Shown: piece after piece, positions 1 to 64,000 of the stretch | How the letters are laid out: each line of letters begins with the position of its first letter | How positions within the stretch are numbered: the stretch's first letter is position 1 | Source of the DNA: Heterodontus francisci | Lineage: Eukaryota | DNA length: 64,000 nt | Reading direction: 5' to 3' | NCBI RefSeq assembly: GCF_036365525.1 | Contig: NC_090398.1 | Location: 23,800,936-23,864,935, forward strand | Translations under genes and position numbers: made by a program | Notes under the pieces: model-generated | The model's input: only the letters and a program-made list of their open reading frames with translations | Databases searched by the model: none | What the model was told of the DNA's origin: nothing

Positions 1-273
1 GCTCAGCAAAATAGTAGTTGCATAAATAGAGAGTTAAAGGCTAGACAGTTGGGATTTTGACAATACAGTTGAAAGTAAATTCAGGGATATTTATTTCCAG
101 GGGTGGATACAGAATGAGGTAGAGTTGGGGTATGGAAGGGGACGTGGGTAAAGAATGATACAAGGAAGTGACCAGACATGTCCTTATCTGTGATGGATAC
201 AATGGGAGTGGCGAGGCCACATGATATTGCAAAGTCAAGGGGGTGGCTGTAAATACGAGTTGGGAACTTTACA

Positions 274-613
274 TTAAAGGCCGACTCAGGTCTGCAAAGG
301 AAACACGACCCGAGCCCGACAGAACCACATCCGAGCCAAGCCCGACCAGAATCCTTTCATTTTTTCCTGGGCCCAACCCGACCATCAGTTAACCTAACTT
401 CCGTTTTTCACTTTGTTGCTTGAAAAGAAAACTGTAACTAAACAAGTTTTCAAGTCCAAAAAGTACATTAACATTGCAGCCACATACCAGAGGTGGTGAT
501 AGTGTGCGTCCGACCCGGCCCCACCTGGAATGCCGGACCAGGAAGAGCGACCTGACCCAACCCGAACATGTTGTCGAGTCCAGTCAGGTTCGGGTCAGGT
601 GGCCTTGCTCTAG
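274..613. mobile_element. Degenerate hAT-type MITE related to 2844-3108
   Basis: Clustered ACCCGA/TCGGGT subterminal motifs and an internal cccga...tgtcgag palindrome as in the 2844 element; termini degraded. Confidence 0.5.
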
Positions 614-1189
614 TTTACATGGAGGGAGAAATGTAGGGAGGGTCAGAGAGCAGTGAACTGAGTAGAGAGAACATGATGAGAAATCACTGGAGGATGAGAA
701 GTCATTACGTGCAGAGGTCAAGGGAGGGAAGCAATGAAAATATTTCGGTGATAACATTTTTAATTGCACTTGGGAAAACAGTCGAGAATGAGGATTTTGA
801 ATGAGAGGTGAGGACCAGAGGGATAGAACAAGGTGAGATGCTGAAATAAGACAGCACAGTTGCAAAGGCCTGATTCAGCCTCAGTCACCAGGGAAATGGA
901 TGCAGTAGCTGGCAGAGACCAAAATGTGACGCTGGGACTGAAGACAATGGCAAACATTACCTTTCTACCTGCCCACGTGATGCTCATCCTGGAAAATCTC
1001 TCACTAACACAGGCCAAGGTTTTTCACAGGGTGGGGGCAAGGTGTCAGGGATCAGAGGAAGGTGACTAAGGGCCAGGTATTGATTGCAGTCTGGACAGCC
1101 TTACCCTGAACAGAACAGTCATTGCCTCAGGGAGGAAACAGACATCTCCTAATTTCAAAATCAATTTCCAATCTTATTACAAGAAGTTA

Positions 1190-1410
1190 AATAGTGCAGA
1201 TGCTGGTAATCCTTCACGAGAACTGAAAACACCGGAAACCTTTAGGCGGTCAGGCAGCGTCTGTGGGGAGTGGACAGTGGGGTTAACTGTTCAGGTCAAT
1301 GACCATTCCTGAGGACAGGGTCAGGATCAGAAACATGAACCCTACCTTCCTGTCGCCACAAACACTGTCTGATCCAGAGTGCTTTCCGCATTTTCTGCTT
1401 GTATTTCTAA
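1190..1410. mobile_element. Two old Penelope-type terminal fragments in inverted arrangement
   Basis: gcagatgctgg...gcagcgtctgtgg...gttaactgttcaggtc on one side; ctgagga...gaaac...cagagtgctttccgcattttctg on the other. Confidence 0.5.
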
Positions 1411-2079
1411 CAATATTACCCATGCCCAGTTCAGACAATATTCTGTGTTGTACTTGGTTTGGGCTCTATTTCATAATATACCAGGAAGCTGATCTTGGCT
1501 TTGTATCGGATATTGGTTTTGGAAGCACATTCCCCGCTTGCTTTGATCGCTGTTTGTTCAACTTCTGTATTGTGCATCTGTGACCCATGACACAGGAGGC
1601 AAACTCTCACCTGCTGTTTTAATGGCTTCCACCGTCCCTAGTACTAAAAATTGGGGATGCTGAAAGTGAATGCTTAACGCAGCTTCATTCCCTATGTGGC
1701 AATATATCACAGCTGCTGGTTAGAGGCCTTGTTGATCTTCGAGGTTTGTCGCTGCATCGTATAGACAGGAGGAATTAGTTTCTCAGTTCGATCTCCCATT
1801 TCATTTGTCACCAGATCAGCCATTTTAAAACTGAGAGCTGATGGAGTCGGACAGAGTTCAGCCCACCTAATAAAAACAGACATGTCCATTCTGCTGTGCT
1901 ATGCCCCAGAATATTATAACGTCTGAAATCAAATCCCTTTATGCAGAAATATATGCACGATTCACTTGCGACTGTGCATTTTGAGACGAAAACTGACCTC
2001 ACTTCACATTTCATTGCATGCCCTCATGCAGGATAACTGTGATCGGTGGTCAGAATCTCTCAATCCTGCGCTGATTCCT

Positions 2080-2760
2080 CTCCAACTAAGCAACTCGGAA
2101 ACTGCGCGCCATTCGGGGGCCGAGGCTGCGTACTGCCGCCATCAAGCCCGAGCTCGACGTCATGTCCCTCAGTGTGTTCGCTTCGATCATTGGTTGAGAG
2201 CAAGGGATTGACAGCCCCTCCGACCAATCGGGACAGGCCTGGCCTAAAGCCCCGCCTCCCGCCTTGAACACTCGCGCGAGGGCCGCCCCACCCCCCTCAC
2301 GCTTTCGATCACGTGGTTCGGCCGTTCAACCAACTCTCCGCGCGCCCCCAGCGCGCCTGCGTCAAAACTCACTGATCGCGCACAGTCTGCGCCTGAATTT
2401 CACTTCACGGCACTGCTCAGCATAAAGGATCACCGACCCGAACCGTTAACTGCTGCCCTATCCACAGATGCTGCCAGACCAGCTGAGTATTCCCGATATT
2501 TTCTGTTTCTTGCTTGACTCAAAAGAATCACCGGCAGAGCCACCACACTCGAACAAAGTATGGCTTCCTTCGAACCCTGGCTTACGGCGCAAGCGCAGTA
2601 CTACTCGCTGGCCCTCACGACCCCTGCGCAAGCGCAGTACGGCTCCCTGGCCTTCTTTCCAGCGCAGGCGTACTGCAGTTTGCTGCCGCTTTTGACCTGC
2701 GGAGCGGGCCGTGAGCAGCGTAATAAAGAGTCTGGTCGCCTGGGTTACAGGGGCGGGGCT
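2080..2760. promoter_or_regulatory. CpG island / probable promoter
   Basis: Dense CpG in a CpG-poor background; CCAAT (attgg ~2189, ccaat ~2224), GC box ccccgcc ~2250, E-box cacgtg ~2310, IRF-like tttcacttc ~2398, three NRF1-like gcgca(a/g)gcg motifs 2587-2671. Confidence 0.7.
2420..2512 (+). mobile_element. Penelope-type terminal fragment inside the CpG island
   Basis: gacccgaaccgttaact...ccacagatgctgccagaccagctgagt matches the reverse complement of the 22756-22890 terminus. Confidence 0.6.
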
Positions 2761-2843
2761 CTGTTACTCAATCACAGAATTGTTACAATGCAGAAGGAGG
2801 TCATTCGGCCCATCGTGTCTATACAGGCTCCCCCAATGAGCAA

Positions 2844-3108
2844 TAAAGCCTGGCTACCCGACCCGAACCTGACCAAACCCGACTACACGTGTCGAGCTGG
2901 GTTCGGGTCTGTATTCCCTGTCCAGCATTCGGGCTGGGACCAGGCTGAACTGTACTGTTTTGTTTTCCATTGTTTTTGTTTTAGCCTGTGATCTTTTTCT
3001 GTTTCAGAAATATGTCTGTTATTTTTGGGTCGGGTTGGGCATTTAAAAAAAAATTAAAGGACTCGGGGCCCGGGTCGGGTTTTAATTTTCTACCTGAGCC
3101 AGGCTTTA
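2844..3108. mobile_element. hAT-superfamily MITE (265 bp)
   Basis: Perfect 12-bp TIRs TAAAGCCTGGCT (2844-2855) / AGCCAGGCTTTA (3097-3108); 8-bp TSD atgagcaa/atgagcca; subterminal ACCCGA repeats. Confidence 0.85.
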
Positions 3109-4906
3109 ATGAGCCATTCCTGGACCATTTCCCCGCCTTTTCACCGTAACACTGCGCATTCTTCCTTCTGATAAAAAAGGTCTAATTCCCTTTAGAATGC
3201 TTCAATTGAACCTGCCTCCATCATACTGTCAGGCAGCGCATTCCAGACCTTAACCACTTGCTGTGTGAAAACTTTTTCCTCATGTCACTTTCGCGTCTCT
3301 CACCATTACTTTAAATATGTGCCCTTACGTTCCCACTTGTGAAAGGGAGAAACTGCTCTAGATCCTATCAAGTCTGCCCAGACCCCTCATGATTTTGAAA
3401 ACCTTTATCAAATCACTGTTCAGCCTTCTCTTTTCCAAGGAAAACAGTCCTAACTTCTCCAATTTATCTTAATAACTGAATGTTCCTCATCCCCAGAACC
3501 ATTCTCATGAATCTTTTCTGTACTCTCTCCAAAGCCCTTACATCTTTCCTAAAGTGAGGCGCCCAGATCTGGATGTAATATTCCAGCTGAGGCCGAACTA
3601 GTTTCTTGTATAAGTTCAGCATAATTTCTGTGCCTCTATTAATGAAGGCCAGGATACTGTATGCTTTATGAACTGCTCTCTCAACCTGTCCTGCCACTTT
3701 TCAATGATTTATGCACATATGCACCCAGGTCCTTCCATTCCTGCACCTCCTTTATTTTATATTGTCTCTCCATGTTCTTCCTACCAAAATATACCACTTC
3801 ACATTTCTCTGCATTGAACCTCATCTGCTACCTATCCGCCCATTTCACCAACTTGTCTATGTCCTTTTAAAGTTCTACACTATCCTCCTCACAGTTTACA
3901 ATGCTTCCAAGTTTCGTAACATCCACAAACTTTGAAATTGTGACCTGTACACCAAGGTCTGGGTCATCAATATATACCAGGAAAAGCAAGGGTCCCAACA
4001 TAGAGCCCTGCAGAACTCCACTACAAGCCTTCCTCCAACCCAAAAAACATCCATAAACCACTACTCTGTGTTTCCTGTCAATCAGCCAATTCCGTATCCA
4101 TGTTGCTACTGTCCCTTTTGTTCCATGAGCTATAACAAATCTGTTGTGTGGCACTGTCTCAAATGCCTTTGAAAATCCACTACATCAACTGCATTGCGCT
4201 CATCAACCTTCCCTGTTACCTCCTCAGAAAACTCCAGCAAGTCAGTTAAACATGATTTTCCCTGAAGAAATCCATGCTGGCTTTCTTTACTTAATCTACA
4301 TTTGTCCATGTGACTGTTAATTTTGTCCCGAATAATTCTTTCTAGAAGTTTCCTCACCACTGAAGTTAAACTGACTGGCCTGTAGATGCGGGGCTTATCT
4401 TTACACCCTTTTTTGAACAATTTGCAATTCTCTAGTCCTCTGGCACCACCCCCAATTCGAAGGAAGACTGAAAAATTAAGGCCACCCTTACATCCCTCAG
4501 TATCCTTGGACGCATCTCATCCATTCCTGGTGCTTTATTGACTTTAAGTACAGACAGCCAATCTAATAATTCCTCCTTATCAATTTTAAACCATTCTAGT
4601 GTTTGAATTACCTCCTCTCACTGCATCGCCTGGGTTGCATCTTCTTCCTTGGTAAAGACAGATGCAAAGCATTCACTTAATACCTCAGTTATGCCCTCTG
4701 CCTCCATGTGTAAATCCCCTTTATGGTCCCGAATCTGCTCAGCTCCTTTTACCACCCTTTTACTATTTATATGCCAACAGAAAACCTTGGGATTCCCTTT
4801 AATGTTAGCTGCCAGTCTCTTTTTATGCTCTCTCTTTGTTTCTCGTATTTGCTTTTTCACCCCCTCTGGACCTTCTATATTCAGCCAGGTTCCCAATAGT
4901 ATTTTC

Positions 4907-6748
4907 AGGATTAAGGAAAATCCCAAGGCTTTTTAAACATATATAAAGAGCAAGAGGGTAATTAGGGAAAGGGTTGGCCCACTCAAGGACGGAGGAGGAA
5001 ATCTATGTGTGAAGCCAGAGGAAATGGGTGAGGTACTAAATGAGTACTTTGCATCAGTATTCACCAAAGAGAAGGACTTGGTGGATGAGCTTCGGGAAGG
5101 GAGTGTAGACAGTCTCAGTCATCTCATTATCAAAAAGGAGGAGATGTCGGGTGTCTTGCAAAGCATTAAGGTAGATATGTCCCCAGGGCCTGATGGGATT
5201 AACCCCAGCATACTGAGGGAGGCAAGGGAAGAAATTGCTGGGGCCTTGACAGAAATCTTTGGATCCTCATTGGCTACGGGTGAGGTCCCAGAGGACCGGA
5301 GAATAGCCAATGTTGTTCCTTTGTTTAAGAAGGGTAGCAAGGATAATCCAAGAAAGTATAGGCCGGTGAGCCTTACGTCAGTGGCAGGGAAATTATTAGA
5401 GAGGATTCTTCGGGACAGGATTTACTCCCATTTGGAAACAAATGGACTTATTAGCGCGAGGCAGCATGGTTTTGTGAAGGGGAGGTCGTGTCTCACTAAC
5501 TTGATTGAGTTTTTCGAGAAAGTGACAAAGATGATTGATGAGGGAAGGGCAGTGGATGTTATTTATATGGACTTCAGTAAAGCCTTTGACAAGGTCCCTC
5601 ATGGCAGACTGATACAAAAGGTGAAGTCACATGGGATCAGAGGGGAGCTGGCAAGATGGATACAGAACTGGCTCGGTCATAGAAGACAGAGGGTAGCAGT
5701 GGAAGGGTGCTTTTCTGAATGGAGGGATGTGACTAGTGGTGTTCCACAGGGATCAGTGCTGGGACCTTTGCTCTTTGTAGTATATATAAATGATTTGGAG
5801 GAAAATGTAGCTGGTCTGATTAGTAAGTTTGCGGACAACACAAAGGTTGGTGGAGTTGCGGATAGCGATGAGGATTGTCAGAGGATACAGCAGGATATAG
5901 ATCGGTTGTAGACTTGGGCGGAGAAATGGCAGATGGAGTTTAATCCGGACAAATGTGAGCTAATGCATTTTGGAAGTTGTAATGCAGGTGGGAAGTATAC
6001 AGTAAATGGCAGAACCCTCAGGAGTATTGACAGGCAGAGAGATCTGGGCGTACAGGTCCACAAGTCATTGAAAGTGGAAATGCAGGTGGATAAGGTAGTC
6101 AAGAAGGCATACGGCATGCTTGCCTTCATCGGTCGGGGCATAGAGTATAAAAATTGGCAAGTCATGCTGCAGCTGTACAGAACTTTAGTTAGGCCACACT
6201 TAGATAATTGCGTGCAATTCTGGTCGCCACACTAACCAGAATGACGTGGAGGCTTTGGAGAGAGTACAGAAGAGGTTGACCAGGATGTTGCCTGGTTTGG
6301 AGGGCATTAGCTATGAGGAGAGGTTGGATAAACTCTGATTGTTTTCACTGGAACGACGGAGGCAGAGGGGCGACATGATAGAGGTTTACAATGTTATGAG
6401 CGGCATGGGCGGAGTGGATAGTCAGAAGCTTTTTCCCAGGGTGGAAGAGTCAGTTACTAGGGGACATAGGTTTAAGGTGAGAGGGGCAAAGTTTAGAGGG
6501 AATGTGCGAGGCAAGTCCTTTACACAGAGGGTGGTGAGTGCCTGGAACTTACTGCCGGGGGAGGTGGTGGAAGCAGATACGATAGTGACGTTTAAGAGGC
6601 ATCTTGACAAATACATGAATAGGATGGGAAGAGAGGGATACGGTCCCCGGAAGTGCAGAAGGTTTTAGTTTAGGCAGTCATCAAGATCGGCGCAGGCTTG
6701 GAGGGCCGAATGGCCTGTTCGTGTGCTGTATTGTACTGTTCTTTGTTC
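4907..6748 (+). mobile_element. Younger 5'-truncated CR1 LINE nested in opposite orientation
   Basis: RT motifs YMDFSKAFDKV, GVPQGSVLGP, KFAD; few stops; 3' tail ...gaatggcctgttc...tgttctttgttc. Confidence 0.95.
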
Positions 6749-7351
6749 TGCCTGGCATCTGTCATAAGAACACCTTTTCTTTATCAGAATGTCTACTTCT
6801 TCTGTTATGCAAGGAGCTCCGGATTTATTTTCCCGACCTTCCCCCTTCAAGAGAACATACATTGACTCTGCCTGAACTATCTCTTCTTTGAAGTTAGCCC
6901 ATTGTTCAGATACTGTTTTTCCTGCCAACATTTGACTCCAATTTATTAGCGCCCACTCCCTTCTTTCCCCGATGAAATTGGCTTTCCACCAATAAATTAT
7001 TCTTTTTCTATTAGAAGAAGAGTGGACTGGGCTGTATTCAGGACATGGCTCTAACAGTGCGGCTGATCAGCTCCAATATCATACATACAGCAGGGAGGGA
7101 ATTTACAGTGTAAGAACGATGGTCCAGGGGAGAAACTCCAGGAAATGCCTTGAATGGGGTCAGAAGACAGGGGATGGTCCCATGATTAAATTTGGGTGGG
7201 TTAACCTGCATTAAGAGAAAAAACTGCTACATTTCAATCAACCCAAGTGAAAATGCGGAAGTCTTGGGCAGATGGACTTGCGCTGTGCAGGAAAAACTCC
7301 AGACTAAGTGCACAGCCACTTGAGCTGAGTGTTCGGTGAGATGGGAGAGTG

Positions 7352-10348
7352 TCATCAGACAGTGTGTAACTAAGGGAGGATGGACGCAGGGAGATCAGAC
7401 AGTGTGTAACACGGGGAGGATGGACCCAGTCAGATCAGACAGTGTGTAACCCGGGGAGTATGGACCCAGCGAGATCAGACAGTGTGTAACCCGGGGAGGA
7501 TGGACCCAGTGAGATCAGACAGTGTGTAACCCGGGGAGGATGGAACCAATGTGATCAGACAGTGTGTAACCCGGGGAGGATGGACCCAGTGTGATCAGAC
7601 AGTGTGTAACCCGGGGAGGATGGACCCAGTGTGATCAGACAGTGTGTAACCCGGGCAGGATGGACTCAGTGAGATCAGACAGTGTGTAATCCGGGGAGGA
7701 TGGATCCAGTGAGATCAGACAGTGTGTAACCCGGGGAGGATGTACCCAGTGTGATCAGTGTGTAACCCGGGGAAAATGGACGCAGTGAGATCAGACAGTG
7801 TGCAACCTGGGGAGGATGGACCCAGTGTGATCAGACAGTGTGTAACCTGGGGAGGATGGACCCAGTGTGATCAGACAGTGTGTAACCCGGGGAGGATGGA
7901 CCCAGTGAGATCAGACAGTGTGTAACCCAGGGAGGATGGACGCAGTGAGATCAGTGTGTAACCTGGGGAGGATGGACCCAGTGAGATCAGACAGTGTGTA
8001 ACCCGGGGAGGATGGACCCAGTGAAATCAGACAGTGTGTAACCCGGGGAGGATGGACGCAGTGAGATCAGTGTGTAACCTGGGGAGGATGGACCCAGTGT
8101 GATCAGACAGTGTGTAACCCGGGGAGGATGGACGCAGTGAGATCAGACAGTGTGTAACCTGGGGAGGATGGACCCAGTGAGATCAGACAGTGTGTAACCT
8201 GGGGAGGATGGACCCAGTGAGATCAGACAGTGTGTAACCCGGGGAGGATGGACCCAGTGAGATCAGACAGTGTGTAACCCGGGGAGGATGGACGCAGTGA
8301 GATCAGTGTGTAACCTGGGGAGGATGGACCCAGTGAGATCAGACAGTGTGGAACCCGGGGAGGATGGACCCAGTGAGATCAGACAGTGTGTAACCCGGGG
8401 AGGATGGACGCAGTGAGATTAGTGTGTAACCTGGGGAGGATGGACCCAGTGTGATCAGACAGTGTGTAACCCGGGGAGGATGGACGCAGTGAGATCAGAC
8501 AGTGTGTAACCTGGGGAGGATGGACCCAGTGAGATCAGACAGTGTGTAACCCGGGGAGGATGGACCCAGTGTGATCAGACAGTGTGTAACCCGGGGAGGA
8601 TGGACGCAGTGCGATCAGACGGTGTGTAACCCGGGGAGGATGGACCCAGTGAGATCAGACAGTGTGTAACCCGGGGAGGATGGACCCAGTGAGATCAGAC
8701 AGTGTGGAACCCGGGGAGGATGGACCCAGTGAGATCAGACAGTGTGTAACCCGGGGAGGATGGACGCAGTGAGATCAGTGTGTAACCTGGGGAGGATGGA
8801 CCCAGTGTGATCAGACAGTGTGTAACCCGGGGAGGATGGACGCAGTGAGGTCAGACAGTGTGTAACCTGGGGAGGATGGACCCAGTGAGATCAGACAGTG
8901 TGGAACCCGGGGAGGATGGACCCAGTGAGATCAGACTGTGTGTAACCCGGGGAGGATGGACCCAGTGTGATCAGACAGTGTGTAACCCGGGGAGGATGGA
9001 CACAGTGAGATCAGACAGTGTGTAACCTGGGGAGGATGGACCCAGTGAGATCAGACAGTGTGTAACCTGGGGAGGATGGACCTAGTGTGATCAGACAGTG
9101 TGTAACCCGGGGAGGATGGACCCAGTGAGATCAGACAGTGTGTAACCCGGGGAGGATGGACCCAGTGAGATCAGACAGTGTGTAACCCGGGGAGGATGGA
9201 CCCAGTGAGATCAGACAGTGTGTAACCTGGGGAGGATGGACCCAGTGAGATCAGACAGTGTGTAACCCGGGGAGGATGGACCCAGTGAGATCAGACAGTG
9301 TGTAACCCGGGGAGGATGGACGCAGTGAGATCAGTGTGTAACCTGGGGAGGATGGACCCAGTGAGATCAGACAGTGTGTAACCCGGGGAGGATGGACCCA
9401 GTGTGATCAGACAGTGTGTAACCTGGGGAGGATGGACCCAGTGAGATCAGACAGTGTGTAACCCGGGGAGGATGGACCCAGTGTGATCAGACAGTGTGTA
9501 ACCCGGGGAGGATGGACCCAGTGTGATCAGACAGTGTGTAACCCGGGGAGGATGGACCCAGTGAGATCAGACAGTGTGTAACCCGGGGAGGATGGACCCA
9601 GTGTGATCAGACAGTGTGTAACCCGGGGAGGATGGACCCAGTGAGATCAGACAGTGTGTAACCCGGGGAGGATGGACGCAGTGAGATCAGTGTGTAACCT
9701 GGGGAGGATGGACCCAGTGAGATCAGACAGTGTGTAACCCGGGGAGGATGGACGCAGTGAGATCAGACAGTGTGTAACCTGGGGAGGATGGACCCAGTGT
9801 GATCAGACAGTGTGTAACCTGGAGAGGATGGACTCAGTGAGATCAGACAGTGTGTAACCCGGGGAGGATGGACCCAGTGTGATCAGACAGTGTGTAACCC
9901 GGGGAGGATGGACCCAGTGAGATCAGACAGTGTGTAACCCGGGGAGGATGGACGCAGTGAGATCAGACAGTGTGTAACCCAGGGAGGATGGACGCAGTGA
10001 GATCAGACCGTGTGTAACCCGGGGAGGATGGACCCAGTGAGATCAGACAGTGTGTAACCCGTGGAGGATGGACCCAGTGAGATCAGACAGTGTGTAACCT
10101 GGGGAGGATGGACCCAGTGAGATCAGACAGTGTGTAACCCGGGGAGGATGGACCCAGTGAGATCAGACAGTGTGTAACCCGGGGAGGATGGACGCAGTGA
10201 GATCAGTGTGTAACCTGGGGAGGATGGACCCAGTGAGATCAGACAGTGTGTAACCCGGGGAGGATGGACACAGTGTGATCAGATAGTGTGTAACCCGGGG
10301 AGGTTGGACCCAGTGAGATCAGACAATGTGTAACCCGGGGAGGATGGT
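7352..10348. repeat. Minisatellite, 40-bp unit (cccggggaggatggacccagtgagatcagacagtgtgtaa), about 75 copies, with 36-bp variants
   Basis: Directly visible tandem array. Confidence 0.98.
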
Positions 10349-10532
10349 TACCAGTTTCCTTAAGAACTCTGGAGACATGTCGGAGCCCGACATGGTGGGA
10401 CCAGGGATCTAGTGTAGGTGTCAAAATCAAACTTAAATACCCAGTCCTAAACTTCTCACTTTTTTCAGTAGTAAGAATGTGTCCATTACAGTTTACATTC
10501 GGGAATCAATATTCTCCTCTTCTGCCCTGCAG

Positions 10533-10848
10533 GTCGTGTGGTGGGAAAAAGGCATTGAAGTGGATGATCAGCCATGATCGTATTGAATTGCGGAGCAGGC
10601 GCAATGAGCTGAATGGCCGATCCCTGCTCCTATGACAGAATGATGAGAACGGTCACAGCTGGAAGTAAACAGGGATTGTAGACTGAGGAACAACAGCAGG
10701 TGAACCAGCACAGGAATGTGAAGCACCAGCCAGAGATAACCCTTCCCATTCAAAGAGCTTCCATAGATCGACTGGGGAGAAAGGAAAGAGAAAGTCCCAT
10801 TTACTCTGAGAAACACTGGTCCTGTAGACAGTACACAAAGCTAATGAG
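10533..10848 (+). other. Candidate non-coding (5'UTR) exon; paralogous copy at ~18563-18792
   Basis: Strong acceptor cttctgccctgcag| and donor GAG|gtgagg; no long ORF; includes a CR1 3' tail fragment (~10545-10633). Confidence 0.4.
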
Positions 10849-11191
10849 GTGAGGCAGGAAATGGTGAGAATGAGACTGGGAGAGTCTGACTACTGAAAAC
10901 AGTTATCCAGTATGAGGCCGTGCAATGGAATGTGAAGGAAGATCAGTTTCTGTCGCAACACAGAAAATCACAAGTCACTCTTGCATTCATTTTAGAGTGA
11001 AGGGATTTGTTCTCTGAGATATCCCGGCCCTCCCCCAAAACTAACACAGAAGGTATCGACTTTTATTGTCCCTATACAATTTTTGTTATAGTGCCTGTTG
11101 AAGTAGTACTGGACAATGGTACAAAATCCAGATTTATTTGGTTTCTAACTGTCAAAATAAGTGGTTTTATATTTCTGAACTGGATGCTGGG

Positions 11192-11945
11192 TCTCTTTGG
11201 CCTCCTTATCTCGAGAGACAATGGGTAAGCGCCTGGAGGTGGTCAGTGGTTTGTGAAGCAGCGCCTGGAGTGGCTATAAAGGCCAATTCTAGAGTGACAG
11301 ACTCTTCCACAGGTGCTGCAGAAAAATTTGTTTGTCAGGGCTGTTACACAGTTGGCTCTCTCCTTGCGCTTCTGTCTTTTTTCCTGCCAACTGCTAAGTC
11401 TCTTCGACTCACCACACTTTAGCCCCGCCTTTATGGCTGCCCGCCAGTTGTGGCGAACGCTGGCAACTGACTCCCACGACTTGTGATCAGTGTCACAGGA
11501 CTTCATGTCGCGTTTGCAGACGTCTTTAAAGCGGAGACATGGACGACCGGTGGGTCTGATACCAGTGGCGAGCTCGCTGTACAGTGTGTCTTTGGGGATC
11601 CTGCCATCTTCCATGCGGCTCACATGGCCAAGCCATCTCAAGCGCCGCTGACTCAGTAGTGTGTACAAGCTGGGGATGTTGGCCGCCTCGAGGACTTCTG
11701 TGTTGGAGATACGGTCCTGCCACCTGATGCCAAGGATTCTCCGGAGGCAGCGAAGATGGAATGAATTGAGACGTCGCTCTTGGCTGACATACGTTGTCCA
11801 GGCCTCGCTGCCATCGAGCAAGGTACTGAGGACACAGGCTTGATACACTCGGACTTTTGTGTTCCGTGTCAGTGCGCCATTTTCTCACACTCTCTTGGCC
11901 AGTTTGGACATCGCAGTGGAAGCCTTTCCCATGCGCTTGTTATCT
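11192..11945 (-). mobile_element. 5'-truncated RTE-clade LINE
   Basis: ORF 11243-11848 (YQACVLSTLL, RRLRWLGHV, C-terminal CSTCGRxCHSRIGLYSH); near-identical to the 3' part of 40750-42225. Confidence 0.93.
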
Positions 11946-11961
11946 ATTTATGGATTTCACA

Positions 11962-12300
11962 ATTTTTAAAAATTCATTCATGGGATGTTGGCGTTGCGGG
12001 CCAGGCTGTCATTTATTGCCCATCCCTAATTGCCCTTGAGAAGGCGGTGGTGAGCTGCCTTCTTGAACCGCTGCAGTCCATGTGAGGTAGGTACACCCAC
12101 AGTGCTGTTCGGAAGGGAGTTCCAGGATTTTGACCCAGTGACAGTGAAAGAATGGTGATATAGTTCCAAGTCAGGGTGGTGTGTGGCTTGGAGGGGAACT
12201 TGCAGGTGGTGGTGTTCCCATGTATTTGCTGCCCTTGTCCTTCTCGGTGGTAGAGGTCGCGGGTTTGGAAGGTGCTGTCGAAGGATTCTTGGCGAGTTGC
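11962..12300 (-). mobile_element. 3' end of a CR1/L2-group LINE (family B in this window)
   Basis: ttttaaaaattcattcatgggatg...ttgcccttgagaaggcggtggtgagctgcc, shared with the 25738 and 30385 copies. Confidence 0.85.
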
Positions 12301-13039
12301 TTTTTTTGCGCTGCTCATTACAGTTAAATTAAATTATTATCTTTCAAGTATGGACTAATGATAAAATGATAGTTTATTTTTTAAATACTGATTTCTAAAA
12401 TTCATTCCAATTGATTATTTTGCGTGTTGCACCAGATAAATGATCCAGCCCCCAATCTAGGCCACGGATTCTGTTTATTAAACTGAGAACAGTGTTTGTT
12501 CCGATACATTCTAGATTGATTTCCGTGCTCGTTCAACACCCTCTCCTGGTTATCGTGTGGGGACCTGCTTTCCGCAGAGTCTAAAAGCACCATGTTTCAG
12601 CCCGTGAAACTAAGTGAAGATTCCAGAATTGTCATTTATTCAAATATGGTACCATTTCACATATGCAAAGAAGGTGACTTTTGGAATATTTTCCAATCTA
12701 ATTCAGCATTTTGTAATATAAGTAGACACTGTCAACTGTTAGATTTAGATGGTTTCAGACAATCAGATTTTAAAAGGTGGTGTGGTCTATTTCTATCAAT
12801 GTGACCATTTCATCTGTTTTCTTCTGTAGATGCAGCACTGCTTAATATTCTGCACAGTGGATACTGATGGGTGCATTCAGTAAATCTGCAGTATCAGGTC
12901 TGCTAGTTTAGAAAATCCGTTATTGAAATCGCAGCTTCGTGGTGAGACAAAAATTGGCTGAATGTTTAGGATTAATCTTTCTCTTCAGTAAACTCAGAAT
13001 ACAACTGTGCCAAGCATCCCCAATTTTAATCGCTCTAAC

Positions 13040-13288
13040 ATAGATTGCCATGCCTTCAGCTCCTTCGGCCCTAAACTCTGGGGTTTCCTCCTGACACCAC
13101 CCTGACTCTCTACCTTTCTTTTGTCCATTTAAGACATTCCTTAAAACCTACCTCTTTGACCAAGCTTGTGGCCAGCTGTCCTAATGCTGCCTTATGTGCT
13201 TTGCATTCTAATTTTGCTTTATAATGCCTTTGTGTAGTGCCTTGGGACATTTTATTAAAGGCATGTTATAAATATAAGTCGTTGTTGA
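13040..13288 (+). mobile_element. Old L2-like 3' end
   Basis: gccttcagc...ctctttgaccaagc...ccttgggacatttt...gttgttg tail; related fragments at ~37100-37350 (-) and ~60690-60800 (+). Confidence 0.55.
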
Positions 13289-15048
13289 GATACGAACATA
13301 CGAATTAGGAGCAGGAGTAGGCCTCTCGGCCCTTCGAGCCTGCTCCGCCATTCAATAAGTTCATGGCTGAACTGATTACTCCACATTTCCACCTACCCCC
13401 GATAACCTTCCACCCCCTTGCTTCTCAAGAATCTATCTACCTCTGCCTTAAAAATATGCAAAGCCTCTGCTTCTACCACCTTTTGAGCAAGAGAATTCCA
13501 AAGACTCACAACCCTCTGAGAGAAAACAATTCTCCCCATCTGTGCCTTAAATGGGTGACCCCTTATTTTCAAACAGTGACCCCTCGTTCTAGATTCTCCT
13601 ACAAAGTGAAACATCCTTTCCACATCCACCCTGTCAAGACCCCTCAGGATCTTCTATATTTCAATCAAGTCGCCTCTTCCTCTTCTAAATTCAATGTCCT
13701 ACCCTGTCCAATCTTCCCTCATAAGACAGCCTGCCCATTCCAGGTATTAGTCTCGTAAACCCTCTCTGTACTGCCTCCCATGCATTTAAGTCCTTCCTTA
13801 AATAAGGAGACCAGTACTGTACGCAGTACTCCAGATGTGCTCTCACCAGTGCCCTGTATAAGTGAAGCATAACCTCCCTATTTTGTCCCACCCTTGGAAT
13901 TTTTCTTTCTTGTTGAAGTGTATCTAATCTGTCTATTCTGAAATATCCCCTTAAATGCCTGCCACTGCATCTCTATTGACCTATCCCTTAACCTGATTTT
14001 CCAGATCACTTTAGCTAGCTCTGCTTTCATGCCCTCATAATTGCCCTTATTTAAGTTTAAAATACTAGTCTTGGACCCACTCTTCGCTCCCTCAATCTGA
14101 ATGTAAAATTCAATCATATTATGATCGCTGCTACCTAGGGGCGCCTTACTTTGAAGTCATTAATTAAGCCTGCTCGTTGCACAATACCAGGTCTAGTATA
14201 TCCTGCTGTCTGGTTGGCTCCAGAACGTATTGTTCCAAGAAATTATTCCAAAAACATTCTATGTACTCCTCATCTAGGCTACCTCTGCCCATCTGATTTT
14301 TCCAGTCTATATGTAGGTTAAAGTGCCCCATAATTATCACTGTACCTTTCTGACAAGCTGCCATTATTTCTTCCTTTATACCCCGTCCGACAGTGTGGTT
14401 AATATTAGGTGGCCTGTACACCGCTCCCACAAGTGTCTTCTTGGCTTTATGATTTCTCATCTCTACCCAAACTGTTTCTACATCCTGGACTCCTGAACTT
14501 AGATCATCCCTCTCTATTGTGCTCACACCATCATTAATTAACAGTGCTACCCCTCCACCTTTTTTTTAGCTTCCTGTCCTTCCTAAATGCCACATACCCT
14601 TCAATATTCAGGTCCCAATTTATTTTTTCTCGCAGCCATGTCTATGTAATGGCTATCAGATTGTACTTATTTATTTCTGTTTGCGCTATCAGTTCATCAG
14701 TTTTGTTTTGAATGATACATGCATTCAGATACAGAGCCTTTAGTTGTGTCCTTTTATTATTTTTGTAACCTCTAGCCTTATCTGTTGATTTACTCATTGA
14801 TCTGCATGCTCTGTCCTTTCCTGTCACAGTCTGTATATCATTTCCCATATTAATACCTTTCTCTCTTGCCGTGTCTCTATTCTTTGATTTACCATATCTT
14901 CCCAAATTTGATCCCTTGCCCCCACTATTCAGTTTAAAACCCTCTCTACTTCCCTAGTTATGCAGCTCGCTCGAACACTAGCCCCAGCAAGGCTCAGGTG
15001 TAGCCCGTCTGAACGGTATAGCCACCATTTTCCCCAGTATCGGTGCCA
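13289..15048 (-). mobile_element. CR1 LINE with large internal deletion (APE region joined to RT C-terminus near 13878)
   Basis: ORFs with ALYLNA...IAIT, VYRPP, LDLVLCNE, then directly RAHLEYCVQYWSP; tail (catacgaa)n. Confidence 0.9.
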
Positions 15049-15404
15049 GATAGATGTTGGCTGTGTTCTTTCTCTTTTCAGTTATTCTCAGTGAGTGGGT
15101 TCCTTTATTACCAGGGTAACAGTCTGTCAGATCTCAGTCCAAGAGGTGCTGTCTCCGACTTATATCGGAAAGCCTGTGAAACATTCAGTGCAAATTCCTA
15201 TTTATGTCTTTAGCAGTCCAGGGTAGGAACATGTATATGAGCAGTGTGTTATATAGATGCATGTAGTTCCTGAGACTTCCTGGTGCCGTGGTGTAGTAAC
15301 ACTTTACTAGCGTTGATCATGCCGATCGCAATACATTTTTGAGTGGAGATTATTATTTTGTATGTCATTCAGTCTGAGCTCTGTCCCTCAGTGAAAATTT
15401 TATT

Positions 15405-15998
15405 GACCTTGGAGGAGATACAGCGCTGATTCACCAAAATGATCCTGGGGCTAAACGGTTGTATAGAATAGGTTTTCCATTCACGTGAATATAGCCGATT
15501 GGGGGTGATCTAATTGAGGTGTTGAAGATGATTAAATGATTTGATATGGTAGAAACTGGTGGGGGAGTCCAGATCAAGGAGACAAAGCCATCAGGTTATA
15601 TCTGAGCTATTCAGTGTTGGTGGGGTGGGGGTCAGAAAGCATTTCTTCACAAAAGAGCATGTAGGGACCCGGAACTCCCTCCCCCAAAAAGCAATTAGAC
15701 TGGGGGGGAACAATTGAAAATGCCAAAACCGAGATTAGTAGATGTTTGAAAGAAAAACGGAAGCACTGGAAATGCTCGGCAGGTCTGGCAGCATCTGTGG
15801 ATAGACAAACAGAGTTAACTTTTCAGGTCCATGACTTTTCATCAGAACCTTTGGTTTTATTAATAGATGTTTGTTGGACATTAAGGGTTGTGAAGTCAAG
15901 GCAGGTTGATGGAGTTTAAGATCCAGACCAGCCGTACTCTCATTCAATGGTGGAACAGGCTGGAGGGGCTGAATGGCCTCCTCCTGTTCCAATGTTCC
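15405..15998 (+). mobile_element. Decayed CR1 3' fragment containing a Penelope terminus (~15750-15850, - strand)
   Basis: ttggaggagatacagcg...gaatggcctcctcctgttcc; internal gaaatgctcggcaggtctggcagcatctgtgg...catcagaac. Confidence 0.75.
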
Positions 15999-16114
15999 TA
16001 TGTAGTCCTTATAGCACGGGGAGCGCTATGGAGCACATCCGCACATGCCACCAACGCAGTGAAAACATTGCAGTTCATCTGAGCAGCCGCACTTCTGCTC
16101 TCTGCCATTAATCC

Positions 16115-16124
16115 GGGGATTTCC
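16115..16124 (+). promoter_or_regulatory. Consensus NF-kB site GGGGATTTCC
   Basis: Exact match to GGGRNNYYCC, within the duplicated promoter-like module upstream of an immune gene. Confidence 0.45.
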
Positions 16125-16315
16125 AGTGACTGGTCAGTTTTGCCTCTTGTGACGGGCAATGCAGACCGGTCTCGGTGGCACAATAAAGAGTCTGGTTGTC
16201 CGGGTTACAGGGGCTGGGCTCTGTTACTGAGTGAACTCGGCTCCAATCCGAACATGGCTCTGACAATGCGTCCAATATCAAAGATACAACAGGGAGGGAG
16301 TTCACCGTGTAACAG

Positions 16316-18250
16316 GGATGGTCCGGGAATAGAAACTCCAAGGAATGGACTGAACCAGGCCAGAATATGGGGGATGGCCTGGAAGAGAGACCCCAGGGAA
16401 TGGATTGAACTGGGTCAGAATACAAGGGATGGTCCGGGGTAGAAACCCCACGGAATGGTCTGAACCATGTCAGTATACAGGGATGGTATCTGTTAGGACC
16501 AGATGAGGCAGGGAATAGAGCTCCCCTCTCAGCCTTTTCCTGGTTTGGCCGTAACAGGATTTAATTTTAAAACACCGTGTTTTTAGCGTCCCCTCAGTGA
16601 GTCCTTGCCCATTGCTCACGAATTGTAAATGCAAAAAAACCAACCAGACAGGTTTTCTAAAATCTAAACAAGAAAGGTATAAGTTTATTAACCCTAATAC
16701 TCTAACTCAGTTAAAACTACTGAGAATACACGACGCGACCATACCAGCATGCATACACGATAAACGTATTCACGATAAACACACACACAAATAGAGATTG
16801 AGGGAGAGAAAGAAATAAGGGGGAAAGGTTTGAAATAATAGATGCAATTCAGTTACTGGTTCTGGGTTGGATGTAAAGTCTTTGATTGAAGTTAAGTCTT
16901 GCAGTTCTTGTTGAGGCCCAGTGCACACTTTCAAACTTGTTTAGCTGGTACCAGAAGGCTGTCTTGAGGCTTGAGTTACTCTGTGGGTCCCTGGGACTTT
17001 GCCTGAGAGAGCGAAAGACAGAAGTTCCGTTGCAGTCTCCTTCCAAAATTGTTCTGTGAGCACAATTCAATTAACTCCAGGTTGGCCAGCAGGTTATTCA
17101 TGTGACTAGCTTTTTGCTTGAGACAGCCTCGCCTGCGGGTTTTGCGGATTCCTCACAGCTCACCAGACATTCTCAGTGGGTGGTGGGTGGGGCATGCTGA
17201 TTCTTACACATTCGTGATGTTTCTTGGTCATCACTACTGACAAAGCCCATCTGGCTATTTGAATCCGGGGGTACTCACATTGTCTCTCCATGCCACTGTC
17301 TTTTAGAATGCAAATGTGCAGCCATGTTTTCAGTCATTGTTCTGTGGTCTTTTTAAAACAAGTTATGTTCAATGTGCAGTAAGCTTTCAATTAATAATGT
17401 TCCATATGACGAAATTAATATGTCTCATTTTGGCAAGTGTGGTTTCTGTCACATCACCGATAGAATCATGAGGGAATGGACTGAACCGGGTCAGAGCACA
17501 GGGGATAGAAACACCAGGGAATGGACTGAACCAGGTCAGAAAACAGGGGATGACCCGGGATAGAAACCCCAGGGAATGGTCTGGGCCAGCTGAAAATGCA
17601 TGGGATTGTCCGAACCAGGTCAGAATACAGGGGATGCCGAGGATAGAAACCCCAGGGAATGGACTGAACCAGGTCAGAATACAGGGGATAGAAAACCCAG
17701 GGAATGGACTGAACTGGGTCAGAATACAGGGGATAGAAACACCAGGAAATGGACTGAACCAGGTCAGAATACAGGGGATAGAAACACCAGGGAATGACTG
17801 AACCAGGTCAGAATACAGGGGATAGAAACACCAGGGAATGGACTGAACTGGGTCAGAATACAGGGGATAGAAACACCAGGGAATGGACTGAACTGGGTCA
17901 GAATACAGGGGATAGGAACACCAGGGAATGGACTGAACTGGGTCAGAATACAGGGGATAGAAACACTAGGGAATGGACTGAACTGGGTCAGAATACAGAG
18001 GATGGCCCAGGATAGAAGCCCCAGGGAATAGTCTGGGCCAGGTCAAAATACAGGCAGTTGTCCGAACCAGGTCAGAATATAGGGGTGGTCCAGTATAGAA
18101 ACCCCAGGGAACAGAATGAACCAGGTCAGAATGCAGAGCATGCTTGGGATAGAACTCCCATGGAGTGGACTGAACTGGGTCAGAATACAGGGGATGGTCT
18201 GGGATGGAAACCCCAGGGAATGGACTGAACCAGGTCAGGATACAAGGGGT
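16316..18250. repeat. Minisatellite, 45-bp core unit (gatagaaacaccagggaatggactgaactgggtcagaatacaggg) with ~55-bp variants; interrupted by an LTR-like element
   Basis: Homogeneous core ~17640-18000, degenerate flanks; explains repetitive ORFs 17550-18015. Confidence 0.92.
16491..17453 (-). mobile_element. Solo LTR-like element
   Basis: TGT...ACA termini; minus-strand end ggtcctaaca resembles ends of the 28142 and 56086 elements; interrupts the 45-bp array. No clean TSD. Confidence 0.6.
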
Positions 18251-21200
18251 GGTCTGGTGATGAAAGGTTGGTCAGTGTCATACACTGCAGCATTAGCAAA
18301 GCAGGAACTCGGCATTGTGTAATAAGCAGTGAGTGATTGGGGGAGGGAATAGCTGGCAGTTAATGCAGCAAACGTTGGGCAACACTGATGGTAATTTAGA
18401 GAAGTGGAGTTTGTTGGGAACCGAGTGATACTTTCAGCATTGTACCAGGACAGGAAGGGCTTTCCGCTGAGTAAATAAAAGGCTGACAGTGCTGTGGTAG
18501 GCACCTAAGTTTCTACTTCACACCGTGAATATTTGTCACATCTACTGTTCTGCCATTATTAGATCTCCTGGTGAATGACGGAGTGATGAGAAAGGTCCAC
18601 AGCTGGAAGTAAACAGGGATTGTAGACTGAAGAATAACAGCAGGTGAAACAGCACAGGATTGTGAGAGCACCAACCAGAGAGAACCCTTCCCATTCAAAG
18701 AGCTGTCATAGATCGACTGGGGAGAAAGGTAAGAGAAAGTCCCATTTACTCTGATAAATACTGGTCCTGTAGACAGTCCACAAAGCTCACAAGTTAAGGC
18801 AGGACATAGTGAGGATGAGACTAGCAGAGTCTGAACACTGAGCACAATTACCTAACATGAAGGCCATGCGATGGAATGTAAAGTGAGATAAGATAAAGTG
18901 AGATAAAGTGAATCCTGTGTGCATTGTAGTGTAAAGGGATTTGGTCTGAGAAGCGAGTCCAGTCTGGGACAGAGCCCAGTAGATGGACATCTACCTGTTC
19001 ATTAGGCTGGGCTGAACTCTCTCCAACTCCAATTCAGATCTGAATATTGAAATGGCTTTGATCGAGTGATAAATCATATGGGAGACTGAACTGAGAAACT
19101 AATTACAGTCAGTGAACACAACGCAGCGATTGATTACTTTGACTAGTCAACAGCTCCACTATTGTATTATGCGGCTACCAGGATGGTGTAAAGTGACTCG
19201 ATGGACCTTACCCTTTCTCTATCTGCCAATTCCTCTGTTCCTCTGCCGTCTCTTCTCTCAGTAAATTGTCCCAGGCCACTCAACCTATCTGCAGAGCTGT
19301 AGTTACTTTCCCCTTTCTGCCAAAATGCCTTCTTGCAGAAATCAAAATAGGCACTATTCTAGCTGTGGCCATGGCACTGCATTTTAGTTAAAATTTTGTT
19401 CCCCTGCTGTAGCCGAGGCTGGCAAGTCCACTTTTGCAGCCTATCTCTGGTTACTCTGTGATTATGGGTCTACTCCTTGAACCACTGCACCCCCTGTAGT
19501 GATGGTGCTCTCACACAATAGTGTGAGAGATATTACTGGGATATTAGCCAGTGATAGTGAAGCCATACAGGTCCAAATAAGGGTAGTGTGTGACTTGGAG
19601 ACAATGGTGTTCCAATGGCGTTCCTTCTCGCTGTTAAAGTCACGGAAGAGGGAAATGCTGTCAAAGGAAATGGTGTGTGTGTATACAGAGCTGGGAATAT
19701 CTGCGAAACGGAGTGGTTTGTAACAGAGTGGCAAAGGGAATTTGATGAGAGTGGGAATTCGGTGCAGCAGGATAAGGTGGTGCTCAGAGCTTTAAACCAA
19801 AGGGCAACAGTCAGTATAATTATATCGATTTTTTTAAAGGGATCTTTTTTGAGTGCAATGATGGTACAACTGAAATCTCTTGTCTACCATTTGTGTGCCA
19901 TGTAGGAACTCCAGGAAGTTTCATGTGCCCTGGATAAACCACATGTACAGGAGGTGCTTCCATTTGCTCGAACTCACGCTCAGGGTTTCTGAGCTTGAGG
20001 AGTGGCTGGAGTCCCTCCCAGGGCCGACAGGAGGCTGACAATTTCCTGGTGGGCACCTTCCAGATGATAGTCACCCCGCAACTATCGACAGTTCCAGAGA
20101 ATAGTATGTGGCCATCCCGCAGATTGGAAAGAGGCAGTCAGTACCAGAATCCTGGAGTGTAGCACTTCCAAACCGGCTTTCAGCAATGAATACCAGTGAG
20201 GGTGCCGATGAGCTGCAAGACTGCAGTCTGGAGCACATCCACGACATTTTGAGGCAAAGGAATGCAGAGGGAGCACAGCAAAGTGTAGAAATGCAATGGT
20301 TATAGGGGATGCAATACTCAGGGGAATGGACGTGTGTTTCTGCAGCTTCCAACGTGAGTCTCGCATGGCGTGTTGCCTCTCTGGTGGCAAGATAAAGGAC
20401 ATCACTGGGAGGGTGTAGAGCATTTTGAGGGGGAAGGAGGATAAGCCAGTAGTCGTGCCCCATGTGGGAACTAATGACTTGGGAAGGAAGAGGGTTGAGG
20501 TCCTGCAGTCAATTTCAGGAGCTAGGAGGAAAGTTAAGTAGCAAGACCTCCATGGTAGTAATCTCTGGATTACTCCCAATGCCACGTGTTAGTGAGTGTT
20601 TCCTAACCTCGCTCCTGAAAGGTCTGGCTCACATTTTTAGGCTGTGTCCACTTGTCCTAGATTCCCCAACCAGTGGAAATTGTGCGTGTCTCTCTCTCTA
20701 TCTCTCTCTCTCCCCCCCCTATCAGTTCCCTTAATATCATGAAAACCTTGATGCAATCAATGCTTAATCTTCTAAATTCCAGAGAATACAATCCTAGTTT
20801 GGATAATCTCTCCTCAAAATTTAACTCTTGAAGTGCAGCCATTCTGGTAAATCCACGCTATGATCTATGATGTGTGGAATTGAACAGTTACTGCAGGCTG
20901 GAGAAATGGTGCAGGAGAGAGTTTCAGATTCCAGGGGCATTGGCACCAGCTCTGGGCAGGATAGACCTGCACATAATGGACACTTTGCACCTGAATAGAG
21001 CTGGGGCCAATGTCCTCGCAGGCAGTTTAACTAGTACAGTGGGAGAGGGTTTAGACTATTTGGGCAGCGGAGTGCGCACCAGGATGAAATGTTCCTGAGA
21101 GGAGAGAAGGTGCACAGAGGACTCAGAGAGGCAAATAGCACCAGCGTAAAGAACAGTGAAGAAATAGGAGGGATCGCACAGGAGCTGAACGTGAAGCAAT

Positions 21201-22752
21201 CTAAGAAATGTTTGGAGCGCAGGTACATAAATGCACGTAGCATGGTAAATAAGGTCGGTGAGCTGCAGGCACAAGTCTCCATATGCGACTATGGCAAAAA
21301 GGGGAGAATTGGGAAATTGGTATTCCTGGCTACACGGTGTTCAGGAAAGATAAGGAAAGAAACAGAAGGGAGGTGACAGTGTGAATCAAACATGTTATGA
21401 TCGCACTGGAGAGGGATGATGTTGTTGAAGGAAAAATGACAAAAGCTTATTTGGTTATAATTAAGCAACAATAGAGGAATTATTGCATTACTGGTTGTAT
21501 ACTATAAGCCACCAAATAGTAATAAGGAATCAGAGGAGAAAAACTTGCAAGAAAGTTATAGAAAGAAGTAAGAACTACACAGTGGTGATAATGGGACCTT
21601 CAGTCATCTTAAAATAGATGCAACAGCAACAATGTGACAGTTGAAGAGTGGGAGGAGTTCCTAAAATGTGTACAAAAGAACTTTCTTTATCAGTGTTTCC
21701 GGTCCGATGAGGAAATATAATTCTGGGAAATGAAGCAGGGCAAGGGAGCATGTTTTAGTAGGAGAGCACTTGGGCAACAGTAATTATATCATCAGGCTCA
21801 GAATTATAATGGAAAGTACAAGCTGCAATCAAGCATAAAAATGCTCAACTACAGGAGGGCCAACCTCATTGAATTGCCCGAAAGTTTAATAGGACCACGT
21901 GGATTGGAATCCTAAGTTGTTCGGCAAAACAGTAAGTGGAGCATGGTATGCTTTCAAAGAGGGGATGGTGGAGGCACCGAGTGGGCACATTCCTTTGCTT
22001 GTGGGGCGGGTGTCACTTTTTTGTCCCAAAGAGTCACTTTTAGAGTCATGTACGGCACAGAAGGAGACCATTCGGCCCATCGAGCCCATGCCGGCTCTCC
22101 ACAGAGCTGGTCAGTCATTCCCACTTGCCTGCTCCATCCCCCTAGCCCTGCAAGTGGCCGTTCAATTTCCTTTTCAAGTCCTCGATTGTCTCCACTTCAA
22201 CTGCTCTTGTGGGCAGCGAGTTCCAGGCCATTACCACTTGTTCGATTAAAATGTTCTCCCTCATATTCCCCTGCAGAGGGGAGCCCAGATCTTCCTGGAT
22301 GACTAAATATGACTTAAAATGAGACAGAAAAAGGAGGCTTCTTATTATTGTAGAAAAATTATGGAGAATCAAGCTGAATACAGAAGAGACAGTGAAGAAC
22401 TCAAAAATGCTAATTAGAGGTACAAAGAGAGAGCATGAGAAAACATTAGCAGCGAACATAAAAAGGAATCCAGAATTATTTTATAAATACATAATAAAAG
22501 GGTTGTCAAAGGAAGGGTGAGGCTGATTAGGGACCAAAAAGGAGAACTTCTTGTCTGGGCCAAGGGCACGGCTGAGGTACTAACAGATACTTTGCATCTG
22601 TCTGCACTAGAGGATGCTGCCAATCTATTTGGAAAGGAAGATGCAGCAATAATATTGGATTAGATATAAAGAAGTTGGCTGTCCTCAGAGTAGAAAGGTT
22701 ACCCGGTCTGGATAGGATGCATCCGAGGGAAGAAAGGGTGGAAATTACAGAG

Positions 22753-23457
22753 ATAAAAGCAAAATACTGCGGATGCTGGAAATCTGAAATAAAAACAAGA
22801 AATGCTGGAACCACTCAGCAGGTCTGGCAGCAACTGTGGAAAGAGAAGCAGAGTTAACATTTCGGGTCAGTGACCCTTCTTCGGAACTGGCAAATATTAG
22901 AAATGTCAAAGGTGAAAAGCAAGTGAGGCGGGAGTGGGGCAAGAGATAACAAAGGAGAAGGTGTAGATTGGACAAGGCCACATAGGTGACCAAAAGGTCA
23001 TGGAGCAAAGGCAAACAATATGTTAATGGTGTGTTGAAAGACAAAGCATTAGTATAGATAGGGTGTTAACGGACTGAAGATTGAACAGCAGCAAGTACAA
23101 ACATGGAAAAAAAACAGTGGGTAAGCAAACTGAACAAACTAAGATGAAATGAAATAAACATTGAAAAAAAATTGTAAAAAATGTATAAAAGAAAAAAAGA
23201 AAAAATAACTAAAAATAAAAGTAAAATGGGGGGCCCGTCATGCTCTGAAATTATTGAACTCAATGTTCAGTCCAGCAGGCTGAAGTGTGCCTAATCGGTA
23301 GATGAGATGCTGTTCCTCGAGCTTGCGTTGATGTTCACTGGAACACTGCAGCAAGCCTAGGACAGAAATGTGAGCATGAGAGCAGGGGGGAGTGTTGAAA
23401 TAGCAAACAACCGGAAACTCAGGGTCCTGCTTGCGGACTGAGCAATTTATTATTGGT
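22753..23457 (-). mobile_element. Penelope-like element 3' end (GIY-YIG endonuclease C-terminus plus terminal repeat)
   Basis: Minus strand reads ...HISVLGLLQCSSEHQRKLEEQHLIYRLGTLQPAGLNIEF; 10-bp TSD aattacagag at 22743-22752 and 23458-23467. Confidence 0.85.
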
Positions 23458-23669
23458 AATTACAGAGGCTGTAGCCACAATCTTCTAGTTGTCCTTGGAT
23501 GTAGGAGTGGTATTAGAGGACTGGAGAATTGCAAATGTTACACCGCTGTTTTAAAAAGGGAAGAGGGTTAAACATATTGGTCTAATACCACTGCTATGGA
23601 AACATTTAGAGACAGTAATCTGTGAAAAAATTAATTGGCATTTGGAAAAGCATTGAATAATAAATGAAT

Positions 23670-23793
23670 AAAAGCAAAATACTGCGGATGCTGGAAATCT
23701 GAAATAAAAACAAGAAATGCTGGAACCACTCAGCAGGTCTGGCAGCATTTGTGGAAAGAGAAGCAGAGTTAATATTTCGATCCGTGACCCTTC
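23670..23793 (-). mobile_element. Penelope-like terminal fragment
   Basis: Near-identical to 22755-22879; 12-bp TSD taataaatgaat at 23658-23669 and 23794-23805. Confidence 0.88.
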
Positions 23794-24640
23794 TAATAAA
23801 TGAATGTCGGTACAGATCTGTTGAAGACAAATCCTATTTGACTACCTTGTTTGAATTTTTTGTTGAAGGAGTGGGGGGGATTGATGAGGAAAGTGCGGTC
23901 GATATGATGCTCATAGACTATTTAAAAGCGCCTGACAAAGTGCCACAGAATCGGTTTGCTAGCTAAATGAAAGCCCATGGGAAAAAAGGGACAACTGGAT
24001 ATAAAGCGGGCTAAGGGACAGTAAACAGAGAGTTGTGGTAAATGGTTATTTTTCAGACTGGAGTAAAGTATACAGTGGTATTCCCCAGGGTTGGTATTAG
24101 GACTACTACACTTTTGGATGTATATTAATGACCTGGACTTGAGTGCACAGGGCATAATTTCAACGTTTGAAACTCAGAAATAGTAGTAAAAGTGAGGAGG
24201 ACAATGCTAGGCTTCTGGTGGATATAGACATGGCAGATGAAATTTAATGCAGAAAAGCGTGGAGTGATAAATTTTGGCGGGAAGACTAACGAGAGGTGAT
24301 ATACACATGGTACAATTTAAACAGGAGTGTGGAAACGGAGAAATCTGGGGTGTCCGTACACAAATCTTTGGTTGCCAGTCAAGTTGAGAATGCTGATGAA
24401 AAAATGTATATGTGATCCTTCATTTCATTAATAGATGACTCGAAGCCGTTTATGCTAAACCTCAATAAAACACTGGCTAGGACTCTGCTGGAATACTGTG
24501 TTCAATTCTGGGCACAAGATAGGAAGGATGTCAGGACCTTGGAGTGGGTGTGCAAGAGGCCTACTGGAGTACCAGGGCTGAGGGACTTCATACTCTGCTG
24601 TAACCTAGAATATAATGTTTTGCAGATAACCATAACTGAT

Positions 24641-25043
24641 ATGGGGAATCCCTCAAGTAAACAACGTTATCTTCAAGGCCCTGCTGCAAGGGAAGGTGAT
24701 CAGGACACAGGAACTGGTACCAGTGAACAAAGTCAGATTCAACACCCTGCTACAAGGGAAGGTGATCAGGACACAGGAACCAGTATCAGTGAACAAAGTC
24801 AGATTCAACACCCTGCTACAAGGGAAGGTGATCAGGATACAGGAACCAGTATCAGTGAACAAAGTCAGATTCAACACCCTGCTACAAGGGAAGGTGATCA
24901 GGACACAGGAACCGGTACCAATACCAATGGACAAAGTCAGATTCAACATCCTGCTGCAAGGGAAGGTGATCAGGACACAGGAACCAGCAGAAGGGAAGCG
25001 ACAATATTAACTGACAATGCACCAAGCTTTGACCAAAAAACAG
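24641..25043 (+). CDS. NLR coding exon 1: MGNPSSK N-myristoylation motif plus 22-aa repeat linker
   Basis: Acceptor tgttttgcag ends 24625; ATG 24641; donor ACAG|gttcgt (phase 1) matches the phase-1 start of the next exon. Lies in ORF 24452-25051. Confidence 0.72.
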
Positions 25044-28000
25044 GTTCGTAGAATGACTGTCATACAGTTAGAAATATGAAACTTTTGTTAATAGCTGTAT
25101 GTACCACATGTTCGGGGTTCTGTTCTCTGCCCCTGTATTATAGTTAAGGTTTTTGTTTAGACATAAGTGTGAATGGCGAAGAAATGGCTTTTCATGCATT
25201 CAGTGGGTGTTGCCCTCTGAATGTACACCCAATCACATGGCCACAAAGTAAGTCTCAAAAGTGACCATCTCTTCCATTTAAATAAAATGAATGATTTGTG
25301 AGCATCACTTGCACTGCTCAATGGCAGTGTGCTGAATGGAGGGTGTCAGCGTACTGAATGGAGGGTGTCAGCGTACTGAATGGAGGGTGTCAGCATACTG
25401 AATGGAGGGTGTCAGCGTGCTGAATGGGGGGGTGTCAGCGTGCTGAATGGGGGGGTGTCAGCGTGCTGAATGGGGGGGTGTCAGCGTGCTGAATGGAGGG
25501 TGTCAGCATACTGAATGGAGGGTGTCAGCATGCTGAATGAGGGGGTGTCAGCGTGCTGAATGGGGGGGTGTCAGCGTGCTGAATGGGGGGGCGTCAGCGT
25601 GCTGAATGGGGGGGTGTCAGCGTGCTGAATGGGGGTTGTCAGCGTGCTGAATGGGGGGGTGTCAGCATGCTGAATGGGGGGGTGTCAGCGTGCTGAATGG
25701 GGGGGTGTCAGCGTGCTGAATGGGGGGGTGTCAGCGTTTTTTAAATTCATTCATGGGATGTGGGCATCGCTGGCTGGACCACCATTTATTGCCCATCCCT
25801 AATTGCCTTCGAGAAGGTGGTGGTGAGCTGCCTTCTTGAACCGCTGCAGTCCATTTGGGGTAGGTGCACCCACCGTGCTGTTAGGAAGGGAGTTGAGAAT
25901 TTTGACCCAGTAACAGTGAATGACTGGTGATATAGTTCCAAGTCAGGATGGTGTGTGACTTGGATGGGAACTTGCAGGTGGTGGTATTCCCATGCATTTG
26001 CTGCCCTTGTCCTTCTGGTTGGTAGAGGTCGCGGGTTTGGAAGGTGCTGTCTAAGGAGTCTTGGTGCATTGCTGCAGTACATCTTGTAGATGGTACACAC
26101 TGCTGCCACTGTGCATCGGTGGTGGAGGGAGTGAATGTTTGTAGATGGGGTGCCAATCAAGCAGGCTGCTTTGTCCTGGATGGTGTTGAGCTTCTTGAGT
26201 GTTGTTGGAGCTGCACCCATCCAGGCAAGTGGAGAGTATTCCATCACACTCCTGACTTGTGCCTTGTAGATGGTGGACAGGCTTTGGGGAGTCAGGAGGT
26301 GGGTTACTCGCTGCAGGATTCCTAGCCTCTGACCTGTTCTTGTTGCCACGGTATTTATGTGGCTACTCCAGTTCACTTTCTGGTCAATGGTAACCCCGAG
26401 GATGTTGATAATGTGCTGAATGGAGGGTGTCAGCGTGCTAAATGGGGGGAGTCAATTGTACTGATGCTGAAGGCAAAGCTGCTGCTTGAAAAGTGGAGGA
26501 GCACTTTGGTGGAAGGTTGGGGGCAATGGCTGGCAGAGCAAATCCCACAGGGGCTGTCCAGATTTCGGACACGGCTTTTGAGGTTTTGCAAGAGCAGCTC
26601 TCCAGGATTTGGGACATCTCCTATCCATCAGGTGACAGGAACCTCTCCAGGCATGCTGCGAGTGATCAGTGGTGGCAGAATGTGTCAGTGCCAGAAATAT
26701 AAGCCCAGACCATAGCTGCATTTCAGGAAGAACTTCAATTACCTCACAAGGTCACAGAATACAAACCTGACACTCATTTATAGTTAAGCCCCTCGGTTTA
26801 GCCTGGTATTAACTGTTAACCTTCCCTCGCCAATTACCAGAACTCTGCTCGATTCACTGCAAATTCCTATATATATTCGGCAGTCCAGCAGCCGGAACAT
26901 CTTAATAAGGGGAATGCATTTTCTGCTAAACGATGAAGCCAACATGGCACAGCAGTAGGTTGTATAGATTCATACAATTTATAACCCTAACGTGTTGCCA
27001 TGGTTTAAAAGCATTTTTCTCATTGATAATTCCTATCGCAATTCCTTATGAACAGAAAATCACATTCATGCTATTCAGTCCTCCCAACACTGATGGTGCT
27101 GTAGTGAACATTCACACATGTCCTCCTGCCATTCTCGCCTCTTTCAAAAAACTCAGTGAGAACCCATTCCAGTCCGCCTGCTGAAGTATGAGTAAGACCA
27201 TTGAGATTCATAAGTAATGAATTAAAATTCTTCTTGAAAATGCACACTTGGTGTATACATCATAATTACCACTGCCCTTGTCACACTTTCTTCCCGCTGC
27301 ACATCAGACTTCACAATTCAGACATCAAACTTGGATTCTAATCTCTCGCTCACTGTGACTGGGGTTTTGATGGATAGAGAGAAACTGTTCCCACTCGTGA
27401 AAGGATCGGGAACGCGAGGGCACCGATTTAAAGTATTTGGTAAGAGAACCAAAAGTGACATGAGCAAAACCTTTCACGCAGCGAGCGGTTAAGGTCTGCA
27501 ATGCGCTGCCTGAGAACGTAAGTGGAGGCAGGTTCAACTGAAGCATTCAAAAGGGAATTAGACTGTTATATGAAAAGGAAAAATGTGCAGGGTTACAGGG
27601 AGAAGGAACGGGAATGGAACTGAGTGAATTGCTCTTTTGGAGAGCCGATGTGGACATGATGGGCTGAATGGCCCCCTTCTGCACTGTAACAGTTCTGTGA
27701 TTCTGTGATTATTCATTTAATATTGCGTATTCAGCACAGAAACGGGCCATTCGACTGATAAAGTCCACGTCAGTGCTTCCGCTCGACACAAGCCCCCTCC
27801 CACCGCTTTTCATCTAACCTTACCAGCATACCCTTCTATTCCTTTCTTCCACCTGTGTCTATCTAACTTCCACTTAAATGCATTAATACTATTTACCTCA
27901 ATTATTCCTTGTGGGTGCATTCCACATTCTTACCACTCTCTGGGTAAAGGTGTTGTGTCTGAATTTCCTAATGGGTTTTTTGTAATTATTTTATGGCCTC

Positions 28001-31000
28001 TATTTTTGACCTCACAATTGGAAGCATTTTCTTCACATCTATCCCATCAAAACATTTCATAATCTTAAAGACCTTTATCAACTCACCCCCTGCCCCTCTT
28101 TTTTAAAGAGAAAAGAGCCGCAGGCTGCTCGGTCTTTCCTGTGTCACGCACACTGGAAATGTAATGATACAACAATCATGGACTAAATCTGAAGAGTTAT
28201 GGCAAATGGACTTTGTCTTTAAAAAATGCGCCTTTATTTTTAGAAAAAGTGAACAGTGGCCCAAAATGGCCTCAAAGGACAAATCTTCAAAGCTAAAAGG
28301 TGTCAATGGAACCCACCCTAAGCCTATACTAAAAGATTCAGAATTGAATGTCTTCTTCTGAAACAAAGGAGGTGTGAAGCAGCCACGTCCTGGCTCAGAA
28401 TGCGATCACCACAGTGTGGAAGAGATGGGAACATCTTCTACCAGGAGGTGAGAGGTGACAGTTCTACCTTTGAAAAAACAGCCAGAGAGAGGAAGACTCA
28501 CCCAGGAGAGAAGCAACATCTAACAGGCAGAAAGCACATGCCCTGCTGAAAAATCCAACATCTGCATTATACAGTGGTGAGAGCTTGAAGTAACCCACCA
28601 TCTTCAACAGAACCTTCTATCAAGAGAGAAATCTGCACTCATTTCAGGCTTGCATCCATCTAGAACTTGATTTCCAAGAGAATTCAACAGGTTTATTGTA
28701 ACCATTCCCCTCCCCCGCCACTAAAAGCTGCCTTCCTTTTTCCCTCCTTTATCTGTCTCTTCTTGTGCATGTGAGCAAATGTTGTGAGTGGATGCAGTTG
28801 CAAAAATTTCAGCATAAGGCGTATCGTCTTCCTGATTTTAAAACCTCCAAGAAAACCTGTCCTTGTCTGTTTATTTGAAAAACAAAACACCAAAGGGGCT
28901 AAACTCTAACACAAATACACTTGTTGTGGTCAGATGGGCTGTTGATCAGTGGGAACCACCCATGTCACACCATGTGGCCATAACACCTAATAGTTTTATC
29001 TTCCTAGTTTTGTTATCATCTTTGTGAATCATTTGTATTCACAGATCCAAACTCTACAACTGCTGAGTTCTTGATGAAGTGTGACGATTTCCAGCTGTTC
29101 CAGTTGATAAAATTCTACCAGCACAGACTCGAGCAGGCCATTGAAGAAGGGGTGGACAGAGTCAGCTCATTGTTAACAGGAGAGCGGCATTTCAGTGGAC
29201 AAGAACATCGGGTAAGTGGAGGGGACGCAGTGAGTTTGGGTTATTTAAACAGATCTCAGAATGCTAGAATGTTACAGAAGTGTAATAGACCAAATACGAA
29301 AGAAATGGATAAAGCTGAGAAGGTTGTGAGTCTGAAACGATGATACAAAGAGGTGAAAATGCTCAGTGGATCCATCAGTATCTCTACATAGGACAGGGGA
29401 ATGGCTTGGGTCTATTACACACTATAGCCACGGCACACCAGTGGTGGAGGGAGTGGATATTTAAGCTGATGTATGGGCGGCTGATGAAGTGGATTACTTT
29501 GTTCAGGATGATGTGGCGCTTCTTCACTATTGCTGCTGCAAACATCCAGGCAACTGGACAGTGTTCTATCAAACGCCTGATCAATGTCTTGTACATATTG
29601 GAGAGGCTTTGGGGTGTTGGGGTAAGCCGCAAGCCGCAAAATGCCCAGCGTCTGGCCTCCTCTCGTAACCACGGCTTTTATATGGCTGCGGAAGTTAAGT
29701 TTCTGGTCAATGGTAACCTCCAGGATGTTGATGAGGGGTGGTATCAGTGATGGCAATGCCATTGAATTACAAAAGGGGGCACTAAGACTCCTATTGGAAA
29801 AGACCATTGCCTGGAACTTGTGCAGCACAAATATTAAGTATCAAGGTTGGATATTGTCCAGGTCTTGCTGATGTAGCCTTCATGATCTGAGAATTTGTGA
29901 ATGGAGCTGAACACTGTGTAACCATCAACAAACATCCCCACTTCTGACCTTACGATGGATGGAATGATGAAGCAGCTGAAGATGGCTGCCCTGAGACGCT
30001 ACCTGAAGGAGCTCCTGTAGTGATGTCCTGGGGCTGAGTTGATTGGCTTCTAATAACCACACCAATCTTCCGTTTTCCAAGCACAACTACAACTATTGGA
30101 GAAGTCACAACCTCCCCGAATCCCAGTGACTTACGTTTGTTCACGCTGTCACTCTCCCCCAACCTCTGGAATTTAATTCAATTGTCCATGATGTGACCTT
30201 GGCTGTAATATGTTCTGGAGCTGATTAGTCCTGGTGGAACCCAAATTGAGCATCATTGATCAGCTTAGTACTGAGGAAGTGCGATTTGGCAGCACTGTTG
30301 ATGACTCCTCCATCACTTTCAGAGTAGGCTGATAGCATGATAATTCGCTGGGTTCACTTGTTAATTGTTTATTGATTGTGTTTCATTTTTTTAATTCATT
30401 CTTGGGATGTGGGCATCGCTTTATTGCCCATCCCTAATTGCCCTTGAGAAGGTGGTGATGAGCTGCCTTCTTGAACCATTGCAGTCCATGTGGTGTAGGT
30501 ACACCCACAGTGCTGTTAGGAAGGGAGTTCCATGATTTTGACCCAGCGGCAGTGAAGGAATGGCGATATAGTTCCAAGTCAGGATAGTGTGTGACTTGGA
30601 GGGCAACTTGCAGATGGTGGTGTTCCCATGTATTTGCTGCCCTTGCCTTTGACCTGGTAGAGGTCATGGGTTTGGAAGGTGCTGTCGAAGGAGACTTGGT
30701 GCATTGCTGCAGTGCATCTTGTAGATGGTACAAACTGCTGCCACTTTGCGTTGGGAGTGGAGGGAGTGAATGTTTGTAGATGGGATGCTGATCAAGCGGG
30801 CTGCTTTGACCTGGATGGTATTGAGCTTCTTGAGTGTGATGCTTATATAGGTGTCAGAGAGATGCCGGGCTCTGAGGTTGCAGATTGTGCTGGAATACAA
30901 TTCTGCAAATGGCCCACGTGGATTCCCAGTTATGAGTGCCCAGTGAGCACAGTGTTAGTTCCTCACAGCACAGTGGTCATTCTGCTCAGTGTGAAGACAG

Positions 31001-34000
31001 GACTTGGCTTCAGGAACTGTGCAGCGATCATTACCACCAATAGTGTCATCAGCAGACCAATCTGTGACAGGTAGATTGCTGAGGGTGAGGTCATTCTTTT
31101 GTGTTGGTTCTCTCAATACCTACCGCAAGCCTAGTCTGATATTTCTAAATGCTTCAGATTCAAATTCACAATCTGCGACGGTATGATTTGAACTCTTGTT
31201 TATTACTCCAGCATCATAACCACCATTCTACAGTCGTTGATGTCCAATGTCTGACAGACACTTCACAGAAGCTCAATCAACTTCTTCTGCATTAAAGCTG
31301 CTATTTAAATGTAAGCTGCTGATGAAAGTCCGACTGCTGGATATGTGTGTTTTCAGTGACCAATGTTTCAAAGCGGCAGCAAATGTGTAAAATAATGGGC
31401 ATCAGGCATTTCAGTTACTGGCGGGAGAAGTGATTGGATTTTTCATCACCGTCATTATTGATCAATTCTCCTGACCGATAAATCAACAGTGGTTGTTCCG
31501 ATTAGTCAGCGGTAGTTTCTCAGACCATTTTCTAGCTGCTTCCCTCACTTCAGATTCGCCCAGGGTGGCGCAGTGGTTAGCACCGCAGCCTCACAGCTCC
31601 AGCGACCCGGGTTCGATTCCGGGTACTGCCTGTGTGGAGTTTGCAAGTTCTCCCTGTGTCTGCGTGGGTTTCCTCCGGGTGCTCCGGTTTCCTCCCACAG
31701 GCCAAAAGACTTGCAGGTTGATAGGTAAATTGGCCATTATAAATTGCCCCTAGTATAGGTAGGTGGTAGGGGAATATAGGGACAGGTGGGGATGTGGTAG
31801 GAATATGGGATTAGTGTAGGATTAGTATAAATGGGTCGTTGATGGTCGGCACAGACTCAGTGGGCCAAAGGGCCTGTTTCAGTGCTGTATCTCTAAAACT
31901 AAACGAAAACTAAAAAACTAAGCCCCATCCCCTGCCCTCGAGTTAATAGAGAGCTAATGATGCTCAGTGCAGCTTGTATTTAAGGGCTGGGTTTTTTCCC
32001 CCAATCAGGGGAGTTACTGCTGGACAGGGAGTGAATCCAGAAGGGAATAGTGGAAACTGGTGTTTGTGCTGAACTATGGATTGAGAATAAAACAGTGTGG
32101 ATCGCAGACTGTCTCCTGCTTCCTGATTTGGCAAATGGACATCTGACCACCAGAACCATACAACTGATTTCCATTTCGTTTTTGTCAAATTTATTCCCCG
32201 TTATTGACTGCATGAAGATCTGAAATTGATAGATTTTTTTTTGCTAGCCAAGGGTGTTAAGGGATGTGGACCCAAGGCAGGTGGATGAAGTTCGGATACG
32301 GAGCCACTCAGATCTAATTGAAAGGCAGAATCGGCTCTAGGGGCTGAATGGCCTACGACTGCCCCCATGTTCCCAAGATGTTTACAGAATATTCAACCGA
32401 CGTTCAGAATGGATCAGTACCAGCTCAGTGACTCCTTTCTGTGCTGAAAAGAACTGGGATATCCCCATCCTTTCCTTCTCGTTCTCGTTCTCAGCGTCTG
32501 TCTTTCATTCTGCTCCTCAATGTGTTCATTATTATTCCTCACAGAAAATTATTGAGCTCGTGGAGAAGGGAAACCGGGCGGACAGTTCCAAACTTCTCCT
32601 AAATCTGGTGATGGAGAAGGGCTCTCGGGTCCGAAGGGTGATGTGGGAATCCTTTGTGAAAATGCGTCACGGGTTACCAAAGTTGGACGAAATACTGAAA
32701 GAAATACAGGAACTCGGTACGGTAAAATCACACACTGAATTCAACTTCAGATTCAAACACTGCAGAATTTACTGTAATATTGCACAAATCTGATTTCATG
32801 AAAGCTGACTGATAGATTAATTTTAAACAGGTTCTGATCCACTTGCTTCCATGAACACAGCGCGAGGTTTATCCGAGGTACCCGGTCACCTGAAGGGTGA
32901 GTGATGAAATAAAGATTTCTAATTGTTTATTTCACTTCTGAGAATCAGAATATTTGACTTCAGCCATTTACTTAGAAATTGTCACAATCTGGGAATCAGA
33001 CATTCAAAGGCTGGAGCAACAGGATTGAACATCGTTTAGATTTGTCTTCAATCCTCAACTATTCTGGAACATAAGAACATAAACAGGAGCAGGAGTAGAC
33101 CATCCAGCCCGTCGAGCCTGCTCTGCCATTCAGAATGAACACGGCTGTTCTTGGGCTTCAACTCTACTTTCTGCCTGCGCTCCATATCCCTTGATTCCCG
33201 AGGAGACCAAAAATCTGTCTATCCAAGCCTGAAACCTATTCAACAATGGACCATCCACTGCCCTCTGGGGTAAAGAATTCAAAAGAATCACAACCCTTTG
33301 AGTGAAGAAATTTCACCTCATTTTCAATCCGCAATGATGGTCCCCTTGTTACTTAGACTGTGCCCCCATGTTTTAGATTCTCCAGTGCAAACAACCTCTC
33401 AGTGTCTACCCTGTGAAGCCCCTTCAGAATCTGGTAAGTTTCAATAAGATCACATCTCATTCTTCTAAACTCCAGACAACATAATCCCTATTTGCTCAGC
33501 CTCTTAACATAGCACAACCCTCTCATCCCAGGGACCAATCCAGTGAACCTTCGCTGTACTGCCTCCAATGCAAGTATGTCCTTCCTTTTAAACATAGAGA
33601 CCACAGCTGCAGACAGTATTCCAGGTGTTGTTTCACCAAAGTCCGATTCAATTGTAGCTAGACTTCTTTATTCCTATACTCCAATCCCCTTGCAATAAAG
33701 GCCAAAATGCCATTTGCCTTCCTAATTGCTTGCTGTACCGACATGCTAACTTTCTGTGTTCGCCTTTTAACCAATAATCTCTTCTGAGTACAATAAGGTT
33801 ACAATACATACAACATCTGACACATGCTGTAAGTATGCAAATGTTGCATGAGTTCACAAAATCCAGCTGCTTATTGCTATCATTTTTGAAATCCCATACA
33901 CATGCAGGATCCTGATACACTGTGAAACCCCATACACATCTGGCAGGATCCTGATATTCTGTGAAACACCATACACACCTGGCAGGATCCTGATACGCTG

Positions 34001-37000
34001 TGAAACCCCATATACACCTGGCAGGATCCTGATACACTGTGAAACCCCATACACACCTGGCAGGATCCTGATACACTGTGATATCCCATACATGTCTGGC
34101 AGGATCCTGATACACTGTGAAACCCCATACACACCTGGCAGGATCCTGATACACTGTGAAACCCCATACACACCTGGCAGGATCCTGAAACACTGTGAAA
34201 CCCCATATACACCTGGCAGGATCCTGATACACTGTGAAACCCCATACACACCTGGCAGGATCCCGATACACTGTGAAACCCCATACACACCTGGCAGGAT
34301 CCTGATATTCTGTGAAACCCCATACACACCTGGCAGGATCCTGATATTCTGTGAAACCCCATACACACCTGGCAGGATCCCGATACACTGTGAAACCCCA
34401 TATACACCTGGCAGGATCCTGATATTCTGTGAAACCCCATACACACCTGGCAGGATCCTGATATTCTGTGAAACCCCATACACACCTGGCAGGCTCCCGA
34501 TACACTGTGAAACCCCATATACACCTGGCAGGATCCTGATATTCTGTGAAACCCCATACACACCTGGCAGGATCCTGATGCACTGTGAAACCCCATATAC
34601 ACCTGGCAGGATCCTGATACACTGTGAAACCCCATATACACCTGGCAGGATCCTGATATTCTGTGAAACCCCATACACACCTGGCAGGATCCTGATATTC
34701 TGTGAAACCCCATACACACCTGGCAGGATCCTGATACACTGTGAAAGCCCATACACACCTGGCAGGATCCTGATACACTGTAAAATCCCATTCACACCTG
34801 GCAGGATCCCGATACACTGTGAAACCCCATACACACCTGGCAGGATCCCGATACACTGTGAAACCCCATATACACCTGGCAGGTTTCCGATACACTGTGA
34901 AACCCCATACGCACCTGGCAGGATCCTGATACACTGTGAAACCCCATACACACCTGGCAGGATCCTGATGCACTGTGAAACCCCATACACACCTGGCAGG
35001 ATCCTGATACACTGTGAAATCCCATATACACCTGGCAGGATCCTGATACACTGTGAAACCCCATACACACCTGGCAGGATCCTGATACACTGTGAAATCC
35101 CATATACACCTGGCAGGATCCTGATACACTGTGAATCCCCATACACACCTGGCAGGATCCTGATACACTGTGAAATCCCATATACACCTGGCAGGATCCT
35201 GATACACTGTGAAATCCCATACACACCTGGCAGGATCCTGATACACTGTGAAATCCCATATACACCTGGCAGGATCCTGATACACTGTGAAATCCCATAC
35301 ACACCTGGCAGGATCCTGATACACTGTGAAATCCCATACATACCTGGCAGGATCCTGATACACTGTGAAATCCCATATGCACCTGGCAGGATCCTGATAC
35401 ACTGTGAAATCCCATATACACCTGGCAGGATCCTGATACACTGTGAAACCCCATACACACCTGGCAGGATCCTGATACACTGTGAAACCCTATACACACC
35501 TGGCAGGATCCTGATACACTGTGAAACCCCATACACACCTGGCAGGATCCTGATACACTGTGAAATCGCATACACACCTGGCAGGATCCTGATACACTGT
35601 GAAACACCATATGCACCTGGCAGGACCCTGATACACTGTGAAACCCCATACACACCTGACAGGATCCTGATACACTGTGAAACCCCATACACACCTGACA
35701 GGATCCTGATACACTGTGAAACCCCAGACGCACCTGGCAGGATCCCCAGACAATGTGAAACACCATACATAAGTGGCACAATCCCAATACATGTGAAACC
35801 CCATCCATAGCTGGCAGGAGACTGAAACTGTGATACTCCCAAATTACCTGTCAGGATCCCAACACAAGTCTCCTGTGTGCTGCGCGTAAATCTGGTCTCA
35901 GCAGTAAAGTGCTGTGCCTTGAGCCAGGTTTTTCTGTTACCTGTGCCCCTAAATAATATCTGCCACCAGAAACGGTAGGGAATGGCAGGTTGCAAAATGT
36001 GAAACATTAAAGTGTTATCATTTCACGGCACAGAATGAGACGTCAGCAACAGTTTGATCTGATCTGTGAATATGTACAGATGATTAATCCGAGGAGGAAT
36101 GTGTTGAAAAGACAATCTTCAGGTTGACTGGGAAATTATTAGCGAGCTTCCTAATGGCAGTGAAAATGAAAATCTAGTTCTATTCCAAGAATAGCCCTCT
36201 GGTTCAGGAGACCTTTTAGACCCAATGTCATGACTAACAGAAGCATATTTGTCATTTCTCAAACCTGAATTATAAAAACACTTTCAATGAATGGGTGAAA
36301 TTGCTCAAATTTCTGAAACACAATACGACAGGAAAAATTTGTCCAAAGTAAACCTGTTCTTGTTGGGGAAGTGAATCCACCCATCATTTCTCTCGGTGTA
36401 TCGACAGAAACACCTTAAATTTTCCCGTGACCACCACTGCACTGTTCCTATCGTGTCCTTCCCTCGTAACTGTCCCCCACTCTATAACCCTTTGTGTGAA
36501 AAAGTTACCCTGATATAACTTCTTTCTACTGACTTCCAACTTTCTCTGTTTTTAATTATTTTGGGAATTCTGAGCCTATTCTCTGCACTATTTCTGTGAA
36601 TTCCATTAAAATATTTCAAGACCTATGACTCTTTCCCAAGAAAAATACATCTTTCCTTAAATCTAAACTCCGAGTACCTTAAATTATCTTTGATTCCAAC
36701 CTGTACCCTTCAGAATGGTAGTAAACTTTACCTGTGATCAGGTGACTATAGCAGGGAAGGTTATACCCAAGATATAAACTGCCCGAATTGTGAAACAATA
36801 GCAATTTAACTCCTGCCTAATAACAGACTGTCACTCCCGGTGCACCTTGTACCCCAGGACACCTGCCTGAGTCCTGAACCAATAGCAATTTCAGTCCTGT
36901 CTCTTCACAGCCTGTCCCTTTCTCAGTCCACACACTACTCCCGAAAACTTGTCCGAAACCTGAAACAACAGCAATTTTATCTCCTGTCCTGTCTCTCTGT

Positions 37001-40000
37001 GCACAGGATTCCCCAGATAATCTACTCAAGTCCTGATACAGTAACAGTGGATATTCTGTTCGGAGTGGGAGAGGTTAAGGAAGGGAATTCCAGAGCTCAA
37101 GGGCTCAGAAGCTGAAGTCACGGCTGCCAGTGGTGAAGCAGAAAAATTTGAGGAGACACAAGAGGCCAGAACTGGAGGAGGGCAGAGATTTCTGAGGGTG
37201 TAGGGTTGGAGGAGTTACAGAGATAGGGAGCGGACTGGGCCATGGAGATGTTTGAATGCAAGAATGAGAATTTTTAAAGCAATTTTGCTGCACCGGGGAC
37301 TAGTTTTGTTCAGCAAGGACAGACATGATGGGTGAATGGGACTTGGTACGAGTTTTGGAAAATAAATCAAAATCTCCATGTTCAGGAATTATTGGAATTT
37401 AATGAAGATATATAACTTTCTTGGTCATTGCTCAATTTCAAGCAAGGGTCCAGTAACTGAGTTTTAATTTCTAAACAAATCTCTATTGAAGCTGTGAATT
37501 AAATCTTACTGATTAGTAAAACGGTTTTGAAAAATTGTTTTTATATCAATACAACTAACATTGAAAACCACTTTCTGTCTATTCTAATTGAAGATGTTCA
37601 ACAGAAACACAAGGAAACACTCCGGGTACAAACTGAAACACTGAGAGTGAACACTATCCTAATAAAGGAGAAGGTTAAGATTTTCCAGCTGGTTGATCGA
37701 TACGCTGAGCTAACGGTCATTTCTACTGTTCGAGATCGGTCACTTGTAGAACATGAACTGCTGGCAAGAGGCCGAGACCATGAAGTGTGGAGAGAGAAAC
37801 ATCGCCGGAGAGAACTGAAAAAAATCCAAATTTGTCAATTATTCCCGAGCAGTTTTTCCCAGAGAAAATCCAAATCTGGGAGTTCAGCAGCAGTGAGTGG
37901 AGTCCCGGGGATTGGAAAAACAACAATGGTACAAAAGATTGTTTATGACTGGGCCACTGGGAAAATATACCCAAACTTTCAATTTGTTTTCAGTTTTAAA
38001 TTCCGGGATTTGAACGCAATTAACTGTAGAATAAACCTGAGGAATCTGGTACTGGATCAGTATCCTTACTTTGGGAATGTCCTGGGAGAGCTCTGGAAAA
38101 ATCCAGAGGGATTGCTTTTTATATTTGATGGTTTGGATGAATTCAAGGACACGATCGATTTTGCTGACAATCGGAGAAATACAGAACCTCAGTACATGTG
38201 CACAGATCCCGAATGCTGGTGTGAAGTGTCTGACATTGTGTACAGTTTAATACAGCACAAGCTGCTCCCCGGATGTTCAGTGTTAGTGACCAGTCGTCCC
38301 ACTGCATTACATTTATTGGAAAAGGCTGAGATCAGTGTCTGGGCTGAAATCCTGGGATTTGGTGGTGATGAACGGAAGGAATATTTCAACAAGTTTTTTG
38401 AAGATCAGACGGTGGCAGCAGCTGTTTTCAAACACGTGGAGGAGAACGAGATCCTGTACACCATGTGCTACAACCCTTCCTACTGTTGCATCCTCTGTCT
38501 GTCACTGGGTCCCTTCTTTACACAAAGAGACAGGAAACAGCAGCAAGTTCCCAAGACCATCACCCAGTTATATTCCTACTATATTTACAACATTCTGAAA
38601 AACCATAGCCAAGAGATTGAAAACCCCCGTGATGTGTTACTGAAGATCGGTGAGATGGCCTTCACAGGAGTCTCCAGGAAGAAGATTGTGTTTAGAAATG
38701 GAGATTTGATCGAGTATAATCTGCAACCTTCCCAGTTCCTGTCTGGATTCCTGATGGAACTTTTGGAGAGAGATGATTCTGTCCAGAGTGTGGTTTACAC
38801 ATTCCCGCACCTCACCATCCAAGAGTTTGTAGCCGCACTCGCACAATTCCTGACTCCAAATCCCGGGGACATCCGGAAGCTCCTCAGTGAAGCTCACAGC
38901 GAGGAAGATGGGAGATTTGAGATATTTCTGCGTTTTGTTGCTGGTCTCTCCTCCCCACAGGCAGCGTGGCCCCTGGAAGGATTGCTGGGTCCATTTCCTC
39001 ATCAGACAACCTGCCAAGTGATTGACTGGGTGAAGGAGAAGGTTGAAGGACAGATTGGAAACACAAAGAGTAAAACTGATAAAAGGAACCTCATGAACAG
39101 TTTGCATTACCTGTTTGAGTCTCAGAATAAAGCACTGGCTTGGGCCACAATGGAGCCTGTGGAAACACTTACCTTCGGAGATCCTCACTTCCAGAAAGCA
39201 TTGCAACTGACTACAATTGACTGTCTGGTCCTATGTCGTGCCATGGGACTCTGCAATGTAATAAAGCACCTTGATCTGCAGGAGTGCACCATTCAGTGTG
39301 AAGGACTCCAGCGGCTGGAACCCATCCTGCACAAATGCCAGGAGCTGAGGTAACTGTTCATTTGTCTCTAAATATGGTGGGGGTGGGGGGGCAATTGTAC
39401 AACAGTCACGGATTGTTGCTCAGTAACAAAGTGAAACGAATGGTTCAGTTAAACCAGATTGAACACAATATGACAAATATTATGAGGATCGGTTAGTAAT
39501 TCCCAAAGGACTGGAGCATCTAAGATAGATCCTTATGAACAAGCAGAGATTTTACAGCCTTTATCAGATTAGTAAATACAGGTCACTGAAACAATCTGAT
39601 AATTTAATTGCAATAAATTGTATAATTGCTGTTTTCCTCACTGCCTAAGAATTTTCTCATGAAGAGGCCCCTTCTCTCTGTTACTAACACGTCTTCTTCT
39701 TCTTTGGCCTCCTTGTCTCGAGAGACAATGGGTAAGCACCTGGAGGTGGTCAGTGGTTTGTGAAGCAGCGCCTGGAGTGGCTATAAAGGTCAATTCTAGA
39801 GTGACAGACTCTTCCACAGGCGCTGCGGGTAAAATTGGTTGTCGGCGCTGTTACACAGTTGGCTCTCCCCTTGCGCTTCTGCCAACAGCTAACTAGCACG
39901 TAGGCCAACGCTGACTGCAGCAGTCCATGTGTTGGAGCCTCCCGCCCTCTTCCCGAGGTACCATCGCAAGCGGCAGTCGCTGGATTGCCAAAGTGCGTAG

Positions 40001-43000
40001 GAGAGGGAAGCAGAAACACCAGAGCTGCAGAGTGAAAAACAGCTTCCAGTGGGTGAGCTGAGCTTTCCCCACAGGGCATCGGTGCGTTATCTTGTCACCC
40101 TTAACTCATCAATGACACAGCCCTCCACTCGGACCGCAGCTTCTGAACTTCTGAAAATTCCCCAAAACTTGCCGGACCAGTGACACCTGAAATAAATGTG
40201 AGCCAGTTTAATGGGAAATAAATCGAGAGACTCCCCTCCCCCATTATCGAGGAGTGCAGGTTCATTTAAAACTTGTAATGGGATAGAATAAACTCTCCTT
40301 GTTACATAAGATGCAGGGGGATGGATTTTACAGCAGCAGTTAGTGGCGTTTCACAATGTAACTCACCCAGAAATATTGTAAGAAGTATTAAAGGACATGG
40401 CTTTAGAAAGACAATAGCAGTATATGGCTTAGGGGTGAAAGATGAGAATACTGGTGAATGTTTGTTTCTTGGACTGTCGGGAAGTATATAATGATGTACC
40501 GCTGTGAAGGGGGTGCAAGCACAGAGACACCTGGGGCTGTACGTACACAAATCTTTGAAGGTGGCAGGCCATTTAAAACAAATTGTATTGAAATTCTTTT
40601 ATTAAGCATCTCAAGTTTACATAAAGTTCATTCCTCAAAGTTGTGGAAACTTTCAAACTCTCAGTAACGCGGATTCTCCCATCAGCAGTGGCTCAGCATC
40701 TCCATCTGCTGGTGTCCCTGTCTCACTGCAGTTACTGTTCCCCCCTCCCGCGTCTACCCTGAGGCACAGTGTGGCTTTCGTGCAGAGAGATCGACCATTG
40801 ACATGCTGTTCTCCCTTCGTCAGATACAGGAGAAATGCCGCGAACAACAGATGCCCCTCTACATTGCTTTCATTGATCTCACCAAAGCCTTTGTCCTCGT
40901 CAGCAGACGTGGTCTCTTCAGACTACTAGAAAAGATTGGATGTCCACCAAAGCTACTAAGTATCATCACCTCATTCCATGACAATATGAAAGGCACAATT
41001 CAACATAGCGGCACCTCGTCACACGCCTTTCCTATCCTGAGTGGATTGAAACAGTGCTGTGTTCTCGCACCCACACTTTTTGGGATTTTTTTCTCCCTGC
41101 TGTTCTCACATGCGTTCAAGTCTTCAGAAGAAGGAATTTTCCTCCACACAAGATCAGGGGGCAGGTTGTTCAACCTTGCCCGTCTAAGAGCGAAGTCCAA
41201 AGTACGGAAAGTCCTCATCACGGAACTCCTCTTCGCCGACGATGCTGCTTTAACATCTCACACTGAAGAGTGTCTGCAGAGTCTCATCGACAGGTTTGCG
41301 GCTGCCTGCAACGAATTTGGCCTAACCATCAGCCTCAAGAAAACGAACATCATGGGGCAGGACGTCAAAAATGCTCCATCCATCAATATTGGCGACCATG
41401 CTCTGGAAGTGGTTCAAGAGTTCACCTACCTAGGCTCAACTATCAGCAGTAACCTGTCTCTAGATGCAGAAATCAACAAGCGCATGGGAAAGGCTTCCAC
41501 TGCTATGTTCAGACTGGCCAAGAGAGTGTGGGAAAATGGCGCACTGACATGGAACACAAAAGTCCGAGTGTATCAAGCCTGTGTCCTCAGTACCTTGCTC
41601 TATGACAGTGAGGCCTGGACAACGTCTGTCAGCCAAGAGCGACATCTCAATTCATTCCATCTTCGCTGCCTCCGGAGAATACTTGGCATCAGGTGGCAGG
41701 ACCGTATCTCCAACACAGAAGTCCTCGAGGCGGCCAACATCCCCAGTATATACACCCTGCTGAGCCAGCGGCGCTTGAGATGGCTTGGCCATGTGAGCTG
41801 CATGGAAGATGGCAGGATCCCCAAGGACACATTGTACAGCGAGCTCGCCACTGGTATCAGACCCACCGGCCGTCTGTGTCTCCGCTTTAAAGGCGTCTGC
41901 AAACGCGACATGAAGTCCTGTGACATCGATCACAAGTCGTGGGAGTCAGTTGCCAGCGTTCGCCACAGCTGGCGGGCAGCCATAACGGTGGGGCTAAAGT
42001 GTGGCGAGTCAAAGAAACTTAGCAGTTGGCAGGAAAAAAGACAGAAGCGCAAGGGGAGAGCCAACTGTGTAACAGCCCCGACAAACAAATTTTTCTGCAG
42101 CACCTGTGGAAGAGCCTGTCACTCTCGAATTGGCCTTTGTAGCCACTCCTGGCGCTGCTCCACACACCACTGACCACCTCCAGGTGCTTACCCATTGTCT
42201 CTCGAGATAAGGAGGCCAAAGAAGACTGTCCCCCGCTCACCATCTCCATCTGCTGGTGTCTCTGTCTCACTGCAGTTACTGTTCCCCCCTCTCACCACCT
42301 TCATCTGCTGGGGATGCCCCATCTCTCTCTCTCTCCCCCCGATCTCTCTCTCTCTCCCTATCTCACTCTCTCTCCCTATCTCACTCTCTCCCCCCCCATC
42401 TCTCTCTGTCTCCCTCTCTCTCCACGGCACCTCTGGCTGACGATTGTTGCAAATGCTTTTGATTGCCCTATTTTGACAAGATGAGGGCTCTTCACACTCT
42501 GTTGTGGTGAAGGGTAGCTTGATACGTAAAGTCAGGGAGTGTCTTTGTTTTAGCTCATTTTGTGTATAGTTCATGTCCATGTCCGTGAGGGGGTTAATTG
42601 GTTTCAGTTCTAGTCGATATTGATGTGTATTTTAGTGCAGGAGATGGTATGTCTTGTGACTTTGTCTTCAATTTTATTGAAAGCAAAGTTACCAGTCCTT
42701 TTTAAATTGTTCCAATTTTTAAACTCATAAGTTTAATTTTGTAATTTCATTGCTGCACTTCTCGTAAGCATGACACCTAACAGAGACATCATGGGCCAAA
42801 TGACCACCTTCTGAGCTGCATTATTTACGATATGCAGATTGATATACAGGAAATCACCATTTTATCATTTAGTTCCGAGAAGATTGCTCCATTTCCAGAA
42901 AATCCAGGATTTAATGAGAAGCAGAAATGAGACAAGTTTCCCCAAACATGACGGGGTTGGTCATTGAGCTCTGGGAGCTTAATTCTGATCCTCTCGGACT

Positions 43001-43929
43001 GAGACTCGGCTGAGGGACATTTAAAAGTTTCACACAGACACCACTTTATTCAATAAATACATTTACCGATAGTCCTGGAACATATGGGGAATTGGACAGA
43101 GTGAGATTCATTGTCAGTGACATGAAAATCTGCTCATTCATTTTCTGAAGTTGCCTCAGTGTTTCGTGTAATGTCCGAGAATTATAACTTCCATCAGATC
43201 TGTGATTTTATTCAGTGGTCTCTCACTCCCTGTCTGTTTATGTTTAGACTGAGTCACAATAAACTGGGGGATTCAGGAGTGAAAATACTGTCTGCAGCTC
43301 TGAGCAATCCCAACTGTAAAATACAGGAACTGAAGTAAGCAATAGAAATTGTGTTTCTCATAAATGGATGTCTGACACTGCACATTATTCTTAGCACCAA
43401 AAAGTAGTTATTCATCATGCACAGTGTTTATTACATCAGTAATTGTATGATTAATGAACTCTGGGAATTTATCCTAATTTCTGTTATTTTCCTGTCCGAT
43501 TCCCCAGTCTGTGGGATACCAGTCTTACAGATTCTTGTGCTGAGGATCTCGCCAATGCACTCGGAACAAACAGGTCACTAACAGTTCTGTCTCTGGGGTT
43601 TAACTCCTTCACAGACCAATCTGTCCCTGCTCTCCGCCAGCTCATACTGACCTGCAGGAGTCTGAAGGAGATCAGGTGAGCGTTTGTGTTAATGTAGAAT
43701 GTAGTGCAAACAAAATGCATATAAATAGGATTCAGTCACTTCTCTGGGTAATATTTGTTTATAATTATAATTGAAGTACTAATGATAGAATCCTTTTATG
43801 TGCAGTGTTGTGGCAATCTGCTTATTTCCTGTTTGTTTCAGGCTGTTGAAGAGTCAGTTCAGTTCGATCGGAGAGAATCAGCTGAAGTCACTGCAGGAAT
43901 CCAAAAGTGGACTGAAAGTGATTGTGTAA
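24641..43929 (+). CDS. Spliced NLR gene (CARD-like + NACHT + LRR; NLRP3/NLRC3-like class), 8 coding exons, 968 aa: join(24641-25043,29045-29211,32545-32716,32831-32896,37594-39349,43248-43334,43508-43675,43842-43929)
   Basis: Exon lengths 403+167+172+66+1756+87+168+88=2907 nt (969 codons incl. TAA); every intron GT..AG; intron phases 1,0,1,1,2,2,2 join without stops. Orthology to a named mammalian NLR cannot be assigned from sequence alone. Confidence 0.85.
24679..24988 (+). repeat. Coding tandem repeat, 66-bp unit (PATREGDQDTGTSISEQSQIQH), about 4.6 copies, one 72-bp unit
   Basis: Units start 24679, 24745, 24811, 24877, 24949; all length changes are multiples of 3. Confidence 0.95.
25328..26451. 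repeat. 21-23-bp minisatellite (gtgctgaatggggggtgtcagc) split by a LINE insertion
   Basis: About 18 units at 25328-25737 and two more at ~26412-26451. Confidence 0.92.
25738..26411 (-). mobile_element. 5'-truncated CR1/L2-group LINE (family B)
   Basis: ORF 25786-26376 WSSHINTV...IYKAQVRSVMEYSPLAW; RT C-terminus plus 3'UTR. Confidence 0.9.
27350..28141. mobile_element. Two CR1 3' ends tail-to-tail (+ ~27350-27710; - ~27730-28141)
   Basis: gaatggccccttct...ttctgtgattctgtga tail and reverse-oriented cagcacagaaacgggccattcg tail. Confidence 0.75.
28142..28985 (+). mobile_element. Solo LTR
   Basis: TGTCAC...ATAACA termini; flanks cctg/ccta (4-bp TSD, 1 mismatch); ends 60 bp upstream of NLR exon 2. 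Confidence 0.65.
29045..29211 (+). CDS. NLR coding exon 2: first half of CARD-like domain (DPNSTTAEFLMKCDDFQLFQLIKFYQHRLEQAIEEGVDRVSSLLTGERHFSGQEHR)
   Basis: Acceptor attcacag|, donor CGG|gtaagt (phase 0); amphipathic helical pattern. Confidence 0.88.
29400..31140 (-). mobile_element. Old family-B LINE with a younger family-B copy (~30385-30840) nested in it
   Basis: Decayed RT ORFs 29384-29828; younger 3' end ttaattcattcttgggatgtgggcatcgc... at ~30390. Confidence 0.75.
31563..31921 (+). mobile_element. HE1-like tRNA-derived V-SINE
   Basis: Pol III A box tggcgcagtgg, B box ggttcgattcc, V-domain gcgtgggtttcctccgggtgctccggtttcctccca, CR1-like tail gggcctgtttcagtgctgtatctc(taaaac)n. Confidence 0.92.
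32545..32716 (+). CDS. NLR coding exon 3: second half of CARD-like domain (KIIELVEKGNRADSSKLLLNLVMEKGSRVRRVMWESFVKMRHGLPKLDEILKEIQEL)
   Basis: Acceptor ttcctcacag|, donor G|gtacgg (phase 1); 'R...LL..V..KG' pattern typical of CARD helices. Confidence 0.88.
32831..32896 (+). CDS. NLR coding exon 4: 66-nt linker (GSDPLASMNTARGLSEVPGHLK)
   Basis: Acceptor ttttaaacag|, donor AAGG|gtgagt; symmetric phase 1-1 and open. Confidence 0.8.
33067..33765 (-). mobile_element. CR1 3' fragment
   Basis: Tail gaacataagaacata...ggagcaggagtag; RT C-terminal remnants. Confidence 0.85.
33886..35860. repeat. Intronic minisatellite, 39-bp unit (cctggcaggatcctgatacactgtgaaaccccatacaca), about 49 copies
   Basis: Directly visible array; 13-codon periodicity explains long repetitive ORFs on both strands. 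Confidence 0.98.
37594..39349 (+). CDS. NLR coding exon 5: NACHT NTPase, winged helix, HD2 and first LRRs
   Basis: ORF 37527-39353 contains Walker A GVPGIGKT, Walker B LLFIFDGLDE, sensor-1 VLVTSR and WHD motif FPHLTIQEFVAA; acceptor attgaag|, donor AG|gtaact. Confidence 0.96.
39692..39892 (-). mobile_element. Short RTE 3' fragment
   Basis: (tct)n tail then tttggcctccttgtctcgagagacaatggg..., same family as the 11192 and 40750 copies. Confidence 0.9.
40750..42225 (+). mobile_element. 5'-truncated RTE-clade LINE with uninterrupted 456-aa RT ORF
   Basis: ORF 40803-42173: AFIDLTKAF, LAPTLF, LLFADD, YLGS, RRLRWLGHV; short 3'UTR ending ggccaaagaaga. Confidence 0.95.
42322..42422. repeat. (CT)n-rich microsatellite
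   Basis: Visible polypyrimidine tract. Confidence 0.9.
43248..43334 (+). CDS. NLR LRR exon, 87 nt (LSHNKLGDSGVKILSAALSNPNCKIQEL)
   Basis: Ribonuclease-inhibitor-type LRR; tgtttag| ... AA|gtaagc, phase 2-2. Confidence 0.93.
43508..43675 (+). CDS. NLR LRR exon, 168 nt (LWDTSLTDSCAEDLANALGTNRSLTVLSLGFNSFTDQSVPALRQLILTCRSLKEI)
   Basis: Two 28-aa RI-type LRRs; tccccag| ... AG|gtgagc, phase 2-2. Confidence 0.93.
43842..43929 (+). CDS. NLR terminal coding exon (LLKSQFSSIGENQLKSLQESKSGLKVIV*)
   Basis: Acceptor gtttgtttcag|; TAA at 43927-43929; capping LRR-like pattern. Confidence 0.88.
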
Positions 43930-44363
43930 ACATTTCAACTCATAAATGTTCCTGTCCCATTTTGGACCAATCTTCTGCCCCTCTCCTTTAACTGTCCTCA
44001 CTCGAGGTCTCACTCTGGGCTGTAATGGAAGAATGACAATTGCGCTCAGTGTTCCTGGGTTTAGGGGGTAAGCTTATGTAGGGTAATGCTCAGGGACCCT
44101 GCTGGGAAGTGAACCTGAATACTTCGGGATAATGGACGGTTAACATGCTGCCAGGACCAAGGCCAGACACCAGCATATTGGATATAATGATAGGAGAAGT
44201 GGGCAGTGGCGGATAGAGCTCTCGGGGTGTCCGGATCACTTAGTTTAACACTGGAAGCTGGGATCTGATCAGTTCACAATCCAGAGTAGTCAGTTTGCAT
44301 AATTACTTACTGCTATCATAATGCTAATATTGTTATATGTTAGCTTCAATCAACTTCATCTTT

Positions 44364-44369
44364 AATAAA
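44364..44369 (+). terminator. Candidate polyadenylation signal of the NLR gene
   Basis: AATAAA about 435 nt downstream of the stop codon. Confidence 0.45.
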
Positions 44370-44891
44370 CTTTATCTATGTGGAACCTCTCTGAATGGAC
44401 TCTCTTTTACACAGTAGTCACTCGCTTACAAAGTGGAGGATTTAGCCTCCCGTTCACCGATTCAGTTATCTTTACAATGCAGGGGCATTACAGAGCAGAA
44501 ATAAAATCCAGGGCATCGGTGGGCCGATACAAGGGGAGTATTGGTATGGATTAAATACAGTTGCCAACCGTTACACGATTACCATGCAGTGCCATCAGAC
44601 TGAGAGGGTGTAAAATAGCTGGCAGAACTGGAGGATTGAACATGTAGACTGGTAGAGAAAATTGCAAATCATCTTCAGAATAAAACAGGGATTCATGTAG
44701 TTTATAAAAATTGTTAATATGTTGAAGGAACTGGAGGATCGCATGCGATAAGCAATGAAAGAGAAGGGGATGAGTAAGTGTGGCTGGAAGGGAGCAGTCC
44801 ATCAGTGACATAGCAAATATATTACAAATGATCTTCATGCCCTCAGACACAAATCAACATGGGTTTTTGACGTTAAATGGGCTAATTTGAT

Positions 44892-45211
44892 TTTTTAGTT
44901 TAGAGATACAGCACTGAAACAGGCCCTTCGACCCACCGAGTCTGTGCCGACCATCAGCCACCCATTTATACTAATCCTACACTAATTCCATATTCCTACC
45001 ACATCCCCACCTGTCCCTTTATTTTCCCTACCACCTACCTATACTAGGGGCAATTGCTAATGGCCAATTTACCTATCAATCTGCAAGTCTTTGGCATGTG
45101 GGAGGAAACCCACGCAGACACAGGGAGAACTTGCAAACTCCACACAGGCAGTACCCGGAATTGAACCCGGGTCCCTGGAGCTGTGAGGCTGCAGTGCTAA
45201 CCACTGCGCCG
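44892..45211 (-). mobile_element. HE1-like V-SINE with ~20-bp internal deletion
   Basis: Reverse complement of 31563-31921, lacking one of the two ggtttcctcc repeats. Confidence 0.9.
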
Positions 45212-45501
45212 CTTTTTAAGCTGCCACTTACAGCTTTTTAAGTGAAATTCAAGTGGGCGAGGAAGGTAATGTTCCTCTGATAGTACATGCTGTAGTTAAA
45301 ATATAACTACTCAACATTCCATTACAGCTGCTTCCATGACAACCGAACCAAGGTTGGATTAGGATTAATTAGCTGTAAGATTTGAAACGATTTTGAAATA
45401 CAGATTTTATTTATCTGATCAAATTTAGGGGTAAAAGAGCAAAACTTATAAAAATATATTCAATAATCCACAGAAGGGAACTGAATATATACTGCAATCA
45501 T

Positions 45502-45543
45502 TATATATATTATATATATATATATATACACACACACATATAC
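45502..45543. repeat. (TA)n(CA)n microsatellite
   Basis: Visible. Confidence 0.9.
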
Positions 45544-46764
45544 AAACAGAGCTCTTTAAATCTCCCAGCTCCTTCAGTAAGCTAGCTGTAGAACCTGTGC
45601 TTTAATTGTTTTCACAATACTGGATAGATTAAAAACTAGACTTCTGAAACATTCCTCCAAAGGTACCAGAACAGATTTGTTGTCTGGTAACATTTTGATG
45701 TGGAAAGTTGCCAATCCTGAACACCATTTAATGTCTTTTTCTGAAGTTTATACTGGTGTTTAAATACAGCTGTCTCCACAGGCTGGGACTGATGTAAATA
45801 GGAACATATCGAGCACGATCGAATTATCTATATCAAAGTTTATGTCCTGTTCTCTACAATCGATTTGTCTCCTAATTTGTTGTCAATATCTCCACTTCTG
45901 TCTCTCTCTCTCTCGTCCTATCCCGAAGCCTTTGTTCCTATTTGTACATAAACCTGTCAGCCACCAACGTTCTGATGCGTTTCTGTGAAATCTGGTTGTC
46001 TGTTATTGCGAGTTACTAATTTGCCTTCCTTAACTCACTGCTAAAAAAAGACTTTCAGCTGCTGTCTGTACCCACATCAAAAATGTTTTCCTGGAATGTA
46101 TTGGCTATTTCACCTGGCTTGTAAACACTTAAAACTTGGATACAGATGAAGGTAGAGTAAATAGTCATAAAGCTGTAGCTACATTGGCTCTGGTCAAGTC
46201 GTATTTTGAGTAGAGCTCTGTTACCTGCAGCTGGACTGGCTGCCGAGGCCTGATTCTCGGTACAAAGGCGAGTAAAAGGCCTGTTGGCCATCTCTGGGAG
46301 AGGATCTACGAGCGAGGGCTTGACGGGACTAGGCACTCCACAAACTAAAAAAAAAAACTCTCACCTAAAATATCAAACAATGATGTGAAATAATTAACAG
46401 GATAGGGACATGTGTTTTAGCTGAAGATGGAAACACCACACGAGCACGTGTACACGGGTTATGCAGAGCAAATTTAGTGGAGGTGGGAGGTATTAACTCT
46501 TAAAGAGCAGGTGGTCATGAGCTTGCTTTGGTTGGAATGAACACGGACCGTTCATTCATTCAAACTGCTGTAAGTGGGAATAAAGTAGGGCAATGAATCC
46601 AGACTTGTTCATCCCAAAACAAAAGGAATTTTTGAGCATTCCTGTTATCTAATTGTTAGAGAAGATTTACAAATAATTATAAAATCCATTTAACGCAAAG
46701 GAATCACATATTAATTTCTTTTTATGTTACGTTGTGTAGTTAAATCTTCTAATTAAAAACTACA

Positions 46765-47360
46765 AAACATAGGAGAAATAGGAGCAGGGGTAGGCCATTT
46801 AGATTTGAGCCTCCTCCGCCATTCAATGAGATCATGGCTGATCTACCTCAACACCATTTTCCAACATTGTCGCCATATTCCCTTGATATCTTTAATATCT
46901 AGAAATCTATCGATCTTTATCTTGAACATACTCAATGACTGAGCATCCACCACCCTCTGGGGTAGACAATTCCAAAGATTCATCCTCCCTCTGAGTGAAG
47001 AAATTCCTTCTCATCTCAGTCCTAAAGGGTCTGCCTCTTATTTGGAGACTGGGTCTCCTGGTTCCAGACCCTCAGTCAGGGGGAACATCTTCCTGCATCC
47101 ATCCTGTCGAGCCCTGTAAGAATTTTGTATGGTTCAATGAGATCACCTCTCATTCTTGTAAACATTAGAGTATACAATCCCGGCCTCTTTAGGGGAGGAG
47201 ACTGAAACAGTACACAATATTCCAGGTGTGGTCTCACCAAGGTTCTCTACAATTGCACCAAGCCATCCTTACTCCAGTACTCAAATTCTGTTGCAATACA
47301 GGCCAACATACCATTCACCTTCCTAATTGCTTGCTGCACCTGCACGTTGGCTTTCAGTGA
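46765..47360 (-). mobile_element. CR1 3' fragment
   Basis: aacataggagaaataggagcaggggtaggccatt tail; same family as the 33067 copy. Confidence 0.8.
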
Positions 47361-47824
47361 CAAAAGCAACTAAAAATACACGTGCAAACATTGACGACAG
47401 CATTCTCTTAAGTCAGCTGTCACGTTTGTATTTAGATTCACTTTATTACCCCAATTGAAGAATTAGTTCCCTTCTCAGTCCTGTCTAGCCAATGTTTTCT
47501 GTACAACTTTGGGAAAATAAAATTGAACAGGCCTAGAAACATAGTGATAGGAGATTGCATTGACAGTGGGAGAAGGGACATGGAGTAGCAGCTGCTGTAC
47601 GAGCCTTTTAGCTAAACTTAAACCCGAGCGAACGGACTGTTAAGTGAAAGCAGGAAGAGGAAGCTTTGAAATCACCTGAATGCAATGTATTCATCATCTT
47701 CAGCAAAGCATCCTCTGTGATCTCAGTATATGGGCCGTGAGTATATGTAATATCTAATCTTTACCATAACTTTAATCATTGGACTGCGTGTAGAGTTCAT
47801 GCTTGGGCTGCAGCCTCTCATATG

Positions 47825-49120
47825 AATCATAAAATCATAGAATGGTTATCGCACAGAAGGAGGCCATTTGGCCCTTTGGATCCATGCCAGATCCCTGAAA
47901 GAGAAATTCAGTTCATCCCACTCCCCCACCATCTTCCTGTAGCCCTGCAGTTTTCTTTCCTCTTCAGATAATTATCCAATTTCTTTTTGAAAGCCACAAT
48001 TGAATCAGCATCCACCACACTCCCAGACAGTGCCTTCCAGACCCCAACCACACGCTGCATAAAAAAGTATTTCATCTTGTCACCTTTGGTTCTTTCACCA
48101 TTCACTTTAAATTCGTGTCCTCTGGCTCATGACTCTTCTGCCAATGGGACCAGTTTCTCTCTAACTACTCTGTCCAGACACTTCATGATTTTGAACATTT
48201 CTCTCAAATCTCTTCACACCCTTCTCTTTGGACTGCAGTATCCCATCAACCTTCAATGAAGTGCACACATATCTCCCCAGCCCCTCTTGCTCCTGCACGC
48301 CCTTTAGAATTGTATCCTTTATTTTCTATTGTGTCTCCTCGTTTTTTTTGCTACAAAAGGTGCGTCACTTCACACTACTGTGCATAAAATTTCATCTGCC
48401 ACGTGCCCGCCCTTTCCACCAGCCTGTGTCCTCTTGAAGTCGATCACTATCCATCTCACAGTTCACAATACTTCCAAGTTTTCCGTCCTTTGAAAATTTG
48501 GAAATTGTGCCCTACATACTCAAGTCTAGGTCATTAATATAGGACAAGAAATGCAGTGGTCCTAGTACTGACCCCTGGAAAACTTCTCCACATACCTTCC
48601 TCCAGTCCGAGAAAACAACTGTTCACCACTACACTCAGTTTCATTTCACTTAGCTAACTTTGTATTCATGCTGCCATCTTTTCTTCCATGGGCTTTACTT
48701 TTGCTGACAAGCTGGTTATTACCACTTTATCAAACGCCTTTAGGAAGTCCATGTACACCACATTAATGCCATTCCCTTCATCAACTCTCACTGTTACTTC
48801 ATCAAAAACTCAATCAAGGTAGTTAAACACCGTTTTCCCAGAACAAATCTGTGCTGGTTTTCCTTAATTAATCCACATTTGTCCAAATGATTGTTAGTTT
48901 TGTCCCAGATTATTGCTTCCAAATGCATTTCTGCCACTGAGGTTAAACTGACTCGCCTGTCGTAGCTGGGCTTAACTTTACATCCTTTTTGAACACGGGT
49001 GTAACATTTGCAATTCCCCAGTCCTCTGGCACCACTCCTGGATCTAACAAATAACAGAAGATTCTGGCCAGTACCTCAGCAATTTCCACCATTACTTCCT
49101 TTAGCATCCTTGGATGCATA
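47825..49120 (-). mobile_element. Decayed CR1 RT plus 3' end
   Basis: (aatcatag)n tail, FFMQRVVGVW, and degenerate reverse-strand RT motifs. Confidence 0.85.
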
Positions 49121-49689
49121 GGAATGACCTATTTCCCTTAGCAGGGAGGTCAGTAACTGGGAGAGATAGATTTAAAATAATTGGCAGAAGGACTGGAGAG
49201 GAGCTGAGGAGATTTTTTTTCACCCAGAGTGTGTTCAGGGTCTAGAACCCACTACCCAAAAATGTGATAGAAGGAGAACCCCTCATCAGAGTTAATAAAA
49301 AGGACTTGCATATGCAGTTAAAGTGCTATAAACTACTCAGGACAAAGTGCTGGGAAGTGAGACTAGGCCTGTATTGTTATATAATTCACAATCCTAACAC
49401 AATGATTTATTGACAAACAAAAAGGTAGTGAATATATTATTTTAATTATTTCTCACTGTACAATTGTGCAGCTTCCAGTGTCTCATTACACAAAGACCAT
49501 AAAATCCATAGAGGGCAGCACCCAGATTAACCAAGATTTCACATGAGATGCATGAACAAAGTAAAGACTTTCATATACTGGGACGATTTCCATTGTAGCA
49601 CAGATGGTGAGAATGATAGTTAATTGAGCTTTTCAAAATGTCATTTTCACTGGCTGGGGAACTGGGGTAAAAGTCATCAGTGTAATTGC

Positions 49690-52600
49690 GGTAGGGTATT
49701 GCTGCAGGAGCTCCTCAGGACAATGACCTAAGCCTAACCATCTTTCAGCTGCTTCATCAATGACCTCCCCTCCAACTTAAGGCCAGAAGTGGGGATGTTC
49801 ACTGATGATTGCACATTGGTCAGTTCCATTCACAATCGTCAGATACTGAAGTAGTCTTGGTCCACATGCAGCAAGGCCTAGACACCAGTCAGTCTTGGGC
49901 TGATAAGTGACAAGTAATATTCACGCCACACAAGTGCCAGGCAATGGCCATCTCCAAGAAGACAGAATCTAACCATCTCCCCTTGAAATTCAGCGGCAGT
50001 GTCATTGTTGAATCTCCCACCATCAACATCTTGGGAGTTAGCATTGAGCAGAAACCTAACTAGAACAGACAAATAAATACTGTGGCTACAAAATCAGGTC
50101 AGAAGCCAGAGATTCTGCGGCGGGTAAGAACATAACATAGAACATAGAACAGTACAGCACAGTACAGGCCCTTCGGCCCACGATGTTGTGCCGAACCTTT
50201 AACCAACTCTAAGATCAAACCTTCCCTTCATTCTACTATCATCCATGTACCAATCCAAGAGTCGCTTAAATGCCCCTAATGTATCTGCTTCTACTACCAC
50301 CGCTGGCAGCGCATTCCACTCACCCACCACTCTCTGTGTAAAGAACCTACCTCTGACATCTCCCCTAAACCTTCCTCCAATCACCTTAAAATTATGCCCT
50401 CTGGTGATTGCCCTTTCCACCCTGGGAAAAAGTCTCTGACTATCCACTCTATCTATGCCGCTCATCATCTTGTACCCCTCTGTCAAGTCACCCCTCAACC
50501 TTCTTCGCTCCAATGAGAAAAGCCCTAGCTCCCTCAATCTTTCTTCGTAGGACATGCCCTCCAGTCCAGGCAGCATCCTGGTAAATCTCCTCTGCACCCT
50601 CTCGAAAGCTTCCACATCCTTCCTATAATGAGGTGACCAGAACTGAACACAATATTCCAAGTGTGGTCGAACCAGGGCCTTATAGAGCTGCAGCATAACC
50701 TCGCAGCTCTTAAACTCAATCCCCCTGTTAATGAAAGCCAGCACACCATATGCCTTCTTAACAACCCTATCAACTTGGGTGGCAACTTTGAGGGATCTAT
50801 GGACATGGACCCCAAGATCCCTCTGTTCCTCCACACTGCCAAGAATCCTGTCTTTAAGCCTGTATTCCGCATTCAAATTCGACCTTCCAAAATGAATCAC
50901 TTCACACTTTTCCAGGTTGAACGCCATCTGCCACTTCTCAGCCCAGCTTTGCATCCTGTCAATGTCCCCTTGCAACCGACAACAGCCTTCCACACTATCC
51001 ACAACTCCAGCAACCTTTGTGTCATTGGCGAACTTGCTAACCCAGCCTTCCACTTCCTCATCCAAGTCATTTACAAAAATCACAAAGAGCAGAGGTCCCA
51101 GAACAGATCTTTCTGGAACACCTCTGGTCACCGAGCTCCATGCTGAATATTTTCCATCTACTACCACACTCTGACTTCTATAAGCCAGCCAATTTTGTAT
51201 CCAGACAGCCAACTTTCCCTGAATCCCATGCCTCCTTACTTTCTGAATGACCCTACAACGGGGAACCTTATCAAATGCCTTGCTAAAATCCACATACACT
51301 ACATCTACTGCTGTTCATCAATGTGCTTTGTTACATCTTCAAAGAATTCAATAAGGCTTGTGAGGCATGACCTGCCACTTACAAAGCCAAGCTGACTGTC
51401 TCTAATCAAACTATGCTTTTCCAAATAATCATAAATCCTGTCTCTCAGAATCCTCTCCAATAATTTTCCCACTACCGACGTAAGACTGACTGGTCTATAA
51501 TTCCCAGGGTTATCCCTATTCCCTTTCTTGAACAAGGGAACAACATTTGCCACCGTCCAATCGTCCGGCACTACTCAGTGGACAGTAAAGACGCAAAGAT
51601 CATCGCCAAAGGCACAGCAATCTCTTCCCTCACTTCCCGTAATATCTTTGGGTATATCCCGTCTGACCCCGGGGATTTATCTGTCCTCATATCATTTAAA
51701 ATTTCCAGCACATCCTCCCTCTTAACCTCAACCTGTTCAAGCATATCAGCCTGTTCCACGCTGTCCTCACAAACGACCAGGTCCCTCTCACTAATGAATA
51801 CTGAAGCAAAGTATTCATTTAGGATCTCCCCTACCTCCTCCGACTCCAGGCACAAGTTCCCTCCACTATCCCTGATCGGCCCTACCCTCACTCTGGCCAT
51901 CCTCTTGTTCCTCACATAAGTGTAGAATGCCCTAGGATTTTTCTTAATCCTACCCGCCAAGACTTTTTCATGTCCCCTTCGAGCTCTCCTAAGTCCATTC
52001 TTCAGTTCCTTCCTGGCTACCTTGTAACCCTCTAGAGCCCTGTCTGATCCTTGCTTCCTCAACCTTAAGTATGCTTCCTTCTTCCTCTTGACTCGCTGTT
52101 CCACATCTCTTTTCATCCAAGGTTCCTTCACCCTACCATCCCTTCCCTGCCTCATCGGGACAAACCTATCCAGCAGTTGCAGCAAGTGCTCCCTAAACAA
52201 CCTCCACATTTCTGTCGTGCATTTCCCTGAGAACATCTGTTCCCAATTTATGTTCCCGAGTTCCTGCCTAATAGCATTGTAATTCCCCCTTCCCCAGTTA
52301 AATATTTTCCCATCCCGTCTGCTCCTATCCCTCTCGATGACTATCGTGAAGGTCAGGGAATTGTGATCACTATCACCGAAATGCTCTCCCACCGATAGAT
52401 CTGCCACCTGGCCTGGTTCATTGCCAAGCACCAAGTCCAACATATTCTCCCCTCTAGTCGGCCTATCTACATATTCAGTCAGGAAATCTTCCTGGACACA
52501 CCTGACAAAATCTGCTCCATCCAAACTATTTGCACTAAGGAGATTCCAATCAATATTAGGGAAGTTGAAGTCACCCATGACAACAACCCTGTTACTTCTG

Positions 52601-53705
52601 CACCTTTCTAAAATCTGCCTCCCAATCTCTTTCTCCATGTCTCTGTTGCTATTGGGTCGATAGAAAACTCCCAACAAAGTGACTGCTCCTTTCCTGTTTC
52701 TGACTTGCACCCATACTGACTCAGTGGACAAACCCTCCTCGACGACCTCCCTTTCTGCAGCTGTGATACTATCCCTGATTAGCAATTCCACTCCCCCACC
52801 TCTTTAACCTCCCTCCCTATTCCTTTTGTAACACCTAAACCCCGGAACATCCAACATCCATTCCTGCCCCTGTGATATCCAAGTCTCCGTAATGGCCACA
52901 ACATCGTAGCTCCAAATACTGATCCATGCTCTAAGTTCATCACCCTTATTCCTGACACTTCTTGCGTTAAAATAGACACACTTCAACCCATCATGCTGGC
53001 TGCAACATTGCCCTGTCAACTGTCTACCCTTCCTCACAGACTCTCTGCACTCTGTATCTGCCTGTTCAACAGCTACCCCATCCACTGATCTGTAGCTCCG
53101 GTTCCCATCCCCCTGCCAAACTAGTTTAAACCCTCCCGAAGAGCTCTAGCAAACCTGCCCCCCAGGATATTGGTGCCCCTCCAGGGAACTCACCTCCTGA
53201 CTCCCCAAAGACTGTCGGCCATAAACAAGGCAAAAGTCAGGAGAATGATGGAATATGCTTCACTTGCCTGGAATGAATGTTGCTCCAACAACACTCAAGA
53301 TGCTCAGCACCCCATCCAGCACTTTAAATATTCACCCTCTCCACCACTAGTACACAGTGGCAGCAGAGTGTACCATATACAAAATGCACTGCAACAAAGC
53401 TCCTTTGGCAACATTGTCCAACCCCATGACTTCTCCCACCTGGAAGGACAAGGGCAGCAACCACATGGGAACACTAGCACCTGCAAGTCCCCTCCAAGTC
53501 ACACACTCATAAATATATCTCCGTTGCTTCACTATCACTAGGTCAAAGTTATGGAATTCACACCCTAAGAGCACTGCAGGAGTATCTGGACCACATCGAA
53601 TACAACAGTTCAAGCATGTGACTCGCCACCAATTCTCAAGGGCAATTAAGGATGGTCAATAAATGCTGGCGTTGCCGGCGATGCCTTGATCCCCAGAACG
53701 AACAA
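49690..53705 (+). mobile_element. Family-B LINE split by a CR1 insertion (pieces ~49690-50127 and ~53186-53705)
   Basis: ctgcggcgggtaa | ctcacctcctgactcccc rejoin across the insertion. Confidence 0.8.
50126..53185 (-). mobile_element. Young CR1 with nearly complete ORF2 (APE + RT) broken by a few frameshifts
   Basis: ORFs 52804-53085 (YFNARS, AITETW), 51571-52791 (GDFN, SDH), 51305-51571 and 50199-51299 (DFSKAFD, RPHLEYC); (catagaa)n tail. Confidence 0.95.
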
Positions 53706-56085
53706 TAAATGCAGTAAAATAGCCACTAATCAAATGTGGGACGGGATAGCAGAAATGTCTTTATGCACGTTCGTTGAAGAATGGAACACTTTGCCAGACG
53801 GCAAGGTTGAAACGGGGACCACTGCAAACATTGAAAGTGAAATTGTATAAATAATTCAAGCACAGCAAGGCACAGAATTATAGCGAGGGAATTAAGCAAT
53901 TATTTTTTTTTGAGGGGGGGGGGGGGGGGATTCTAGCAAAGACCCATATGGGGATCTGATCGGCCTCCTTCTGCCCTGTGCTTTAAAATATAGAATTTAT
54001 AGAATTGGCATTTCAATCCATCCATTTGTTCTTTACAATAAATGGTTAAATGATGGACTTGCATCAGTTAAGTGCAATCTGCAAAGCTGTTCTTGTTTCG
54101 CAACTTTCACACAATAGGCATTTCATTAAAGCACACTGTTTTAAAAAAAAACTTTCAAATGTGTGATGGTAATCGAAGCAAATCCATATTCCCTACAGAC
54201 TACTATGGACTCTGTACTGAACACGATCATTTTTAACATTAAACCAACGCAAAATAAGTTGCCAAATTTCAGTTTTACTGTGGTTTGTGTAACAGATACA
54301 GATAAAGAAGTTATATTAGTTTCTTTGCTGATCTTAATCGATGACTCACCTGTTCGCTTGTTATGAACTTCGGATCAACAAGTGTTGCAAGTCACCAACC
54401 ACTCCTTTCTTTGATTATGTGCAGTCCTTGAACCGGTGCTGAGCAATTAATGTTTAACTTTGGACAGTTTGTATTCTAAGACCGCCCTGCTCTTTTGATT
54501 GCTTGTAATGCCCAACCTCTTACACTGCGCTGCAAGTTCAACTTCCATCGAAACACAACTGAGTCAGAAGCTGGGACTGCAGTCAAAGGTAAGGATTACA
54601 AAAAATAGACTGAGCAGAGAGAGAGAAATTTGCTGATTTCTGAAGCGGGCGGCTATACTTCGCTTCCTCTTGGCTCGGTGTGCTATCTCACCACCCTGTG
54701 TGCTGTTTAGCTCAATGTACCAGGATTAATTCATAACGAGTGCTCATGGGCAAAGGAGCAATTCTTTAGGGTGCTACAATTGGCCAGAACAGAAATAGAC
54801 CACAAAGTTCACGAATCCTATCGAGTTCTAATGCAATGCCCTCACTCCGAGTAGAATTCTTGCTGTGTGGAAAATGAGATAGGAGCGGATCGCTGAAGGA
54901 AGGTCTGTCCCTCCCTCACCCCGGGTGCACATTAACAAAAGTACCCTCACTTCCCGAAGTTGTTTAACATCAGGATTTCGATAGATAGACTTGAGAGTTA
55001 AAAAAAAGAAATACTGAACTTTTATCCCCTACTTTTCATAATGACCTGTACAGCGTCTAAACCTGTTCTGATTTGCCAAGTGTCGAAGCTTCACTATTGA
55101 GTTCTCAGAGAGAGGTGTGGCAGCGAGTTTTGGAACGGCCCACAAGAATTCATTCTCCCTCTGAGGTGAGGCTAATGGGCGAATGAGCTCGCAGGCAGAA
55201 GGTCTGCTCAAACAGATTTTGTTGGAGTTGGTTTGTCAATTGATTCTGTGCTGCCTTTGGTGAAAAGGAGCACAGGCTTCGCCACAAATTAATCAACATC
55301 TTCAGACTTTAGTGCAGATGTATCGAAACAGCTGATCAGAGGCTCCTCACAGGCATTTTAATCAGCTGAGGAGCGAAGGAGATTTCAAAGCTCCCAGAAG
55401 CTCAATGAATTGACATTCCATTCATACTAATTGCAACATCTCAGCAGTTAAAAAACTTAGCTAAAACGAACCAATTACCAAGAAATTTCGACATGACCAC
55501 ATAATGAATTAGTATTAAATTCTCAATACAAATTATTGGACAAGACTGTAAACGGAAATGTAAAGACAAATTGTTGTTCCAGCATTGGTTGAAAGTTGAA
55601 ACTCAGGTGACGCGAAAGTATCGAGTGGTTGGTTAAAGGAAAAAGAGAAACGGAAGGATTAACAAACAACCCAATTCCTGAAATGAGATGACATGACGAT
55701 TTATTTCTGAATCCATTCGAGTAATACAACAGTCGTTAAAAATGTTGAGTTTAATAAATGGGATAAGATGTGGGATAAGATCAGTCCAGAGTGATGCTTA
55801 AAGTGGATTGGATGTTTCAATTTTTAGTTTCGTGCCATCAAGTATCCTCCGGGGATTCTGTTGGTTGGATGCTAAGTGCTGCATGTACCATATTCAGAGC
55901 GATATTTACGGAAGGAAATTTGTATCGGGTAGTTGAGTTAGACAGCAGGTTCCTGATGGCCACCTGTGGTATTGCGTTGAAATCGAAAATAGTTCTATGC
56001 ATGTCCTCCTGAACAAAATTCCTTCGTATGTAGCTAGTTTTCACTCTCTATAAATAGATAGATAAATGACATAGATAGAATATAT

Positions 56086-57080
56086 TGTTACAAAAGTGCC
56101 TCTGTATTTTGTTAATTTTTTTTTGAGGATTCATTTTTGAATTTGCGGTTTTTAAAGAGGGTCATGTAAAGGCCACTTGACATTGAAAAACAGTCCCTGG
56201 AGATGTTTTTTTCTCCAAAGGGGCACTGAGAGGTCTTGTGAGGAAAACAAGCCTTTCCGGGAAATCACCTGACTTCCAGCTCAATGAACAACGGAGAACT
56301 TTGGACACCTGGAGAAGTTGTTTACAAAGAATGTGACAGGTGAAGATTGATAGAGGTCAAAACGTTGACCTCATGTTGTCGGTTTTGTTTTTGAAATTTT
56401 TTGAGTTAGGGTTGAACTGTATAATAAGGGAAAGAACTTGCAGGGAGAGAGAGAACTTCCAAAGAGAGGAAAGAATTCCCAAGGAAGGAGAGAAGACCAG
56501 AACCCAGCTCAGCTTTCCAGAACCTCTCTAAAGGTCTCTGAGAAGTCCACTCTGTCAACTCATCTCAGAACTTGTCTTTGAAGAAAAACCTGCTAAATTA
56601 ATTCTCAGTGCTCCCTGAAAAGAACGTTTCTAAAAGGTCCGAGTGACTGGTCTACATGCACTTGGAGGCCAGGCTGTTTGTCAGTTTTGGAAGACAGCTT
56701 ATTTCATCTGCTGTTTCTTCAAGAATGAGCAAATATTCAGCTCAAGTTTTTTTTGACTGTTATAGAGCTCTAAAAACACAAATCCGTTTATTTTTCTGGT
56801 TAACCGGTGTGTATGAATGCGAGTGTCTAAGGTAAAAAGGGAACTTTAATATTTCAATCTGTGTGTTTATGCTTTAGTTCATTACTGGTTAAGACTTGTT
56901 TTATAATAGACTGCTAATGTTGTTGTTTACTAAAGAAACCTGGTTAGTGTGTTTTATTCTGGGGAAAATAGAGTATGTGATTGACCCTATCAGTAAGTAG
57001 GAAAATTTCAATATATGTTGTAACCTGTGGAGAAGTAGGACTAGGATGGACAGTGCACTCCTCCTGCCTTGGTCGTAACA
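56086..57080 (+). mobile_element. Solo LTR (995 bp, Gypsy-like)
   Basis: TGTTAC...GTAACA terminal inverted repeat and perfect 4-bp TSD atat (56082-56085, 57081-57084). Confidence 0.85.
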
Positions 57081-57101
57081 ATATAAATTGTCAGTTTATC
57101 G

Positions 57102-57116
57102 CTCTCTCTCTCTATA

Positions 57117-57163
<47 letters not shown>

Positions 57164-57181
57164 AGATATATATATATATAT
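57102..57181. repeat. Compound (CT)n(TATC)n(TA)n microsatellite
   Basis: Visible. Confidence 0.9.
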
Positions 57182-57849
57182 TTGTGTATGTACATACTAC
57201 AGTCAGTTTAGTGTGCACTCTGTTGCACATCAGCTGTCATGTTTCTATTGTAAGAAATGGAGTGTTTTGAACTGAAGATTTAAGAAAAAAATAGCTTTAC
57301 TCATTGTTATCTACTATGCATTACAGTATGATGTCTTCTGTCGTTGGTGCAATCAGGGGTTACCAGTGTTCTTTATAAACCAAAGTTAAATTAAACCCCA
57401 GTTGGCCCTTGAAAAGGTTCATGGTCACAGGCAATGAAACTTAATTATGTTTTCTTCCAGTTATATTTATTTTTGATTGACAGACGGTATATAGATGGTG
57501 AAAAGCTGCATACATCCTGCAATTCTATTTTCTACTTCCATGAAGGCGACAGGGCAGAATAATTTCCTACTTGTCTCCAATCCAGTAGCTCACGGAATGG
57601 GTCACAGATAGTCATGGAATCCCCATATACTGTGGCCAGGATGATAGCTGCTCACCAGATCCAGTTCTCCAAACAATTGGAAGTCTGATTAGTGGTTATC
57701 GGGAGCCATGCAGGCACTGAGGAACCGACTGTTCCTTCCTTACCATAACAGTGATGAGACATGGTTCTCCAAATAAGTGGGTTTCCCAGCAGGAGCACAA
57801 ATTTAGAAAGTTAACACTATCGCCAAGGCAATAGTGCAGGGTGGCAATA

Positions 57850-58972
57850 CTGGTGATGATGACCAGAGTGTGACAGGAAGGGACAGAGTGTACAAACATA
57901 ATAGTGCACCAGTTAATAAGGTCAGAGTAGAGAAAATGGTTAAAAAGACAGCATTAAAGGCTCTTTCTCTGAATGCACAAAGCATCAAAATTGACAAGTC
58001 ATGCTGCAGCTGTACAGAACTTTAGTTAGGCCACACTTAGAATATTGCGTGCAATTCTGGTCGCCACACTACCAGAAGGATGTGGAGGCTTTGGAGAGGG
58101 TACAGAAGAGGTTTACCAGGATGTTGCCTGGTCTGGAGGGCATTAGCTATGTGGAGAGGTTGGATAAACGCGGATTGTTTTCACTGGAACAACGGAGGTG
58201 GAGGGGTGACATGATAGAGGTTTACAAAATTATGAGCAGCATATACAGAGTGGATAGTCAGAAGCTTTTTCCCAGGGTGGAAGAGTCAGTTACTAGGGGA
58301 CATAGGTTTAAGGTGAGAGGGGCAAAGTTTAGAGGGGATGTGCGAGGCAAGTTCTTTACACAGAGGGTGGTGAGTGCCTGGAACTTGCTGGCAGGGGAGG
58401 TGGTGGAAGCAGGTACGATAGTGACGTTTAAGAGGCATCTTGACAAATACAGGAATAGGATGGGGATAGAGGGATATGGGCCCCGGATGTGCAGAGATTT
58501 TAATTTAGTCAGGCATCAAGATCGGTGCAGGCTTGGAGGGCTGAATGGCCTGTTCCTGTGCTGTTCTTTGTTCATTTGGAACGAGATGGATGAATTGAGA
58601 GCACAAATAGAAATAAATGGGCATGATATGATACCCAATAAACAGACGTGGTTGTAATGCTGGGAATTAAATACTCACGGGTAATTGACATTTAGGAAGG
58701 ACAGGAAGAAAGGAAAAGGAGGTGGGGTAGCTCTGTTAATATAGGATGAGATCAGTACAATGGTGAGAAATTATCTTGTCTCAGGAGATCAAGATGTGGA
58801 TGGAGATAAGAAATAGCAAGGGAAATAAGTCACTGGTAGAAGAATTTTATAGGCCCCTTAGCAGTAGCCACACTGTAAGAAAGAATATAAATCAAGAGAT
58901 AATGGGAGCTTGTAAGAAAGGTACTGTAACAATCGTGGGTGATTTTGATCTTCATATAGATTGGACTAATCA
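57850..58972 (+). mobile_element. Old CR1 APE region with a nested young CR1 3' end (~57997-58572)
   Basis: LKALSLNAQSI ... NEMDELRAQIE rejoin across the insert; insert near-identical to 6158-6748. Confidence 0.88.
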
Positions 58973-59352
58973 TTATTGTCCATCCATAATTGTCCTTGAG
59001 ATGGAGATGGTGAGCTGCCATCTTGAAACATTGCAGTCCTTGGGGTGTAGGTGCACACACAGTACTTTTAGGAAGGGAATTCTAGGATTTTGACCCAGCG
59101 ACTGTGAAGGAAAGGCCATATAGTTCCAAGTCAGGATGGCGTTTGGCTTGGAAGGGAACTTGCAGGTTGTGGTTTTCCCATGCATCTGCTTCCCTTGTCC
59201 TCTTAGGTGGTAGAGGTAACAGGTTTGGAAGCTGCTGTCGAAGGAGCCTTGGTGAGTTGCTGCAGTGCATATTTTGGACAGTACACACTGATGCCACTGT
59301 GCATCAGTGGTGAAGAGAGCGAGGTTGTAAGTTGTGGATAGTGTGCCAATCA
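58973..59352 (-). mobile_element. Family-B LINE 3' fragment, followed by a CR1 tail (~59353-59410)
   Basis: ttattgtccatccataattgtccttgagatggagatggtgagctgcc... Confidence 0.8.
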
Positions 59353-59884
59353 AGGAGGCTCAAAGGGCCGAATGGCCTACTCTTGCTCCTATTTCTTATG
59401 TTCTTATGAGTTACGCAAACCCTATGGCCCTTGATTGCTTGTCTGCTGCTTTCTCTTACTAGGGGTGATTTAACATAGTATAGACCAAGGAAGAAACCTT
59501 GAACCTTCATTGCCTTTCTCCCTCTGTCCACAGTACTTAATGCCAAACCACTCGAACAGCTCCCGCCCATCTGTGCACAAACGTGCAATTAAATTATGTA
59601 GTACCAGAAATAAGGACTAATTGTTATTCAATCCATTTATATTATTAAGATTTAATCATGGCTAAGCACTTCTTTCTAACCTGTAACATCATTTCTAAGC
59701 CCTCTTAGGGAACCACTGAAGACGATCAAATAAAGTAGCAGAGCAGAGGTTTGACCCTCTTCTGAAATGAGCGGGATTTTAACTCAGGGACACATCCATA
59801 GAAAATAAGAAAACTATGCTATCTAAGCGAACATGCTGGAATGACAATATGTGTTCATTTTCAATAGGAGAAGCGTTATAGAAA

Positions 59885-60320
59885 ATGGGAAATTCAGGGA
59901 GTAAAAAGTTTGAGTTACATGGCGTGCAAGTTACCACCAATAAAAGTCCCCCAGTGATCAGATGCAGTCGCCCTGTCGGTTTGGAAATTGGCAGCGAGAA
60001 CAGACCGAGTCCACAGGCAAGTAATATTCCAATCCAAGGAAGCTCCGATGAAAAAGACAGGACACAACGACGTGGTCTTATTTCAGAAAGCACGTTAAGC
60101 GTCGAACAATATGGTAGAAGGGAGGAGAAATATGAAGTGAGTTACCCGGCAAGAGATATCCCATGTGGAACTGACGGATCAACGACAAATGCGCCAGAGG
60201 AAAATATGCAAACCCTCCCAGCGAGCCCGCATCGGCCCACGGGAGGCGATGCATTTGCAAGTTGTCAAGTTAAAACAAGTGAAAACTTGGAAGGAACCGA
60301 CATCCTTAAAAACTTACCAG
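59885..60320 (+). CDS. Probable first coding exon of a second (paralogous NLR?) gene, MGNSGSKK myristoylation motif plus S/T/P/E-rich linker
   Basis: Acceptor ttttcaatag ends 59867; ATG in good context (aaaATGG); 436 nt open to CCAG|gtaggg (phase 1). Same layout as exon 24641-25043. Downstream exons not identified in the window. Confidence 0.6.
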
Positions 60321-61779
60321 GTAGGGAGAAGATTTTAAAAAAATTATCGGGATGTGGACTTTGCTAGCAAGTCCAGCTTTTATTGCCTATCTCTCTATTT
60401 ACCCTGAAACCGATCGGCTTTATGGGCCACTTCAAAGAAAAGTTAAAGTCAACAATGTTGGTGTAGGGCAGCAGTCACATATAGATCAGGCTAGTTTAGA
60501 ACAGCAGGTTTCCTTCCCTAAAGCACATTAGTGAAGAAGTTGAGTTTCTACAACAATCTGACAGTTACATGATCATTTTCACATTTCTCAATCTATTTCA
60601 AATTCTCAAAATTCCGTAGTGGGACATGATTTCACATCCGCTAGATCATTAGCCCAAGCATCTTGTTTTCCAGGTTTTGCTCATCCACTACGAATCTCCC
60701 CCTCCACGGCTCGCGTCCCTTTCTCTGCCAATTTCCATTTGTGAAGTTCCTTGGGATATTTTTCTTTATGTTAAAAGCACTGTATGAATGCAAGTTTTAG
60801 TCTGAACTTGGTATTCATCTTATTGTGTTGTGTCTGCACAGAAATCAATGGAGTTTTTTTTAGAATACAATACCCCGTTAATTGTTAACACCATGGTTAT
60901 GGAAGATGGGGTGGTGGTGGCGCGGTTGTGGGGTCGTTGACGAATCTTGCACCCACAAGACTATGGTATTCTTAAATCAAGGGTGAGAGTTTATTAAACA
61001 TAGCAAGGATTTACAATGCAATATTTAACCAAGGACATTAGTTATGCAGAAGGGTGTCCTCGCTTTCTGTTTCCCGAGCTGTTGTTGGGCAGTCTTATCT
61101 CTTCAAATATTCTGTTGAGCCTGGTCTAGCTCCTTCTGCAAATCTGTGCATGCTCCGATGTCTCTCAACCTCCTTCTTTTATCCTTCCTGATGTTTTCTT
61201 CGTGCCATATTATGTCATATTCCAAATTAACCAATTCGATAGGTGAATAGATGTATGACCTCTCCTCCCACACATTGTCTCTACAGATGTTTTAATGGGC
61301 TAGGTAATTGTAACACAATGGGAATGTTTGATATCGGCTTCAAGATTCCAGTTATGAAGAGTCTCCAAATACCTTTATTTACATTTTCATCCCCATGAGC
61401 CCTACAAGTCTATCAGTTATTGTTACTCTGAGTCTCTTGAATAATAATGGTGAGGGGCAGTCATCAGAAATCCTGCCTGATCTAAACAAAATCTGCAATA
61501 ATCGTTTTACCTGGAGGCCATTTGCCTACTGGGCCACATCAGACATACTGTCTTTCAGAACCTTTGTAACATAGCACACAAATGTACGTTTCATTTAGTA
61601 AACATGATTCCAGATATCAGGTACAAAACATAGTCTTAATATAATGCATTGATACACATACAAAATATTCCCTGGCAAAACGGCATAATTTCTTTAAAAA
61701 ATCCTTCTTTAATTGAAACACATTTACACTGCAACAGACCATTCTCCAACACTTCCATTGCCGGAGTCATAATTAGCAC

Positions 61780-62803
61780 TGTTGTGGATATTGGAGGTCA
61801 ATTATCTCAGACCCAAGGCAGCGCTTCAGGAGTTCCCCCGGGCAGTGCCCGAGGCCTAACCATCTTCAGCTGCTTCAGCAATGACTCTCCCCCTACCATA
61901 AGAAATAGATATGCACACTGATGATTTCACAGTGTTCAGTTCAAATTGCAACTCCTCAGATACTGAAGCAATCCGTGGCCAAATGCAACAATACCTTGAC
62001 AACATTCAGGCTTGAGCTAGCAAGTGACAAGCAACAGTTGCGCCATGCAACTTCAACAAGAGAAAACGTAGTCACCTCCAGTTGCCATTCAACGGCATTA
62101 ACATTTCTGAAATCCTCGACCACTAATCTCCTGGGGCGGGGGAGGGTAGCGGGGTGGGGTCCAAAATTTGACTGGAACAGCCATACAAACAACGTGGCTA
62201 TAACAGCAGGTCGGAAGCTGGCTATTCTACGGTAAGTGAGTCACCTCATGCATTCCAAAAGGTTTTCCAGCATTTCGAAGGCACAAATTAGCACTGTGAT
62301 AGAATATTTTCCAGTTCGTTGATTGAGTGCTTCTCCTAAAACACTCAAGAAGCCGAACATGGTCCAGTGCAAAGCAATCCGCTTGATTGGTACCCCATGC
62401 CCCTCTTTAAAGATTCGCTCCCTTCACTAACCATGCACGGTGTCTGCGGTGTGTAATAGCTTCAAGATTCGCTGCAGCAACTTGCCAAGGCATTTTTGAG
62501 AGGACCCCTCAACCCCTGACCTCTACTGAGAAGAACAAGGGTAACAAGCCATGGGAAAACGGTCGCCTCCAATTTACCCTTCAAAGCAGACACCATCCCA
62601 GCTTGGGAATACATTGCTGGTCCTTCACTGTTGCTGGGTTGAAATCCTCACACTTCCTCTGTAACAGTACTGTGGGATTACATTCATCCACTCTGACTGC
62701 CGCGGTTCAAGAAGATGGCTCACACCCACCTTCTCAAGGACAACGCGGATGGGGAATAAATACTCGCCATTCCTGCGATTCTCAGGTCCCGTCAATTCAT
62801 TAA
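61780..62803 (+). mobile_element. Old family-B LINE
   Basis: SGVPPGS..., WNSHTN..., 3' cttctcaaggacaacgcggatgggg. Confidence 0.75.
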
Positions 62804-63189
62804 ATACCTGTTATTTCGTAATAATCATGTCACCACGCGTGCACATTATCCAAGAAATGACTGCAATGTAAAAGGAAATTTCATTGTAGAGCATTATACT
62901 GTTTTAGTAAAAGGTATTTTACATTGTGCATTGAATGCCTCAATGTGTTAAGTGGACAGAAATTTCCACCAACGATTATTACCTTGTGCTATTCCTTGCT
63001 AAATTGAAAGCATATGACTACCCACCCCTTTTACGCTAGTTCCCCTCGGTGTGGAGGCAGTGGCATTGTGATACTGTCACTAAACTAATAACTCAGATCC
63101 CCAAGTTTAGGCACCAGTGATATGGGGTCAGATTCCCCCACGGCAGATGGTGGGATTTGAAATCAGTTAATAAATCTGGAATTAAAAAG

Positions 63190-64000
63190 GGCGCGAGAGC
63201 TAGGCCAAATAATTATAGGCTGGTCAGTCTGACTCGGTGGTGAGTAAATTATTAGATTCAACTCTGAGGGACAGGATAAACTGCTACTTATTGCATGCAT
63301 TAATTAGGCGTAGTCAACATGGACTTGTTAAGGGAAGGTCATGACTTACTAACTTAATTGAATTATTTGAGGAAGGAACAAGGAGGATGGATGAGGGTAA
63401 TGTAGTGGATGTGGTCTACATGAATTTTAGTAAGGCATTTGACAAGGTCCCATGTGGCAGACTGGTCAGTAAAATGAAAACCCAATGGATGCAGCGGAAT
63501 GTGGCAGGTTGGATCCGAAATTGACTCAGTGACAGGAAGCAATGGGTAGTAGTCGATGGATGGTTTTGTGAATGGAAAACTGTTTCCAGTGGCATTCCAC
63601 AGGGCTCTTGCTGTTTGTGGTAAATATTAATGATTTGGACTTAAATGTGGGAGGCATGATTGGAAAATTAGCTGATGGCACAAAAATTGGTTGTGCAGTT
63701 GATAGTGAAGAGGATGGCTGTAAACTCCAGAATGATATCAATGGTTTGGTTGAGTGGACGGAAAAGTTGCACATTGTATTCAATCCAGAGAAGTGAGATA
63801 ATGCACTTGAAGAGTACAAATGAAGCGAGGGGATACACAATAAATGGGAGGTTATTGCGAAGTGTAAAAGAAGTGAGAGACCTTGGAGTGCATGTCGACA
63901 GATCCCTAAAGGTGGTAGGACAGGTAGATAAAGTGATGAAGAAGGCATATGAAATTCTTTCTTTTATTACCGAAGTATAATTCAAAAGCAGGAATGTAAT
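63190..64000 (+). mobile_element. Decayed CR1 RT fragment
   Basis: ttttagtaaggcatttgacaagg (FSKAFDK), KLADG, DLGVHV. Confidence 0.88.

Follow-up and report, generated by a model that had tools for sequence, protein, structure and literature searches.

Two NLR Genes with Met-Gly Starts

The stretch of DNA analyzed here, referred to as the window, comprises 64,000 nucleotides of the 6.0-Gb genome of Heterodontus francisci (G000:C28:23800936-23864935). It contains an NLR gene with its ATG at 24641 (gene 1) and the beginning of another with its ATG at 59885 (gene 2). Table 1 shows their features. Both genes have the architecture of animal NLRs, a NACHT domain with Walker A and B motifs, a winged helix, HD2 and C-terminal LRRs, and in both of them PF05729, PF17779, PF17776 and PF13516 were above cut-off in the Pfam scan. 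Both ATGs are preceded by a purine at −3 and followed by a G at +4.

Table 1. Features of gene 1 and gene 2 (positions of the window unless a locus is named)
Feature	Position	Strand	Evidence or remark
Gene 1 non-coding leader exon	18563..18728	+	3′ end from X1 contig; 5′ acceptor inferred from sequence
Gene 1 first coding exon: 134-residue acidic linker of 22-residue repeats, predicted disordered	24626..25043	+	
Gene 1 start M-G-N-P-S-S-K, candidate N-myristoylation signal	24641..24661	+	Sequence, spliced leader frames
Gene 1 CARD-like domain, exon one	29045..29211	+	Junction in contigs; predicted fold
Gene 1 CARD-like domain, exon two (32545-32716), and linker exon (32831-32896)	32545..32896	+	
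Gene 1 open exon for NACHT, winged helix and HD2, with Walker A GVPGIGKT	37594..39349	+	Pfam
Gene 1 LRR exons (three) and stop	43248..43928	+	
Gene 2 first coding exon	59868..60320	+	One copy in genome search
Gene 2 start M-G-N-S-G-S-K-K-F, strong candidate N-myristoylation signal	59885..59911	+	
Gene 2 CARD-like and NACHT exons	L032, about 1067-1234, 1482-1653 and 6391-8145		Beyond the window

The first coding exon of gene 1 has its acceptor 15 nt upstream of the ATG and holds 403 coding nt before a phase-1 GT donor. A sequence-only reading of the window had proposed that this MGNPSSK exon splices in phase onto a CARD-NACHT-LRR gene, and its start is annotated and frame-checked. The public H. 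francisci model whose NACHT exon is identical to that of gene 1 begins with MGNPSSK, as do its four isoforms. The junction 25043-29045, which the same reading had marked for confirmation, shows up in the runs X1 and X2, in each as the loose end of a single contig; in the region compared (24596-25075), both contigs continue past 25043 with the 30 bases that open the 29045 exon. X1 and X2 are contig runs from one sample, their RNA nature is the tool's guess, and start site, strand and level cannot be read from them. The runs X4 and X19 showed only loose ends of the M-E-N type described below and do not cover the gene 1 start, which makes them neutral evidence.

One X1 contig joins the end of the leader exon (18728) to the acceptor at 24626. 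In this form of the spliced leader there are stops in frame, the last one 26 codons before the ATG, and no in-frame ATG, so that the search for an upstream in-frame start of gene 1 found none. The leader has two uORFs, both out of frame, of 3 and 8 codons. The initiator methionine is thus the first in-frame start of this leader form, and glycine follows directly. Another copy of the leader exon, 91% identical, lies at 10632-10790 of the window, and leader exons of this type are also found upstream of many paralogs whose start exon differs.

Gly2, Asn3, Ser6 and Lys7 of gene 1 are favorable for N-myristoyltransferase (NMT) and Pro4 is unfavorable. The linker that follows is built of a 66-bp repeat (4.7 copies), has a net charge of −11 and contains only two basic residues within its first 15. 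In an AlphaFold2 model of gene 1 based on 42 sequences (mean pLDDT 78.9), residues 1-134 have a pLDDT under 50, and residues 136-247 form a helical bundle with a pLDDT of 82-94 in the whole-protein model. The Atlas feature matches of residues 135-250 are CARD (0.87-0.89, lead level); the model has a TM of 0.66-0.73 to CARD parts, below the Atlas naming bar. NOD2 and NLRP3 ranked top in a fold search with the gene 1 model from residue 264 on, and NLRP3 is the solved structure nearest by sequence. A PYD, the N-terminus of the NLRP subfamily, was absent from the Pfam scan and from the Atlas matches. The proposed CARD-NACHT-LRR assignment therefore stands on Pfam for NACHT and LRR; CARD had no Pfam match at E≤0.1 in either gene and comes from the predicted structure, which suggests, at lead level, a CARD-like effector domain. 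The proposed order of anchor signal, disordered linker, CARD-like domain, NACHT and LRR was borne out by Pfam and the predicted structure. Tandem arrays occupy 7354-10347 (40 bp × 76) and 33887-35859 (39 bp × 51) of the window; the latter lies in an intron of gene 1 and has open frames of more than 600 codons on both strands.

The ATG of gene 2 has its acceptor 17 nt upstream and opens 436 coding nt that end at a phase-1 donor after 60320. In the genomic sequence, an in-frame TAG is located 6 nt upstream of it in the same exon. The CARD-like and NACHT exons lie 5-13 kb past the first exon, and the public model P0127, which corresponds to gene 2, joins the first exon to them. Genes 1 and 2 are distant paralogs with NACHT exons 54% identical. 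Asn3, Ser6 and Lys7 are present in both; beyond the motif no similarity was detected between the first exons (BLASTP E=0.68), in agreement with the claim that they are alike only in motif and layout. That both linkers are of low complexity was upheld for gene 1; the linker of gene 2, unlike that of gene 1, contains no repeat.

The gene 2 start is conserved. The orthologs of catshark and bamboo shark begin MGNSGSKKF and MGNSRSKAF, and six of the eight residues at positions 2-9 are invariant in the three species, compared with 22/136 elsewhere in the exon (p=7e-4; the Mustelus ortholog, whose model starts at an internal Met, was omitted from the count). The ortholog protein searches spanned 321-1024 residues and the best 120 rows each, so that long models, and additional orthologs of gene 2, may fall outside this range. 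Also invariant in the orthologs is the R-C-S-R of residues 26-29, a candidate for palmitoylation. The independent exon at 59885 noted in the sequence-only reading therefore has an annotated start that is conserved across three shark orders.

Distribution of the Met-Gly Start in the Family

In the genome, the CARD-like exon has at least 75 matches and a NACHT segment at least 122. The 10-20 kb upstream of 57 of the 75 CARD-like loci were searched and no MG start was found at any of the 57: ten had starts of the gene 1 exon type (nine M-E-N and one M-A-S), 13 had starts from another exon (MA, MD or MP), and 34 had no resolved start. All 12 other genomic copies of the gene 1 exon start have GAG (Glu) at codon 2, giving M-E-N, and three of them also carry an earlier out-of-frame ATG. 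Among the 120 nearest proteins listed, many of whose models look truncated, most starts are MA or ME; three begin with MG and two fit MGxxxS/T. The sequence-only reading had suggested a family with a common N-terminal anchor, in which paralogs keep Gly2. These counts contradict both points. Matches to an MG-x-x-x-S motif in the upstream DNA were discarded: they were many, arose by chance and lay within repeats.

The enrichment that the same reading had proposed to look for was found in a broader set. From the best 150 of 7642 hits, taken as representatives at 50% identity, 140 start with Met. Ser or Thr occupies position 6 in 9/15 MG starts and in 21/125 others (p=6e-4; the rows are partly dependent), and position 6 was the only one from 3 to 12 enriched in MG starts. 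The nine MGxxxS/T representatives come from sharks, rays, bichir, bowfin and one frog; one of them, P0273, is an internal Met within a longer model. MG starts overall (15/140) are not above the approximately 7% of human proteins that start with MG (p=0.07), about 0.8% of human proteins being predicted to be myristoylated (PMC4200515). The frequency of MGxxxS/T (9/140) exceeds a rough expectation of 1.9% taken from the human figures of the same source (p=0.002; p=0.03 if 3% is assumed). The motif thus recurs in a minority of the family, above what composition predicts.

N-termini of the gene 1 type are also found in other sharks. The sawshark protein P0071 opens with an identical MGNPSSK, and this sawshark also has a protein of the M-E-N type, P0102. 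The Mustelus proteins P0203 and P0341 have gene 1-type repeats and start with MGKLLSKSRCK. No further species with such N-termini was found among 12 candidates scored. In the NACHT tree, whose groups follow species, gene 1 did not group with P0071 or P0203, which are putative orthologs at most. The Mustelus models, whose start is MGKLLSKSRCKSK, join the repeat linker to NACHT without CARD-like exons. Among Heterodontus paralogs, the 66-bp linker repeat varies from about one to more than 20 copies, with open frames of up to 512 codons. Linker-repeat loci include L009, L013 and L112-L114 (G000:C28, 22.09, 31.95, 26.87, 32.01 and 21.83 Mb), and three have long arrays in which no start was found. 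About a dozen NACHT-like matches lie on G000:C49, most with the same in-frame TGA.

A Predicted Helix Exon and a Met-Gly Exon in Downstream Paralogs

A subcluster of CARD-less NLR genes lies 0.4-1.9 Mb downstream of the window on the same contig (L152-L157 at G000:C28 24.26-25.70 Mb, L132-L151 and L159-L179). It includes P0225 (MGGGSSKKK), one of the nine MGxxxS/T representatives, and its cluster mate P0342 (MGNCCG), 0.8-1.3 Mb downstream. Four genes, at 24.28, 24.94, 25.30 and 25.50 Mb, have an open 141-nt exon, phase 1 at both ends, whose product shows basic residues after a hydrophobic stretch and is a predicted transmembrane helix; two of them have a signal-peptide-like exon upstream. In the genes at 24.70, 25.16 and 25.72 Mb a 116-nt exon is found in which the helix frame is shifted, and its products begin Met-Gly just behind the old helix: MGNCCG, MGGGSSKKKT and MGNYIGWLRT. 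The genes with the last two starts have a disabled signal-peptide exon. A fourth 116-nt copy, MTNFFSQKTT, has lost Gly2 and has an intact helix exon downstream of it. Neither exon was found upstream of the genes at 24.11, 24.46 and 24.54 Mb.

Codons 2-10 of the four 116-nt copies are unusually variable, with 15/27 variable columns versus 8/85 upstream (p=2e-6). The changes fall 7/8/0 on the three codon positions (p=5e-5), and none of the codons shows synonymous differences alone. The NACHT exons of all seven genes are open and carry Walker A and B; those of the subcluster differ by a few percent only, and the Met-Gly starts are used by public models that have several isoforms. In the wider tree the subcluster genes belong to a 23-row clade (SH 100), in which 11/23 rows reach a hydropathy of ≥1.8 over 19 residues before NACHT, compared with 4/125 others. 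Judged from the deep split of the intact exon types and from this clade, the helix state is probably ancestral. The methionine behind the helix may be old as well, because one intact helix exon, in P0266, shows an internal I-M-G where the Met-Gly starts sit. In a DNA tree of ten downstream genes, the helix type is nested among Met-Gly types, which indicates module exchange and gives no order of events. Nearby copies appear to have swapped a predicted membrane-spanning helix for a putative Met-Gly signal.

Other arrangements were observed in these genes and their relatives. The isoform model P0344 (G000:C28:25125331-25125441, L160) skips the Met-Gly exon, uses the remnant signal-peptide exon and starts from an internal Met of it. 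P0276, P0288, P0307, P0309, P0250, P0290 and P0233 have signal-peptide-like and/or transmembrane-like segments before NACHT. P0276 shows a weak CARD match behind the helix, with no usable Atlas match for residues 470-720, and P0290 has repeated hydrophobic segments. In model P0269, which may be a fusion artifact, NACHT is joined to a hydrophobic segment and to Ig domains of the butyrophilin-like type.

Discussion

The chemistry of NMT distinguishes the candidate signals. A review excludes proline from the X positions of the GXXXS/T consensus (PMC10908362), a rule that gene 1, as the rule is worded there, breaks with Pro4; gene 2 (X residues N-S-G) and its orthologs (N-S-G and N-S-R) pass it. 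None of six MG-x-P starts (MG[NSAQGT]P) appears in the table of 169 labeled MG proteins in the available supplement of PMC4200515, where human MGNSRSR and MGNSASN proteins are among the NMT-inhibitor-responsive or directly identified substrates. Lys7 is a favored residue and forms a stabilizing salt bridge in NMT1 (PMC7048800). The motif at 24641 is therefore the weakest case, and gene 2 and the CARD-less downstream paralogs are stronger ones. Myristoylation is likelier for gene 2 than for gene 1: judged from their sequences, the glycines of gene 2 and of the MGNCCG and MGGGSSKKK paralogs are very probably myristoylated, and for the gene 1 glycine the chances are evenly poised.

The analysis shows where both genes start, how gene 1 is spliced, in which order the domains stand, that the gene 2 start is conserved, the selection patterns and the minority recurrence; we infer the lipid, localization, ligand and output of these proteins, which would come from two intact genes of the expanded shark NLRP-related cluster, as follows. 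From established NMT chemistry, methionine aminopeptidase would remove Met1 and NMT would then acylate Gly2 during translation. A second membrane signal could be provided by basic residues or Cys27 in gene 2 and by Cys4-Cys5, the lysine run or an aromatic helix in the downstream paralogs. The predicted CARD-like/NACHT/LRR sensor would thereby be tethered to the cytosolic face of a membrane through a long, predicted disordered linker. By analogy with the S-palmitoylation of NOD1/2, the tether might allow surveillance of a membrane compartment by the LRR and focus NACHT oligomerization on it, with the CARD-like output at the membrane. We consider this explanation probable.

The main alternative concerns gene 1 and is compatible with the rest of the explanation just given. 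It holds that MGNPSSK is a chance variant of M-E-N-S-S-S-N that is not myristoylated and that true signals are confined to gene 2 and the CARD-less paralogs; we give it a little less than an even chance. GAG and GGG differ by one base, and the other 12 copies of the exon all encode Glu2. With G at +4, the Kozak context favors a second residue that is Gly, Ala, Glu or Asp. Pro4 is disfavored both by the consensus in PMC10908362 and by the available table of PMC4200515. However, Gly2, Pro4 and Lys7 all depart from the M-E-N type and are all common to gene 1 and the sawshark P0071, in a species that also holds the M-E-N type P0102, and the Mustelus repeat-type protein retains Gly2, Ser6 and Lys7. 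A broader version, in which every motif fits a loose pattern by chance, seems very improbable. A few fits are expected, given the human frequencies of PMC4200515 quoted above and at least 122 NACHT matches in the genome, but the enrichment of S/T6, the conservation of gene 2 in three species and the helix-to-Met-Gly exchange each exceed what chance would produce.

The downstream Met-Gly starts could instead be annotation by-products, old internal Met-Gly codons left after a frameshift in decaying genes. The I-M-G of P0266 sits exactly there, two copies differ by several changes that are synonymous in the shifted helix frame, and short ORFs lie ahead of these starts. Nevertheless, the excess of changes is limited to codons 2-10 and spares third positions, the NACHT exons are open, and multi-isoform public models use the starts; we regard this alternative, which in any case leaves gene 2 untouched, as unlikely. 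The glycine might also act as a tripwire, the loss of the lipid exposing a Gly/N-degron or freeing the NLR, and this being sensed. Proteases that clip myristoylated N-termini exist, and a microbial protease clipping acylated N-termini, or NMT blockade, could be the trigger. Diversifying selection on residues 3-10 suits such an arms race, and the Gly/N-degron ligase CRL2-ZYG11B is described in the available literature as acting on an NLRP1 peptide. The start of gene 2 is conserved rather than diversifying, though, and a changed target membrane accounts equally well for the variable second signals. The tripwire, which would itself need myristoylation, is a similarly improbable reading.

In the downstream paralogs, membrane attachment itself is probably the selected trait, since the same exon occurs in two forms, one an intact predicted helix and the other a frameshifted version with a diversifying Met-Gly start. 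The anchor is a swappable N-terminal module and not a hallmark of the family. In a wider proposal, to which we give somewhat better than even chances, cartilaginous fishes would have membrane-tethered NLRs with interchangeable anchors (a signal peptide plus transmembrane helix, or myristate combined with palmitate, a lysine run or an aromatic helix). One cluster of this genome would preserve a helix-to-lipid switch made by a frameshift, with later positive selection on a ten-codon address tag that would decide which membrane each sensor guards.

Vertebrate NLRs are seen as soluble proteins that reach membranes by reversible S-palmitoylation, and N-myristoylation has been shown for plant NLRs. 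If the proposal is correct, a co-translational anchor in NLRs of jawed vertebrates would represent convergence with plants, and some vertebrate NLRs would be membrane-bound from synthesis onward. In the cluster, near-identical NACHT exons come naturally in matched sets, with a helix, with myristate and Cys, with myristate and lysines, or without an anchor; therefore, the effect of membrane position on NLR activation is directly testable. The cluster would also open a first functional approach to the expanded NLRP-related family of sharks, a proposed stand-in for missing NLRPs.

Comparison with Known Systems

In line with the sequence-only reading, a literature search that covered few subscription papers found no report of N-myristoylated or transmembrane vertebrate NLRs, cartilaginous fish included. 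Matches that came up treat, as far as their available text goes, TLR3, GBPs or NLRX1 instead (PMC7157566, PMC12009050, PMC9680067). The public automatic models P0124, P0127, P0225 and P0342 represent the same genes with the same starts. Their automatic name, "NACHT, LRR and PYD domains-containing protein 3-like", points to a PYD, which they lack, and does not mention an anchor.

NOD1/NOD2 and NLRP3 undergo S-palmitoylation, and in these proteins lipid attachment governs membrane recruitment or stability (PMC12433868, PMC10940682), a likeness to the shark genes. The modification there is reversible, post-translational and on internal cysteines, whereas the shark anchor is predicted to be co-translational and N-terminal. 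Expanded NLRs closest to NLRPs have been described in the whale shark (PMC8455134). Whale shark P0137 shares a 201-row group (SH 94) with the present genes in the NACHT tree, and the present genes, whose anatomy matches that family, may belong to the clade of that expansion. The available text of PMC8455134 does not give N-terminal anatomy or contain the word "myristoyl".

A further likeness is to the plant CCG10 coiled-coil NLRs SUMM2 and RPS5. As in the shark genes, an N-terminal MGxxxS/T, often with Cys nearby, is found in part of a subfamily, the motif being present in 65% of the CCG10 subgroup (PMC13043302). The plant proteins have NB-ARC and a coiled coil and a separate origin, whereas the shark genes have NACHT and a CARD-like domain; NACHT, not NB-ARC, passes the Pfam cut-off, and the likeness lies at most in the anchor. 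SUMM2 is myristoylated, and the G2A substitution abolishes its plasma-membrane localization and cell death (PMC13043302); for the plant protein the lipid has been shown, and for the shark NLRs it is predicted from sequence.
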